Assembly: GCA_024704765.1 (NCBI GenBank)
Contig: JAKMXF010000233.1
Coordinates: 372,001 to 436,000, forward strand
Source: Oopsacas minuta
Taxonomy: Eukaryota; Animalia; Porifera
Direction: 5' to 3'
Length of the DNA stretch: 64,000 bases
Shown here: positions 1 to 64,000 of the stretch, piece after piece
Layout of the letters: each line of letters begins with the position of its first letter
How positions within the stretch are numbered: position 1 is the first letter of the stretch
Notes under the pieces: model-generated
What the model was told of the DNA's origin: nothing
Database searches by the model: none
The model's input: only the letters and a program-made list of their open reading frames with translations
Program-made: the position numbers and the translations under genes

Positions 1-2494
1 TATATTTGAAATGGTTTGGGATGCCACTTAGACATTCCATTGCCACGTAAGTTAAAATTTCTACTTATCAAATTCCTTAGTTATTACTGAATCACTATAG
101 TTACCATCTGTATACTCAGGAATGTAGTCTACTACACCATTCAAAGCTTGGTATCCATGGTGATATTTATTTATTGCCCTAAGATTCTTCTATAAAAGAT
201 TCTATGCTTATTATTCAGAATTTTTGAATTGAATTTACATACACTTTATTTTGTAAATATATTGTGTATATACATATTTAGTGTTAGTTCCACATTGTGA
301 TGGTTTCGACTCTCTTACAAATGAATTCTGTTTTTTCTGATTCTATTCGAAACCCGTCTGAATTGCATGCTATTTTACATGAAACAAGATCTGACGAAAA
401 TGAAGAGGAATTGCATAGTGTAAGTTATTTTGTTTGTTTTCTACGGAAGTCTTTCATTTTGTATTTTCGATACCCTCGAAATTCTGAGAGTATTGGACAT
501 ATTAGCCCCCTTTACAAAATTTGCTGTAAATTTACTGAATATGAAGCACACTTCACTGTTTGTTTGTTGTTTCGTAACTGTGTAAGTATTTGATGCTTAA
601 TGCCCTCTGAATTTGAGAGTATTTCCATACAGTATTCACTGCTCAATCCCAAATTGGCATTTAGTTATTTTCACACTTTTACTATTACGTAAAATTGGGT
701 TTTCCATATCCAATTATGAGAATGTTGAGCCTATTTTCGGATCAGATTCTCTCTTACTGAATCCTTTCCAGGATAAGATGGTTTCTCTTATAACCAAGAT
801 TGAGTTTAAAATTTGTAATCTAGAATTTATAGATCAAATAAACCACAATTTGATTTAGTCTATTTTCCAAATTTACAGCCATTTTGTATATTTCCGTTGA
901 AGTCTAACAATTATAATAGGATTTCTGTTGCCATTGTCTAGTTTTCATTCACTGACTTTAGCGAAGCATGTTTGAAATTCTTTGCATTTTAGAATATGTT
1001 GTTTGCATTCAATGTAGGCTTTCTTTCCAAACAAAAGAATTCATTGAATTTGCTAAGAATATTTCAAGAATTTGAATTTGTTGCAAGCAACTTTTTGACT
1101 TTTCCATTTCTTGTCATATTGCGTGTTTTTCAGAATTTATAATCTGCAGATAATGTTCGGACATTTCTGGAATTTATTGACCTTATAAGTACTGCATTTC
1201 TAAAGAGGTTGTATACAAGAATCACTGCTGAGATAATCCCTAAAATGGCTTATACATAAATACCACTGTACCATCTGCGTAACTAGGATAGGTTAATCCT
1301 TATAGACATGTTCGCATGTTATCTATCCATCAACGCTGTATCCCCCAGAGTGGACTCCAGGAGCGAAATCTTGGAATATTTTGATTTGTAATTGATTCAT
1401 AATTTCTTACCAATTTACATACTATTCAATAACAAAAGTTTTAACATTCTATTTCTCTTTAGAAAGAACTTTTGAAACTACTCAAAGAATCACCTCTACC
1501 CTATGACTCTGATATCATCGGTATCACTCAAAGGGTAAGTTCACACTTTCTATTTCAAAATACAATTTCTAATGTTCTATTATTGGAATCTAAGTAACAT
1601 ATATGTCATCGGTGACATCGAACTCCGCTTATATTGAAGTAATTATCACTGACCCCTGAACTTCGATATAGCAGCAGTTAATTGTATGTATAAAATGATT
1701 GAAAATTAGTTAAAATAAGGCCACACTTTTGAAATAAGTATTCGTGATGGAATTCTATGATATTATTACTTTCTCGTTCCCAATCATGCGATGACTTTCC
1801 TAGCATTCACCGTAAATTCACATTGCTTTTTTACAATACTTTATTCAATACAGATGCCATAAATTGCACTAATCCAATTAGAGAGTGAAGAGACACTTTT
1901 CTGTTGTGCAATATGCCACATGACACCTCAAGTTTGACCTTTGAGTAATCCGATCTGTAAGAAATCTCTGAAATCATTTTTGAGCATATTCCTGATAACA
2001 AATTCGAATTTGTATTGTATTTACTGTCTAAGTCATTTCCAAAATGACTGCTGCTTTCATAGAATAATATATGACTTGACTTCGTTATTTATTGCTAATA
2101 TATGAATATTTACATTCCATGAATCAACATTTCCTAACCTCATCGCTAATTTGTTTATCAATTCGTGTTGATATAAATTCCAACCTTAATTCAAAGTATT
2201 TATTAATTGAGGGGAAAATATTCATATTTAATATTGTATTTTAGCCAAACCTGACAGCTCGACAGTTTATACACATACTTTACTATTCCCTTGAACCTTC
2301 ATTACGACTGATTTGTGTATTCAATTTTGGTAAAATCTGCTAACCATTTTCGACAGAGCATTTTAGCCCTTCCATATGGATGCATCCTTGTCTCATCTGG
2401 CTCTACCACCCCAATTCCTAGCATACCAATCCGCCAAGATAGTTACCCAATACAATCGTATCCATATTTAGTGATTACGATAACTAAACTGTAA
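1..2494 (+). CDS. Probable 3' part of a spliced gene, product unknown
   Basis: Open segments flanked by AG and GT: 101-159, 288-419 (FHIVMVSTLL...EEELHS), about 1462-1534 (KELLKLLKESPLPYDSDIIGITQR), 2245-2329 and 2367-2494 (ends in TAA). I could not join them into one phase-consistent model and recognise no domain. Confidence 0.3.
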
Positions 2495-3544
2495 TCCTAT
2501 ATTTTGAATTGTTGAGTTCTAGTTTACTACAAACACCAAGACATATTCGAAATCTTATTTGGGATCCGTAAGTCTTTTTGAAAGGGGCGGACTGAAAGTG
2601 TATACGTCTTATCCGGAGTTTCGCAATCATTCTTCTTGCTACAGTCAACTTCCGTTACATCGAACACAGATATATCGAAGTCAGAAATTGTACAAATATG
2701 GTCCCAAACCGTCCAAGTAACATGAGTTACATCGGTTATATCGAATTAATTATCTGTATTAACAAAGTCTACTGTAGACATCAGTTGGGTTTTCGATTTT
2801 ATTAGGAAAATACTTTACCAACTTTTGCTATATAAAACACTGTATTTTAGTCTCAATAGAGAGTTTAAGTTAATTATTTCGCTTCTATAGAAACATGAAG
2901 GTAACAAAATTCTGTATTATTGAGCTTCCACATATAGGTTATTGGATTAAGTTTGTTAAGGAGATCATTATATGACTTGATTAGGAATTTACTTTTGATT
3001 TGGTGAATTAATAAGCTGATTGAAGCCAAATGGCAGTGTTCCCTCTAAGGAATCCGGGGGGGGGCAATCCTTCGACAAGAACCTGAATAAATATGCCAAC
3101 TTGGTTATGATATAAAATTTGAAGACCGTGGCATCTCTTTAGCGCGCATTACATTACTGAATGTCTTCGGGCAACGATAATTACTACTTCACACTTCTTA
3201 GAAGACTATAGTCATTTCCTGATAATTGTACAACTTTGAATTATTGCTTACTTTATCAACTATTTTTACGCTTTGAAGTTTGTTCCCTGTAAGCCAGACA
3301 GACAAATAATTGTTCGGGAAGTAATTACGTCATATATTATAAAATGCGTCATATGAATATTGCATACTTTCCATAATCTCCCAGGTTTAAGCTTATCATT
3401 TCCACACCTTTTTTAGAGAACAAAATTACAGAATTTCCTTACTTCTTCCACTTGTGCGTTTTAGATATTAGTTGAATATTGCTGAATTGACCTTTGAGAT
3501 TCATCATATGCGTGATTACACATTTATATGAGATTACATGATGT

Positions 3545-6500
3545 ATGAATTACATAGCAGTATATGATATCATAGATTATTGCATTATACACAATAGTAT
3601 AACTGTAAGCTTCTCTAATTCTGAAGAATAGATATTACGGTCGCATTTGCTAATTGATTCCACACCTTTGAGAATTATACCAGTATACATTCATTTGCTT
3701 ATTTTACTTCCAATTACTCTGTGTTGTTCGCTGACATGAGAAGTACGTACAATGGAAACTCTTTACGAATTTTAACTGTCCGTTAGTGTTTGTATTAACG
3801 ATTAATCTCCATTTTCTATATTTACGAATTTCTTTACGCTAGGTTCCTGATGATTTAGAATTCGCACAGTCACGCAATTTATTAGAATTTACTAACATAC
3901 ATTCTGGGGACTCTAGCCCCGCATCACGGTCAGGACACTCTACTAGTCCCATAGTTTCATCTACACCTAACACCCCCGGGAACTCTACATGCTATTCTGA
4001 TTTGAATTCCAATGTACAGTTCGTGTATCCAGACAGTAATGGAGGATTGGTAAGTTATTTATTTGTTTGTTTGTGTATTTTATTATATTTATTATTATTA
4101 TTATTGCTATATTTATAGTCTCCACGGCCTATCGGGAAGAACAGTGTTAGCTGTAGTCCTCCTGGACATTTGTACAGTAGAGCTGAGTCTCACTTTCCAT
4201 ACGCTATTCCATCTAGTCCCTGCCCTGGTAAGTAACACTTGTTCATGTTGTTTAATATAGTATAAGACCTTTCAGCTCCACTGCCCGCATCAAGTTTACC
4301 TGTCACATGAATATTGTCATTATTTCACCATTCTATCAGTGAAATTCAACTACACAATATATTTACTAACTAACGGGTGAATAGTAGTGATTTTATCTTC
4401 ACAGACTTCCCCTTAACACGCTTAATTAACATATTTACAAGTAGAATCATTGGAATTGCATGATTTGGACACTTACCTGAGATAATAAGAATGAAATGCT
4501 GCCTGCCTGCCTGCTTAGATGGACACCATCTGGACCTAATCATGAAATAATACAATCAATATGAGTATAAATGTAACAGACAATTAGTCGCTTAGAGAAG
4601 GACACTAGATCGTATGCTTACATGATATAACACTAACTACTGCCTCTCTATTGATCTACTTCATTCGTATTAATTCATCCCCCTCCTGCTCTCTTTTCAA
4701 AGGATTAATTTAATCAAATCCAGACAATAACAATAGTTGCTTGCATAAATTTACCTTGAAGAGCAACAACAAAGTATTCAGGCTATAATGTCCCTCTGTC
4801 GATGAAGTATTGAATTTCTACAAAGTATGTTACATAGTAATACTAATTAGTAATTCTAATGGACATGTATTGTTATTTCTACTATGAGTAGATTATGAAA
4901 GTTTTGTGGACAAAACATACTTACCAGGCCCCTGATAATTATTTCCTGGAATTTTTTGAAAAATTCCTTGTATTTCCAAGTTTTACATCCACAAATAGCA
5001 AGCTCAGGCTATTATTTGGGGAAAAAGGCACACACGATTGCAAGTAAATTCTTGTAATATGTATCCCAGGATAATCCAGAGATATAAAATGTTTGTTTAA
5101 AACAAATAGTCGTAAAACGAACGGAATTCCGAGCCGCAGACACTCTCTTAAAGGACAGCGCCCCTGCTTCCATATGTGTCAGTTTTTCGGAGGTTGACAC
5201 TGTATGCGAAATATCACTGAATATTTTGTTAATCCCTTATCTACGCTAATTTCAGGGGAGATCTAGGGTGAGCTGAATCATCCCCTCTTCCAATTACCTC
5301 AGACTTATTGTGTGTGCTCGCAACGCTGAAGCTTAGCCCATTTGAACAATCCTGAATCTGCCATTTATTTAATCAAACTTACGAGTAAATCACTGAATTT
5401 GTCCACTGGAGCAATTCAATATTTTAATACTAGAAGGCGTCTGCTTAATTAGAAAATAGCTACGTGGAAGTAATTAATTATACGTTACATAGTTACACGA
5501 ATAGGAGTATGTTATTTTAATTAATTAATATTTTACTGTGTACTGGCCCCGAATTTCTGTAAGAAATACAATGAAAATATTTGTAATTATAAGTTACACA
5601 ACAGACCGTCTGTCGATGGCAATGAAAACAACTTAGTAAACGTCCTGTTGAATAATAAAATTTCTGGCTACCTTTTTGAGAAATTTGTAATTATTTTTGG
5701 AAATTAATCCTTTCGAAGTGATATCGTCTACAGCTATTTTCTACGTGTGTAATTTTCAATAGATTAATACGGAATATATTTGAGTTATGCAATTATTTGG
5801 AACTCTATACTATGCTCTTCTGTTGGTGTTTGTTCTAATAGAGAAATCAGAGTTGTTTTTGTTGTGGAATTATAGAGATTAGTTTAAATATATTATATTT
5901 CAGATTGTTATTTACGTGGGATAGAATGGTGTCTGCCCCTTGCGTAATCTTTTAGCTCATGACCTCAGTGGAGGTTTGGCTTTCAATAAAAGTACACACA
6001 ATATGGTTTCAATATCTTTGGGGGATGGTATGGTAATTACATTACATCTGTTAGCAAAATCCCTTATTCATCCCACTTGGAAGGTGGAGGAAAGTTTATA
6101 GTGATCGATATCAATTGACTTTTACAGTCAACAAATATTGAAATATGATCTTAACACTCGTACCAAGATTTATACCCATCCCATAGAGATAATACAAGAA
6201 TGTAGATTCATTGGCAGTTAACTCCTGTTATATCGAACACGGATATATCGAATACTCGCTCATATTGAATTGTGGAATTGTACAAATATGGTCCCAAACA
6301 GTCAGAGTACCACAAAGTTTATTAGTAATTTCGAAGTAATTTTGCTATCCCTTAGAGCTTAGATATAACGGGGGTGACTGCAATTATATTATTTGTCTCT
6401 ATTTAGAATATAAATCCAGACCCAGCACTACTTCTCTACCTCCTTACCCCTGTTTCACTACACCACGGTCTCATAACAACATCATTACAGTTACTCTTCC

Positions 6501-9500
6501 CTTCGGACAATACACAAAGGTTATCATTGACGAGTTTATTATAGTTTCTACGTAGGATAACTCTGTAATATCAAAGGAAATTTGTTTGACTAGCCAGAAA
6601 TGACAATTTAGTATCCTAAGCTGATACGGGTTTACGTCTTTCAGCAAAATGTGGGGTTATTATAATAGCTATGAGGTGACAATCGAGATAGGAAGTGTTT
6701 ACGAGCACTTTTTTTGTTCTTATGTTTTATTATCTGATAGATTTGATCTCGTACAATCGCTATCTGTGCTGACAGCAGACTATTTAAATTGAATTTACTA
6801 ACAGTGGCGCCAGTGTTTCCCATAGGATTTTGGAAAGCGCTCACTTTTGAGATTGCCACTCAGTGTTTTCCCCAACTCGCTTGGGGGAAACACTGAGTGG
6901 CACTATTAATTGGAGGCACTAACGAATGTTAGATTTAACTCCAATACTGCTGCTACCTCAAATTAATAGTGCCACTGTAAAAGAAAATATATTATGTTGT
7001 CGGCACAGATTGTAATTTTAGATTTTACTCTAAGAAAGTTCGAACATCGCACTTCCGCTCTATACTGATTATAGCATATTCTTGGATCTGTACCGACGGC
7101 GAACGTCATTCTTCACACATCATAATAGATGTTGCAATGCTTATGTGACCTTTAGCATTATACATTTGAAGCTTATAGTTGACTAAAATGCAAGTATACT
7201 TTCTTAACGTTTTAGAATATCATCACTATTAATTATTGAACATACATTTACCAGCTGTTGGCATAGCAACAACACTCCTGATCAAATATGCAAATTATGC
7301 AATATCACGATCAGCTGTGCTTATTCATCTGAACTGTGAATTGGTCTAGCTTAAGTTTCAAAACATTATATCATGTTACTGGAGTGACTATCATACAGCC
7401 AAACTATAATCTGATTGTTTATAATTATGTAAACTTGATTTTATTACGAATGCTGAAGGAATATTTACACCAGAGATTTGATTCTTAATAGGAGAATGTT
7501 CTGAATATACGAAACCCTGTCTGACTTTGCTTGTTCTAGTTATTCAAATTGAGTTACAGTCAACTCCTGTTGTATCGAACACAGATGTATCGAATGCCCG
7601 CTAATATCGAAGTCTTGAATTGTACAAATATGGTCCCAAACCGTCAAAGTAACATAAATTTTATCGGTCATATCGAAGTAATTATTGCGCTCCCTTGAGC
7701 TTCGATATAACTGGAGTTTGATGGTTTGTTACTCTTACTTTTGGGACCACTTTAGTACAATTTAGACTTCGCTATATACATGTTAGATATAATTGGAGTT
7801 TACTGTGTTGGTAAGATTGAACTTGATTTGGCTGTCATAAGAAGAATTACAACTCAACTTTGCAAGTCTTATAAAAGATATTAAATAGTTTAATTCATTA
7901 AAAACGTATCAAATCGCTGAGCAGACATTTTATCGATAATCTGACTCTCTAATCCATTCTTTCAATAATAGCTTTTCCGTATGTTAATCAGCTTGGCTAT
8001 TAGATTGCATTTTCTAATGCAATTAGACCTTATGGTTATGTTTCCCGGATTTTATTACATATCTCCCACCTGATACATTTCTATGTATTTATAAGGAATG
8101 TACTATATGTAACCATGGATACGGTCAAAGTATTTCAACAGGCCGTCCAGTATCTTAGATAGAATTTATATAAGGAATAGGTTGCCTTAATTACTCCTTT
8201 GAGCTCACAACAAGGGTTCACGATTTGGGGTCTATTGGACCCATTGTTGTTCCACGAATCCCAGGAGGGGTCCACAGAATGTGCCAATCTTTGTATAGGG
8301 GCCCATTGAATTGGATCTAGTCTCATATTTGGTTCTATATTAGGTTAAACATAGAAATAAGTTGAAAGAAACTATCTTAAAGAGATTAACTTTGAGAAAT
8401 ATATCAGTAGAAGATTGTAGATTTTACCAGATTTATCAAGTGCCTGCTTATCAACCGTTAGTTATTATTTATATATTTGTTTGTATTTACTTGTACATCT
8501 ATTGACTTTTGACACTTTTCACTTCACACCTGGTGGTACCTTTGGCACGTTCCCTGGTTGCTCGCCCCTAGCAACGGCTCTGGACCCAAATATGCATTGA
8601 AGTTTTGCTAATTTTAAGGATCGACTACATTAATACTTTACCCATTTTTCTAGGCAAAAAGTTGAAATTAGTTTGGATGCAATAGACCAGACATTTTCTG
8701 GAAATGAGGTAAGCTACTGAGCTATTTATATTCATATCCCAAAAGGTATTAGCAAAATTATTGCTGTTTACACCTAGGGCTTCCACTGCCTATCTTACAT
8801 ATGTTATTGCTGTGATTTAATATTAACCTCTCTTAGCTGGTGATTGAACATAAGAACTCCAAAATTATCTCAAACTCTCCACACAAATTTGTAAGTTAAA
8901 CATCAATGAAACTTTTTATTAGATTATTTTTCCTTGATTTTGCGGGCAAAACCAAAAATTATACTGTAATAACAGTGACCAACTGGGAACCATTATTCCA
9001 TTGTACAAATATTTCATAGTTTAATACTGTCATGCTCACTGCACATGAATAAAGAAAATTCTAAGCATTACAGATAGCGATAAAATACTATTTGAATTTT
9101 CCTTACCTCCAATAGACTAAGAAGAAACTGCATATGATGAAGCTATGTCTCGTGTGTAAGAAATCTCTTTTCAAAGATTTCTTTATGTAAGGATCGTGTA
9201 ATCATATTTATTCTTTGTCTAATTTAAGATTCTTATTCTCCTATTAGGTGTGAAAAATGTAAAGGAGGTTTCCATGAGAAATGTTTACAGATGGATTTTG
9301 TTTGCACTGCTGGAGCTATTAAGAATGAGTTAGTTTATATATTAATTACAGCGTGTCCCAACCTTTTTCATCTGTCGCTTCCCTATACCAATTTTAACAC
9401 CTCTGCTGTCGCATGAGGACCACCAAGACCCAAATCTCGATTTTCAAATTTTCCTTAGATATCATGCTAAAGGAAATAACACAAATATCCCCAAAAATCT

Positions 9501-12500
9501 GGAGTTGAAATGCTCGCAAAAGGTGTTTCTTGTGTGGTCGTTGTTGACACTTTCCTTCAGTATTTGTTTACAAATTATTGATTGTCTGGCAGAGCCACCC
9601 TGTAGAATTTCTCATAAATATGATATACAGCTGAATCCGAAAATTCATTATCCAACTGTCGCCATTCTGTCGGCGCTTCGGTTTACGTAAAACGAGTGTC
9701 TACTGCAGTTGTCTTCATCTAATACGCTAAATTCCTCATTCATTGTTCAATAATTATAATTCATGAATTCTATATGCTTAGACATCCTATTGAGAATACT
9801 ATCAGAAACGGAGTACATACTGCGGACAGAAAGTCTAGCTCAGCTCTTGGTTTCAGATCTAGAAGTAACAGTGAGGTGAGGAATAACATATTAAACTATA
9901 AGTTTGTCTATTAGTGGAGATAGCAATTGTTCAGTGATTTGTGTAATGAATATTTTGCATCAAAACAGTAGTTCCCGAATTGTTAATGAGAAATCTCAGC
10001 ATAGTATAACACTGATAATAATGTGACTTATACAATATTCAAATTTCGAAATCTCATATTTCAAGGTTATACGTGTATTATACGACTTGTGTTTTTATTG
10101 AATTATCGCTTTATAGCCTAAAGATCCTCTTGAAGTAATATCTCCTCCTCCAACTACTCCTAACTGTAAGTATATTGAATATTACAGTCAGCTTCCGTTG
10201 TATCGAAGTATCCACTATATGAAGTTATCATCGTGGTCCCTTGAGCTTCAATATAACTGGAGTTGACAATATACGAAGATTTGGACTGATTATAAGAGAT
10301 AATAATCTCTAGCAATATTTTGAATTTTGTTTAAATGGTGTGAAAATATGATTAACCACCAAATAGCTTTGAAAATTCACTTTTGAAAAATTCAGTTACG
10401 AAATATATCCATGCACCAACATTCGTCTTAATCGACACATCGCGTCGTCCATGCCATGAGGACATCTCAAATAGTGTCTATTAATACGTAATAGGATGCT
10501 TTGATTATGTATTAACGTATTTTAGTAGCTAATGGACATAAAGATGAACCTGTTATGACGAAGTACCTCGTACCTATTGGAGAGAAAATAGAATTTGCAC
10601 CCAAGTTTCCACACAAAGTACGTTGTCTCCTCGCTCCGCCCCCCGCCGGGTATCGTGTCCTTATTGTATGATAATTTTTGGGACACGTGTGTATTACGTA
10701 ATGATTATTACTATTAAACTAGGCGTGTCATTACACTAAATAATGTGATTATTTTGTAATTTTAATACACATAATAAGCATTACGTAGGTGTCCTTATCA
10801 TGTCTATATTGCAGATTTATATAGCGTTATACTTTGATTATTTTCAATGAATATTAACAATAGAAATCTGGGATTTTTTGCAAAATAACTCTAATGATTA
10901 TATTGCAGCGTAACTCTATTGTGTTATGCTATTGTAATGAGAAACTTGTTTCAGCTACACATGGTGTCCATATAAGCATGCGGACGGACGGTGTTTCATT
11001 ATTATTATTTATGACGTTATCATAATACAAAGTGTCCAATTCATGGAATTCCAATGATTCTACTTGTAAATATGTTAATTAAGCGTGTTAAAGGAAGTCT
11101 GTGAAGATAAAATCACTACTATTCACCCGTTAGTTAGTAAATATATTGTGTAGTTGAATTTCATATTACAGGTAAACTTGATGCGGGCGGTGGAGCTGAA
11201 ACAAGTTTCCAACTATCAGTGGGCTTATATTAATCTCTTATTGTTATTTTTAGGGTGTTAGCAATGCTAATTCATTTCCAAACAATCCTAATAATACTGG
11301 AAACAAACAAAGAATCAGTGAATCATCTTATAGTAATAAAAGGTAAGAATTATTATAGGAAATAAATCGCATTTTAGAACAGCGATTCTGAACCTATTTC
11401 AGTCGTGGATAACAATATTAACACCTGTGGTTCATCTCCCATAGACTGCAATATATATTTCTTCCAATATATATATATTTTTTGTACACCTTTCATAGCA
11501 ATCGACCTCAACACAAGATATCTCTACAACATCCCTTACACGACTATACCAGAAACATGTCCGCAGACTCTTCAGTAAAGAATAAACGTTCCCTCGGCGG
11601 ACTAGCTGACCATGAAAATCTCAGATCCAAATCTATATCAAACTTAGATACTGTAGTAGTTAGTACTAGTCCAGACCCTATCTTGCCGGAAATGAGGGTG
11701 GGATCGGCTCCAACGAGTCCAAAGTCAAACACACCTCCCCCCACCTCACGCCCTCTCATGGTGTCTATACCTACCTTACATAAGAGAGATCCTATATTCT
11801 CATCGGGAGAGCCTTCTCCTACTATTTTGTTAAGGTAAAGAAGTTAGAGTAACTCCCATTATATCAAACACAGGATATATCGAAGTCTGAAGTTGTACAA
11901 ATATGGTCCCAAACCGTCGAAGTAACTTTCACGGTCCCTTAAGCTAGGATATAACAGGAGTTAACAGTATTCTTGTATAAAGAGATACTTCCCTAACCCT
12001 CCCTCGCTCCATGGATAATCCCAGAAATTTGGACACTTTGCTGTACATCAAATAGATTCGTCTATGACTATAGTTAACTATATTTTCGTATTTATAGGAA
12101 TCACAAGCCTTCAAACGCTGCTCGCTCCTCCACATGGGTAGTTAGGCCTAACATGGTTAAATTCGGAGAACTAATTGGTCAGGGCTCATACGGTACAGTA
12201 TATAAGGGAGAATACCATGGGACTGTCGCTATTAAAATGTTGACATGCTCAGATCCAGGCCCGGAACAGCTGGACGCTTTTAATGAGGAAATAGAGATGT
12301 TACGACAGACACGTCATGATAATATACTCTTATTCATGGGATATATTCCATATCCGTTTGCTATATTAACCTCATGGTGTGATGGAAATACTCTATATTT
12401 TCATCTGCATATTAGTGAAGAAGAAATACCACAGGTAAATATCTTTAACTTTCCTTTATGCCATTTTGTAACCATGGTATGAGTCAATTAACTCGGATAA

Positions 12501-14481
12501 GACCGACACCCGGTTTGTTGAGATTACATTATACTCTCGAAGTATATATCTTATCCAATTATTCGAGATCTACTGTACTTCTCTCAAATAGGACAAAATG
12601 AACCAAATCGTGCTGCAAACAGCTCAGGGCATGTCATACCTCCACACATCAAGGAAAATAATCCATCGTGACCTGAAATCACAGAATATATTCCTACTCT
12701 CAGATTACACGGTTAAGATTGGAGATTTTGGGCTAGCAACAATGAAATCACGTTGGTCAGGTCCCAAACAGTTTATTGAACCACAAGGCTCTCTGCTATG
12801 GATGGCACCCGAGGTTATGAGAGCTGGTACGGATGGATATAAGGATCCTTATTCATTCCGCTCTGATGTATACTCGTTTGGTATTGTTCTCTATGAGATT
12901 ATTACAGGTGATCTCCCCCCATTCAAAGATCAAAATATGTAAGTTGATGTGTAGTGTATTAATAATGACTTGTTATTATTTGTGTGTAACTTTGGGGGTT
13001 ATGTCTTTTCTGAACCCAGGGGGGCTTGATATTGACCCCCTATACCAATTTAACAAATCTCAGTGTACCCCTCTCATAGAATACAATACAAAAGTGATAG
13101 CTAGCAAATACACACGGTATTGCTAGCTATCACTGAAAATATTTAAAACATGCATCTATAATTTTCTATGTTTTTCTAACTTTAAGTGCCCTTCTTAATG
13201 CTCGCGATCTACACATGTTTACACAACTCGTGTATCTTGTGAGTATAAGAGCTCATAGCTATTAACTAACCATCTAATAATGTATTATTATTGTAATTGT
13301 AACCACTTTTTATGAGCTAATTAATGGCTCGATGAGATATAACTTTAAAATTCATTTTACTGTCTGCTATAGAAACTTTAGAAGAAATATTAATAAGCTT
13401 TGCTGTGAGATTTGATAAATTCACATAATTTGAATTTATTATTTGAGACACAAATTTCGAAGCTATTGAGTCATAAAATTAATGAATTCTTTGATTATTT
13501 GTGAAAAATCAGACGTCAAACTTTATGATTTTCTTGGAAAAAAGCATGCTTGTCTGTTCAGTAAATTCTTACAGGTTTCATGAAGAGATTTTAATGTAAG
13601 TCCTGCTGGGAAAGCATAACAGTTGTATACTATGAATAAGGGAGATTTCGAATAGTCTACCTTCATAGAGTTAATAATATACACTGTGTACCCCGTTTCC
13701 CTCTTTGTGGAGGTTCATTTGTATGTGATTAGGAATTCGCTCTATTTATATTTCACTCCACTTCCAGAAGTTCCTCGTTTGCATAGGCCTAATTTGTGGA
13801 AGTTACACTGTATACACTTTGCACAGGGCAGTGTTGCATTGGTCGTATGTACCTGATGGCTAGGACCAGGGGGTAATCCATGAATTTCTGGGCAAGCACT
13901 TTTTCTTCCAGGGACTCTCATGGAGTGGAGGTTATTTGGACGTTAACATATTGATCCTGTAAAATTTGAGTCTCACAGCCAAACACTTGTGTCCTTCATG
14001 GCTGCCGAGCTGGCACTTTAAGATGTCCCCTATCACCTAGATATTTGCCTGAATCTATGACCCCCAAAATTATTTTATATAACCCGAATCCATAACTATT
14101 TAATCTCGCCTCTTTTTGCATAGTATTATTTCCTCTACACATTCTAGGCATATTCTATTGTTCCAGATCGGATTAGGTATACTCAGACCAGAAATAACAT
14201 TTGTACGTAAAAACACTCCCAACTACCTTGTAGACCTCTGTGGCAAATGTATTTCTTTCGACAAAGACGAACGTCCTCTATTCTCAGATTTTTGTGAAAA
14301 ATTGGAAACTGAATTATTCTGTGAAGACACTCAATCCGATATTGACAGGTTCATAATACGGAAAATATCTAGGCGTGTGTCTGAGACGAATATTGCAGAT
14401 TTACTAGACAGCTGGCCAATCATTCTTGATCGAGGATTGGCGCGTGAGATACAAACATTACCACACCAAACACCTACTTAA
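3545..14481 (+). CDS. RAF: RAF serine/threonine kinase (RBD, C1, CR2, kinase domain), about 17 exons
   Basis: Phase-consistent exons: 3843-4049, 4119-4227, 6407-6519, 8344-8456, 8654-8708, 8837-8890, 9116-9186, 9248-9328, 9782-9875, 10117-10165, 10526-10617, 11254-11342, 11499-11834, 12098-12434, 12592-12938, 14148-14481. The first exon 3545-3604 is only a candidate. Motifs: RBD ([13 protein letters not shown]...LRNISVEDC), C1 (H..CLVC..CEKC..H..C..C), [41 protein letters not shown]. Confidence 0.95.
10941..11209. mobile_element. Young 269-bp TIR element, family F
   Basis: 16-bp TIR GAAACTTGTTTCAGCT at both ends. Near-identical copies in the opposite orientation at about 4271-4530 and 24566-24810, all intronic. 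Confidence 0.75.
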
Positions 14482-16021
14482 AGCGATCAGCTGTCCGAGC
14501 GATTTTTTATGATTCGAGTTTCGATATTCAAAATGTACTTTAAAAGCATTTTTTTATTTTAGCGAATACAGTTTACAAATCTCGAGAGTTTGTGTATGTG
14601 TGATTGTTTGTTGTTTGTTGTTGTTTGTATATTTGTTTGCTGTTGTTCTCCAGTTATTGTTTACTGGATATACATCCCGAACAGTGCACCAGTATTTGAC
14701 AATAATATGGATTGCTTATTATTAAACCCAATTAGCTGAATTGTAATTTTAGAATTATTATTTGTACTAAGGACCAGGGATGATGAGGGTTTATAGCAGT
14801 GGATTGTGAGCTTTTAACTTTCAATGATTTCGGTTTCATGCCACAAATGGCAATTTTGAAATTCGTGCAATAGTTTTATCTACGCAATGCAAAAGTGAAC
14901 CAAGGATATATGCAAATAGAATATCAATAATGCTGAGATACGATCTACGAATTCATCAAACAGTAGTCCTTACAGATGCCCTCTAATTCAATAGGAATGG
15001 ACAGCAACTAACACTGTTTGACGATAACTAATGATAGCTCATTAATTTGCTATGTCCAGTTCTAAAGTATACATTTTGGGATTAACATTATTCGGCAAAA
15101 GTTCCCATTATTGGCTGTTGAATCACTGAAAAATGGACCAAACTATAAATGGAAAACTTGCTTGTATTTTTAAGTTTTCGCAGATATGGCTAACTTCACA
15201 TTTTCCATAAATCATTTCATTTATCCCGTATTTTTCAGAAGTTTCTACGAAAATGGCGTCCAAATATTTCACAACTTCGGCTTCGTATTATTATTGAACT
15301 AAATTTGACTTTGAAAGCGAGACAGTCTTCTTTATACACACACATGGTACATCTGCTAACTGGCTAGGGATTTTTCTTTTGTTATTGCTATCTAATTATT
15401 AGCGGAGTTATACGGATTGTATGGAATATGGCTGTCTTTAAATAGTTTTGATTCAAGTTAATGCTTTCCTTGGATATTATATCTGATGAGTAATCGATAT
15501 TCTAGAAAATATACACAAAATACCATCAATAGTACACGAATAAATCAAAATACAGTACACACCGGTTAATCAGTAACACCTGTATTCCAGTTAGTCCGGT
15601 CAAAATTTCCCTGTATTGACTCTCGAAGTTGGTATGCTAAATGCAATACAACAAATTCTACTCCATTTTTTCTGTGCAGGAATTATAATTATTTGATATA
15701 CGTATTCAGCGATCCGCAAGCCTCGTACTTCTTATCTGAAGTACTTTTTCCATAGTTACGTATCTGTACTATAGTTATTTTAGTCCCCAAAACTCCACTA
15801 TCATAATATCAATTCTCACGAACTTGAAAACAATACATATCTTCCATCATAATACACTTTCAGTTTGACCTCACATACGTCACAATAGAAACCACTACAG
15901 CTAATCAAATCTTACCCTAGCATCCTAGGTAGTGGCCTGCGGTAGCTTTCCGTATAAATAGCGAAATTATACTAAAATAATTGTTAGTTGAATTTTGTAA
16001 ATATTTTTGAATTGTCTACAG

Positions 16022-19000
16022 ATGAAGGTGTTTATATATATTTTTGTTTATTTGTTGTTTTGCAGTTGTTTTTATACTTTGGATGTGTACATAGAACCTG
16101 AAGAAAGTGCAAAAGTATTAGGTATTTTGTTGTTGTTGTTGTTGTTGTTTTGTTTTGTTCTGTTTTTGTTGACATATTTATCATTTTTGTTTGTAGGTCC
16201 AATAGATGAGAACTTTTACATTATACAAGATGATATACCAAGTGTATTTCTTAAAAGTATCCAAGATGTTATCGGGTCACTTAGAGCTATTCCAGCATGT
16301 GTACATAAACTGACACTTAAATGGGTACACGATGGACCTCATATGGTGAGATGTTTGTTCATATGTCTATGAAGTACAGTAGTTATCGCTTATACAAACA
16401 CCGGTTATAAGATACCGGATATAAGCATCATCCTCTGGAAAAATGATTCTCATATATTCCTGTATACTTATACCGGTTATAAGAACATGTTTACTACTCC
16501 TGAGGGTGTTCTTATAAGCGATAACCACTGTCAAATCCATCCAAATATCAACAACTAATGTAAACACTAATTCTATTGAGAATACTATTACAATACATAC
16601 ACCCTAAGCAGTACAGCATTAGCCATATGCTACAGTAATATCTCTTGTATTCGGATGGAACTTACACCAAATGCGTTTTAGCAAATTTCCTAGAATGTTT
16701 GGTTTGTATAGCAGTTTAATCACATAGCACAAATACCGATGAATTGCTACAGGAATTGTCAGTTAATAAGCAAAGTCATTTGTTTCCGTATTGATCACAG
16801 AATCTAATAATTCAAATTACACGTACATTATCAGGACTCATATAACAAGATATATTGACACCTTTAATAATACAAATACCAAACGCTATACTCCTCTACT
16901 ATTCCAGTTAAAATCAACACCAAAGTATTACAAATCTGTCTGTGCTCAAACATTAGCCAAGTAGATTCTATTTTTCTAAGAATACTAATGTTTGCATTTA
17001 TGTAAGAGTATAGCTTATGACCAGATATGTATCCAAATAATTAATTAGCCGCAAGAGTTATACTTCTAACAATTCTAAGCAAATTCTAGGAAATATTTCA
17101 TGCTTTCATTATACGTGGAGGGTGCATTATACTCTCTTTAATCTGAATAAGATAATTACGAACTACAGCTAATACGTGGAGTTAAAAATAATGGGACTTA
17201 AATTGGACCTGGTTTGGAGGGACAGGTATGTCTACAAATTCGAGAGTTTTGGCAAGTTTGCCTTCTATTCTTGTTCAGTTAATTATGTTATATATTAGGG
17301 ACGAATCAAGTCGTATTTTCTCTTCTAATTTTGGCTTGACATTCTCAAGTATTGATACCAGAAACTCATTACAGAATACCTCTCTGATAAGCTTTGATTA
17401 CGCCGTTGTTAACATAATGGCTTATAGGATGGAATCACAAATCCAAATATTCTCAAACTCATTTTGTATAGGAAATATTTCAGTTTCGATTGGCATAACT
17501 TCGGTAGAAACTTCTCTATGATTTATCCGCCATGATTAATAAGTTTATTTGGATTCACAAATGCCGCCAACTGTAACCTTATACAACTTCATAGATCGTG
17601 AGCCTTTTAGGAAGTTACTAAAAATAGATTTACTCATTCTATTTATGCTATAATTGGACTGAATCCCCTGGAAGGTGTTCATATGTTCTTATAAATTGGC
17701 TAATTTAACACTATCTCTATTTATAGCTACGATATGATATCAGAAGAATAATATCACTCAATGACAATAAACTGACAGTTACTACAAATATAGAATCTCA
17801 AGGATTTGTGCCAAGAGAGAAATCAGGTATGTGTACTCTCAGGGTGAATATGATAATCAGCAAATTCTGCTTATAAATCATATCAATGATAATTATTACA
17901 CACACACTAGCCTGTGCCTGATTGTACAAAGTATATGAATGTACACGTTAGGGCTATTGCACCTGTAACTAACACTATGATAACATTGTAATTATATTAG
18001 ATGATGGCACTTGGCAAAATATATATGAGTTAACGGGGGATATGACAGATAATTCGAATAAGTTTAGTCAGCTAGTGTATATGCCAAAAACTGTCCGCGA
18101 TGAAATTGACCGATATCGATTTTGCCCTTCATTAGAAGTACTTTTGTAATATCAGGAATTATAATTAGAAAGAAGATTGTCTTAAAACGCACCTTTGACA
18201 GTCTACTTTATTAAATTTGTTTATTTATTTCACTTTACAGATTTAACATTGAATTTCAATTGTATCGACACTACCTCGCAACAAACATACACAGAATACT
18301 TCTACATTGAGATATACTTACTATCAGATGTTAGTCAGCTGATATATGGATCCCCTGTTGCTATGTGGATACAGAAAAAATGTGGTTCATGTGATTCTAC
18401 TTATCTTAACTATATTCCTGACTTGAGTATACTTGGTGAGTTGACAGCAATCAATTTCATTGTTTGGACGTGGTTTATAAATTGGAACAAGTTTCGGTTT
18501 CTGTCCCGAACGCGAACTCAATTGTCTTACCAACCCTTTTCCAAACCCAGGATTTTCAATATTTCCTGAATTTCGCATTATCTCCCCTTATTCCCCCCGA
18601 AAATATCCAGAAATATACCAAAAATGGTTGAAATTCGGGAAATTTACCAGCGAGGTACTACGTAGTTGGCGAATATGTTACAAGCACCTTCCAGTTAATG
18701 ATTTCGGTCTTTTAATGAGATTTAAGTGCTCAGAAATCTTATAAATATACAGAAACATTCCTGGAGAGATTCTCAATAATTTCTATTCAACTTTTGTAGA
18801 TAATAATTATGTATTCTTTGCTCACATATTCGTTAATGATAGCGTATCATTGTCATAACCAGTGAGGTCAATTGTCCGTCTACTTGACTACCGAACTGAG
18901 TTATTGTAAAGCTGCCAGGAAAATATGTAAGGACAGGTTTCAACTAATATATCTGTCTCTTTTCCGGGAATCGATTGTCATGAAACTATTAAATTTTCGT

Positions 19001-20843
19001 TGGAATGTTAGATTCACTTTAACTAATACAAAATCAAAATTCTATATTAATTAATATACAAGAATAGATAAGAACCGTCTTCCAGAGGATGGTGCTTATA
19101 ACCGGCATCTACTGTATGATATATGAATGTGTTCACAGCGGATACCGACAATTCGCACCACGACAATTCGCACCTAATTTGATTGGCCTACTGTATCCAC
19201 TTGCCCAGCCTCAACAGATGCTCCTGGACTTTGAGAAGGGCCCGATTACCAGCTTTGAGCATGTCTGGCCTAACACAGTAGTGAAGTGCTGCTTCTTCCA
19301 CCTCACACAGAATATCTGGCGACATGTGCAGACTGCAGCCCTACAGACTGCACATGTCGCCAGATATTCTGTGTGAGGTGGAAGAAGCAGCACTTCACTA
19401 CTGTGTTAGGCCAGACATGCTCAAAGCTGGTAATCGGGCCCTTCTCAAAGTCCAGGAGCATCTGTTGAGGCTGGGCAAGTGGATACAGTAGGCCAATCAA
19501 ATTAGGTGCGAATTGTCGTGGTGCGAATTGTCGGTATCCCGTTCACAGGTATAGCAAGGAGTCCTGATAGATGCGGTGGCTGTGAGAATGAAGGAAGATG
19601 CGCTAGGCTCCCTGGAGGATACAGCAAGTGTAAATGTAAGAAAGGATACACTGGAGTAAGGTGTGAACTACGTAAGTGTTAATTAATTGACATATGAATA
19701 ATTGTTGTTATTATTGTTTGTATTTTGTAGCTAGATGTAAACCTGATTGTGTAAACGGAGGAACATGTATTGGTCCCCAGAAATGCTCATGTCCTCCTCT
19801 ATTCAGAGGTCCAATGTGTGAATATCGTAAGTTCATATAAATAATTGAGTACAATCACTTCAGTTATATTTAACACGGATATATAGAAACACCCGCTTCT
19901 ATCGAAGTGTGAATTGTACAAATATGGTCCCAACATATCTTGAGCTTCGATATAGCGGGAATTGACTGTAATTCTATTTACTAATATATTCTAATCTTAT
20001 AGCGGTTTGTAATCCTATTTGTAAGAATGGTGGTTATTGTAATTCTACGAATGTGTGTAGTTGTCCTCCTGGATTTAGTGGATCAGCTTGTGGCATAGGT
20101 AAGTGACTATTTGTATCAGAGGTTCCCAACCGCTGCATACATTATATTGACGTCATCATGTTTATGTTTTCAGCTCCAACTGTTGTGATTACATCTGGAC
20201 CAGTTGATACTACAGTATACTCTATGCAAGCGGTTAAGCTGCAATGTAGAGCTAAAGGAAAGCCTAGACCTAAGTTCAGATGGTTGGATACTGAAGAGAG
20301 ACCAATTCTACCTGATGGAAAGAGATATAGACATTTAAAGGTTAGAAGATATAAACAAATAAACAAACAAACAAATGACATACACGCAAAGAAATATTCA
20401 AATAGACAAACAAACAACACAAACAAACTAATATCCAGTTAGACTATTATACATTAAACCTTTACATTCAGGTAGTTGTAGTAAAGTCTCAGGGCTACTC
20501 AGACTTATGGATATACGGAGCTGATGAATCAGATCAAGGAACATACCATTGTATAGCTGAAAATGAATACAGTATGGATAGAGCTTCTGCTACACTAACT
20601 GTTATTCCTTATACAGGTATATAGACAACTCCTGTTATATCTAACACGGATATATCGAATACCCCCCGCTTATACCGAAGTCTGAAATTGTATACAAAAT
20701 GGTCCCAAACCGTCAAAGTAATGATCACGGCCCTTGTCTGTGTATTTATTGTTGTTTTTGTTTATTTAGGAGGTGACGGTGATCTGGAGGATATATTTAC
20801 AGGTTCAGGTTCAGGTTCCGGAGACTACTGGCCTAACTCATAA
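16022..20843 (+). CDS. Secreted WIF1-like protein: signal peptide, WIF domain, 3 EGF repeats, Ig (I-set) domain, acidic Ser-Gly tail
   Basis: Exons 16022-16121, 16197-16345, 17727-17826, 18241-about 18384, 19549-19671, 19731-19826, 20003-20098, 20174-20340, 20472-20616, 20770-20843. Signal peptide [22 protein letters not shown]-like segments [46 protein letters not shown]...QKKC carry the WIF disulfide pair. Three 6-Cys EGF units. The Ig domain has LQC..W..DQGTYHC. Confidence 0.8.
17170..17530 (-). pseudogene. Possible decayed Tc1/mariner transposase C-terminal fragment in the WIF-like gene intron 2
   Basis: One minus-strand frame, broken by three stops, reads [10 protein letters not shown]...[22 protein letters not shown]. 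This loosely resembles the Tc1 PDLNPIENLW...IREEW...LVESMPRRL region. Confidence 0.3.
19139..19540. mobile_element. 402-bp fold-back (palindromic) Mutator/MULE-derived element with 8-bp TSD
   Basis: The arms are reverse complements about 19339/19340, with only a few mismatches seen near the centre and at the terminal base. TSD GTTCACAG at 19131-19138 and 19541-19548. The ends carry tandem GACAATTCGCACC subrepeats. Each arm encodes [37 protein letters not shown], which matches the MULE transposase DFE...CxFH...W motif. Confidence 0.85.
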
Positions 20844-21328
20844 ACACCAAATACACATACACAATACAATCCCTATAGAATCATATTTTCTTGGAGATCC
20901 CTATTCACTTCTTCTATTTCTGAATTAAGTATATTTGTAATTGAATAATATTCCAATTTGTTTGCTTTGTATAATCTTAGAACACCCTTGGGAATAGCAA
21001 TACATGTTCTTAGAAATATATGAGAACAGTTTTCCAGAGGATGGTGCTTATAACCGGCATCCGCTGTATATTGAATTAGCTATATGGGGCTGTACCCAAT
21101 CCAGGGGTGTCTCCTCCCAAGACTGATATACTCCTACTTTAGTGAGGCCGATCCGTCCCAAAACGCGGACCCAATGACCCAATCCCACTCTTATGTATTC
21201 CCGTTAACAATCAATAAACACGATTATAATTAATACAATTCCACAAGCATTCCCAGTACACAATAATATTGAATTGACCGACCTTTTGACTATATTACAC
21301 GTCCAATAACTACTAATTACAATTACTG

Positions 21329-22327
21329 TCAACAAGCATTCCATTTGTTAAACTCTAGCACTCCTAATGGATCGAGAATTTGTTGCATTTCTTTATTACA
21401 TCTGCTAATATACATTGAGAGATGAGGAAGAACTTTTTCATTCACTAATTTGTATTTTCTAATAATCTGCACGGCCTGTTTGACCGCCAGCTGGGATTTG
21501 CTATTGTCTGCCCAGATCATGCATAACTGTAGCCATTTTCGTTTCCACTTCATGGACATTTCGCTGCGTTTGCATCTACTGGACGTTTTCTCTTCGGATT
21601 CCGCCCTTGTCATAACATTTTTCATCCAACCCTCCAACATATCGACAGGAAACATGCTTGCTCTGAAATGCTTCGAGCTGTGGTAACCCCAAACGAATTC
21701 GGGTATAAGAGCGATCTTCAATTCGTCACACATTAGATAATCCGCTAGCCAGCTAAAATGGAAATAATTTTCCGAGTTTATCATTTCGTTTCGTATCACC
21801 CCCGTGTAGAAAAAATACAACGCAGTTTCAAAGGTGTCAGGATATATCAACGCGATTGAAATGACTTCCTGTTTCGATTCTGTGTATTCATTTTTGTTGA
21901 ACATTGTCTCAAAATATTGACTGTGTTTTGTGAGATATCTCTTGTGACAGTAGAATGTCCTGTCCAATCCGTGAAGTTTTATTTGAATGTCGTGACCAAG
22001 GGGGTTATTGACAAGCGACGCTGCTCCGAGCCCTTCAATACACGTTAACTGAGTTAATTTTTGTAGCAAGCTAGTACTGTAAAAAAGTTTCAACGAATTT
22101 CCTTCAATAGAAATTGAGATTACATCATTTTGCTCGTTCGCTATTTCTTGTTCGCTGAGATTTGGAGCTAAAATAACTTGAATATTTGAGTCTTTTGAAA
22201 GTTCTGCTATCTTCGATTGTAAGTTGAGGATCGATTTTACGATCGAAGATAGTTTGGTTTGCTGTAAGTCCATTGTTGCAGATTTGAGATTATCGTAAAA
22301 TTTCCCTTTTATTCGTTGCCTTTGCAT
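21329..22327 (-). CDS. BTB/POZ-domain protein, intronless, 332 aa
   Basis: Single ORF containing DIQIKL...FYCHKRYL..HSQYFETMF...ESKQEVISI....DTFETALYFFYTG...LADYLMCDEL. Confidence 0.85.
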   Translation of the reverse strand: MQRQRIKGKFYDNLKSATMDLQQTKLSSIVKSILNLQSKIAELSKDSNIQVILAPNLSEQEIANEQNDVISISIEGNSLKLFYSTSLLQKLTQLTCIEGLGAASLVNNPLGHDIQIKLHGLDRTFYCHKRYLTKHSQYFETMFNKNEYTESKQEVISIALIYPDTFETALYFFYTGVIRNEMINSENYFHFSWLADYLMCDELKIALIPEFVWGYHSSKHFRASMFPVDMLEGWMKNVMTRAESEEKTSSRCKRSEMSMKWKRKWLQLCMIWADNSKSQLAVKQAVQIIRKYKLVNEKVLPHLSMYISRCNKEMQQILDPLGVLEFNKWNAC

Positions 22328-22851
22328 ATTTTTTTATCAAAACAGACATATTTTAGTTGAGACTTTAGTCCAGTTTGAATACAATGTTGAGGATAATTTA
22401 CATTTTAATGATTGAATATTCCTTAATTGTATTTCTAATTCATTCAATGAAGAGTCGAATTATCGATTCCTTTGTCCTGATATTTTATCCATAGTGAAAA
22501 ACATTGATGGATTATTTAGCCGGACGTAGTAGTATATCAGAGATGCCAACTCTCACGCCATACTCGTGAGTCTCGCTCTTTTTCAGAGGCCAAAAAGTGA
22601 CATCTCACGGCTTGGGAGAGGCCAGGTTGGCATTTATGGTATATTGCTATTAATCCCCGACAAAATGCGGACAATTCTGGTTATTGACAAGTTTCAGTAG
22701 GAGGCATAACGCTCAATATATGCCCGAAATCAGGACAGTTTGCTAGGAAGTCATACTTACAACCCTCGAGATTTTGTGCAAATAACTGCATACAGATTTA
22801 CAAATTCTTTGATTGTTAAATAATCTCTCAATTATACTAGCAATAATATTG

Positions 22852-25800
22852 ATGGCTACAGAGTACAGTAATGGTAGAAGTGATTACAGTAGGAAGAGGA
22901 GATATGCCCAAGATGATACATCGCCAGCTAAGAGGGGACTTTATGGTTAGAATTATAAAAGCAGATCACTCAATCTTGTCACTGTTTATCTCTACCGCCG
23001 ATTACGCCAGCTGTTCTCAACCAGTGTACCCCCTATGCCAGCGGCTTCGGCCTCTTGGTGGTCCACAGACGACAGCAGGGTGATCACTGGTGAAAATGTT
23101 AGGGAACAGCTGTGCCCTATACCAATATTGAATTTATACAAATAAATACTTAACAACACACTTTACAAGTTTCCCCGTCTTTTCAATATTTTCTTGGAAT
23201 TGCACGTGTTTTTCCTATTCCTATTCCACCCGAAAATATCCAGAAACAAGTCTGCCATTTTGATGATATTATTACACTTTCAAGTATTTTCTAATTTCTA
23301 GATAGAGTTAGAGGAATAAAGTTCTTAGTACCAGAGTATGCAGCCGGAGCAATCATAGGAAAAGGAGGTAGGAACATAACTGTACAAAAAGATAAATTCG
23401 GGACACAGGTTAAAATGTCCCCTGGTAGAGATTTCTTTCCAAACACAGAAGAAAGAGTTTGTTTGATTACATCTGATGTTGGTGAACCTGAACAGCTGAT
23501 CGCTTGTTTCCAGAATTTGTTTCATCTTGTAAGAGATGAGCCTGAGGACACAGACCGAAGACGGAGACCAAGGGATCCTGATAGGAAAAACCAGGTGAAT
23601 TTCCAGGGAACAATTTGAGAATCGAGCCACTGGTTAATCGGGTCATCTGGCTCCAATGTGACCCTATTAAGCGGAACCTACTGTATTTGCAAATTTCTAT
23701 GGCTATTTTTCCAAATAGGGGCTTGAAATTGCTATTATAAATGTAAAACTTGGAAATATTTAAACAGATTCTGAACATAATTCTGTTAGGTAAAACTTCT
23801 TCTAACAAACAACACAGCAGGCCTAATAATCGGGAGAGGAGGAGAGACAATAAAAAGCATTCAAGAACAGACTGACACTAGAATTATGATTACACCATTA
23901 AGCCCAGATATAGATGAACGTGTATGTGCTATTGCAGCTGATATATATGAGAACACACTCAAGGCTACTGACCTTATTTTAGATAGGGTCATGAAAGACC
24001 CAGAGGGCCACGTGTCTAAGAACCTTCTCTACAGTGTCGGGGGATCATATGACCCCTACGGAGGGGGATATAGTAGCAGATATATGGGAGGTTATGGGGG
24101 AGGGCGTGTAGGAGGAGGTGACTCTGTATATGGTAAGGGTTTTTTAATTACCATAAATTCTGTTAATTTTACGATTCATTCTATTTATACTCAGACAGAA
24201 GAAGAAGTTACGACAGAGGATATACATCTAGCAAATAGTAAGCATACTTATCATAACTCAATAACATATGTCTCTTGTATCCATCAACCAATCGGTTTCA
24301 TTCCTAATAAAAATGCTTCAATCATTAGCTAATGGACCATAAATGTTACCAAATATATTATCATATTTCTTCCTATCTAGCACAGATCGTGGAAGCTACG
24401 GCTATAGCTCAACTCTTGATCAAGGGCTAGGAGGCTGTGTGTACGTGTTAGATGACAGTGACCCGTTATGTATGATACTAGGTATCATGGAACAATATGT
24501 TGGCGGCCTAGTTGGTAGAAACGGTGTTACAATATCTGAAATTCAAGCGGTAGGTTTAGGCTATTGAAACTTGTTTCAGCTCCACCGCCCGCATCAAGTT
24601 TACCTGTAATATGAAATTCAACTACACAATATATTTACTAACTAACGGGTGAATAGTAGTGATTTTATCTTCATAGACTTCCCTTAACACGCTTAATTAA
24701 CATATTTACAAGTAGAATCATTGGAATTCCATGAATTGGACACTTTGTAATATGATAACGTCATAAATAATAAGATACGAGATTTCGCCCGCCCGCATGC
24801 TTAGTGGAGCGCCTTATTATTAAAAACCCATATGAAACATATCGTATTAACTATCTAACTTAATTAGTGGCAATTTTTCAGCCTACATTCCATTCAATGT
24901 TATTTGTTAAAAAATTCACTTTTCCCTAGTTTTTAAGGGAAATTATTATTAATATATGCACTACTGCCTTTTTCACATATCATATTTCACTATATATTCA
25001 CCCAACATACTTCTTACCCACTCTTGTAACTAAGGTATCCCACACACACATCCAGATATCACACAAGGATGAATATATCCCCGGGACACGTGACCGTAAG
25101 GTTATTATAAAAGGCGAAGCTCATGCTGTATCGTCAGCTTACCTATTACTACTCGAGAAAGTTAGTTATATTTCTAATAGATTTTACGATATATACGAAT
25201 TATTTTATAGGAATATTTGGCTTGAATTTGTTATTTTGACACTTTTTAAGGAAGTGGCTACAGTGCCAGCAACGGCACCCAAAGTGTCGGCAGTAGGGTT
25301 GGATGTGGTTTGGTCATTTTGAGACAGGCCTTGAGGTGTTTGACTGTAGTCACAGCCTCCTATTACGGCGCTTAAAATTCAAGTGTCGTATTAATGAATC
25401 TTTAATATTTTTCATAAATTGTATGATATTTTACGTATTTAAATCAGAGTAGATTCCATAAGGTCGCTTATCATGAACTTTCTCTTTTTACACGCGTTTG
25501 AAAGGCCCCCTATTGGCAGCCAAATTGGTGATATCATCACCCATACTCTAATTCCCAACCCTCAAGAGTTTGGTAAGTATGGATTTGTGGTTTTGGCCTC
25601 TTAGAGTTCACGATAAGCGACCTGCCTTATGTAATTTCATAATTCACACTATTCATATTACTACTGTGATTGGACAGTTTATTGATGTCTAACTCAATGT
25701 TCCTTCTAATTTTCAGGTAGCAAGGGGGGTATAGCCAAAGCCGGGATTCCTGGGGTAGGACTCAAAATTTAAATTTCCTGCGAGGTGGTTAAGTCTAAAA

Positions 25801-25932
25801 AAGGGACAAATATCCGTGAAGTCACCCCTGATTCATTAGTTGGAACAATTGAACTGTCCTAATAATCATATTTTCATATTATCTATCATTTGTCATCAGG
25901 TGAGCGAATTTGCCGAGAGACGCAGGAATTAG
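22852..25932 (+). CDS. NOVA: NOVA/pasilla-family RNA-binding protein with 3 KH domains, paralogue A
   Basis: Exons 22852-22945, 23302-23594, 23790-24132, 24195-24237, 24381-24549, 25035-25160, 25900-25932. KH1 YAAGAIIGKGG...DFFPNTEERVCLI, KH2 NNTAGLIIGRGG, KH3 VGGLVGRNG...IQIS..EYIPGTRDRKV. N-terminal basic NLS-like motif (RKRR..AKR). Confidence 0.88.
25461..25623. mobile_element. MITE in the last intron of NOVA paralogue A
   Basis: Inverted ends AGGTCGCTTATCATGAACT and AGTTCACGATAAGCGACCT. Confidence 0.6.
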
Positions 25933-26664
25933 TCACATGTCAAGCATTCCACACATCCCGATGGGTAGTTAGGCAACTTAGAAGCTGCTAGGATTCATAC
26001 GTCTATTTTATATAATTCCCTAGTTACATACGAGTACCATTGGTATGTAGACTTCTATTGCATGTATCCATTATTGCTCATTACATGATTCATGCTAATT
26101 ATCACCCATATTTACATTCATATGTCTTATAGTTATCCGAAATGCATTGTGCTTGTGTTTATAGTTATTATATGGAGTGGACCGTGGATGTAATTTAATT
26201 CAGATAGCTTTGGTGGGAAATAATCCACATCTTAGTGACACCTTGTTACCCAGCGGTTCTCAACCTTATTCACCCGTGGACTCCCATTTACTGCCTTACT
26301 CATTTGAGATCCTTGCTTTCGTCAGTGGACCACCAGGTTGGGAACAGCTGTGCCAATATTTTAACTAATTCACTTTTTATCATATCCCACTTTTGCCTTT
26401 TGACACACAAATACAAATAGTACATCCATGGTCCGCTAATATAATAACTGACAACATACGCTAATGCTACAGAATCATAGATTCATTGATGATTGACCTC
26501 TGACATGAAGATACCTTAGGGCACTGGTTTGTTTATGGCCATTCACACATTGGCCATGCTATGGTAGCCTATTAGGATCCAATCTTTAGAGATAGTATAA
26601 CTTATTAGAAATTATACTTTCATAGTATTCATATGAATATTTGATTTGATTCAATAGTTATAGA

Positions 26665-29427
26665 ATGGCTTCTGGTGAATACGAGACAAAGTATGACCCC
26701 AATGCTTTTGAAGCAAAACCTTTCGAAGAAAAAAATTTTGAACAAAAGCCTTTTGAGAGGAAGAGAAAGTCAGGACCTTCCTTTGAAGGTGAACCATCTA
26801 AGCGGGGATTTCCAGGTAAGAATTAATCGAGAGACGTTCATTCAATTTCCACTAAAGGATTTTGATTTTGATATTTCTTGGATTATTTTAACCTTTAACC
26901 TCGATGTGGTAGAGGCGTTTTAAGCATCATATAGTGTAGTTATGGTGGGGCGGATATCCGAGATAAGAATTTTCGGAAGACGGCACTCTGACTTACATTT
27001 TCGCAATTTTGAGCATGTATAACAGACTTAGAGTTTTGGAGATAATTCCATGTAAAGTGGTTGAGTCACAAGAAATAGTGGCATAAATACTTGGGTGTTG
27101 TGTTACGTCATATTAATTGCTGCAACTTATTCACACACGGCCATCTTTATACACTCATTTTAGAGAAAGTACGAGGTATAAAGTTCTTAGTTCCCGATTA
27201 CGCAGCTGGAGCTATCATCGGCAAGAAAGGCATGAACATAACAGAGCATAAAGAGAAGTTCGGTACTCTCGTGAAGATGTCTCCTGGTCGGGAATTCTTC
27301 CCATACACAAATGAGAGAGTTTGTCTAATAATAGGAAATAAAGTAGAGATAGAACAGACGGTAGCTTGCTTCCAGCATCTCATAGCACTGATTAGGAAAG
27401 ATTCTGATGAGTTTGAACGTAAGAGGAAACCTCAAGATGCTGATAGGAAGAATCAGGTGAGAGAGATTAGAATTATATTGATGACAAGGAATTCCATAGG
27501 TTCCCAACTTGTGGTCCATAGACGACAGTATGCGTTCCGCCAGGCTCCATATTACAGGGTCTACAGAATAAGGATTTACACTTTTCCACAAATTGCTAAT
27601 ATACTTTTATGCATCGAAATATTGAACTATATATTCTAAGAAAAATAACAGCTACCTACTATATGTGTATATTGGATAGATAAAACTTCTTCTAACAAAC
27701 AACACAGCAGGCCTCATAATCGGTAAACGAGGAGAGACAATCAAAAGCATTCAAGAACAGACTGAGACTAGAATAATGATCACTCCATTTGATGAAAACC
27801 TCGATGAACGTGTATGTTCTATAGCAGCTGATATATATGAGAATACACTTAAGGCTACAGACCATATCCTAGATAAAGTGATCAAGGATCCAGAAGGCCA
27901 CGTGTCTAGGAACCTTCTCTACAGCGCCGGGGGGTCTTATGACTCTTTCGGAGGACAGAGAGGAGGCTTTGGGGGAGGCTATAGTGGCGGTTATGGGGCT
28001 GATTATGGATACGATTATGGTGAGTATTGATAGCTACGATTATGTCATTAAATGTAATACTGGTATACCTTACTTGACTACACACTTGTCACAAAGATAT
28101 GTTCAGTTAAGTTGAAGAGCCATGACCGTACATTAACCAACGTAAATCTTGTATTTCATATTTTGATGTAGAATGCGATTTGGTTATTTTCTATTTTATG
28201 AATTCTCTCTATTTATACTCAGACAGGAGAGGAGGATACGACAGATATGCACCTAGCAGATAGTAAGCTATAACTGATAATACAATTACAGTATAACCTA
28301 CACACACGGGGTGTCAGGGACGCCGAAAACCTTTCCCGTTTCCCCCATTTGTGGAGCTAGGAATTCGACTATTTTCTTTTCACTCCGTTCCAGAAGTTCT
28401 CCATTTCCACAGGTCCTGTTTGTGGAGGTTGCACTATTCGTATTATTAAGGCCATTTGTAGGGCTTGGGATAACCCTCCCCCCTCATGGGGTAGCACCCT
28501 ATAATCTTAATTACCTATTCTAGCGGAGATCCCAGTGGATATGGCTACAGAGCTGATATGGATCCTTCCAGCAGTCTAGCAGGTACTCTATACGTGCTGG
28601 ATGACAGAGACCCTAGGTGCCTTATCTTAGGGATAATGGAGGATTATGTGGGTGGGATAGTTGGCAGAAATGGAGCTACTATTTCTGAGATACAGTCGGT
28701 ATGTTTTGGAATTTGTATAATTAAATTATAGTCAGACTGGTAGTGCAGCCCAGTCTGTCGAACATTTCTATATACTATTAATTACAAATAATTATGGGTT
28801 CCCTTACCACATTCCTTTATCCTTTATCGTTTCTAAGATTTCACACACACATATCCAGATATCAGACAAGGACGAGTATATCCCTGGGACGCGTGACCGT
28901 AAGCTGACTATAAAAGGAGAAGTAGGGTCTGTGGCTATGGCGTATAACTGTATCTGCAGCAAGGTGAGTTATTAACACCTTAGTTACCATTCTGCAGTCA
29001 GGAATGCAGATTTAAGTAGTATTAAGTCTAGGTTCGTATGCTCAGGATTTAGATGTGAGACAGTTTATTGACAAATTTCCAATTTTTCGCAATTATTTCG
29101 TTGCCATGGTGGAAGCCAGACATTTCGTTCCATATGATGTATTTTTAAATACACCCGCGGACTCCTTATACCAATTTTATACATTTTGGACCCTCCCATA
29201 GACTGCAATACAAATTTGGGATCCTGTAGACCCCCCTGCTGTCCTTCGTAGACCATAAAAAGTTGGCAGAAAAAAATACAAATTTTGGGACAAAATGTCG
29301 GTATCTGGCCATTTATTTGTTAATGAACTGTCCTATTAAATAACTAATAATCATATTTTCGTATATATTCATATTATCTATCATTTGTCATCAGGTGAGC
29401 GAATTTACCGAGAGACACAGGAATTAG
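26665..29427 (+). CDS. NOVA: NOVA/pasilla-family RNA-binding protein with 3 KH domains, paralogue B (tandem duplicate)
   Basis: Exons 26665-26815, 27164-27456, 27680-28019, 28223-28262, 28524-28698, 28838-28963, 29395-29427. Intron positions and phases match paralogue A. GxxG loops are GKKG, GKRG and GRNG. Confidence 0.88.
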
Positions 29428-29841
29428 TCGCATGTCAAGCATTCCACACATCCCGATGGGTAGTTAGGCAACTTAGAAGCTGCTAGGATTCATACGTCTA
29501 TTTTATATAATTCCCTAGTTACATACGAGTACCATTGGTATGTAGACTTCTATTGCATGTATCCATTATTGCTCATTACATATGCTAATTATCAATATTT
29601 GTTATTATATTCCGGCCCATTTTAATCGAGGGAAATATATTTATGTAAGGTAGACTACGCTTAATAGGGCCACATCGGGACCAGGCCATTTGACCCGATT
29701 AACCGGTGATTACAGTATTTATATAATTGCTAATACGTAACACAATGATTAGATAGACAACAAAAATCTAAATGTTGTAAAAATACGAAAATTATCGACA
29801 TATAAATTCTCTAACTATCCGCATTCGGCGGGTTTCCTCTC

Positions 29842-30947
29842 TCACTGCGTCTTAACTTTTTCCGGTGAGAGGTATTTCCTTCTCTGCTTAATCATATGCA
29901 TGTATAACTGTGGGAAACCAGGAATATAGCCGATTAGAATCAATACTAAGAATGTGTATGAATCAAACGACCAGTTGAGGATATTTGGCATTTGGAGAGA
30001 GGTTAAGCTATGCTCCTTGATGGTTGGCAGCGCGCTGAAGATAGAAATAATCTCCCCCAACACTCCGATAGGGTATAGCACGATAAATGTAGTATAGCGT
30101 AGCCATAAGAGTGCGTAAGGTGGTGATTCTGCTCGTGACCACGCGTAGTAGAAGTAGCGAATTATTTCTGTAATCGACCAAGCTATTATGTGTAAGAGAG
30201 GACCGACACTTGTCACGGGGACTGGTACCAGGATTAGCCAGATTATTATGATACGGGAGAGGATTTGCATGAATGTTAGAAAAGCGTTTGATTTTACGAA
30301 ACCTAAAAGAATATGGCATAATCTGATTAAAACGCTAGATGTATCGCGGTTAGAGGGAAGTTCCTATTTTTGGAAATTGGAAATACAGTCAACTCACGGA
30401 ATTTCGAAGCTCAAGGGGCTGCAATAATTACTTAAAGTCATCACGATAAAATGAATGTGTTACTTTGACTGTTTTGGACCATATTTGCACAATTTCCGAC
30501 TTCGATATGAGTGGGTATTTCCATATATCCGCGTTAGATGTAACGGGAATTGAGTGTATAAATGCACTCAACTTGCGTTATATCCAAATATGAGATTGTA
30601 CAAATGAGGCCCCAAACCGTCAAAGTACACATATATCTATCAGTTATATCAAAGTAGTTATCACGGTATCTTCAGCTTAGATATTACGGGAGTTGACTGA
30701 TAAACTTACCTAGCATAATGTGTACAACTTCCAACACAGCTAATGTTTGGAAGAAATTCAGACTAGTAGCTGTACTCTCATATACTCCTGGGAAACTCTT
30801 CCAATCTCCCTGATACATAGCTAGATACAGACACGTATTGAATAGTATAGCTATCCATCCAACAGTCTGTAAACAGTTGTAGAGGATTAGATATAGGTCT
30901 GGTATAGATGCTTCTTTCAAGTGACTCTCGTCTGGTCTACGAGCCAT
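29842..30947 (-). CDS. HACD: Very-long-chain 3-hydroxyacyl-CoA dehydratase (PTPLA/Phs1 family), 232 aa
   Basis: Exons 30947-30710 and 30302-29842 join in frame (699 nt). Motifs FQTLAVLEVVH, WSITEIIRY and LYPIGVLGE. C-terminal KxKxx ER-retrieval signal (KVKTQ). Confidence 0.92.
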
Positions 30948-31570
30948 TATACGTATATATCTAGTAGTTAATGGGCAGTAATAAGGTAAACATGGTCTTC
31001 GCTAGGGGAGAACATGTCAGAGCGTTGATGTCGTTGACTATTGTGGGGGCTGGAGTATCGATTTCCAGCTCTCCACGGCTCAAAATGACGTTTTTGTGTC
31101 AGGTCACGGCGCGAGAGTGGAACAAAATTTTAAGACGTCCATGGCGGTGTTTGGCAACTGTCTCAACTTTACCTGAGATGTTCAAATTTTCGAAAATAAG
31201 TTTGTATGCCAAAACGCTAAAAAGCAGTAATGTTATCCCGCTTTTGGTATTCGAGACATTTCTCTAAAAAGTATTTATGGATAGAACAGACCGCAAGCAA
31301 GGCCTGAGTAGGAGGATGTCATGAAACCCTTCCATAGATGAAAAAAGTTAGGAAATTGCCATAATTAGTAGAAATTTGAATTCGTCCATTATTTCTATGT
31401 ATTTAAGTTACCCATTTACCTAAGCTTATTCCTATTTGTAATCTAATACAGGATATTATAATGGTATAAACTACTAAATCATTATTATTATCATCCTATG
31501 TAGACATTACAGTGGAGTTCCCCATTTAAAAAGTTGTATTATACACCAATTTCCCTTGCTTATACTGGTA

Positions 31571-31639
31571 CAGTAGAACTCGGATAAGACGTACCCCCTC
31601 GGGAAACAGAAATTAGTACGTCTTATCCGAGTTCTACTG
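31571..31639. mobile_element. Minimal 69-bp pogo/Tigger-like MITE
   Basis: Perfect 24-bp TIR CAGTAGAACTCGGATAAGACGTAC with TA on both sides. Confidence 0.85.
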
Positions 31640-32978
31640 TATTTGCTATTAGAGGAACAACACTATATCTCGCTAATTGAAAGGTGTTACAATATATCCA
31701 TGTGTAATTACATAATCAAAATAGTAGTAATGCTAAAATAGGTACTCTCGTTCCTGAACCCAGGGCTTCCTTGCTAAATATTAATTCTACGAATTGAGTA
31801 ATATTTTCACGAAACTGAATCCGTCTTATTTGCTATTAGCAATCACACAACTATTTCTATGAATGGTTTCCCCAATTGAATTAGGTTCAGCTAGTGTTTA
31901 TGATCATATGTATGGTATATAGCACTAATCTATACTGAATTGTAATGTGTAAGCTTGCTTTTTAAGTTCTGAGTATTGGTTTTGGAGTTTTAGATTCGTT
32001 CCTGATCTCTGAAGGTGAGATTTTGATAAAATTGTTTTAAAATTCGCTTTCGCTGGCGTTTTCCAATTTTATTGAATTCAAAATAATTTTACTGAAAAGT
32101 TGATAATTATTGGTTATTAGACTGGTTTAGCGAGCAAAAATATACAATTAAACCTGTGCGGACAGCTTGAATGGATAATTGGAGGCACTAAACATGAGAA
32201 GTTTAACTATTTTGCTGTCGGCACAGATTGTAATTATATATCTCTTAAAGTTTCATATTTATTAGCTGAAGACGGCTTGATGAGTTGTAATTACGACCGT
32301 ATGTACTAGACAGTGATCCGAGCATACCAAACGTTCCGTAACGTTTCCAAGGGGAGGTAGTAAGCAGAGTTTATCGTTTTATCACAAAAGTCTAGCATAG
32401 CTTTGAAGTCCATCTATAATTTAGTAATTTTGAGTAAACACCGTCGACACAGCCTGAGTTACAATGCGATTCCTGCAATCTCTATTAAGCAATGAGAAGA
32501 TTTCTCATCAATCAAATCTATATACTTTGACATATTCCGTACAAACACATCAACTCTTTTCAACTCTTTATTGGACCTGTAGATTATACAATAGAACTCC
32601 ATTAGTGTTGATTGTATGAGGATTCACTACAATCAACAGATAACTCTTCGTTATAAATACAGCTACTTTCCAATTTATCTGTTGGGTTTTGTTCATCAAG
32701 CAATTTGAGGCAGTTTCGCCGACCTCAGAGGGTGCAGGGATGGTCCCGGGTTCTGGTATACACAGAAACCAGGATATTCGAACCCGTCAGGATCCAGGTC
32801 AAAACCTAATCTAATATAATTATAGCGGTAGACCCCATTGGCTAATACCCCCTTCGCCATTTTGTATGAATTGTTGATTTTTGTTGTCATACTTGATTTG
32901 AGAACCATTGTATCGTTACATAGTTATTTCATAAATTAGTAGTATTTAAGTTTTCACACTAGTACTAGTAGCTTTAGA

Positions 32979-35900
32979 ATGGAGCCAGACACAAGTCCAC
33001 ACAATAACAGCAATAAAGACCTTACGTCACAAGAAGCAAAACTACTTGGAACATTTGACACGAATATTATACTCAGAAAAACAGTTTTCCTTCTCACAGA
33101 CAAACGGAAAGTGAATGAAAAGTTAATATTTATAACAAAGAATAGACTATTTGTTCGTTCACATAAAACTCCAACAAAACTGGATATGAGTGTAAATTTA
33201 CTAAGAATTAGAAGTATAACCTGTAAAGACCCGAAACACGTTACTGTTGGTGTTGAAAAAATGTTTGGATCACCCGTTGGAAGCAAAGCGGATGTTGTAG
33301 TGACGAATTTAGATTTTATTGTGGAGACAGTGGACCAGGAGGAATTGGTTGTTGCTTTGTTGACACCTTTAAAGCCACTTGGAATGTGGCATGACAGAAT
33401 TCAACTCACGATTGAACAGAAAGAAAGTAGTATAAAGGTTAGTGATAAATATGTTGTTAAGATAGTTATCCAGTGTAATCAGGGCTGTTTAGGGTACACA
33501 ATCCGCTCATGAATGTATTCAGTGTAACTTTCACGAACGAGGTCCCAGGGACGCCGAACAGGCTGACCGGTTTCTGCCAATTCCCCGATTATGGCGGTTC
33601 ATATGTATCGGAATTTAAATTCGACATTGGTTGTTTTTTTCGTTGCGGTCCCAATTTGTGGAGGTTACACTATATTTAGAAAGTTGATAGAGTGTAGTGT
33701 TAATCTAATAATCCACAGAATATTTAAGGAGTTAGATAAGTTGTAATGTTTATCGTGCTCTCAGTGATGAGAGAATGCTTGTAGCTTGTTATGCCCCTTC
33801 ACACTATCTACTGTTACGATAGAGCATAAATCATCTACTGCTATTCCTGCTACACTAATGAACTCTTCTCTCCCGAATTGAGTTATAATATTTCCTTCAT
33901 TAGAGAATATCTTTACTTTACAAGAGTCTGGATCAAATACGATTATGTTTAGTTGTTGATCTAAACAGAAATAAGAACTACAACCCAGCATATCTTTATG
34001 TATAATCCATCTAGTCATCATGCCTTGCTTAGAGAATGCTTGTATAGGATATTCTGTCTTATTAAGGAGAATATAGAATTCATGTCTAGCTAGTGAGATA
34101 TTATTTATCTCAGTATCCTGTTGTTTGAATTGAGTGTTTAGAGGTATTTCCTTCTCTTCCTTCAATTCAAGAGTTAGGACTAGTAATGTCATTTTGCTAT
34201 ATTCACCAACAAATACATTAGTATTGTCTGTACAAATTCCTGATAGCGAATAATCGGAAAATTTGGAAGATTCTATCTTTAAGGTAGATCTGTTGAATTT
34301 AACTATTATTCGATGACATTGTACAAACACAGAGTTGTATAAGATGAGGATATTCTCAAGATTAATCATTCGTTTATCTTTAATAGATTTAATCCAATCT
34401 CCATTACCAGAGAATACCTGTACTCTGTTTGCTCTATAATCAGTTACATAAACTCTATCATTCATCGAGTCAATAGCAATACCGCATGGACAGTCCAGCT
34501 GATTATCTAGCTTGCCTTCGTCACCACAACTCCACTTGAGTGGAATAGGAATGTGTTCTTCAAAGTTGACAAATTTCTGTTCACAATAACACAGACTATG
34601 TATACTCTCCCTCAACTCGTCTACTTTCCAGTTTAGCTTCAAGAAAGGAATATCGATATTCATTTCTCTTTTTACTGTCTCGATTGCTTCAGGTATTTGA
34701 TCGATAAATCCTGGTAGAGTTGGGGATAAGTCTTTGAAGAGTTTTTCCATTTCTGTTTTCTGTTTGTTAATTGCCTCGATTTTTTTGTTAACTTCGTCTT
34801 TTCGCTTGTTCAACCGTTGATTCGTTTCATCCCAGACAGCCTCCAGTTCCCCGATAATCAGCTGAGCCTTCTCTTCTATCAGCTGTTTCATTTCATCACT
34901 AACCTTCCTCACCAGTGATTTCTTGCTGTCTATAACTTCTCTCAAAATATTCATTCTGTCCTGTAGCTTGTTACTGACAGGTATCAAGCTAACAGGTCCC
35001 ATTACTACATTCTTATCCAATCGTGCTGTTGCCATGTTTTAGCTAGTAAATTAGACATTAAAAATCTAATGTTGTTATTGTTTGTTTGTTTGTTGGTTTG
35101 TTGTCGAATTGATTAAAGAACTGGTACGAGCTATAGATATATGAAATTACTGTGAAAGGTGACAAATACCTTAACTTAACAGATTCTAGTGGTTAATTCA
35201 GTATAATAAAGCTCATTATTTAAAGTTAAGAATTGATTTTGAACTGTCCGCACATATTATTGAGTTAATAATGATAATATTACTAATATATTTTCAATAT
35301 ACTGGAATGAAGCTTGTATTTGGCATTTCGTCGCGTTTTGGTGAGTGTTACGCGAGACAGACCACTCAATATGTCTAAAACACGATGCATTCCGCCAAAG
35401 TTTGGGCAGTTGTCGTAGAATTTATGACAAAGGAAACATCGACATGTGTATTCCTAATCCAGAATTCATATTCACTACCCTTCGTTGTTCTTTTAGTACT
35501 TATCGCGAACTCAGCTTATAAGTATGATATTATTCTCCAAATAGATACATCGTTCGCTCTCTGAGAGTGCTGATCTCTTGTCAACACCCCCCAACCCACC
35601 ATGTGACGGATTCAATTTGGTATACCCCATGCTCTGTGACCTATACGAGGTTCCTGTACACGAGGAAGTACTATGGGACATTGAAAATGCGTATTTCTCC
35701 CGTGGCAGAAAAATGTTATCTCTCTCAGAATTTTCACATTTGCCTTGTAAAGATCTACTTCCTATTTTGGCTGCTCTGGAGTATAATGAGTATTTTATTG
35801 GTCTCAGTCTAGTTGATACTAAACTGAGTAATGAAGGAGTAGAGGTGAGTTTATGATAATACTGGTGATATTTAACGCTATATACAATAAATGTTGGTTA

Positions 35901-38900
35901 TAAGAACACCCTTAGGAGTAGCAATACATATTCTTACAACCGGCATAAATGTACAGGAACATGTGAGAACCGTTTTCCAGAGGATGCTGCTTATAATCGG
36001 CATCCACTGTATATAAGGCTTCGATACGTACTACAATACAGCAGTTCACGACCTGGGTCCACGGACGAGAGCAGGGTGTTCACAGGATCTCAAATTTTGT
36101 ATTGCAGTCTATAGGAGGGGGTCCACCGGTCCATGGTCTAGTGATGAGAAAGGTTGGGGAACACTACTCTATTGTATCAACTATCGAATTAGCGTATTAG
36201 AATTGTTATATTACAAAAACTTACCTTTCAATTCAATCAAAATATATTCAAATCAAATCAGTGTAATTGAATGCAATAATGTATTAGTAGAATTAGAATA
36301 CTATACAAACACACATAAGCAGGGTCATTTATAGTGAATTCCATGTGACTACTATTGTAACTATGTACATAGTGTGTGTCAAGTTACATATACTGGGATA
36401 TATTTAGCACATGTAGATTAATACTCCTGTCATATCGAAGCTCAAGGGGCTGTGATAATTACTTCGATATCACCGATGAAAGATATGTTTCCTTGAAGGT
36501 TTGGGACAATATTTGTACAATCTTTAGACTTCCTTATAAGCGGAAGTTAACTGTATCTTTCATCGGTAATATCGAAGCAATTATCACAGTCCCTTGAGCT
36601 TCGATATAACTGGAATTTACTATAACACTCTCGATAGGTTCTCCAAAAGGTATTACGTCATAACAGTACTCTCACACAACTTACACTAAAGAACATTGGC
36701 CTTAAACCTGAATCAGTTCACAAGCTAATGACACGATCTCTATCCGTTAATAAACGTTCAAGCATAACTCATATCGATCTTAGTGACAACCCGCTTGAAG
36801 ACAAAGGAGTCATTGATGTAGCAAATGCTCTTGAAAAACTATCTAACTTAACAAATGTGATTCTTAAACGGTGTCTAATGACAAGTAAAGGAAGTTTCAT
36901 ACTCACCAATTCTTTGCTGAAGAATACGAATGTTAGAAGCTCACTGGTCGAGCTGTCAATTGGAGAAAACCCGCTATATCAAGGGAACAGTTTGCATGGA
37001 TTTTTGAAGTATCTAGCTTCACCGAATAGTTTAACAAAGCTAGATTTGACTGTATGCGGCATACCGTTAGAATTCTTATGTAACGCTCTGGCTCAGAGCT
37101 CGCTACACACCCTTGAAGAATTATATTTCGCCTGTAACATCAAACTCCCTCAAGGCCACAGATCACATAGTATTAGCTCTCCATATTACAAACACTTTTT
37201 CAGTTCAACTCGTGCGTTAAGGCATATTGATATGTCGAATTGTAAACTACATCCAGACACTATTATTTTGATTCTTGAAGGCTTGAGGGAGAATATCTCA
37301 GGTGTGAAATTGGTCCTAGATTTAAGTAGCAACCTTTTGACACCTCGTATTCAGGAAATCGCGAACTTAATCGGTCAAATTACAGTATTATTTAGTCTAC
37401 GTATGTATAACGTGGGACTTAATGAGCATTATGAGGAAGCGATTACGAAAATGAGTTCAAACTCAAATTTGAAACATTTATATTTGGGAAAGAACTTTCG
37501 GAAAGGTAAATGGTCTGCTGGTGAGGCGTTACAGTTATTCGTTATTAACTCAGAGTTAGAAACTTTATCGCTAAGTGAGTGTAAGCTGAAGGAAGCTATT
37601 CATTTCCTTATTCGATCACTCAAGCAGAATCATACTTTGAAAGTAAGTTTTTTAGAGAATCAGGAATTCTCAAACTCTCATGGGTTATGCCACATTATAG
37701 AATTATGTATCATGAACACACCCAAGGCATCTTGTTGGTTCAGGTTTGGTCAAAATGGACATAGAAGATCAACTAACCATATAATGACGTAAACATCTCT
37801 GTGGCCAAGTTTTGTCATATGAACTAACTTTTCGCCAATTTTTTCTGGGGGAAAATTGGACATGTGACCTTTAATTAGTGTTCCTGGAATTTTGTAGTGA
37901 AACTCCAGAAGTGGGCAATCTCTTAGGAGCGGGCGTAAGACATCAATTATCATGCAAATCTGAGGTGAAACTAGAAGAGCGAGGACGAAATGATAAATAT
38001 TTGGCTCTTTAAAATACCGATTACAAGTTCCACTATATATTGTGTAGGTATTGGACATAACAGGTAATCTAATGGGAGATGGTGGAGCAAGACTGTTAGC
38101 TAAAGTGCTACACATGAACAGTACACTACAAGTATTGAACTATGATCAGAATAATCTCAGTCCTAGCGGATTAGGATATATCTGTAGTGCTCTAACTTCT
38201 AATCATAGTCTCAGAGATATGTCATTTCCGATTCAAGATTTATTCCAGATTAAGTAAGTATTATATGTTTTGTTTTTTCAGGGACTTTTTGTCCATTTAC
38301 TCAAAATTGCAAACATGTAGGTCAGAGTGCCCTCGTCCCGAAAAAAAATCTCTCGGGACAATTCATCCTACCATTAATACAGTCTACTCCTGCTATTTCG
38401 AGCACGGATATATAGAAATACCCGCTTATATCAGAGTCTTAAATGTACAAATATGACCCTAAACCGTCAAATTTACATATATTTCCTGGGTCATATTGAA
38501 GTAATTATCACGGTCCCTTTGAGCAACGATATAACGGAGTTGAACTGTATTTAATACTTCTAGACGTGAGTATGAGAAAGACAAGTACGCCCTGAATAGA
38601 GCAGAACATTATCTACAGAAAATAGAGGAAAGTGTAAAGAGAAATCACTCACAGAGCAAACACTCATTAGAACTGAAATCTCATCAAAACAAATTAGCAG
38701 TTAAACTTGTGTCGATTCGGCATGTTGTTGAACAAACAGCTGGAAAGTTGAAAGGAGTTATAGATAAAACTGAGAGGAGTAGAGAGACACGTCCTGACGT
38801 CAGAGAAGCGAATAATATCCTGGTATGTCTATGTACAGTGGAAACTCGTTAATACGAACAAAAATATACACATAAGCAGGTGTCTACAGTGTTTATTCAA

Positions 38901-41900
38901 TTGCTATTACTCCAGTTAATACGAAATCGGATAAAGCGAACAAATTAGAACTCTCCTAGCTATTATAAATGAACACCCTATCATTGGAAGTGTCACTGCC
39001 ATATAAGGTAAATAGATACACATTATAAGATAGTCCAGTTTATAAATGATAAAATATAGGTTAAGCATCTCCGTCCACTGAAGTAAGGAATATCTCTTCA
39101 AATTCGTTATTCAAAGAGTCTTTATTAATTTGTATCTGCTCCAATTCCTTACACATAAAATCAATAGGATCATCTGGTGTAGCTAGAATTAGCTTGTAGA
39201 TCATTAGCTTCATTACTTTTTTCATTTCTGAGAGATTTGCTTCATGTTTTGGGTCTTTGTTGGAATTGTTCATGTCACCTAGCTAATTGGAATATACAAT
39301 GTTAAATACAGTGTATGCTGGTTATAAGAACACCCTGCGGAGTAGCAATACAGGTTTCTTATAACCTGCATACACTATAGAGTGCATTTTGTATGTAAAT
39401 AGTTTGCATATTTCAAATCAGCGTATTTGCAAGGAAAATCATGAAAGCTACGATTTGCTAATAGGCGAGCTTCTTTGTATTGGAAACTGATTCGTACGCG
39501 ATCCTCGCGAAGTACCGACGTAGCACATCATTCATGCTATTAGGGAATCTCCCTAGAGGACCTGCACTAAAATATATTGTTGGTATTGTTAATATTTTGG
39601 TAGTGCTTGCTCTTCATTGCATTTCAATCAATTTTAATCCATTACACTAATCTAGATTCAGTTAGATGAATGTATCAAACTATCAGAGACACTCTATCCA
39701 GATCCCAAACAGCAGACAGATACAAGAGAGATTAATACTAAATTCGAAGGACAGATTAGGGACCTCATCTCTTCCCTATATCGGTCTCATGTTACTACGA
39801 ATAGACTGATGCAAGGAGATGACGAACATACAGTCTCTGATTTGTTTACACAACAACACATGTGTATGTTACAGAAGGTGTGTAGAATTTATTGGGGGTA
39901 GTACACAGTGTAACGTCCACAAAAGAGTGTCAATAGACGCCGAAAATACTACCCTGTTTCCCCCTTTCTATCGAATTGCCCGTATGTGGAGGTTCATTTG
40001 TAAATCCTGAGTCCGCACCTGAGTGTGATCCTATTAAGCTAAGTTTACTGTGTTTTAGGATCTTTCAGATCTAGCAAAAGAGAGTGAATCTAAACTAACA
40101 GAAGATCTAATCTCTAACAATACAGAAGTAGGAACATCATCTCTACTAATCTGTAACATTAACATGTGTCTACTATCGCTAGACAGAATCGTACCTACAT
40201 TAATACATTCTAGCGAGCAGTTTATTGCTAGATTGAAAGCTCTACAGAATGAAAGTAGTATTGTGTCTAGTCAGGAGACTGTTGCTGAACGGATTACTAG
40301 TAGTATTAGCAGGTGAGGTTATTCATAAATACTTTAATACGAACACGGTTAACCGAATACAACTTGTGTCCAGCGCGTATATTTGGTAATAGAATCTCTA
40401 TCAATCGTAACTACTAGTATGGTTTGAAATTCTCGTGTATTTATATAGGCCAGATTATTTGACTTGTAATATATCGGGAATTGTAGTGAGTAATTATTGG
40501 ATGCTCAAACATATTTTGACTCCTAATAAGTTTCTTGGACATAGTTAACGCATACGATTTACAAATTTTGTACAAAAATAGTTAATATTCGAGGAAATAC
40601 AGTAATTACAGTTTCCATTCATTTTAATGCAATCTCTATTCGGATAAGAAGTACAGTGATACCTCCACAAATGTGTAGAATCGAAGTGAAAATAATTGAG
40701 CGAATTCTTAGTTCATACAAATGAACCTCCATTACCGGAGCAGCATTTTCGGCTTCCCTAGCAGCCCGTTTATGAAGAAGGTACATATTATCCAAGTTCT
40801 ATTGTATGTTTTGTTTATAGCCGGCCTGTCAGTTATCTCGCACGCACTCCCCCTATGCCAACACGGCTAACGGACAGTCTGAACTCGATAGAAGACGATA
40901 CGGACTCCAGATTAAGTCTAAGCCTAATCAACCCGACAATCATTGAAGAAGTTAACCCTCATTTCAAATCTAAACCCAATCATCTAGAAGACCTACTAGT
41001 GCCTATTCAAACTCATTGTGAAGATAAACCACAAAAATCTCCAGATAAAGATAGTCTAGACTTTAATATTTCTCTTCCAAGTGAATTGATGGATTTTCCC
41101 CTCCAAACAACTCCAGTAACTTCTCCTTCAATAGATAGTGATAGGGTAAGAAGTGCTTTGGACTTCTTTGATCAATCCTTACAAATGGATTCCAATGATG
41201 ATACAGAGGCGAGTGGGGAAATAGATTTGGACACAATAGTCAGTTCTGAGAAAGTGAAACTAGAATTTTTAACTAAAACCCGCGCGCCGCGTCCGAAAGG
41301 CAGACGGCCGCAGCCTCGTCCCCGATCCAAATTCCAAAACGAACCAATTTCTGAAGATATTTTCCTTGAAATAGCACATACAGCTGTCGCAGGCTTGGAA
41401 GACAAATCTTGTCAAATGCAAATAAAACCATTCCCTCCCTCAGAAAATGATGTGAAAATTCCAAAACTAAATTTCAGGAAATCTATGTCAGCTGATGGAG
41501 GGGACGCCAGTCTGGTGACGGTCACGAAACCGCGAATTAATCGTAAAGACTACCCTCGGCCATTGACAGAACCAAATTTCGATTCTCCGAACGACAAGCT
41601 AATACCGATTGAAAAACCGCAAATCCCTGAACAGACGATTCAAAAACCCGAAGTAATACCAGCAAAACCGATGCGTATAGCTAGTCTCCCTGCTCGACCT
41701 GTCCCGCCTCTGCGAAAAAGGCCTATCCCAAGTCCTCAGGAGCCCTCACAAACATCTGCAGCTATTATTAAGCCGCCGAGCAAATCATGCTCAAGTGCTA
41801 TCACAGACAAAACAAGCGATGAGAAAACAGAAAAACCTGAAGCAATGGAAGACGATTCTACAACCAAATCATTATCAACACCTCAGCCAAGAGAACGAAA

Positions 41901-42231
41901 TATTATCACACCAAATAGCGCTATGGCATCTGTAATGATTAACGCGCTCTCTAAAGTACAAGTTGAAAAGAAAGAGTCACCACCCCCCGTGCCTCCAGTG
42001 AAACCACCTCATATGCGTGAAGTTCCGCCGATCCTTTCGAAAGCACACCTCACTTCTCCGTTAAAGCCCCCTACTGACAGCAAACCGGCACCACAACGAC
42101 CAACATCACCCCCAAAAGGTGTGATACAAGATCTGCCCTCTAAACCTGTGCCACCTCCGAGAATACGGCGAGAAAATCTAGAAAAACGCGAAAAGAAAGA
42201 TAGAGACTCTTCTATTGTTGTTATTGACTAA
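32979..42231 (+). CDS. CARMIL: CARMIL/LRRC16 capping-protein regulator (PH-like, linker, LRR, helical, CPI, Pro-rich tail)
   Basis: Exons 32979-33437, 35545-35844, 36638-37642, 38048-38253, 38564-38822, 39656-39877, 40059-40312, 40821-42231. Linker PCDGFNLVYPMLCDLY...EEVLWDIE...ILAALEYNEYF is typical of CARMIL. RI-type LRRs, CPI-like KLEFLTKTRAPRPKGRRP, and a PxxP-rich tail. Confidence 0.9.
33521..33671. mobile_element. MITE family E
   Basis: Ends AGTGTAAC...TTGTGGAGGTTACACT. Related copies at about 13685-13812, 28290-28500, 39905-40010, 51788-51888 and 55275-55350. Confidence 0.6.
33761..35035 (-). CDS. Coiled-coil plus NHL beta-propeller protein (TRIM71-like, no RING or B-box), copy A, nested in CARMIL intron 1
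   Basis: Intronless 424-aa ORF with NHL motifs QLDCPCGIAID..DRVYVTD..NRVQVFS and FISVAGIAVD. It lies wholly inside the intron at 33438-35544. Confidence 0.88.
   Translation of the reverse strand: MATARLDKNVVMGPVSLIPVSNKLQDRMNILREVIDSKKSLVRKVSDEMKQLIEEKAQLIIGELEAVWDETNQRLNKRKDEVNKKIEAINKQKTEMEKLFKDLSPTLPGFIDQIPEAIETVKREMNIDIPFLKLNWKVDELRESIHSLCYCEQKFVNFEEHIPIPLKWSCGDEGKLDNQLDCPCGIAIDSMNDRVYVTDYRANRVQVFSGNGDWIKSIKDKRMINLENILILYNSVFVQCHRIIVKFNRSTLKIESSKFSDYSLSGICTDNTNVFVGEYSKMTLLVLTLELKEEKEIPLNTQFKQQDTEINNISLARHEFYILLNKTEYPIQAFSKQGMMTRWIIHKDMLGCSSYFCLDQQLNIIVFDPDSCKVKIFSNEGNIITQFGREEFISVAGIAVDDLCSIVTVDSVKGHNKLQAFSHH
39061..39273 (-). CDS. Small Dpy-30/RIIa dimerisation-docking-like protein, 70 aa, nested antisense in CARMIL intron 5
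   Basis: MKLMIYKLILATPDDPIDFMCKEL fits the L..L...P.DP+.F+...L D/D motif. ATG start. The ORF lies inside the intron at 38823-39655. Confidence 0.55.
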   Translation of the reverse strand: MNNSNKDPKHEANLSEMKKVMKLMIYKLILATPDDPIDFMCKELEQIQINKDSLNNEFEEIFLTSVDGDA

Positions 42232-42873
42232 GCTTATTAACACCTTTCACACTTAAAAACAAACAACAAACAACAAATATTTCTTAGCTTTTCTCACTTA
42301 TTAGATTCGCGATTAATAATTGTGGTTACTGTATTGATTCTGTGATTCATTTGCATGTAACAGTGTTTGTAGTATAAATATAGTTATTTGATTCTCTGAG
42401 TTTTGAGATCTCCCTGACAAACTGGGTAAACTGTCCGAGGGAAAGCTTATAGGGGGTTTGAAAGTAGCAAGGGTCCCGAAGGATCTCAAAGTTTGTATTG
42501 CAATCTATGAGAGGGGCCTACAGAATGTGATAAATTTGTAGAGACGGGTGAAAAAGTTTGTTAACCGTGGCAAAGATGTTAAATTTATAGACGTGAATGT
42601 CACACTTTTTAGTGTTTCGGCGAAAAGGAAATTTCTAGTTAGGACCTCATTTAGCACCCATAGTCCCATTTGTGTCTACTTTCGAGGAGGCAGTTTTCAC
42701 GAGATATGATAACAAATTTTGCGTGCCAAATATGATAAATTCAGCTAATTGGTGTGCTAATTATTATAAGTGATAAAATGTGTGTCAAATTTACTTGAAA
42801 ATACACAAAAACTCAGTTATAATTACCACCAACTAACAGAATTAATTCGAGGATAATATTTTGAATTATTAAC

Positions 42874-43298
42874 TCAATTCATCGGCCTGTATCTCGCTGT
42901 AAACGCGTGTCCTTGGGGTGGATAATGCTGTCTGAACATAGTAAATGTCGGTACTTTATGCCTAGAATAAAATCTATAGAAAGGACTGGGATTAACTGGT
43001 GGGTAAGCGGTATATGGATACCTTGGGAAAAATTGGTTTTGATGGAAAGAAGCTCTAGTGTGAATTGTGTCGCGATGTGGTAACAACACAGGTGGTTTGA
43101 AATTGTTATAAAAAGTGACAGATGCTGTCGGTCTAGGTGGTTTAGGCTCTGGTATCATGGGGAGTGGCGAGGCTTTTGGTACGATTTGTTTGGGGACCGT
43201 AGGCTCTAGCGATTTGGATTTTGTTGTGGCCAAACCTTCCCTGTCTACTATGATAATTCCTTTTTGTTTGGGAATTTTCACTTCAGCATCGAAATCAA

Positions 43299-43368
<70 letters not shown>

Positions 43369-44601
43369 GGTATTATTATTATTATTGTTATCGTTGGCTT
43401 TAAATGAGATATGTAAAGAGGGCTCTGACTCAACACTCGATCCGCTGGTTGTCTCAAGGGTCAAATCGAGACAATTCGGGTTATCTTTGGGTGGCGAAAT
43501 AATATGTTTTGCAACTTGTTTGAGTAAATTATCACATTTCCGTTTCTTATTCGTAATGGATAGTCTTGACTTATTTCTACCGAAATAAGTTCGAGATCTT
43601 ACATGTCTACGAGGTTTTTTAGGACTATTTGTATCTTTGCTATTTCCTTCAAATTTCTCGGTTTTTTCATGCGGTGTTTTTGAAGAACATGGTTGAGGAA
43701 TTTCCTCGTTTCGGAGTTTCTTGTGGATCATTTGTTCTTTATTTTCCAATGGTTGCACGCGTCTCTTCTTCATGGGGGAAATCTGTACAATAGCTTTGCC
43801 TGGCAAAACTTGGTCGGCGCGGAGTGGATCGTTCTCGTATCCAAAAGTCTTTCCGGTAGATTGTGAAATGGGTTTGTTGGGAATTTTATTTTGCCCTTCT
43901 AAAGATAATTGTTCCATTTGTTTGAGAGATGGTTTAGGATCGATTTCCTGTGTCGAAAAATCTTCGTTTTCGACTGAATCCGATTGTTGTGGGGTTATAT
44001 CAAATTCTTGTGAGGAACTTGGTTGTGGTGTTAACTCAGAATTCTCTTCTGTTTCCATGTAGTGTTCCGATTTCTTCTGAATGGCAGATAGCCGTTTGGA
44101 CGTTCTCTGCGGTTTCTCCTCTGGCAATCTTTTGCTCCTACTTTGCTTACCAATATTCGTATTAGGTTTTCCTCGCATAATTATTATATACAATTTATCG
44201 ATAGTGGTGGAGTTGTTATCCACTTTTTTGCTTGTTTTCTCTGTCCAATTTTTGAGATATTCTCCCAGGAGGAATAGCTTATAAACTGCGAATACATTAG
44301 CCAGCGTATCTTCACTTATGCTATCAATATCTTCAACCGATTGGATGTCCGCTCCACTCACCAAATTCAAAATGTCTTTCTCTTTTTGTAAAAGTTTTTC
44401 GAATTCGTAAATAAAATCATTCAATGATTTGTATTGGAAATTCTTTACTTTATCTTGAATGGTTTTGAGGGTAATTCCATCGATGCCATTCTTTGATACA
44501 GCTTGTATCATTGGGAGAGAGTTTGGACCTGTTAGATATTCCATTGTTTTAATCCAGTCAGATATTATCGCAGAGATTTTCTCCTCTTTGCTTACAGACA
44601 T
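42874..44601 (-). CDS. Intronless 575-aa protein: degenerate bromodomain-like N-terminus, disordered middle with poly-Asn, Pro/aromatic-rich C-terminus
   Basis: GITLKTIQDKVKNFQYKSLNDFIYEFEKLL resembles bromodomain helices A-B (PMDL.TI..K+....Y.S..EF..D). Long uninterrupted ORF. Confidence 0.7.
43300..43389. repeat. Coding trinucleotide microsatellite, (AAC)23 plus mostly-AAT tract, giving poly-Asn on the minus strand
   Basis: 23 perfect GTT units at 43300-43368, one GGT, then ATT x5 and one GTT. This encodes 29 Asn in 30 codons. Confidence 0.95.
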
Positions 44602-45164
44602 TGGCTAGGTATTTGCCTCTTTGTGAAATAATTATATGAATTTATGCAAATGGAGTACAGATCGGGACTCGGATATTCGGGATGTCCGCTTAAACGGGAC
44701 AATGGTTTGGGAACAGATTTTTTACATAGAAAAATCGTCGGATATTTGGAACATCGAATCGGTACAGAGATGTCAAAAGGTGTGAAAATATACACATTAA
44801 CTTTTTTTCAAATGTCAGCTGCACAACTAGATGTAACTAAGAGTATACATGCCAAATTTGGTGTCTTAATCTCTAAAGGTGTGAACAGCAAAGCGAAAAC
44901 AAAAATCAAAAATTTAGAATACCATATCCCCCTGGTTAAGCGCTGGAGTATTCTCCCAGTTTTTCAGTGTAATATCGCATCAAATTTGTCCCAAGCTATA
45001 ATTCTAATTAAATAATTATTCATAAAGTTCCTAGTTTAATATTACATAATGAAACCAGAACTATAATTATAACATTAGAGACAAAATGTGGCTCTTACGG
45101 ACAATATGCATAAGATATTTAGAAATATAAGAAAGCTGTAAATTGATTGGATATTAGAAAAAAT

Positions 45165-46451
45165 ATGGCAACAGCACGATTGGATAAGAATGTAGTAATG
45201 GGACCTGTTAGCTTGATGCCTGTCAGTAACAAGCTACAGGACAGAATGAATATTTTGAGAGAAGTTATAGACAGCAAGAAATCACTGGTGAGGAAGGTTA
45301 GTGATGAAATGAAACAGCTGATAGAAGAGAAGGCTCAGCTGATTATCGGGGAACTGGAGGCTGTCTGGGATGAAACGAATCAACGGTTGAACAAGCGAAA
45401 AGACGAAGTTAACAAAAAAATCGACGCAATTAACAAACAGAAAACAGAAATGGAAAAACTCTTCAAAGACTTATCCCCAACTCTACCAGGATTTATCGAT
45501 CAAATACCTGAAGCAATCGAGACAGTAAAAAGAGAAATGAATATCGATATTCCTTTCTTGAAGCTAAACTGGAAAGTAGACGAGTTGAGGGAGAGTATAC
45601 ATAGTCTGTGTTATTGTGAACAGAAATTTGTCAACTTTGAAGAACACATTCCTATTCCACTCAAGTGGAGTTGTTGTGACCAAGGCATGCGAGATAATCA
45701 GCTGAACTGTCCATGCGGTATAGCTATTGACTCTATGAATGATAGAGTTTATGTAGCTGATAATAGTGCAAACAGAGTACAGGTATTCTCTGGTAATGGA
45801 GATTGGATTAAATCTATTAAAGATGAACGAATGATTAAGCCTGAGAATATCCTCATCTTATACAACTCTGTGTTTGTACAATGTCAACAAATAATAGTGA
45901 AATTCAACAGATCTACCTTAAAGATAGAATCTTCCAAATTTTCCGATTATTTCCTATCAGGAATTTGTACAGACAATACTAATGTATTTGTTGGTGAGTA
46001 TAGCGAAATGAAATTAGTAGTCCTAACTCTTGAATTGAAGGAAGAGAAGAAAATACCTCTAAACACTCAATTCAAACAACAGGATACTCGGATAAAAGAC
46101 ATCTCACTAGCTAGACATGAATTCTATATTCTCCTTGATGAGACAGAATATTCTATACAAGCATTCTCTAAGCAAGGCATGATGACTAGATGGATTATAC
46201 ATGAATATATGCCGGATTGGAGTTCTTATTTCTGTTTAGATCAACAACTAAACATAATCGTATCTGATAGAGACTCTTGTAAAGTAAAGATATTCTCTAA
46301 TGAAGGAAATATTATAACTCAATTCGGGAGAGAAGGATCAGATAAAGAAGAGTTCATTAGTGTAGCAGGAATAGCAGTAGATGATTTATGCTCTATCGTA
46401 ACAGTAGATTGGAAGTGCTATAACATCATACAAACATTCTCTCATCACTGA
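45165..46451 (+). CDS. Coiled-coil plus NHL beta-propeller protein, copy B (inverted paralogue of 33761-35035), 428 aa
   Basis: Intronless. The ATG at 45165 aligns with the start of copy A. The N-terminus is near-identical to copy A and the propeller is divergent. Confidence 0.88.
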   Translation: MATARLDKNVVMGPVSLMPVSNKLQDRMNILREVIDSKKSLVRKVSDEMKQLIEEKAQLIIGELEAVWDETNQRLNKRKDEVNKKIDAINKQKTEMEKLFKDLSPTLPGFIDQIPEAIETVKREMNIDIPFLKLNWKVDELRESIHSLCYCEQKFVNFEEHIPIPLKWSCCDQGMRDNQLNCPCGIAIDSMNDRVYVADNSANRVQVFSGNGDWIKSIKDERMIKPENILILYNSVFVQCQQIIVKFNRSTLKIESSKFSDYFLSGICTDNTNVFVGEYSEMKLVVLTLELKEEKKIPLNTQFKQQDTRIKDISLARHEFYILLDETEYSIQAFSKQGMMTRWIIHEYMPDWSSYFCLDQQLNIIVSDRDSCKVKIFSNEGNIITQFGREGSDKEEFISVAGIAVDDLCSIVTVDWKCYNIIQTFSHH

Positions 46452-46755
46452 GAGCACTTTATCATTGTGATCATAAATTGACAACAACACAAACGATAAA
46501 CAAACAAACACCAAACTAACTAACATACAAGCAAGAAAACAAGCAAACAAGCAAGCAAGAAAACAAACAAACAAATTACTTGTCAATTACCTTACATTGA
46601 ATCTTATTTTTGTTTATTTCAATTTTCATTAAGCATCTTAGAATTATGGAAAATAAATAAATAGCACATTTCAACACACATCAATTAAAATACAACAACA
46701 ACAACAACATATTATCTTTTAACCACATCTTAAATCAAACAAGTGATAAATGTAA

Positions 46756-48653
<1,898 letters not shown>

Positions 48654-48721
48654 TTCAAGTGATTTGGTAGATTATTTAATAAGTGTTATTTGCTAGTCAT
48701 ATTGGGTGGGGTGAGATAATA

Positions 48722-48858
48722 CAGTAAACTCCTGTTATAACGAAATGATACTGGGGTCCCCAGCACAGGGGCGTGCTGGCTAGGGACGAGACAACGAGAA
48801 CTCGTCATTCGTTGTCCTTTTTGAAGACCCAGCACTTCGTTATAACAGGAGTTTACTG
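48722..48858. mobile_element. pogo/Tigger-like MITE with family-A-like ends and a different interior
   Basis: TIR CAGTAAACTCCTGTTATAACGAA at both ends. Confidence 0.8.
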
Positions 48859-49854
48859 TGTTTTCATTTGTATATACACATTTCTTCAATCATGATCGTA
48901 TTCATATCATAAATAGTTTGAATATCCATGCTTGTTAACTGTCCTTCTTTCGGACATTTGTTGAGTGGTATGCATAGTTGCCAGGACACTACCTGAGGTT
49001 CATGGATCAGTAGGGGATCCAGAGACTGTGCTAAGAGTTGTATAAGGGGTGCACGGGTGAAAATTGGACCCGATTAAATTTTCAATAATTCATCCTAGCA
49101 TTCGACAAGTGAATTATCTCACAATATTATCTTGTAACATTCCCAATAAGAGCTCATTAAAATATTATACAATTCCTTTTCAATTAAATTTGAATACTCA
49201 ATGAAGTATATAAATATTCCGAGATATTCTCAATACCCATTAAGTGTCCGAATGCCTATAATCTGTACAATAAAGGCCTTATGCGCAATGAAGCCATTCC
49301 CTTTTCAAAAGTTAATCATTCGAAAATTGCTAGAATAAGTGTTTTGTTCACATTTAAGGTAAACCGAATGATAATTCTAATCAGAATAGAGTTTAACCAT
49401 ATACATGCTATCTTACTGAATTGTATTATACTACTACTGGCGATAATTATAGCCAGTTTGTTAGTGACACAGGTAGAAGAGGGCTTGAAACTTATTTTTG
49501 AAGTAAGCATATATTTTTTGCAAATTTTCACATGTAGTTTTACAAATATTCAATGCCCTTACTCATACTACTGGTCATTTTTGGGTGACAGGCCCAGGCC
49601 CAGGCCCGGGGCTACGCTCATGTTCGGTTACCCCTAAAGTGCTCGCTACGCCCAAGCTCAACACCCCCCCCCCGCTCCTAAAATAAGATGAATTTTGCTG
49701 GGTTTTTCCTTTTTGCAAAAATTGGTTAATGGCCAGTTTTTACATACAAATCGCCAACAATGAATATTTGCGTTGAATTCAAAATATTTAATATTCGAGA
49801 ATGATTAAAAGGCTGAATACATACAATTATAGGAATTGATAATTTCTAATAATT

Positions 49855-51159
49855 TTAGAAGTTTGATGTGTTCTTTGATTCGTAGGTCGTGGGGGGAGGC
49901 GGTTTCATAGGGGGATCATCTTGTGTATCGGCGTACAGGATTAGAGAGAGAGTGGAGGGGGTGTAAGGTGGATCGGGTCTCGAAGGAGGATCCACAGGAT
50001 GAGGCAGCGGTCTCCCCTTACGCACTAGGGGACTATTCTTAGGTTTCGGTTTAAACTTCGTATCGGGGGTGTCAGGACGTTTATGTCTAATGAAGCCCCG
50101 GGTACGTTTGAGGTGTGATTTATCCCCCGTATGTCTGAGGGGGGTAGAAGAAGATAGGGGAGGTGGAACAAATAATAACTCGTCCGTATCTTTGCTCCCT
50201 TTCTTCTTCGAGCTTAGTTTAGGCCTGTTTAACTTAGAAGGAGCATGAGGTAGTAGCAATGACTCTTTAGTTGGCGGCGCGGGCGCAGGCCTTGTGGGAC
50301 GTTTAATAGCTCGATGGTGTGGTGTGTAAGAAATATCTGAATGTGAATAATGCCTTTGTTTGATTACCTCCTGTCTTGACAACGGATGTTGTACACTGGA
50401 ATGCTGGGTCAAGGTAAAATCTACGTCATGAAACAATGACTCTAGTTCAGCTGGAGCGCTATCCAAACTAACAGCTGAATCTTGGGCAGCACACGTTTCT
50501 AAACCTGGCCTTCTCAAAGGTGTTGAAAATGTGTCGAATGTGTCCTCGAGGCCATCCACTATATTGATGACGTAACTAGGGAAACACACTTCACGCCCTG
50601 CCACTTCGCCACGTAGCCAGGCCATATTTTGCCCTTTGTGTACATCACCCTCTATTTTGCGGACGAAAATTGTGTCGCCTTTCAAGAAAATTGGACTTTC
50701 CCTCTCTCTCCCCGGTTGAAAGTAATCCTGGTTTGCCTTTACCGTTTGCCCTGGACCAGGAATTTGTAACGGTTCATTGTTCTCACCGAAACTGTCTCTA
50801 CCACGAATAGAATCGGAGATATATACGGGATTATACTTAGAATCTTCGACGATGTGCTCTAATACTCTCTCAACAGGGAGAGGGGAGATAGAATCTTGTG
50901 TAGGGAAGTTTGCGTAGTGCTTAAGTCTGTGAGATTTCATTTTGACAGCGATCAAATACAGTATTAATATCAACAGTACTGTAATGAGGATGAGTAGACA
51001 ACACGTGGCTACGACAGCTACAATAGTTATGCGAGCCTCCACTGGTTGTATTGTGGGTATGACAGCGATTGGAGGTGTTTGTAGGACCTGTGTGGACTGT
51101 GGCGATTGTGATCGGGTTGCTGTGGCTAGAAGTGATCTGCTGCTCGACATTTTTAGCAT
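49855..51159 (-). CDS. Single-pass (type III-like) membrane adaptor with cytoplasmic NPxY, SH3, WIRS-like and Pro-rich motifs, 434 aa
   Basis: Intronless. Short S/T/P-rich N-terminus without a signal peptide, then hydrophobic segment ITIVAVVATCCLLILITVLLILILYLIAV and basic KMKSHRLKH. SH3-like VKANQDY....LKGDTIFV...WLRGEVAGREVCFPSYVI. Confidence 0.8.
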   Translation of the reverse strand: MLKMSSSRSLLATATRSQSPQSTQVLQTPPIAVIPTIQPVEARITIVAVVATCCLLILITVLLILILYLIAVKMKSHRLKHYANFPTQDSISPLPVERVLEHIVEDSKYNPVYISDSIRGRDSFGENNEPLQIPGPGQTVKANQDYFQPGRERESPIFLKGDTIFVRKIEGDVHKGQNMAWLRGEVAGREVCFPSYVINIVDGLEDTFDTFSTPLRRPGLETCAAQDSAVSLDSAPAELESLFHDVDFTLTQHSSVQHPLSRQEVIKQRHYSHSDISYTPHHRAIKRPTRPAPAPPTKESLLLPHAPSKLNRPKLSSKKKGSKDTDELLFVPPPLSSSTPLRHTGDKSHLKRTRGFIRHKRPDTPDTKFKPKPKNSPLVRKGRPLPHPVDPPSRPDPPYTPSTLSLILYADTQDDPPMKPPPPTTYESKNTSNF

Positions 51160-51488
51160 ATGACTATTTCAAATGTTTTACTAATTGGCTTGGAATGTTT
51201 ATACATAATATTACAGTCAACTCCAGTTATATCAAACACGGATATACCGAAATCCCGCTTATACCGAAGTATGATTGTACGAATATGGTCCCAAAGCTTT
51301 TGGATAAAGTTTCATGCAAAACATGCAAAGTTACAATCAGTGACGACAATAAATACCTGAGCGAAAACAAATAATCAAAAGTCTTAATAATATAATAAAC
51401 ATATAAAAGGTGTGAAAAGTTTGAATCGAAAAAAATGGAATAGAAAGTGTGAACAACACTATGAATTATTATTACGTAACTACTGCTC

Positions 51489-54400
51489 TCAGATTATTGT
51501 AGAATCGTCATAGGTTGGGTTATCTGACATCAAATTCAGAATCTGTGTGAACTTAGCGATTTGAGTTTCAAGTTTTAGCTCTCTCAATCGAGTCATTAGC
51601 TATTTTTGAATTATAGAAATATAATATACAAATTCTAGAAACCTTATAATTATAACTCACATTTCCAACAATAGAAGTACCAGCTATCCACCTTAAGAAT
51701 ATTTCTTGTATAGCTGATTCCACAAAGAAAGGAGAATTCGTCTATAAACGAATGGAAAAAATGATAATACTATTACAATTGAAAATATAGTGAAGCTTCC
51801 ACCAAACGGTGTAGCATTTCCTGTACCCTTGGCACTGTTTGTGGAGGTTTCCTGCACCCTTGGCACCGTTTGTGGGGGCTACACTTTAGTTAGTTAAGTT
51901 GCAAAACTCCTTGAATATGTACTAAAATCTGGGGATAATCACATGACACATATTTACACACACAAATGTAATCATCTTACTAATTGCATTTGTCTAAGGT
52001 GCTGATTGAAGTTATATTGTGTTTGTTGAATATTCTGAATATCATCATAATATTTCTTGACTCGCTTCCTAGATGCTTTTGTATCTTTTGCGAATAACAA
52101 TTTATTAGCAGGTGAATCCTAGTAGTGTGAAAATAATTACATAACAATCCAACAAGAGATTGCGAAAAGTCATATTTAGGATGGAATCATACCCAGGTTA
52201 GCTCTTCATCTCTGGTAGAACAACTATCAATTAATCCCTACAAAGAATAAAAGAAAAGGAAAGGCAGTTTATTATAGTATCGTATTACCTCGAATAGTAA
52301 CTAGGGTGATTATTCATATTTTAACACCCTTGAACAGAGGACATAACATATAATCACATACTACATTCCATGAATCATAGCATTCTATACATGAATATAT
52401 TCACCAACTCCCTAACGTGCTTCTGTGACGTGTTAAGTCCCAGTTTTCATGGTTACCTCGTTGGTATTTGGCTACACCCCTCAGCAAGGGAGGTGATAAT
52501 GGAAGGGGGCTACCATTCGAGGGGATAAATCAAAAAATACCTGAGCAATAATTGAGAGAGAAGATTCAACTGGATACGGCATATCTATGTCCAGAATAAA
52601 ATGAGGATTTTTCAATAGATTAACCCAAAATCTGAGGACAAGGCTATTATTTTTCCATGTGTGTATTGTCTCTGGATCTGTTATGCTGTACAACTTTGCC
52701 TTATCGTCTAAGAAGTCCAACAAATGCTTGATTGCAGTAGGACAATCTTGTTGAGCTATTTTATCTGGAAATATTGAGTTCATCATTCCGTCTATATACT
52801 TCTGTAAAATAGCCTAAAAATACAAAAGCAAGATTTAGAATAGGACAGTGGTTCCCAACCCTTTGGTGGGTCGCAGTTCATGATAATTCGGGATAAGAGA
52901 CAAGAGGATCCTTACTTTCGTAGAAAGAAGTTTAGTGAAATATACTTCTGATACAACTTTATGTCTTTCTAACGTGCTTTCTTCAGTACCGGGAATACTC
53001 TAGGGAACAAATTTGTATTAATCATATTTTCACACCTAAAGTTATGTATTAAAGTTATTACGAAATGAAATATCTTTGAGGTATTGTCTACAGATTTCTT
53101 CTTCATAATATCGCTGTACATTGAAGGGAATCTTTCTTTCAAATCTGAATGTTTTAGCAACAGTAGAGATCCGTTTTCAGGGAAACTTATCTAAGTAATT
53201 GAATAATATTAATCTTCAGCTCCTATAATATGTCCTCATGGCAGCTGTTCACATCTTGGACCCTAGGTGATCCACGGACGACAGCAGGGGGTCCACGTCA
53301 CAGGTGAAAAATTAGGGAACCGCTGAAACAGATATAGTCAAATCTCGTTAATACGAGCACCAACAGACGATAAAATATATTCGTATTAACCAGAGCAATA
53401 CCAATGGAATGACCATTATAGGTTCCTGATTTTGTGTAAATATATGTTCGTCTTATCCGTCGTATTTACGAGGTTCCACGGTCATGCCGGATAATCGAGT
53501 GAAATACAGCAGTTATACTTACACGATAAAAGTCGAAATAATGTCTCAGTGTATTTATCCTCCTCCATCCTACATCAATACCAGAAGTCCTATCAATATC
53601 CCTGAAGAGAAGATCGGGTTGTTTGACCTTAGATAGAGTTGGTATCGCTTTAGCCATCGTTTCTTCTCCTGGGGTATATGCTGGGTTGTTAATCACCATA
53701 GAATCCAAGGGGTCTACTTTTCGTTTGAGAGAGATTGCTGGAGAATTTGGTGCATCTTTGGGCTTTACATAGATTAATTCAAGTTTATATGGATCTGAAA
53801 GTAACAAACAAGCAAGTAAACAAACAAACAAATAAACAACTAAACAAATAGACCTGGTTTATCAGAAGCTAACATATTCTTGTTCAATGTGTCAATAATT
53901 TTCCTCTTTGACTGATCAATAGAATCACAGTCTAGCAGTTTAATAATCTCAAAATCATCACCGAAATAGCACAGAATTTCTATTCCTAGAAATAATATAT
54001 AGCAAACAATTGTTGATGATATCAGATACGAATAAGGGGTAACCACATGGGTAATTTTCTACATTCTTATAGTCAATATCGTGGCTCAAAGGTTCGTGAT
54101 AATTACTTCGATATGACCGATGATATTTATGATAATCTGACGGTTTGGGATCATTTTTGTACAATTAAGAGTTCTATGTAACAGGAGTTGACTGTAATTT
54201 ATAATTTCCGGTTAGATATTAGTAAATAGATGGCAGAGGTTTCAACAGGTAGATCTTGTAATGAGATAGACCTATTCGACACTATTCTATTCTCAGATGA
54301 AAGATCGAAAAGTCAGGGACAATCGGACGGAGAGAGACAAGGAAAGCGAGGTGCTACTATGAAGTCATTCTCAGAGGGATTGAAAGAAGGAAGCGATCTA

Positions 54401-57400
54401 GCAGGTGAAATAGGATTTTACTCTGGCATGTGTGAGGGATTACTCGCCAACAGAGCTCAGTTAGAAGATAGATATACTGACAAAGCATGGAGTAAGGTTA
54501 TTAAACTGTTGGACAGTATCGTACAATTCGAAATTAGAGTTAAAGAAGATGGGATTGAGTTAGAAGATAGTGTTATACAGATTAGAAATGAGTTTAAGAT
54601 TATTGTTTCAAAGTTTAAGCTACCGATAAACTTCAAGAAATCTGAATTAAATGAATTATAAGTGTGAATTACACATATTCTGGTTTAGTTTTTTCAATTT
54701 ATATATTTGTGATTACAGACAATTCCTGCTATATCGAAGCTCAAAGGGGCCGCGATAATTACTTCGGTTCAATAACTGAATGGGTTCATTGGATTACCCA
54801 GAATTACTTACTTTAACTTCAAGAGTAGTTCTCAGCATATTATCTTGATTGAGAGAATACTTAGCTTCACCTGTGATAGCATCAATGGGTCCTTTATTAA
54901 TCTGTATCTTAATGGCTGAGTATAGATTGTACAGTTCTTCTCCAGGAAGTCCTCTTAAGTAATTATACATACACACGGCTAGCCAATGACTGAGGAGCTT
55001 CTCACATATTGATGTGCTAAAAATTATTACTGATATTATATCCATATATGGAGTTGTATTTTTGAATTTTAGAAGGTTGAAAATAGACAGGACTTGATAA
55101 CTAAGTATTTCCCAAACGATCTAATACCATTATTGATGGTTTAGCCCTGGGGGTATAGCTGTATAAGCCTATAGTTTGCAGAGGGAACATTTTATTTCAC
55201 ATACGAAGCAAACTATAAGAAGTATAATATCACCTCCACATACGGAGTGCGATGGACGCTTAAAAATATTATCCTGTCTCCCTGTTTGTGGAGTTTCATT
55301 TGTGTGGGGCTAGGAATTCGCTCTATTTATTTTCACTCCGTTTCCAAAAGTTACCCAGTTCCATAGGTTTTATTGTATTCATAATGTTTGTTTACCTTCT
55401 AAATAGAGTCTTAACATTCCGATTAGAAGTATACACACTTGTTGAGATGAGATCATCTATTAGTAGTTTAAGAATCTCAGTTGCATAGAAGAGATTCTTG
55501 TGTAATGCTATCATTAGTAGAGAAGCAAAATACGATCTATAAGAGGAGAGGGGAAACTATAAACTATAGCATCGAAGCTCAGCGAAAAGTGATAAGGCTT
55601 TCGATATGACCGATAAAGTATATGTTACTTTGACGGTTTGGGACCATATCTGTGTAATTTCAGGCTTCGATATATCCGTGCTTGATATAACAGGAGCCGA
55701 CTGAATTTCTAACATATACGAAGTATAACTTTAGAAAATGGTGGTGTTCGCTGATATACAATATTCGTCATTAGCAAATTTTCAGGGAAGTAGAGTTCAT
55801 TTTATATTGAAAATAATTCCTATAATAGCAAGTTCGCGAATTAGCCTAAGGAAATTCGCGAACTTCACTGATTACAATTCAATGGGGAAAGGAGAGTTAG
55901 CTGTTTGTATGTAAAATCAATTTACTTTTCGCCGGTGTCAATATATGAATTCTGGTCAAATATTCTAATTAGCTCAATCAAGAATTCTTTGTTATTGAAA
56001 AGTTCTTGAAATATCTTCATAGCTTTTCTGAACATTTCTATTTTGTTATTAACCTCAAAAGGATCCTAAAATGTACAAGTAGATAATTTTCAGGAAATTA
56101 TTTGCTATATTCTGGGATTCACGAAAATTCCAAGTTTTACATCCAAAAATAGCAATTTTAGGCTATTATTTGGGGAAAAAGTCACAGATATTCGCGAATA
56201 TTTCCTGGATTTCTTGTAATATCCATAATCCAGAGATCTCGGGAGCCTCTTAACATCCACTTACTGTCGGGGGAAGAGAGAGAAAATCTATAGATTCGTT
56301 TTTAGAGAATAACAGTTTGGTAACATATGTTTGGAAATCTGTAAATGGTATTGTATTTGTATCAGCTGCTTTCACGAAGTCAACTATCTCTACTTGTAGC
56401 TCAGCGAAACCTAAAAATACATACATTCAGATCCAATCCATGGTCCAGTAATACAATAGCGATCACACATGCAAAACTGCAACGTAAGAGTTCAGATTTG
56501 TATAAATAGTAAAAATATTAATGTAGGCCAATTGTATTTGTAAAATTTGAAACAGTTATAAGAACAGCGGATATAAGCACTTTCCTCTGGAAAAAGGTTC
56601 TTATTCATTTCTGTATATTTAGCATGTATTCCTAGTCCCAAGGGTGTTATTATAATAAGTGGGACACCCGCCAAAATGCGAAAATATGAGTCAAGTTAAT
56701 CATACGGAATTCCTAATTAACCGTGTTTGTATTTTAACGAAGTTAAGCTATACATATATTTCTGAATTAGGTAAATAGAATGGCTCTAATGAGAGACAAT
56801 TGTGATAGCAAGTTAGAAATACTTCGATGGATAGAAATACAGAAAAATATACTCTCTCAAGATGTCCAGTTTATGCGTGACGTAATCACAGCCCGGTCAG
56901 ATGAAATCACACAAGAACTCAACCAATGTTTTATCGATTACGAACAAGAATGCGAACGTTTGGACGCAATGGTTAAACTGAAGAATTTTACTTTGGAGGG
57001 ACAAAATTTGGGGAATGATTATTATCAAGAAAATATGTTCGAAACTCAATCGAAGATTGAAGAATTGAAAGGCAAACTTTCCCTGGACACTTCATTTGCG
57101 AAAAATCAACACCTTAGCTTTGATCGGGTGAAGTTTGAAAATATGTTAAAAGAAAATATGTACATAAAAACACCATTAGAAAAAAAATACAAAAATAAAC
57201 ACGATATTATTTGGGAAAAAAGCAAGAAAGGTTCTTTGAGAACCCAGCTAAGTTCCCCAAGCTCGATCGATATTGACAAAACAAACAATTTTGTTTACAT
57301 TACAGACACAAACAACTCTCGAATACAAATATTTACGGAGGCTGGAGATCACTACTCAACTCTCCTTTTACCAGATACTTTCTACCCATTAAGAATGAAG

Positions 57401-60400
57401 GTTAAGGAGTCAGCGGTTTATATTTACGGGAAAGACAATGACAATTTCTATATGGCTATTTGTAAAAGATTTATCAATACGGTTGTTCCGAACAATAGCG
57501 ACTTCAAAACTTTTGAGTGTATTCAAGAATTGGTCACCTTTGATGTCTCAGATGTTAATAACCATAAAAGTGTCATTTTCACACCTAGAATGTTCCAAAA
57601 GAAACCGACCATGTTCGAAGTGAATTCAAGTAAAGTTTTTGGGTATCTTGCTAACAAATTCCATGTAGTTATGGATATGGACATTAATTTACATGAAAGT
57701 ACAGGGCTTAATTTCTTTGGTGGTGGTAGCACAGGGACTGGTTTGTTTGGTGGCACAACTAATTCTAGAAGTTCAACACTTAACTTTGGTGGTGCAAGTG
57801 GTGGTTTAGGTGGCACGACTGTTCCTTTTGGTGGGACAACTGGTGGACTTCGTGGCACAACTGGTGGTTTGGGTGGCACGACTAGTGGCTTTGGTGGCAC
57901 AACTAGTGGCTTTGGTGGCAAAACAGGTGGTTTGGGTGGCACGACTGGTGGCTTTGGTGGCACAACTGGTGGTTTGGGTGGCACGACTAGTGGCTTTGGT
58001 GGCACAACTGGTGGTTTGGGTGGCACGACTAGTGGCTTTGGAGGCTTTGGTAGCACAACAGGTGGTTTGGGTGGCACCACTGGTGGCTTTGGTGGCACAA
58101 CTGGTGGTTTGGGTCTCACGACAGCTGGCTTAGGTGGCACGACTTGTCCTTTTGGTACCACAACTGGTGGCTTTGGCGGCACAACTGGTGGTTTGGGTCT
58201 CACGACAGCTGGCTTTGATGGCACAGTTGGTGGTTTTGGTGCCACAAGTATTTTCTCCTCGCAAGAAAAGAATAAATACATCTATTTAAAGTCAATTTAT
58301 TTAGGTGATAAAACACAAGCAATTGAAATACAAACTCTTCATACTCACAAATCTCAAACATTACTATATATCCTTTACAAGTACTGTAAATTTGCTGTCC
58401 TCGTATTCGACGTTTTTGGTATTTGTTTGAAAGGTATTGTACAAATGGACACTAGCAAAATCCCACGTACATTCTCTATTGATTCTCAGTGCAATGTAAT
58501 TTTACTGACGGGAGAAAATGATAATGAGAACGCGAATAATACGCTTAGACTCAATGTTGATGTTGAAAAGACAACTGAATTATCTGTCTACACTCCTAAC
58601 GGATGTGATGTGTTATATTCTAACACTTTACATGAAGATCCTGATGGTATTGTGGACATCTGTGCGGACAGTAATTTTGATATAGTACTGCTATTCAGTG
58701 AGGGAGCTGAAGAAGGTGGAATGATTAGGAAGTATTAACATATTTGAATAGTAGAATTAGATGATTTAGTTATTAGTGACTTGATTTGTGTGAAGTTATT
58801 GATGAATCTTATTTAGGCCTCTTAACAATAATGTATACAGTCAACTCCTGTCATATCGAAGCTGAAGGGACCGTGATAATTACTTCGATATAACCAAGGG
58901 AATATTTGTTACTTTGAAGGTTTGTGACCATATTTGTACAATCTCAGACTTCAATAGAATCGGGTATTTTTGATATAACAGGAGTTGAGTGTAAGGATAC
59001 ATCGAATCGTTTTATCGTTTGATTTATCCTTTTGAGCTAGCGACTCAGAGATTTATAGTCCTACACGATTATCTATCAAATCATGGTATAACTGTCCGTG
59101 ATAGCGGAAATGAAATGCCGAATACTAACGTGACAAATATACTAATATACATCTCATAAAAACAAACAATATACATTAGAGGAGTATCATTCAAATCATG
59201 TGTAAAATATGAGCTAAGTAACAATACAGGAGACAGTAGAAAGATAATCAACAATTTCCTTTAATTGGGGACGGATCATCTAGAGATTGTTCAAGGAATT
59301 GCTCATATGTTGTATTTGTGAGAGGTTCACAGGTCGACTTCCTGCCCAATTCCCTCTTCATAGTTTCATTATCTCTAACCAAAGCTTGTATACGCATTTC
59401 CAACATATCTTTACCTTCTGGGAAATCTTTATTCCCAGGGTTAAAGAAAGTATCACCATTTGGATCACGGATAATATAGTAGATGATAGGACCACCGATA
59501 ATGCTAGCGGCTATAGCTCCTTCTATGACAGACAACAGAGCGGATAAAGAGTAGCGTAGCTCAAGATTATCAACAAGCAAGAGGATTAAAACTATCCCCA
59601 ACGAGCATATGGATGTGTTATACATAGTCCATGTAATTGTGCCGGTGTATTTCAATGATTTGTGTGTTACTTTACGTAAGTTGTAGGCAAGAAATAACCC
59701 AATTACGACTAGAACACTTTTGAAGGCAATTAGCACCCAAAGAAATCCTTGTTCTCCTATTGAATTCGATGCTATACACTCAGTTACAATGTAAAGAGGC
59801 GGATTCATAAGGCCAGATTCAATCTCATGAGTCACCAGGTTCTTTGGGGATGCGAATAACCAAATAATGAAGTATATTATATCTGATAAGACAAGGAATA
59901 GTGGGAACATCACTATATATATCGGTTTCAAGTGATCTGAGAAATCGAATCTTTGCTTTATCACGATGATATAAAATTTACCGGCTTTGGCTAACATCCC
60001 ACCGAATATGATGCTAATGGATACGGCCAATAGCCAAGTACGTGACTGACAGAACACCTTCCCTCCTCCAGAGCTATACCCCGAGACATATCGACCATCC
60101 AACGGTAGCATCACTGCCAAAATAAACAAGAAATACGTCCCAGATAATATTGTTATCGTCACTACAGGCTCGGAGGTTGTGACCGGTCGTAGACGCTTGT
60201 ACCAACAGACTAGAATAGTTATTATGATAACCGTCACGTAGATTGTAGCTACGAATGACAGGAATAAGATCAAAGGGAATATAACGACATGCACAGGGTG
60301 AGATGAAATTCCATCTGATTCGAAATTAGGATCCCAAAACACAAATGGAATTACATAATCTATTACTATATCCCTGGTGTCAATAAAATTCGAAAAGTTA

Positions 60401-63400
60401 GATGGGACGTTCCGCATATGTCCACGAAATTCCAAAGATCCGTTTACGAACTCTAAGAAGTGTATTCTACCATCGTAACGTTCATTCCCAACAAATCGGA
60501 ACTGACCAGACCATCCAAGAAAATCCAATCCAATAATATTTTTATTCAACTCGTTATTGAATGCATTACTTGCATTGTAACTACCTACATTAGCCAAATC
60601 GTATCCCATTTCTATAGTTTTGTTCAAAGCTAGTGCCAAGGCCCACATAGTGTCGTATAGATATATTTCTTCAATGCGAAACTCGCTTTCAAAGAATTCC
60701 TCAGATTCTTTCTCACTCACATACTCCCTGATATCATTGTGGACTTGTGTTGGTGTCTTTCCGCTGTAGAGTACATCTGTTGAGTTGATTAGCTCATCTA
60801 TTCGTGGTAAGGAATTGAAGGCGATTGCACCGTTAGTTAGCATCTGAATATCGGCGAGATTACACTCACCCTTTGTTGTTACAGTTGGATCCCCGTACCA
60901 TCTGGAGCCGTACCAACCGTATAGGAATATGGTTGTTGAGGGAGGGTATAGTGCGGGGAACTTTTTGAGATGGCATAACACTTTTACCAAAGTATTCGGA
61001 TAGGCGTTGACTAGAAGAATAAGATGATTTGATTATAATGGAACCTGTTAAGCAATGACCAAGTGGAATTGTGTCCAAATGCACAGTGCTTCCAGACCTC
61101 CAGCTGGACATATTTCGATACCACGATAATTTTTCCAAAAGTACTCAAATTACAGCAACTCCCGATATATCAAAGCTCAAGGGACCGTGACACTTACTTT
61201 GATATGACCGATGGAATATTTGTTACTTTGACGGTTTGTGACCATATTTGTACAATTCCACACTTCAATATAAGCGGGTATTTCTATATATCCGTGTTAG
61301 ATATAACGGAAGTTGGCTGTATTAAAATACGAATATTAACTTACTTATTAGAATCCTGTATCCCTGTGTATCAACTAATTTTAATAGGGTCTCAACTTGA
61401 TCATCAAACCGAATGCTCTGTGGATCAAATATGCCTACATAATGGTCAATACCCAGCTCCTGGAGTAGCACCTGTGCTTCTTGGCTCGTGGACAGGAAGT
61501 AATCCCCCTGCTGGTTCAAAATAGCTAACCTCCTCCAATTGTAGTGTTGTATGAATTTCATCCAACCCGCAACTATATTCGCATCGCTTGGATTAGCGCG
61601 AATAAATCCCGGATATACATCTGTATTTCCAAGTGCTGGAGAGCGCGACGAATACGTGAATAAGGTGAGACCGTAGAAATGACTCAGCTGTGCGATACCA
61701 GCTGCTGGATCTGAACACGCCGGCCCCAATAGGACGAGGTAACGTTTCGAATCATCACGGAGAAATTCTATAAAAGCCTCTAGTGCATATGCCTCAATGC
61801 ATAGAGTATTTTTCCAAATAAACTTCAGGTTATAATCCTTTAACAGTCCAAGACTGTTGTTATTGATTTGGTTTTCAGTGTATTGGGAGGTGTATGGGAT
61901 GCCTGGGGCGGATATGACAAAAGAGTCAGGGTAAAAACCGGCGATATATACTGTTGTCTTTTCAGCTACACAGCTTGTAAACAACAACAGAGCGAGGGCG
62001 GTGAATAACAAACTAACCATTGTGTTTATTTGCATTTTTAATCAGTCGCCTCTTATTTATGTGTTCTACCAATTTTCTATCCTCGAGTTTGTAACATATT
62101 ATACTTCACTATTGTAATCACATTGCTTATTAGTTAGAACACGTGGATATATGTAAGTAGATTATAACGAGAAATCTATTATTTGTATTGGGTAATTGTG
62201 TCAGTATTGTGTAAATTGTAATCATTATTGAATAATTAGATAATTATCAGCAAAGTCATTCAGGGCGCGCCTAAGTTTCTGCTGATAATTATCAAAGCGC
62301 GCCAATTTTCCCGCCAGAATTTCTATATTTTGTGCATAAAGTTAACGAAAACTCTGAATAATGGGCATAATTCGTGGCAAATATTAAACTGATCACCCTA
62401 CGTCTTTTATAAAGCAATTTCGAAACAGAGCAGAAGTTCCCAACCTTTATTCACCCGTGGACCCTCCCATAGTTTCAGTACAAATTTTGAGATCTCTGCT
62501 GTCGTCCATGGGTCCACGAACTTTTGTTGGGAACAGCTGACTTAGAAGATAACCGCAATTGCGAGCACCAACTAACGAACTTTTACTGGGAAACTAATAT
62601 TACATATATTATCACCTGTTTTACATTCCTTCGCTATATTAGATTCCAGCTTTGTATATTCATAAATAATATTTTTAACTTGTCGCTGCTGTCTGTATCT
62701 GTAATATCTTATAACCACACAAAATAACAGAGTAAGAGCGATCCCTAATACAACCATAAGGATTACAGCAGATGATCCAACGATAGCATAGCCGTACTGT
62801 TCGGAGAATGTTGTGTCTGGTGGAGAAATTGGATCGGTGAATGTACAGTTGTGTGTATTACCAATTTCTACCTAAATAAATTTGATTGTGGATACATTGA
62901 GGTGGATTTTTAAGGGGAAAAGGCAATAATATCTTAATTAAGCCACAATTACTGGTGGCTCAACCACTTCGCATGACCGTATCTCAAAAACTATAAATCC
63001 GTTCTCTATGGTAAAAATTGCAAAAAGTAGGTCAGAATGCCATCTTCCTGAAAAATTATGTCTCAGGACGATTCGCCCTACCATTAATACTCTATACCGG
63101 GGTATTTATGAGGTTTAATGCAGTGGTTCCCACCTGTATCCATGGAAGACAGTTTTTTTGTTAAAATTGGTATAGGGGGTACAGGGGTGTAAATGTGCAT
63201 CTACAGTCTCCCGCCGTGGTGAAAGGAGCCTAAAACGGCCACGGATGAACTTACCCTTAGGGTCCCAGATATCTGACTGGTTGGTATACATTCTAGATTA
63301 TCATCAGTAAGAGTTAGAATTGTACACCCAACTTTCTGGTTAGAAGTTGAGGTTATTGTAATGGAGTATTCATCTTCCTTAACTGACGAGAAACCAGTTC

Positions 63401-64000
63401 CCTATATAGAAATAAATATGTACAAATAAATACAAATGAACATCAAAATATATTCTCCTTACCCCTAACCAACTAATTTCCCTTTCACTACAGTGGTACC
63501 TGTATTGTACGACCCCTGCCATGAGCGACCACATTTGTCGGAACGCCAGGTGGTCGTACAAGGCAGGTACCACTGTATTAACATGGATATATTATACACG
63601 TCTAAATACCTTGATAATGATGCTACTCTTATAAACTGGGTCATCAGCACACATAGGATACTATAATATAATATATATATGTTTGTTTGTTTGTTTATTC
63701 ATTCGTTTATTACTTACCATTAATAGGGTATTCATTAATGTATATTCCACTACTATCACCCCATAATAGATGGAATTGAATCAGGTCTATATCTTCACTA
63801 AAAACCACAACTGGAGGATCACATTCAATTAGCATAGAAGATATCCAATTAGCATTCCGTATGGCATTCCCGTTGCTATACAGGTATATACAGGAGTATT
63901 GGAATCCTAGTATGGGTTCTGGCGCATTAACAGTAAATAGTCCCAATACGTCTGTAGTGTTATCTCCACTATGAACGGATAGTTCTATAGTTTCAGTAAT
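51489..64000 (-). CDS. PLXN: Plexin: IPT domains, TM, split GAP domain with RBD insert; 5' part lies outside the window
   Basis: Exons include >64000-63718, about 63660-63610, about 63401-63255, 62871-62616 (TM and LESNIAKECK), 56410-56265 (GFAELQVE..IPF.DF..Y), 56065-55926, 55536-55396, 55016-about 54812, about 53985-53854, 53794-53523 (WRRINTLRHY), 53190-53062, about 53000-52917, 52813-52541 (NNSLVLRFWVNLLKNP), 52237-52193, 52118-51981 (DSPANKLLFAKD), 51741-51661 and 51599-51489. Confidence 0.92.
54230..54661 (+). CDS. LTO1: LTO1/ORAOV1 (Yae1_N, deca-GX3) ABCE1 maturation factor, nested antisense in a plexin intron
   Basis: DLFDTILFSDER..QG..DG..QG.....G..EG...GEIGFYSG aligns with ORAOV1. 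The C-terminal helix IRNEFKII.S also matches. 143 aa, intronless. Confidence 0.8.
   Translation: MAEVSTGRSCNEIDLFDTILFSDERSKSQGQSDGERQGKRGATMKSFSEGLKEGSDLAGEIGFYSGMCEGLLANRAQLEDRYTDKAWSKVIKLLDSIVQFEIRVKEDGIELEDSVIQIRNEFKIIVSKFKLPINFKKSELNEL
56780..58738 (+). CDS. Coiled-coil plus NHL propeller protein with an in-frame Gly/Thr-rich FG-like insert, 652 aa, nested in a plexin intron
   Basis: Intronless. First blade QLSSPSSIDIDK..FVYITDTNNSRIQIF, with later blades resuming after the repeat (IPRTFSIDSQCNVILL, GIVDICADSNFDIVLL). Confidence 0.82.
   Translation: MALMRDNCDSKLEILRWIEIQKNILSQDVQFMRDVITARSDEITQELNQCFIDYEQECERLDAMVKLKNFTLEGQNLGNDYYQENMFETQSKIEELKGKLSLDTSFAKNQHLSFDRVKFENMLKENMYIKTPLEKKYKNKHDIIWEKSKKGSLRTQLSSPSSIDIDKTNNFVYITDTNNSRIQIFTEAGDHYSTLLLPDTFYPLRMKVKESAVYIYGKDNDNFYMAICKRFINTVVPNNSDFKTFECIQELVTFDVSDVNNHKSVIFTPRMFQKKPTMFEVNSSKVFGYLANKFHVVMDMDINLHESTGLNFFGGGSTGTGLFGGTTNSRSSTLNFGGASGGLGGTTVPFGGTTGGLRGTTGGLGGTTSGFGGTTSGFGGKTGGLGGTTGGFGGTTGGLGGTTSGFGGTTGGLGGTTSGFGGFGSTTGGLGGTTGGFGGTTGGLGLTTAGLGGTTCPFGTTTGGFGGTTGGLGLTTAGFDGTVGGFGATSIFSSQEKNKYIYLKSIYLGDKTQAIEIQTLHTHKSQTLLYILYKYCKFAVLVFDVFGICLKGIVQMDTSKIPRTFSIDSQCNVILLTGENDNENANNTLRLNVDVEKTTELSVYTPNGCDVLYSNTLHEDPDGIVDICADSNFDIVLLFSEGAEEGGMIRKY
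57700..58248 (+). repeat. Coding tandem repeat with a 21-nt unit, about 21 copies of GG(L/F)GGTT or SGFGGTT
   Basis: Alternating GGTGGTTTGGGTGGCACGACT and AGTGGCTTTGGTGGCACAACT units, plus duplicated higher-order blocks. Confidence 0.95.
58838..58991. mobile_element. MITE family A (pogo/Tigger-like, TA TSD), representative full copy
   Basis: TIR CAGTCAACTCC(G/T)GTTATATCGAA and internal GGTCCCAAACCGTCAAAG. Other copies at about 1620-1685, 2642-2760, 6215-6380, 7557-7805, 10185-10268, 11848-11967, 19859-19968, 20621-20730, 30390-30698, 36422-36621, 38380-38547, 51214-51295, 54080-54194, 54718-54780, 55565-55703 and 61153-61319. Confidence 0.85.
59248..62035 (-). CDS. Class C GPCR, GABA-B-type (signal peptide, Venus flytrap, 7TM, C-terminal coiled coil, no Cys-rich domain), about 812-817 aa
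   Basis: Exons 62035 (or 62020)-61345 and 61010-59248 join in frame. Motifs LGPACS, TYSSRSPAL, YLYDTMWALALAL, CQSRTWLL, FGGMLAKAGKFY and FLAYNLRKV. Tail coil LEMRIQALVRDNETMKREL. Confidence 0.9.
62431..62539. mobile_element. MITE family D (hAT/Charlie-like termini)
   Basis: Ends CAG.GGTTC(C/T)CAACC...GGGAACAGCTG, internal GTCCAC(G)GACGACAGCAG. Related copies at about 23008-23112, 26251-26350, 36040-36165, 53242-53325 and 29050-29260, with single ends at 9349, 20118, 52846 and 63122. No intact 8-bp TSD found in the four copies checked. Confidence 0.7.
63491..63575. mobile_element. 85-bp pogo/Tigger-like MITE in a plexin intron
   Basis: TIR CAGTGGTACCTG..TTGTACGACC with TA TSD. Confidence 0.8.

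Follow-up and report, generated by a model that had tools for sequence, protein, structure and literature searches.

A conserved gene for a predicted secreted WIF-EGF-Ig protein in the glass sponge Oopsacas minuta, a species in which Wnt is reported absent

WIF1-type proteins are usually described as regulators of Wnt or Hedgehog, and Shifted, the WIF1 orthologue of Drosophila, stabilises and spreads lipid-modified Hedgehog. Vertebrate WIF1 (PDB 2D3J, 2YGN-2YGQ) is a secreted protein in which an N-terminal WIF domain is followed by EGF-like repeats and a basic or hydrophilic tail. The WIF domain of WIF1 has an alkyl-binding site, and the protein binds both Wnt and Shh; Shifted is a case of a WIF1-type protein with a main ligand other than Wnt (PMC8699845). 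The mouse Wif1 gene comprises ten exons, with EGF exons of 96 bp, and the origin of Wif1 has been placed in the bilaterian ancestor by one study (PMC7565927). A second group of WIF-domain proteins, the receptor tyrosine kinases RYK, Derailed and LIN-18, carry the domain on the extracellular side. A protein of the glass sponge Oopsacas minuta combining a WIF domain with three EGF repeats has already been mentioned in print (Kerekes et al.). It is almost certainly the product of the gene analyzed here, being from the same species and having a WIF domain followed by three EGF repeats.

The gene lies in a 64-kb stretch of JAKMXF010000233.1 (hereafter, the window). This record belongs to the O. minuta WGS project JAKMXF000000000, so the glass-sponge host that the initial annotation had considered as a possibility is the correct one. 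The extent given in that annotation, 16022-20843 (+), runs exactly from the ATG to the stop codon of a 10-exon model (Table 1), whose spliced frame of 414 aa is free of stops. All introns are of the GT-AG type and each has a pyrimidine tract. The ATG is immediately preceded by an AG, possibly the end of an intron in the 5' UTR or a site of trans-splicing. RNA evidence came from RNA-like contigs of one public run (X4), in which seven of the nine GT..AG joints (introns 2, 3, 4, 5, 6, 7 and 9) were found at the exact predicted bases, with a contig depth of ~1000-2800 in exons versus ~100 in introns. Introns 1 and 8 are absent among the joints listed from this run because the low-complexity repeats at both were skipped; their boundaries are identical in the orthologues, which support both. 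Thus, the proposed splicing was confirmed in RNA at seven joints and is backed by the orthologues at the other two.

Table 1. Exons of the O. minuta WIF-EGF-Ig gene (positions in the window)
Feature	Position	Strand	Content and evidence
Exon 1	16022..16121	+	Start codon, predicted signal peptide (~residues 1-19) and first residues of the predicted WIF domain; conserved in orthologues
Exon 2	16197..16345	+	Predicted N-terminal part of WIF, ending in an AIPxCV..L.L.W motif; joint to exon 3 in RNA contigs; 149 nt in all orthologues
Exon 3	17727..17826	+	Predicted central WIF strands; entirely within the PF02019-matching peptide; both junctions in RNA contigs
Exon 4	18241..18435	+	Predicted C-terminal part of WIF (F-N-C ... 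K-K-C-G-x-C) and conserved ~20-aa linker; start lies within the WIF match
Exon 5	19549..19671	+	EGF-like domain 1; Pfam EGF E 2.7e-4; both junctions in RNA contigs
Exon 6	19731..19826	+	EGF-like domain 2; 96-nt phase-1 exon; Pfam EGF_2 E 2.7e-5; junctions in RNA contigs
Exon 7	20003..20098	+	EGF-like domain 3; 96-nt phase-1 exon; N-x-T site; Pfam EGF_2 E 1.2e-6; junction to Ig exon in RNA contigs
Exon 8	20174..20340	+	I-set Ig domain, first half; Pfam I-set profile 3-43, E 2.2e-5; Ig_3 E 4.5e-6
Exon 9	20472..20616	+	I-set Ig domain, second half; Pfam I-set profile 49-90, E 1.7e-8; junction to exon 10 in RNA contigs
Exon 10	20770..20843	+	Acidic tail with Ser-Gly repeat (resembling glycosaminoglycan attachment sites), stop codon

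GenBank annotates this gene with a 439-aa product, and the surplus 25 aa (75 nt) correspond in length to intron 1. Across the orthologue set, this intron measures 75, 399, 53, 111, 112 and 343 nt and is therefore not kept in frame. We rejected the GenBank model in view of the lengths of 53, 112 and 343 nt in relatives; it is probably the result of erroneous retention of intron 1. The WIF-EGF-Ig gene is followed by a BTB gene on the opposite strand (21329-22327). A neighbouring ORF of 332 aa has an annotated product of 314 aa, the start being placed differently. No paralogue of the WIF-EGF-Ig gene was detected within the window.

The WIF-EGF-Ig gene of O. minuta is real, expressed, conserved and spliced as modelled. 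Orthologues found by synteny are complete in four further assemblies and partial (exons 3-9) in a fifth; the four further complete genomes hold five intact copies of 413-415 aa, in which the 10 exons and their phases are unchanged. These orthologues share exon lengths, every cysteine of the mature protein, the acidic SGSG tail and the same layout of three EGF repeats followed by an I-set Ig domain, and 24 columns of exon 4 are invariant across six orthologues. In unsaturated pairs, the NG86 dN/dS is ~0.07-0.13 for the WIF, EGF and Ig parts, and strong purifying selection acts on every domain.

The N-terminal module, which is split over four exons, is to judge from its sequence a WIF domain. 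A 65-aa peptide spanning two RNA-confirmed junctions matched PF02019 (WIF) with an E-value of 8.3e-7 and 29.3 bits, above the gathering cut-off of 25, and no other Pfam family was matched even at E 10. The match covers profile positions 36-97 of 131 with no net indel, and hence concerns 62 of the 131 positions, in the central part of the profile. When this core peptide was searched against 177,635 PDB sequences, the best four matches were all human WIF1; the identity is low (14 bits in phmmer), with the AIP..H...W, G.VP and F.C motifs aligned. The precomputed Pfam matches on the GenBank product likewise comprise WIF (weak), EGF and I-set. In the WIF superfamily, a disulfide within the domain joins the Cys that follows F-x to one close to the domain end. 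The first WIF cysteine (F-N-C, residue 124) aligns with that of F-P-C in WIF1. The cysteine 40 residues further on (K-K-C, residue 164), a candidate for its partner, is unchanged in every orthologue, and no tool aligned it to WIF1.

Exons 1-4 taken singly had no Pfam match, WIF included, and the open frame formed by exon 1, intron 1 and exon 2 had no WIF match in Pfam. Exons 2 and 4 retrieved only chance matches from PDB with phmmer, and profiles built from their orthologue alignments did not match WIF in PDB or Pfam. For exon 4, a search of 1.84 billion representatives returned four translated-repeat junk proteins and no relatives, its recognition in the ESM Atlas was far below threshold, and the exon-4 alignment had no match in a scan of JGI metagenomes. 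Neither the N-terminal nor the C-terminal third of WIF gave a match, whether as pieces or as orthologue profiles. The initial annotation had described a complete WIF module including the disulfide pair, and this is shown in part: alignment with WIF1 covers the core and the first of the two cysteines, and the outer thirds went undetected when searched as pieces.

Pfam searches with exon pieces assigned exons 5, 6 and 7 to three EGF repeats (EGF/EGF_2) and exons 8 and 9 to the two halves of one I-set domain, as had been proposed. A hydropathy scan, which is not a dedicated signal-peptide predictor, found one strongly hydrophobic segment only, at the N-terminus (KD19 maximum of 1.9 at residues 3-21). 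There is no second hydrophobic segment and therefore no membrane anchor, in agreement with the secreted layout suggested earlier. The tail core F..SGSGD[YF] is present in 5/5 complete orthologues, and is followed by W in 4/5. From its resemblance to known motifs, this Ser-Gly tail may be a site of sugar-chain (glycosaminoglycan) attachment.

In comparison with described systems, the O. minuta protein is closest to WIF1, with which it shares a predicted secreted nature, the N-terminal WIF domain, the following EGF repeats (of the C-x-x-x-C-x-N-G-G-x-C type in both) and a hydrophilic tail. Each of the two genes is made up of ten exons: exons 1-4 encode the signal peptide and WIF, and every EGF repeat has an exon to itself (WIF1: PMC7565927). 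Two of the three EGF exons in O. minuta have the 96-bp size of those in mouse Wif1. However, instead of the WIF domain plus five EGF repeats that define WIF1 and Shifted, three EGF repeats and an I-set Ig domain were found, the latter occupying the place of EGF IV-V in WIF1. Furthermore, unlike WIF1, the protein has a conserved ~20-aa linker between WIF and EGF1, its tail is acidic and rich in Ser-Gly, and its host is reported to be without Wnt. Shifted has the same secreted WIF and EGF architecture, but with five EGF repeats and without an Ig domain. In RYK proteins the WIF ectodomain is linked with a transmembrane helix and with a tyrosine-kinase-like domain, whereas the O. minuta gene reaches its stop codon directly after the tail; no kinase exon was found in the gene or before the next gene (BTB). 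The initial annotation had regarded this domain combination as unrecognised. With the WIF and three EGF repeats already in print and the gene in GenBank, this holds only in part: in the portion of the text of Kerekes et al. available to us, the Ig domain, the Ser-Gly tail, the glass-sponge orthologues and the link to Wnt loss are not mentioned. The texts consulted also contain nothing on the Ig domain, the tail, how well the gene is conserved, or its conflict with the loss of Wnt.

The genome paper of O. minuta reports wnt, wntless and dishevelled as absent (PMC10280926). The same loss of wnt, wls and dvl has been reported for glass sponges in general (PMC10280926, PMC5684314, PMC10282587, PMC5797367), as the initial annotation had stated for Wnt ligands. 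On the other hand, glass sponges retain FzdB, LRP, beta-catenin, axin, GSK3 and TCF, and O. minuta also has porcupine (PMC5684314). The absence of Wnt is taken here from these published surveys. Porcupine is the Wnt acyltransferase. Since no wnt, wntless or dishevelled is reported in this species and sponges are not known to have a true Hedgehog, the ligand of the protein most likely differs from both classical ones. The protein hence points to a use of WIF that is independent of Wnt and possibly ancestral.

Accordingly, the reading that we prefer, and hold with moderate confidence, is that the gene encodes a secreted relative of WIF1/Shifted whose WIF module is in Wnt-independent, possibly ancestral use. 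In order along the chain, the predicted protein has a signal peptide, a single WIF domain, a short linker that is conserved, three EGF repeats on their own phase-1 exons, an I-set Ig domain and, last, the acidic Ser-Gly tail. If WIF1 and Shifted are a guide, a hydrophobic or lipid-bearing extracellular ligand would sit in the alkyl pocket of the WIF domain. The EGF and Ig domains, together with a tail that may be glycanated, would retain the resulting complex at cell surfaces or within the extracellular matrix, and the protein would then sequester or carry its ligand. The idea of an orphan lipid or morphogen carrier, put forward in the initial annotation, is treated here as a hypothesis.

Other explanations were weighed against this one. 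It is possible, if rather doubtful, that the protein belongs to the matrix or adhesion machinery, its WIF domain having become structural or protein-binding without any lipid or morphogen ligand, and its EGF repeats, Ig domain and proteoglycan-like tail serving the tissue architecture of a syncytial sponge. The combination of EGF repeats, an I-set domain and an acidic Ser-Gly tail is common among matrix and adhesion proteins, the classical ligands of WIF have been reported as missing (PMC10280926), and the outer thirds of WIF have diverged too far for recognition as pieces. However, the dN/dS values given above show WIF to be as constrained as the other parts, and its core motifs still align with WIF1. 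In addition, WIF domains are not known to serve in a purely structural role. A more conventional possibility, which we consider improbable, is that glass sponges keep a very divergent lipidated ligand and that the protein is an ordinary antagonist or carrier of this Wnt-like (or Hedgehog-like) molecule. The retained FzdB, LRP, beta-catenin, axin, GSK3 and TCF, together with porcupine in O. minuta, are in its favor (PMC5684314), and a conserved WIF1-like protein would be one more retained extracellular part. Nevertheless, wnt has been searched for in two genomes and several transcriptomes and was not found, and wntless and dishevelled are missing as well (PMC10280926, PMC10282587, PMC5797367, PMC5684314).

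It was also considered whether there is no WIF protein here at all, either because the resemblance of the N-terminal domain is due to chance or because two genes were wrongly fused. The failure of exons 1-4, singly, to match anything in Pfam or PDB would fit this explanation, as would the exclusively junk repeat proteins retrieved by exon 4. Against it, the core peptide exceeds the curated Pfam threshold for WIF with no competing family, its top PDB matches are all WIF1, and the 10 exons stay in frame in the four other complete genomes. A two-gene fusion artefact was rejected, as RNA contigs join the WIF exons to the EGF exons and the EGF exons to the Ig exons, and the exon plan is conserved. 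This explanation is highly improbable, and we regard it as close to refuted.

A further and speculative reading, to which we give rather low probability, is that an extracellular system for lipid ligands still works in glass sponges after their loss of Wnt, Wntless and Dishevelled. In that case, the conserved, proteoglycan-like WIF-EGF-Ig protein would be the carrier or buffer for a lipidated ligand, perhaps together with the retained porcupine, FzdB and LRP, and the task that the WIF module first had would not have been specific to Wnt.

The value of this gene is lessened by the fact that its WIF and three EGF repeats have already been noticed in print and that GenBank has an annotation for it. 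The present analysis contributes a corrected gene model and describes the Ig domain and the Ser-Gly tail, which is conserved; it also provides the orthologues, an analysis of selection and an explicit connection with the loss of Wnt. In O. minuta, a WIF1-like protein is expressed and correctly spliced, and strong purifying selection acts on it in this species and five related assemblies, whereas published surveys find no Wnt ligand in glass sponges. It therefore offers a clonable handle on the question of what the WIF module bound before, or without, Wnt, as well as on whether another ligand serves the FzdB, LRP and porcupine that glass sponges retain.

The stretch 15500-21500 of the window was inspected and spliced by hand, giving a WIF1-like gene of ten exons whose introns all have GT-AG borders and a pyrimidine tract. 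The joined frame of 1245 nt (414 aa) is free of stop codons and runs from ATG to stop exactly at the positions of the initial annotation, 16022-20843. An AG lies directly 5' of the start ATG (…tctacag/ATG, window 16007-16021), a possible splice acceptor for either an intron in the 5' UTR or a trans-spliced leader; such a leader has been reported in the glass sponge A. vastus (PMC10282587).

Exons of the WIF1-like gene and other coding features in the window
Feature	Position	Strand	Source
Exon 1	16022-16121	+	Hand splicing
Exon 2	16197-16345	+	Hand splicing
Exon 3	17727-17826	+	Hand splicing
Exon 4	18241-18435	+	Hand splicing
Exon 5	19549-19671	+	Hand splicing
Exon 6	19731-19826	+	Hand splicing
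Exon 7	20003-20098	+	Hand splicing
Exon 8	20174-20340	+	Hand splicing
Exon 9	20472-20616	+	Hand splicing
Exon 10	20770-20843	+	Hand splicing
Large single-exon ORF with NHL repeats	33761-35035		
Large single-exon ORF with NHL repeats	45147-46451		
Large single-exon ORF with NHL repeats	56780-58738		
LRR ORF	36728-37792		
Class-C GPCR ORF	59248-60990		

Four public runs from a single sample cover the stretch, three of which are DNA-like. In the contigs of the fourth (X4), which are RNA-like, exon depth is ~1000-2800 versus ~100 for introns, and GT..AG joints occur at 16345/17727, 17826/18241, 18435/19549, 19671/19731, 19826/20003, 20098/20174 and 20616/20770. These are introns 2, 3, 4, 5, 6, 7 and 9 of the model, so that seven of its nine junctions are found at the predicted bases and the gene is transcribed. 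Introns 1 and 8, which contain low-complexity repeats skipped in the joint listing, are not among the joints listed.

The GenBank product of this gene (L001, the window's own locus, 11431-16252) has 439 aa and carries precomputed Pfam matches to WIF (weak), EGF_2, hEGF, EGF_TEN, I-set, Ig_2 and Ig_3. Its surplus 25 aa correspond to the 75-nt intron 1, which is open in frame by chance (ORF 16007-16372) and whose retention (window 16022-16345) would put a hydrophobic stretch within the WIF domain. Because its length varies among orthologues (399, 53, 111, 112 and 343 nt), intron 1 is a real intron; since 53, 112 and 343 are not divisible by three, GenBank's 439-aa model is probably incorrect.

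Several introns contain repeats. A 400-nt foldback element in intron 4 (19131-19548), with arms at 19140-19338 and 19341-19539 that are 99% complementary, is bounded by the 8-bp direct repeat GTTCACAG, whose downstream copy is the source of the AG acceptor used for exon 5 in the X4 joint. Its copy number is very high in the DNA runs (depth to ~200,000). Short intronic stretches at 16344-16504, 19886-20046 and 20530-20690 reach word depths of thousands in every run and are linked to one another by many joints; they resemble a family of small interspersed repeats.

When in-frame exon pieces were searched against Pfam, exons 5, 6 and 7 matched EGF/EGF_2, and exons 8 and 9 each matched half of a single I-set Ig domain (profile positions 3-43 and 49-90). 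As pieces, exons 1-4 had no Pfam match and exons 2 and 4 no PDB match; exon 4 had no useful match in the ESM Atlas and returned only translated-repeat junk from 1.84 billion representatives. A 65-aa peptide spanning the RNA-confirmed junctions 2/3 and 3/4 (residues 62-126) matched Pfam WIF (PF02019) at E 8.3e-7 and 29.3 bits, above the gathering score of 25, without net insertion or deletion across positions 36-97 of the 131-position profile, and no other Pfam family up to E 10. Its best four matches among 177,635 PDB sequences were all human WIF1 (2D3J, 2YGN, 2YGO and 2YGP; E ~0.3, not significant alone), with the motifs A-I-P-x-x-[VI]-H, W, G-x-V-P and F-x-C aligned. Extrapolated, the 131-position profile would end near an invariant K-K-C (residue 164), which argues for a domain of the right size. 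The only hydrophobic segment is N-terminal, a secreted layout. The domain order first read by eye, WIF followed by three EGF repeats and one I-set Ig domain, is borne out by Pfam, for WIF in its core.

A homologue search with the adjacent BTB ORF returned the 314-aa product of the window itself and five relatives. Starting from the BTB genes of these relatives, syntenic loci were located in five other assemblies, one set coming from metagenomes labelled BUSC20-1. Orthologue exons, recovered by tblastn and splice-site refinement, are the same ten in the same phases, with lengths of 97-103, 149, 100, 195, 123, 96, 96, 167-170, 145 and 68-74 nt. Frames are intact at L002, L004, L008, L009 and L010 (413-415 aa), and the stretch examined for L007 contains exons 3-9. 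The orthologues are 69-72% identical to the window protein; all mature-protein cysteines are invariant, and the two signal-peptide cysteines are not. Nei-Gojobori dN/dS for unsaturated pairs (WIF, 0.07-0.13; EGF, 0.06-0.08; Ig, 0.09-0.12) shows that the protein is constrained. The tail core F..SGSGD[YF] is also invariant, followed by W in all except L010; with its flanking acidic residues, F-S-G-S-G-D resembles glycosaminoglycan attachment sites, which is taken as a lead only. The O-fucose consensus C2-x4-[ST]-C3 (EGF2/EGF3, window 19731-20098) falls in EGF2 in O. minuta and L004 and in EGF3 in L002, L008 and L010, so that one such site is kept at a position that shifts between repeats. Gene order around the gene is rearranged: it lies tail to tail with BTB in O. 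minuta, L002, L008 and L010, downstream on the same strand in the BUSC20-1 contigs (L003/L004), and upstream in L007.

The guess of a glass sponge was right, as JAKMXF010000233.1 (GCA_024704765.1), the record carrying the 314-aa BTB product, belongs to the Oopsacas minuta genome project, JAKMXF000000000 (PMC10280926). O. minuta is without wnt, wntless, dishevelled and fzdA (PMC10280926; PMC5684314), and A. vastus is without Wnts (PMC10282587; PMC5797367). Glass sponges retain apc, axin, beta-catenin, fzdB, gsk3, LRP and tcf, and O. minuta also porcupine (PMC5684314). True Hedgehog is not known from sponges. If the protein works like WIF1 and Shifted (PMC8699845), its WIF pocket may hold a lipid or lipidated ligand, and the EGF repeats, Ig domain and tail may anchor this complex in the matrix or at the cell surface. 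A rival reading would have a hidden divergent Wnt-like ligand; another would give the protein a purely structural role in the matrix.

WIF is unmentioned in the main texts of PMC10280926, PMC5684314, PMC10282587 and PMC5797367 and in the available supplement files of the O. minuta paper. According to Pennarubia et al. 2020, WIF with five EGF repeats occurs in no sponge or diploblast, Wif1 dates to the bilaterian ancestor, and mouse Wif1 has ten exons, with EGF exons of 96 bp (PMC7565927). The combination was not recognised in the initial annotation; the WIF1-like nature of the protein is already in print (Kerekes et al.), and the accessible text does not mention the Ig domain, the tail or a tie to Wnt loss. 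The gene is real, its support is good, and its product is partly published; its interest is that of a conserved WIF1-like protein within a Wnt-less clade.

Follow-up and report, generated by a model that had tools for sequence, protein, structure and literature searches.

A conserved gene beside ABI in the sponge Oopsacas minuta probably encodes a membrane-tethered SH3 scaffold

Between a plexin gene and the gene for ABI, the genome of Oopsacas minuta contains an open reading frame for a putative single-pass transmembrane protein with an SH3 domain (TM-SH3 protein). What sort of protein is this, and does its place next to ABI say anything about its function? The window analyzed here is a stretch of 64,000 nucleotides (GCA_024704765.1, contig JAKMXF010000233.1, positions 372,001 to 436,000), and all coordinates refer to it. 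The preliminary description had considered the protein an uncharacterized adaptor and had speculated about a part in cell fusion or bridging through the WAVE complex.

The gene and its family

The open reading frame at 49855..51159 on the minus strand comprises 434 amino acids. The probable start is the second ATG, at 51150, yielding a protein of 431 amino acids; the GenBank model begins there, as do the orthologues, which align from a homologous MS[ST]. Translation from the first in-frame ATG, at 51159, would place Met-Leu-Lys in front of this N terminus. The gene is already present in GenBank, annotated as a separate single-exon gene of 431 amino acids and left unnamed. The gene and its neighbors are as follows.

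49855..51150, minus strand: single-exon coding sequence of the TM-SH3 protein, 431 amino acids plus stop (open reading frame, GenBank model, orthologue starts, dN/dS)
51489..51590, minus strand: context, final coding exon of plexin with its stop codon (translation ending in QIAKFTQILNLMSDNPTYDDSTII and a stop; GenBank plexin model)
46756..48653, minus strand: context, downstream ABI gene (open reading frames, GenBank model, tblastn to four other loci)

It was conceivable that an upstream exon turned the reading frame into part of a known receptor. Such an exon was looked for and not found. The start methionine is conserved, an in-frame TGA is located four codons 5' of the ATG at 51159, and plexin has its own stop codon 338 nt upstream of the TM-SH3 ATG in Oopsacas and 146-378 nt upstream across six loci, at which this stop is kept. 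Together, these three observations argue against any upstream coding exon. Downstream, ABI is encoded on the same strand by exons for the N-terminal part (48321-48653), the HHR (47597-47887), and the SH3 domain (46756-47430), and its GenBank model gives Pfam matches to ABI, Abi_HHR, and SH3. Rfam and tRNA scans of window positions 48000-53000 gave no match.

Orthologues were found in nine lineages as a single copy per assembly, with 40-58% identity. One of them belongs to the glass sponge Vazella pourtalesii (SRR11455651; supplement of PMC7426153). So far, the family has been found only in glass-sponge-type assemblies, and two of the nine lineages (Oopsacas and Vazella) are tied to species. 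The reading frame is intact and of similar length in all nine, and the alignment contains about 110 invariant columns. dN/dS amounted to 0.14-0.20 with saturated synonymous sites; the closest pair of orthologues gave 0.20 at a dS of 0.54. The gene is genuine and under purifying selection.

Broad orthology to a characterized family was searched for at several levels. A family profile, run exhaustively against 1.84 billion representatives, found no relatives outside the family, and a word search, a region-restricted word search, and a scan of JGI metagenomes likewise led to nothing beyond it. Two matches were discarded, P0010 as a frameshifted fragment and P0011 as a C-type lectin that aligned through the transmembrane region alone. 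Look-alikes from the ESM Atlas were generic SH3 proteins with lead-level scores, a Pfam scan of the protein produced noise and no matched domain, and the Oopsacas genome paper mentions neither this gene nor SH3 proteins. The label "uncharacterized" was therefore appropriate: it applies to a gene of its own, conserved and unnamed, with no detectable kin in characterized families. Confinement to glass sponges would suit a role connected with the syncytium, and it would suit fast divergence of a disordered protein equally well.

Membrane topology, SH3 domain, and docking motifs

The folded and membrane-associated parts occupy the first half of the protein.

51046..51150, minus strand: residues 1-35, N-terminal segment rich in Ser/Thr/Pro, predicted to be extracellular or luminal (composition, hydropathy)
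50917..51045, minus strand: residues 36-78, predicted single transmembrane helix with basic cytoplasmic end KMKSHRLKH (AF2, KD19, K/R cluster)
50551..50763, minus strand: residues 130-200, divergent SH3 domain (AF2, Foldseek, VIA, family profile against PDB)

The N-terminal segment has an S+T+P fraction of 0.42-0.53 and is devoid of cysteine. It is poorly conserved (dN/dS 0.31-0.83) and was modeled by AF2 with a pLDDT below 50. Residues 36-76 form the sole hydrophobic segment (KD19 maximum 3.35), within a helix that AF2 placed at 36-78 with a pLDDT of up to 94; neither a signal peptide or N-terminal h-region nor a second hydrophobic peak was found. In the orthologues, the stretch of 15 residues that follows the hydrophobic window contains 3-6 Lys/Arg as compared with 0-1 before it. 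A cysteine occurs near the cytoplasmic end of the helix in four of the nine, and no juxtamembrane cysteine is conserved. Composition, hydropathy, and charge asymmetry thus bear out the short Ser/Thr-rich outside, single membrane span, and missing signal peptide of the preliminary description, and we infer a membrane protein of type III (N-out, C-in, no signal peptide).

The SH3 domain proposed for the cytoplasmic part was checked by profile and structure methods. Pfam SH3_1, SH3_2, and SH3_9 missed all nine family members even at an E value of 10. AF2, in turn, predicted a five-stranded barrel at residues 130-200 (strands 136-139, 160-167, 178-183, 186-191, and 195-197; pLDDT 80-91). All of the top 50 Foldseek matches in PDB were canonical SH3 domains, with TM scores of up to 0.75 by target, and VIA superimposed 52-62 residues, covering whole SH3 chains, with Z 7.5-8.6 and an rmsd of 1.7-2.7 A. 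The family profile matched SH3 chains almost exclusively when run against PDB (E 0.002-0.05). Residues 130-200 are hence modeled with a canonical though divergent SH3 fold. Four ligand-binding positions, Tyr143, Trp178, Pro191, and Tyr193, are invariant. The ALYDY-like motif reads A-x-Q-D-Y, with an invariant Gln in place of the first Tyr, and the turn F-P-S-Y is one residue short of the SNY type; because of these two deviations, ligand specificity and even peptide binding could be atypical. Descent by duplication from the SH3 domain of neighboring ABI was considered and rejected. With 28% identity across 39 columns and an hhalign probability of 14%, the two are as distant as SH3 domains picked at will, and in the hhalign alignment the n-Src loop of the TM-SH3 protein has about 7 extra residues relative to that of ABI.

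Outside the SH3 domain, the tail is predicted by AF2 to be disordered, yet it carries conserved blocks. Conservation was counted over the nine orthologues, and the chance P of a motif is the share of shuffled tails with at least one match.

50905..50916, minus strand: Tyr79-x-x-Phe82, juxtamembrane YxxPhi-type motif, Tyr79 and Phe82 invariant (9/9)
50821..50832, minus strand: Asn107-Pro-Val-Tyr110, NPxY within invariant K-Y-N-P-x-Y (9/9, chance P 0.046)
50413..50484, minus strand: residues 223-246, QDSAVSLDSAPAELESLFHDVDFT, best-conserved tail block (conservation island) with LD-motif-like LExLFxxV
50272..50304, minus strand: residues 283-293, K-R-P-x-R-x-x-P-x-P-P, class I SH3 ligand-type motif RxxPxxP (9/9)
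50209..50250, minus strand: residues 301-314, P-x-x-P-S-K (class II SH3 ligand type) followed by N-R-P-x-L-S (9/9)
50134..50199, minus strand: residues 318-339, G-S-K-D-T-x-E-L-L-F-V-P-P-P-L-S-S-S-T-P block, conservation island with invariant columns
50065..50079, minus strand: residues 358-362, R-P-D-T-P, first PxTP site of proline-directed kinase type (5/5 residues invariant, 9/9)
49930..49989, minus strand: residues 388-407, P-P-S-R-P-D-P-P-Y-T-P-S-T-L-S-L-I-L-Y-A, conservation island with second PxTP site (P.[ST]P 9/9)
49891..49905, minus strand: residues 416-420, K-P-P-P-P near the C terminus, Lys416 and Pro417-Pro420 invariant

The NPVY and the several PxxP tracts noticed beforehand were all recovered. 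NPVY is kept in every orthologue at above-chance frequency, with Lys105, Tyr106, Asn107, Pro108, and Tyr110 invariant, and a class I RxxPxxP as well as a class II PxxPxK is present in each of the nine. In the class I block, Lys283, Arg284, Pro285, Arg287, Pro290, Pro292, and Pro293 do not vary; in the class II block, the same holds for Pro301, Pro304, Lys306, Asn308, Arg309, Pro310, Leu312, and Ser313. The LD-like pattern (LESLFHDV block) occurs in 8/9 (chance P 0.006), and AF2 gave no confident structure for residues 223-246. When the proline motifs were folded together with the SH3 domain, their pLDDT was 62-68, reaching 68 at the class I motif, versus 41-49 in the linker, a difference that may only reflect conservation. 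Only five tyrosines of the protein are invariant. Two further motif readings were abandoned: PDPPYTPS is not a PPxY (Nedd4/WW) site, as its spacing is P-P-Y and PPxY occurs there in 0/9, and the DTFDT and LESLF blocks, judged by eye, have a spacing unsuitable for AP2-ear or clathrin-box motifs.

Taken as a whole, the protein is probably a type III single-pass, membrane-tethered SH3 scaffold encoded by a lineage-restricted, single-copy, intronless gene. The short mucin-like N terminus would be a mere glycosylated stub with no ligand-binding domain, and the work would be done on the cytoplasmic side of the membrane. There, the SH3 domain, about 50 residues from the membrane, could recruit a proline-rich partner, and the 230-residue disordered tail would present the invariant docking sites. 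NPxY and YxxF may dock PTB-type or sorting adaptors; the class I and class II SH3 ligands, the LD-like acidic helix motif, and the poly-Pro end are candidates for further docking, and the two PxTP sites may serve regulation. The class I motif may also fold back onto the SH3 domain of the same molecule as an autoinhibitory latch. All these motifs are short; the partners named for them are conjectural, and so are the autoinhibitory latch and a role in trafficking or in the cortical actin.

Alternatively, the protein could be mainly an endocytic or sorting cargo adaptor that cycles by means of NPxY and YxxF while its SH3 domain brings dynamin-, synaptojanin-, or CIN85-type proteins to the membrane. 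The invariant YxxF about 10 residues past the helix, a putative sorting signal, and the invariant NPxY would suit such a cycle, and the SH3 sequences closest by profile (Ysc84-type, CD2AP/CIN85, and betaPIX) belong to endocytic or cortical adaptors. The SH3 similarity ranks are almost tied at Z 7.5-8.6, however, and so carry little information on partners. Inspection of the alignment revealed no EH, clathrin-box, or AP2-ear motif, with FxDxF and DPF absent. We regard a mainly sorting role as unlikely; it overlaps the scaffold reading and is not exclusive of it.

Gene neighbors, the WIRS-like motif, and cell fusion

The TM-SH3 gene adjoins ABI at every locus examined, within a collinear block of at least five genes in the order plexin, TM-SH3 gene, ABI, NHL, and a gene for 575 amino acids. 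A further reading denies the reading frame a transcription unit of its own: it would be co-transcribed with plexin in an operon-like unit resolved by spliced-leader trans-splicing, or be used as an alternative last exon of plexin or a first exon of ABI. The short distance from the plexin stop to the ATG at six of six loci and an acceptor-like TAG 1 nt 5' of the ATG in six loci (three lineages) speak for it, and spliced-leader trans-splicing has been reported for the glass sponge Aphrocallistes vastus (PMC10282587). On the other hand, the A at position -3 equally suits a Kozak-type context, and the conserved Met starts of the reading frame and of ABI, the conserved stop codons of plexin and of the reading frame, and the gene model of its own in GenBank all favor a separate protein product. 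We consider this transcript arrangement distinctly improbable, and the identity of the protein would be unaffected even by co-transcription.

The location directly next to ABI, on the same strand, was confirmed. It argues nothing specific, because the whole block from plexin to NHL is collinear. The second pillar of the proposed link to the WAVE regulatory complex was the hexapeptide FDTFST.

50521..50544, minus strand: residues 203-210, invariant D-T-F-D-T core overlapping FDTFST (residues 205-210; WIRS pattern 4/9)

FDTFST at 50521-50538 fits the consensus of WIRS, defined as hydrophobic-x-T/S-F-x-x (PMC8096436), in Oopsacas and three other orthologues. The site reads FDTF[ST]T in these 4/9 and FDTLS[SN] in the other 5/9, where Thr-Leu replaces the essential Thr-Phe, and 44% of shuffled tails contain a WIRS match by chance (P 0.44). 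The invariant residues are Asp203, Thr204, Phe205, Asp206, and Thr207, and the overlapping register that they define, E-D-T-F-D-T, has Glu/Asp at position 1 and fails the hydrophobic requirement of that definition (PMC8096436). The peptide is present and matches the consensus in Oopsacas, but neither its conservation nor its frequency sets it apart from chance.

The idea that a WIRS-bearing receptor recruits the WAVE regulatory complex, of which neighboring ABI is a subunit, and thereby drives actin protrusions for cell fusion or bridging in syncytial glass sponges is unsupported. Its remaining attractions are the constant neighbor, a family so far confined to glass-sponge-type assemblies, and a conceivable WIRS-independent contact of the ABI SH3 domain with the invariant RxxPxxP or PxxPxK. 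Against these stand the nonspecific adjacency, the chance-level motif, and the lack of a sequence relationship to Fus1 or to fusogens, and we hold this role to be very unlikely. A related and slightly less probable proposal is a glass-sponge-specific, membrane-tethered SH3 hub, transcribed in an operon-like unit behind plexin and ahead of ABI, that might couple plexin-type contact signaling to the actin machinery of ABI/WAVE by SH3-polyproline contacts instead of WIRS; if true, it would help to form or preserve the cytoplasmic bridges in syncytial tissue. That the gene is a chance reading frame or decaying pseudogene and its barrel no true SH3 domain, as the zero Pfam matches and low AF2 confidence across most of the protein might suggest, is scarcely credible and already contradicted by the intact frames, saturated synonymous sites, dN/dS of about 0.15-0.2, invariant columns, and structural match lists (VIA included) filled by SH3 chains only.

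To our knowledge, a cytoplasmic SH3 domain on a single-pass membrane protein is essentially without precedent in animals; Fus1 and Sho1 are fungal. Glass sponges are the only syncytial sponges. A putative membrane-tethered cytoplasmic SH3 domain that their deeply diverged lineages conserve along with a dozen invariant docking motifs represents a clean case of a signaling-domain architecture arising inside one sponge class and provides a well-defined bait for cortical or trafficking complexes that are wired differently in syncytial sponges. We rate the value of the finding as moderate, since an unnamed model was already in GenBank, any function is putative, and the WAVE/fusion link is without support.

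Comparison with known systems

The leukocyte transmembrane adaptors LAT, PAG/Cbp, NTAL, LIME, and SCIMP are type III proteins with a very short ectodomain and a disordered tail bearing short docking motifs. They have no folded domain, are palmitoylated at juxtamembrane cysteines, and contain many SH2-docking tyrosines. The TM-SH3 protein resembles them in its predicted topology, an ectodomain that is short and has no ligand-binding fold, and its motif-bearing disordered tail; it differs by its SH3 domain, the lack of a conserved juxtamembrane cysteine, and the small set of invariant tyrosines, and the profile search revealed no sequence relationship. SH3 domains are also borne by the fungal osmosensor Sho1, which has four transmembrane helices, and by FUT8 and MIA3/TANGO1, in which the domain is luminal or extracellular and not cytoplasmic. 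These proteins are unrelated in sequence to the TM-SH3 protein beyond the SH3 fold, although the FUT8 domain was among the structural matches (Z 7.5).

With WIRS receptors (Robo1, DCC, protocadherins, Fat2, and HPO-30), the protein shares a single membrane span, a disordered tail, and the one fitting hexapeptide in Oopsacas. The motif of those receptors is conserved across species (PMC8096436), whereas the TM-SH3 family loses it in five of nine lineages and contains it at chance frequency.

The layout had also been likened to that of Fus1p from Saccharomyces cerevisiae, a scaffold for cell fusion in fungi. In part, the likeness stands: Fus1p has a short Ser/Thr-rich outside of O-glycosylated type, one transmembrane segment, and a long cytoplasmic tail that contains proline-rich sequence besides its SH3 domain (PMC2063912), a plan that the TM-SH3 protein is predicted to share. 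The placement of the SH3 domain differs. It is close to the C terminus of the 416-residue tail in Fus1p (PMC2063912), whereas it occupies residues 130-200 of 431 in the TM-SH3 protein and is followed by the motif-rich tail. The exhaustive profile search returned no fungal match and thus no detectable sequence relationship, and the word searches agreed; language-model look-alikes included fungal "SH3 domain-containing protein" clusters, with scores of 0.76-0.78 that are of lead level only. The invariant blocks, NPxY included, are peculiar to the TM-SH3 family. Its relation to Fus1p would accordingly be one of analogy only, not of membership: a comparable arrangement of a short outside, a membrane anchor, and a cytoplasmic SH3 domain, combined in the sponge family with docking motifs of its own.

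Gene model and orthologues

The gene for the TM-SH3 protein, a predicted single-pass membrane protein with a cytoplasmic SH3 domain, was analyzed on contig JAKMXF010000233.1 of the glass sponge Oopsacas minuta, assembly GCA_024704765.1 (accession also in PMC10280926). The previously described reading frame was present:

49855..51159, minus strand, TM-SH3 ORF from the first ATG, 434 aa

A TGA lies in frame four codons 5' of the ATG at 51159. The start shared by the orthologues and the GenBank model is the second ATG at 51150 (Met-Ser-Ser/Thr), giving 431 aa, the form used for residue numbers. The ORF is uninterrupted in every orthologue, whereas plexin and ABI on either side are exon-split. Antisense ORFs across the stretch are unremarkable, none exceeding 73 aa. 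An ATTAAA poly(A)-type signal is located at 49792, 63 nt past the stop codon. A single-copy GC-rich patch (window 49575-49718, 140-280 nt past the stop; a 10-G run, then CCCGGGCC) is embedded in an otherwise AT-rich spacer and had no Rfam or tRNA match.

Eight further clusters of 432-478 aa, 40-58% identical to the TM-SH3 protein, came out of a word search across 5.8 billion protein clusters; none carried a Pfam domain or a name. Cluster look-up gave 16 family sequences, single per assembly, and a tree contained three clades and one long branch. Codon alignments yielded dN/dS values of 0.14-0.20, synonymous sites being saturated or nearly so; the closest pair showed a dS of 0.54 and a dN/dS of 0.20, and constraint was weakest in the N-terminal 35 residues (dN/dS 0.31-0.83). 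The TM-SH3 ORF is a real gene. The orthologue P0004 is encoded on a contig of run SRR11455651. Because this run is a Vazella pourtalesii metagenome (supplement of PMC7426153), P0004 comes from a second glass sponge. Gene order around the TM-SH3 gene was the same in the remaining assemblies.

A HMMER search with a profile of the nine TM-SH3 proteins covered 1.84 billion sequences chosen to represent about 15 billion proteins. The matches consisted of two family representatives, a frameshifted fragment from the family, and a C-type lectin of which the TM helix alone was matched. Neither a word search limited to residues 100-250 nor scanning of JGI metagenome contigs yielded anything beyond the family. 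Look-alikes in the ESM Atlas were generic SH3 proteins with lead-level scores; fungal "SH3 domain-containing" clusters among them may have a Fus1-like layout. At the sensitivity of the searches used, the family appears confined to glass-sponge-type assemblies. Missing orthologues in other sponges are weak evidence of absence, given that the protein is mostly disordered.

Predicted topology, SH3 fold, and conserved motifs

Only one hydrophobic segment (KD19 maximum 3.35) occurs in the TM-SH3 protein, and its N terminus lacks a signal-like segment. Ser, Thr, and Pro make up 42-53% of the sequence ahead of the hydrophobic segment, and a basic cluster (KMKSHRLKH in Oopsacas) stands right behind it. 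AF2 modeled residues 36-78 as a single helix (pLDDT up to 94). On the basis of the single hydrophobic segment, the lack of a signal-like segment, the basic residues that follow, and this helix, an N-out, C-in topology without signal peptide (type III) is predicted, in agreement with the short Ser/Thr-rich outside, single TM, and cytoplasmic remainder of the preliminary description.

Two independent AF2 runs folded residues 130-200 into a five-strand barrel (pLDDT 80-91). The best 50 Foldseek matches in the PDB were all canonical signalling SH3 domains, including betaPIX, Lyn, Grb2, and ABI2, and VIA-align gave Z scores of 7.5-8.6 at about 2 Å over 52-62 residues, i.e. whole SH3 chains. By sequence comparison, the domain is highly divergent, and Pfam detected it in none of the nine proteins. 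One TM-SH3 sequence alone matched SH3 with an E of only about 1; the family profile reached 0.002-0.05, almost exclusively with SH3 chains (e.g. yeast Ysc84-type, CD2AP, and betaPIX). The ligand-binding positions Tyr143, Trp178, Pro191, and Tyr193 are invariant. However, an invariant Gln replaces the first Tyr of ALYDY, the P-x-N-Y turn lacks one residue, and the n-Src loop exceeds that of the ABI SH3 by about seven residues. Recent copying from the ABI SH3 was rejected, since the two are 28% identical across 39 columns and hhalign gave a probability of 14%.

Residues 201-431 are predicted by AF2 to be disordered, and near-invariant islands occur within the disordered tail. NPVY (50821-50832), FDTFST (50521-50538), and the SH3 region lie exactly where they had first been placed.

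Cytoplasmic motifs in nine orthologues (chance P estimated by shuffling the cytoplasmic part 5000 times)
NPxY: 9/9, chance P 0.05
Juxtamembrane YxxF: 9/9
Class I RxxPxxP (KRPxRxxPxPP): 9/9
Class II PxxPxK, then NRPxLS: 9/9
Two PxTP sites: 9/9
LD-motif-like LESLFHDV, in the 24-residue block QDSAVSxDSAPAELESLFHDVD: 8/9, chance P 0.006

PPxY was not found at the PDPPYTPS block of the nine orthologues. When residues 100-316 were folded alone, both proline motifs reached a pLDDT of 62-68 versus 41-49 for the linker, a rise that would be compatible with docking on the SH3 domain or may just mirror conservation.

The WIRS-like site and the neighbouring genes

The preliminary description had noted that FDTFST matches the WIRS consensus and that ABI is a neighbour, and had raised a role in fusion or cell bridging as a speculation. 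FDTFST does match WIRS (hydrophobic-x-T/S-F-x-x, as defined in PMC8096436) in Oopsacas and three other orthologues, but five carry FDTLS[SN], in which the Phe is lost, and one or more matches turned up in 44% of shuffled tails. The invariant core at this site is D-T-F-D-T; its WIRS register, E/D-D-T-F-D-T, is acidic at position 1, so the conserved element is not a canonical WIRS. The gene that follows downstream on the same strand is in fact ABI. However, tblastn showed the plexin cytoplasmic exon, TM-SH3 gene, three ABI exons, NHL gene, and 575-aa gene to keep the same order in four other loci, the most divergent one among them, and this whole-block collinearity implies that the adjacency mirrors general synteny. 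With WIRS matches at chance level and not conserved, and adjacency explained by synteny, the WIRS/WAVE/fusion reading was not supported.

Further features were recorded in this block:

48321-48653, minus strand, ABI N-terminal exon with about 65 extra, Ser/Thr-rich residues ahead of the canonical ABI helix; conserved over its full 110 residues at 52-74% identity in four other loci
48715-48747 and 48833-48865, 33-bp inverted repeat (arms 91% identical) in the spacer just 5' of the ABI start codon
42874-44601, minus strand, 575-aa ORF kept in all related loci; about 33 Asn in a run interrupted by one Thr, Pro/Tyr-rich C terminus, no Pfam family on record for homologous gene calls in related loci

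On the other side, the distance from the stop codon in the last plexin coding exon to the TM-SH3 ATG is 338 nt in Oopsacas and 146-378 nt in the other loci, a spacing that leaves very little room for a 3' UTR and a promoter.

Stretches recorded for the plexin end and TM-SH3 start in Oopsacas and orthologous loci (L numbers) of related assemblies
Oopsacas window: 51151-51590, minus strand
L001: 9746-10001
L002: 9548-10001
L003: 9639-10001
L004: 9748-10001
L008: 732-985
L010: 205-444

A TAG precedes the start ATG by 1 nt in all six L loci, which represent three lineages (TTAGA-ATG, CTAGC-ATG, and TTAGT-ATG), and stands 4 nt ahead of the first ATG in Oopsacas (window 51160-51166). It resembles a splice acceptor, but the A at -3 would also suit a Kozak-type context, making this weak evidence. 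Since spliced-leader trans-splicing has been reported for the glass sponge Aphrocallistes vastus (PMC10282587), co-transcription with plexin or spliced-leader trans-splicing of the TM-SH3 gene is possible. Even so, conservation of the Met start, together with a stop codon to either side, points to a separate TM-SH3 protein. About 90 nt of the Oopsacas gap (window 51209-51295) belongs to a short interspersed repeat, whose copies span about 100 bp and include an internal palindrome (core GGGACCATATTTGTACAAT...CGATATAAGCGGG..TTCGATATATCCGTG). The window holds at least nine copies (70-83% identity), the others near 2640, 6215, 7554, 11844, 19836, 20620, 58917, and 61235.

A putative membrane-tethered scaffold

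The designation as an uncharacterised TM-SH3 adaptor was supported. We propose that the protein may serve as a membrane-tethered SH3 scaffold. Its conserved parts would all be cytoplasmic interaction modules: the SH3 domain, SH3 ligands, PTB/sorting signals, an acidic amphipathic block, and proline-directed phosphosites. The ectodomain, being short, variable, and free of Cys, does not qualify as a receptor domain. An intramolecular latch between SH3 and RxxPxxP is plausible, albeit unproven. The protein would represent a new, lineage-restricted version of a membrane adaptor. Assignment to the LAT/PAG-type adaptors was rejected, as these differ in palmitoylation sites, tyrosine content, and the folded domain present in the TM-SH3 protein. 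Fus1p is a type I membrane protein with a 416-residue tail and an SH3 domain near the C terminus (PMC2063912); the likeness to Fus1 drawn in the preliminary description holds as an analogy confined to layout.
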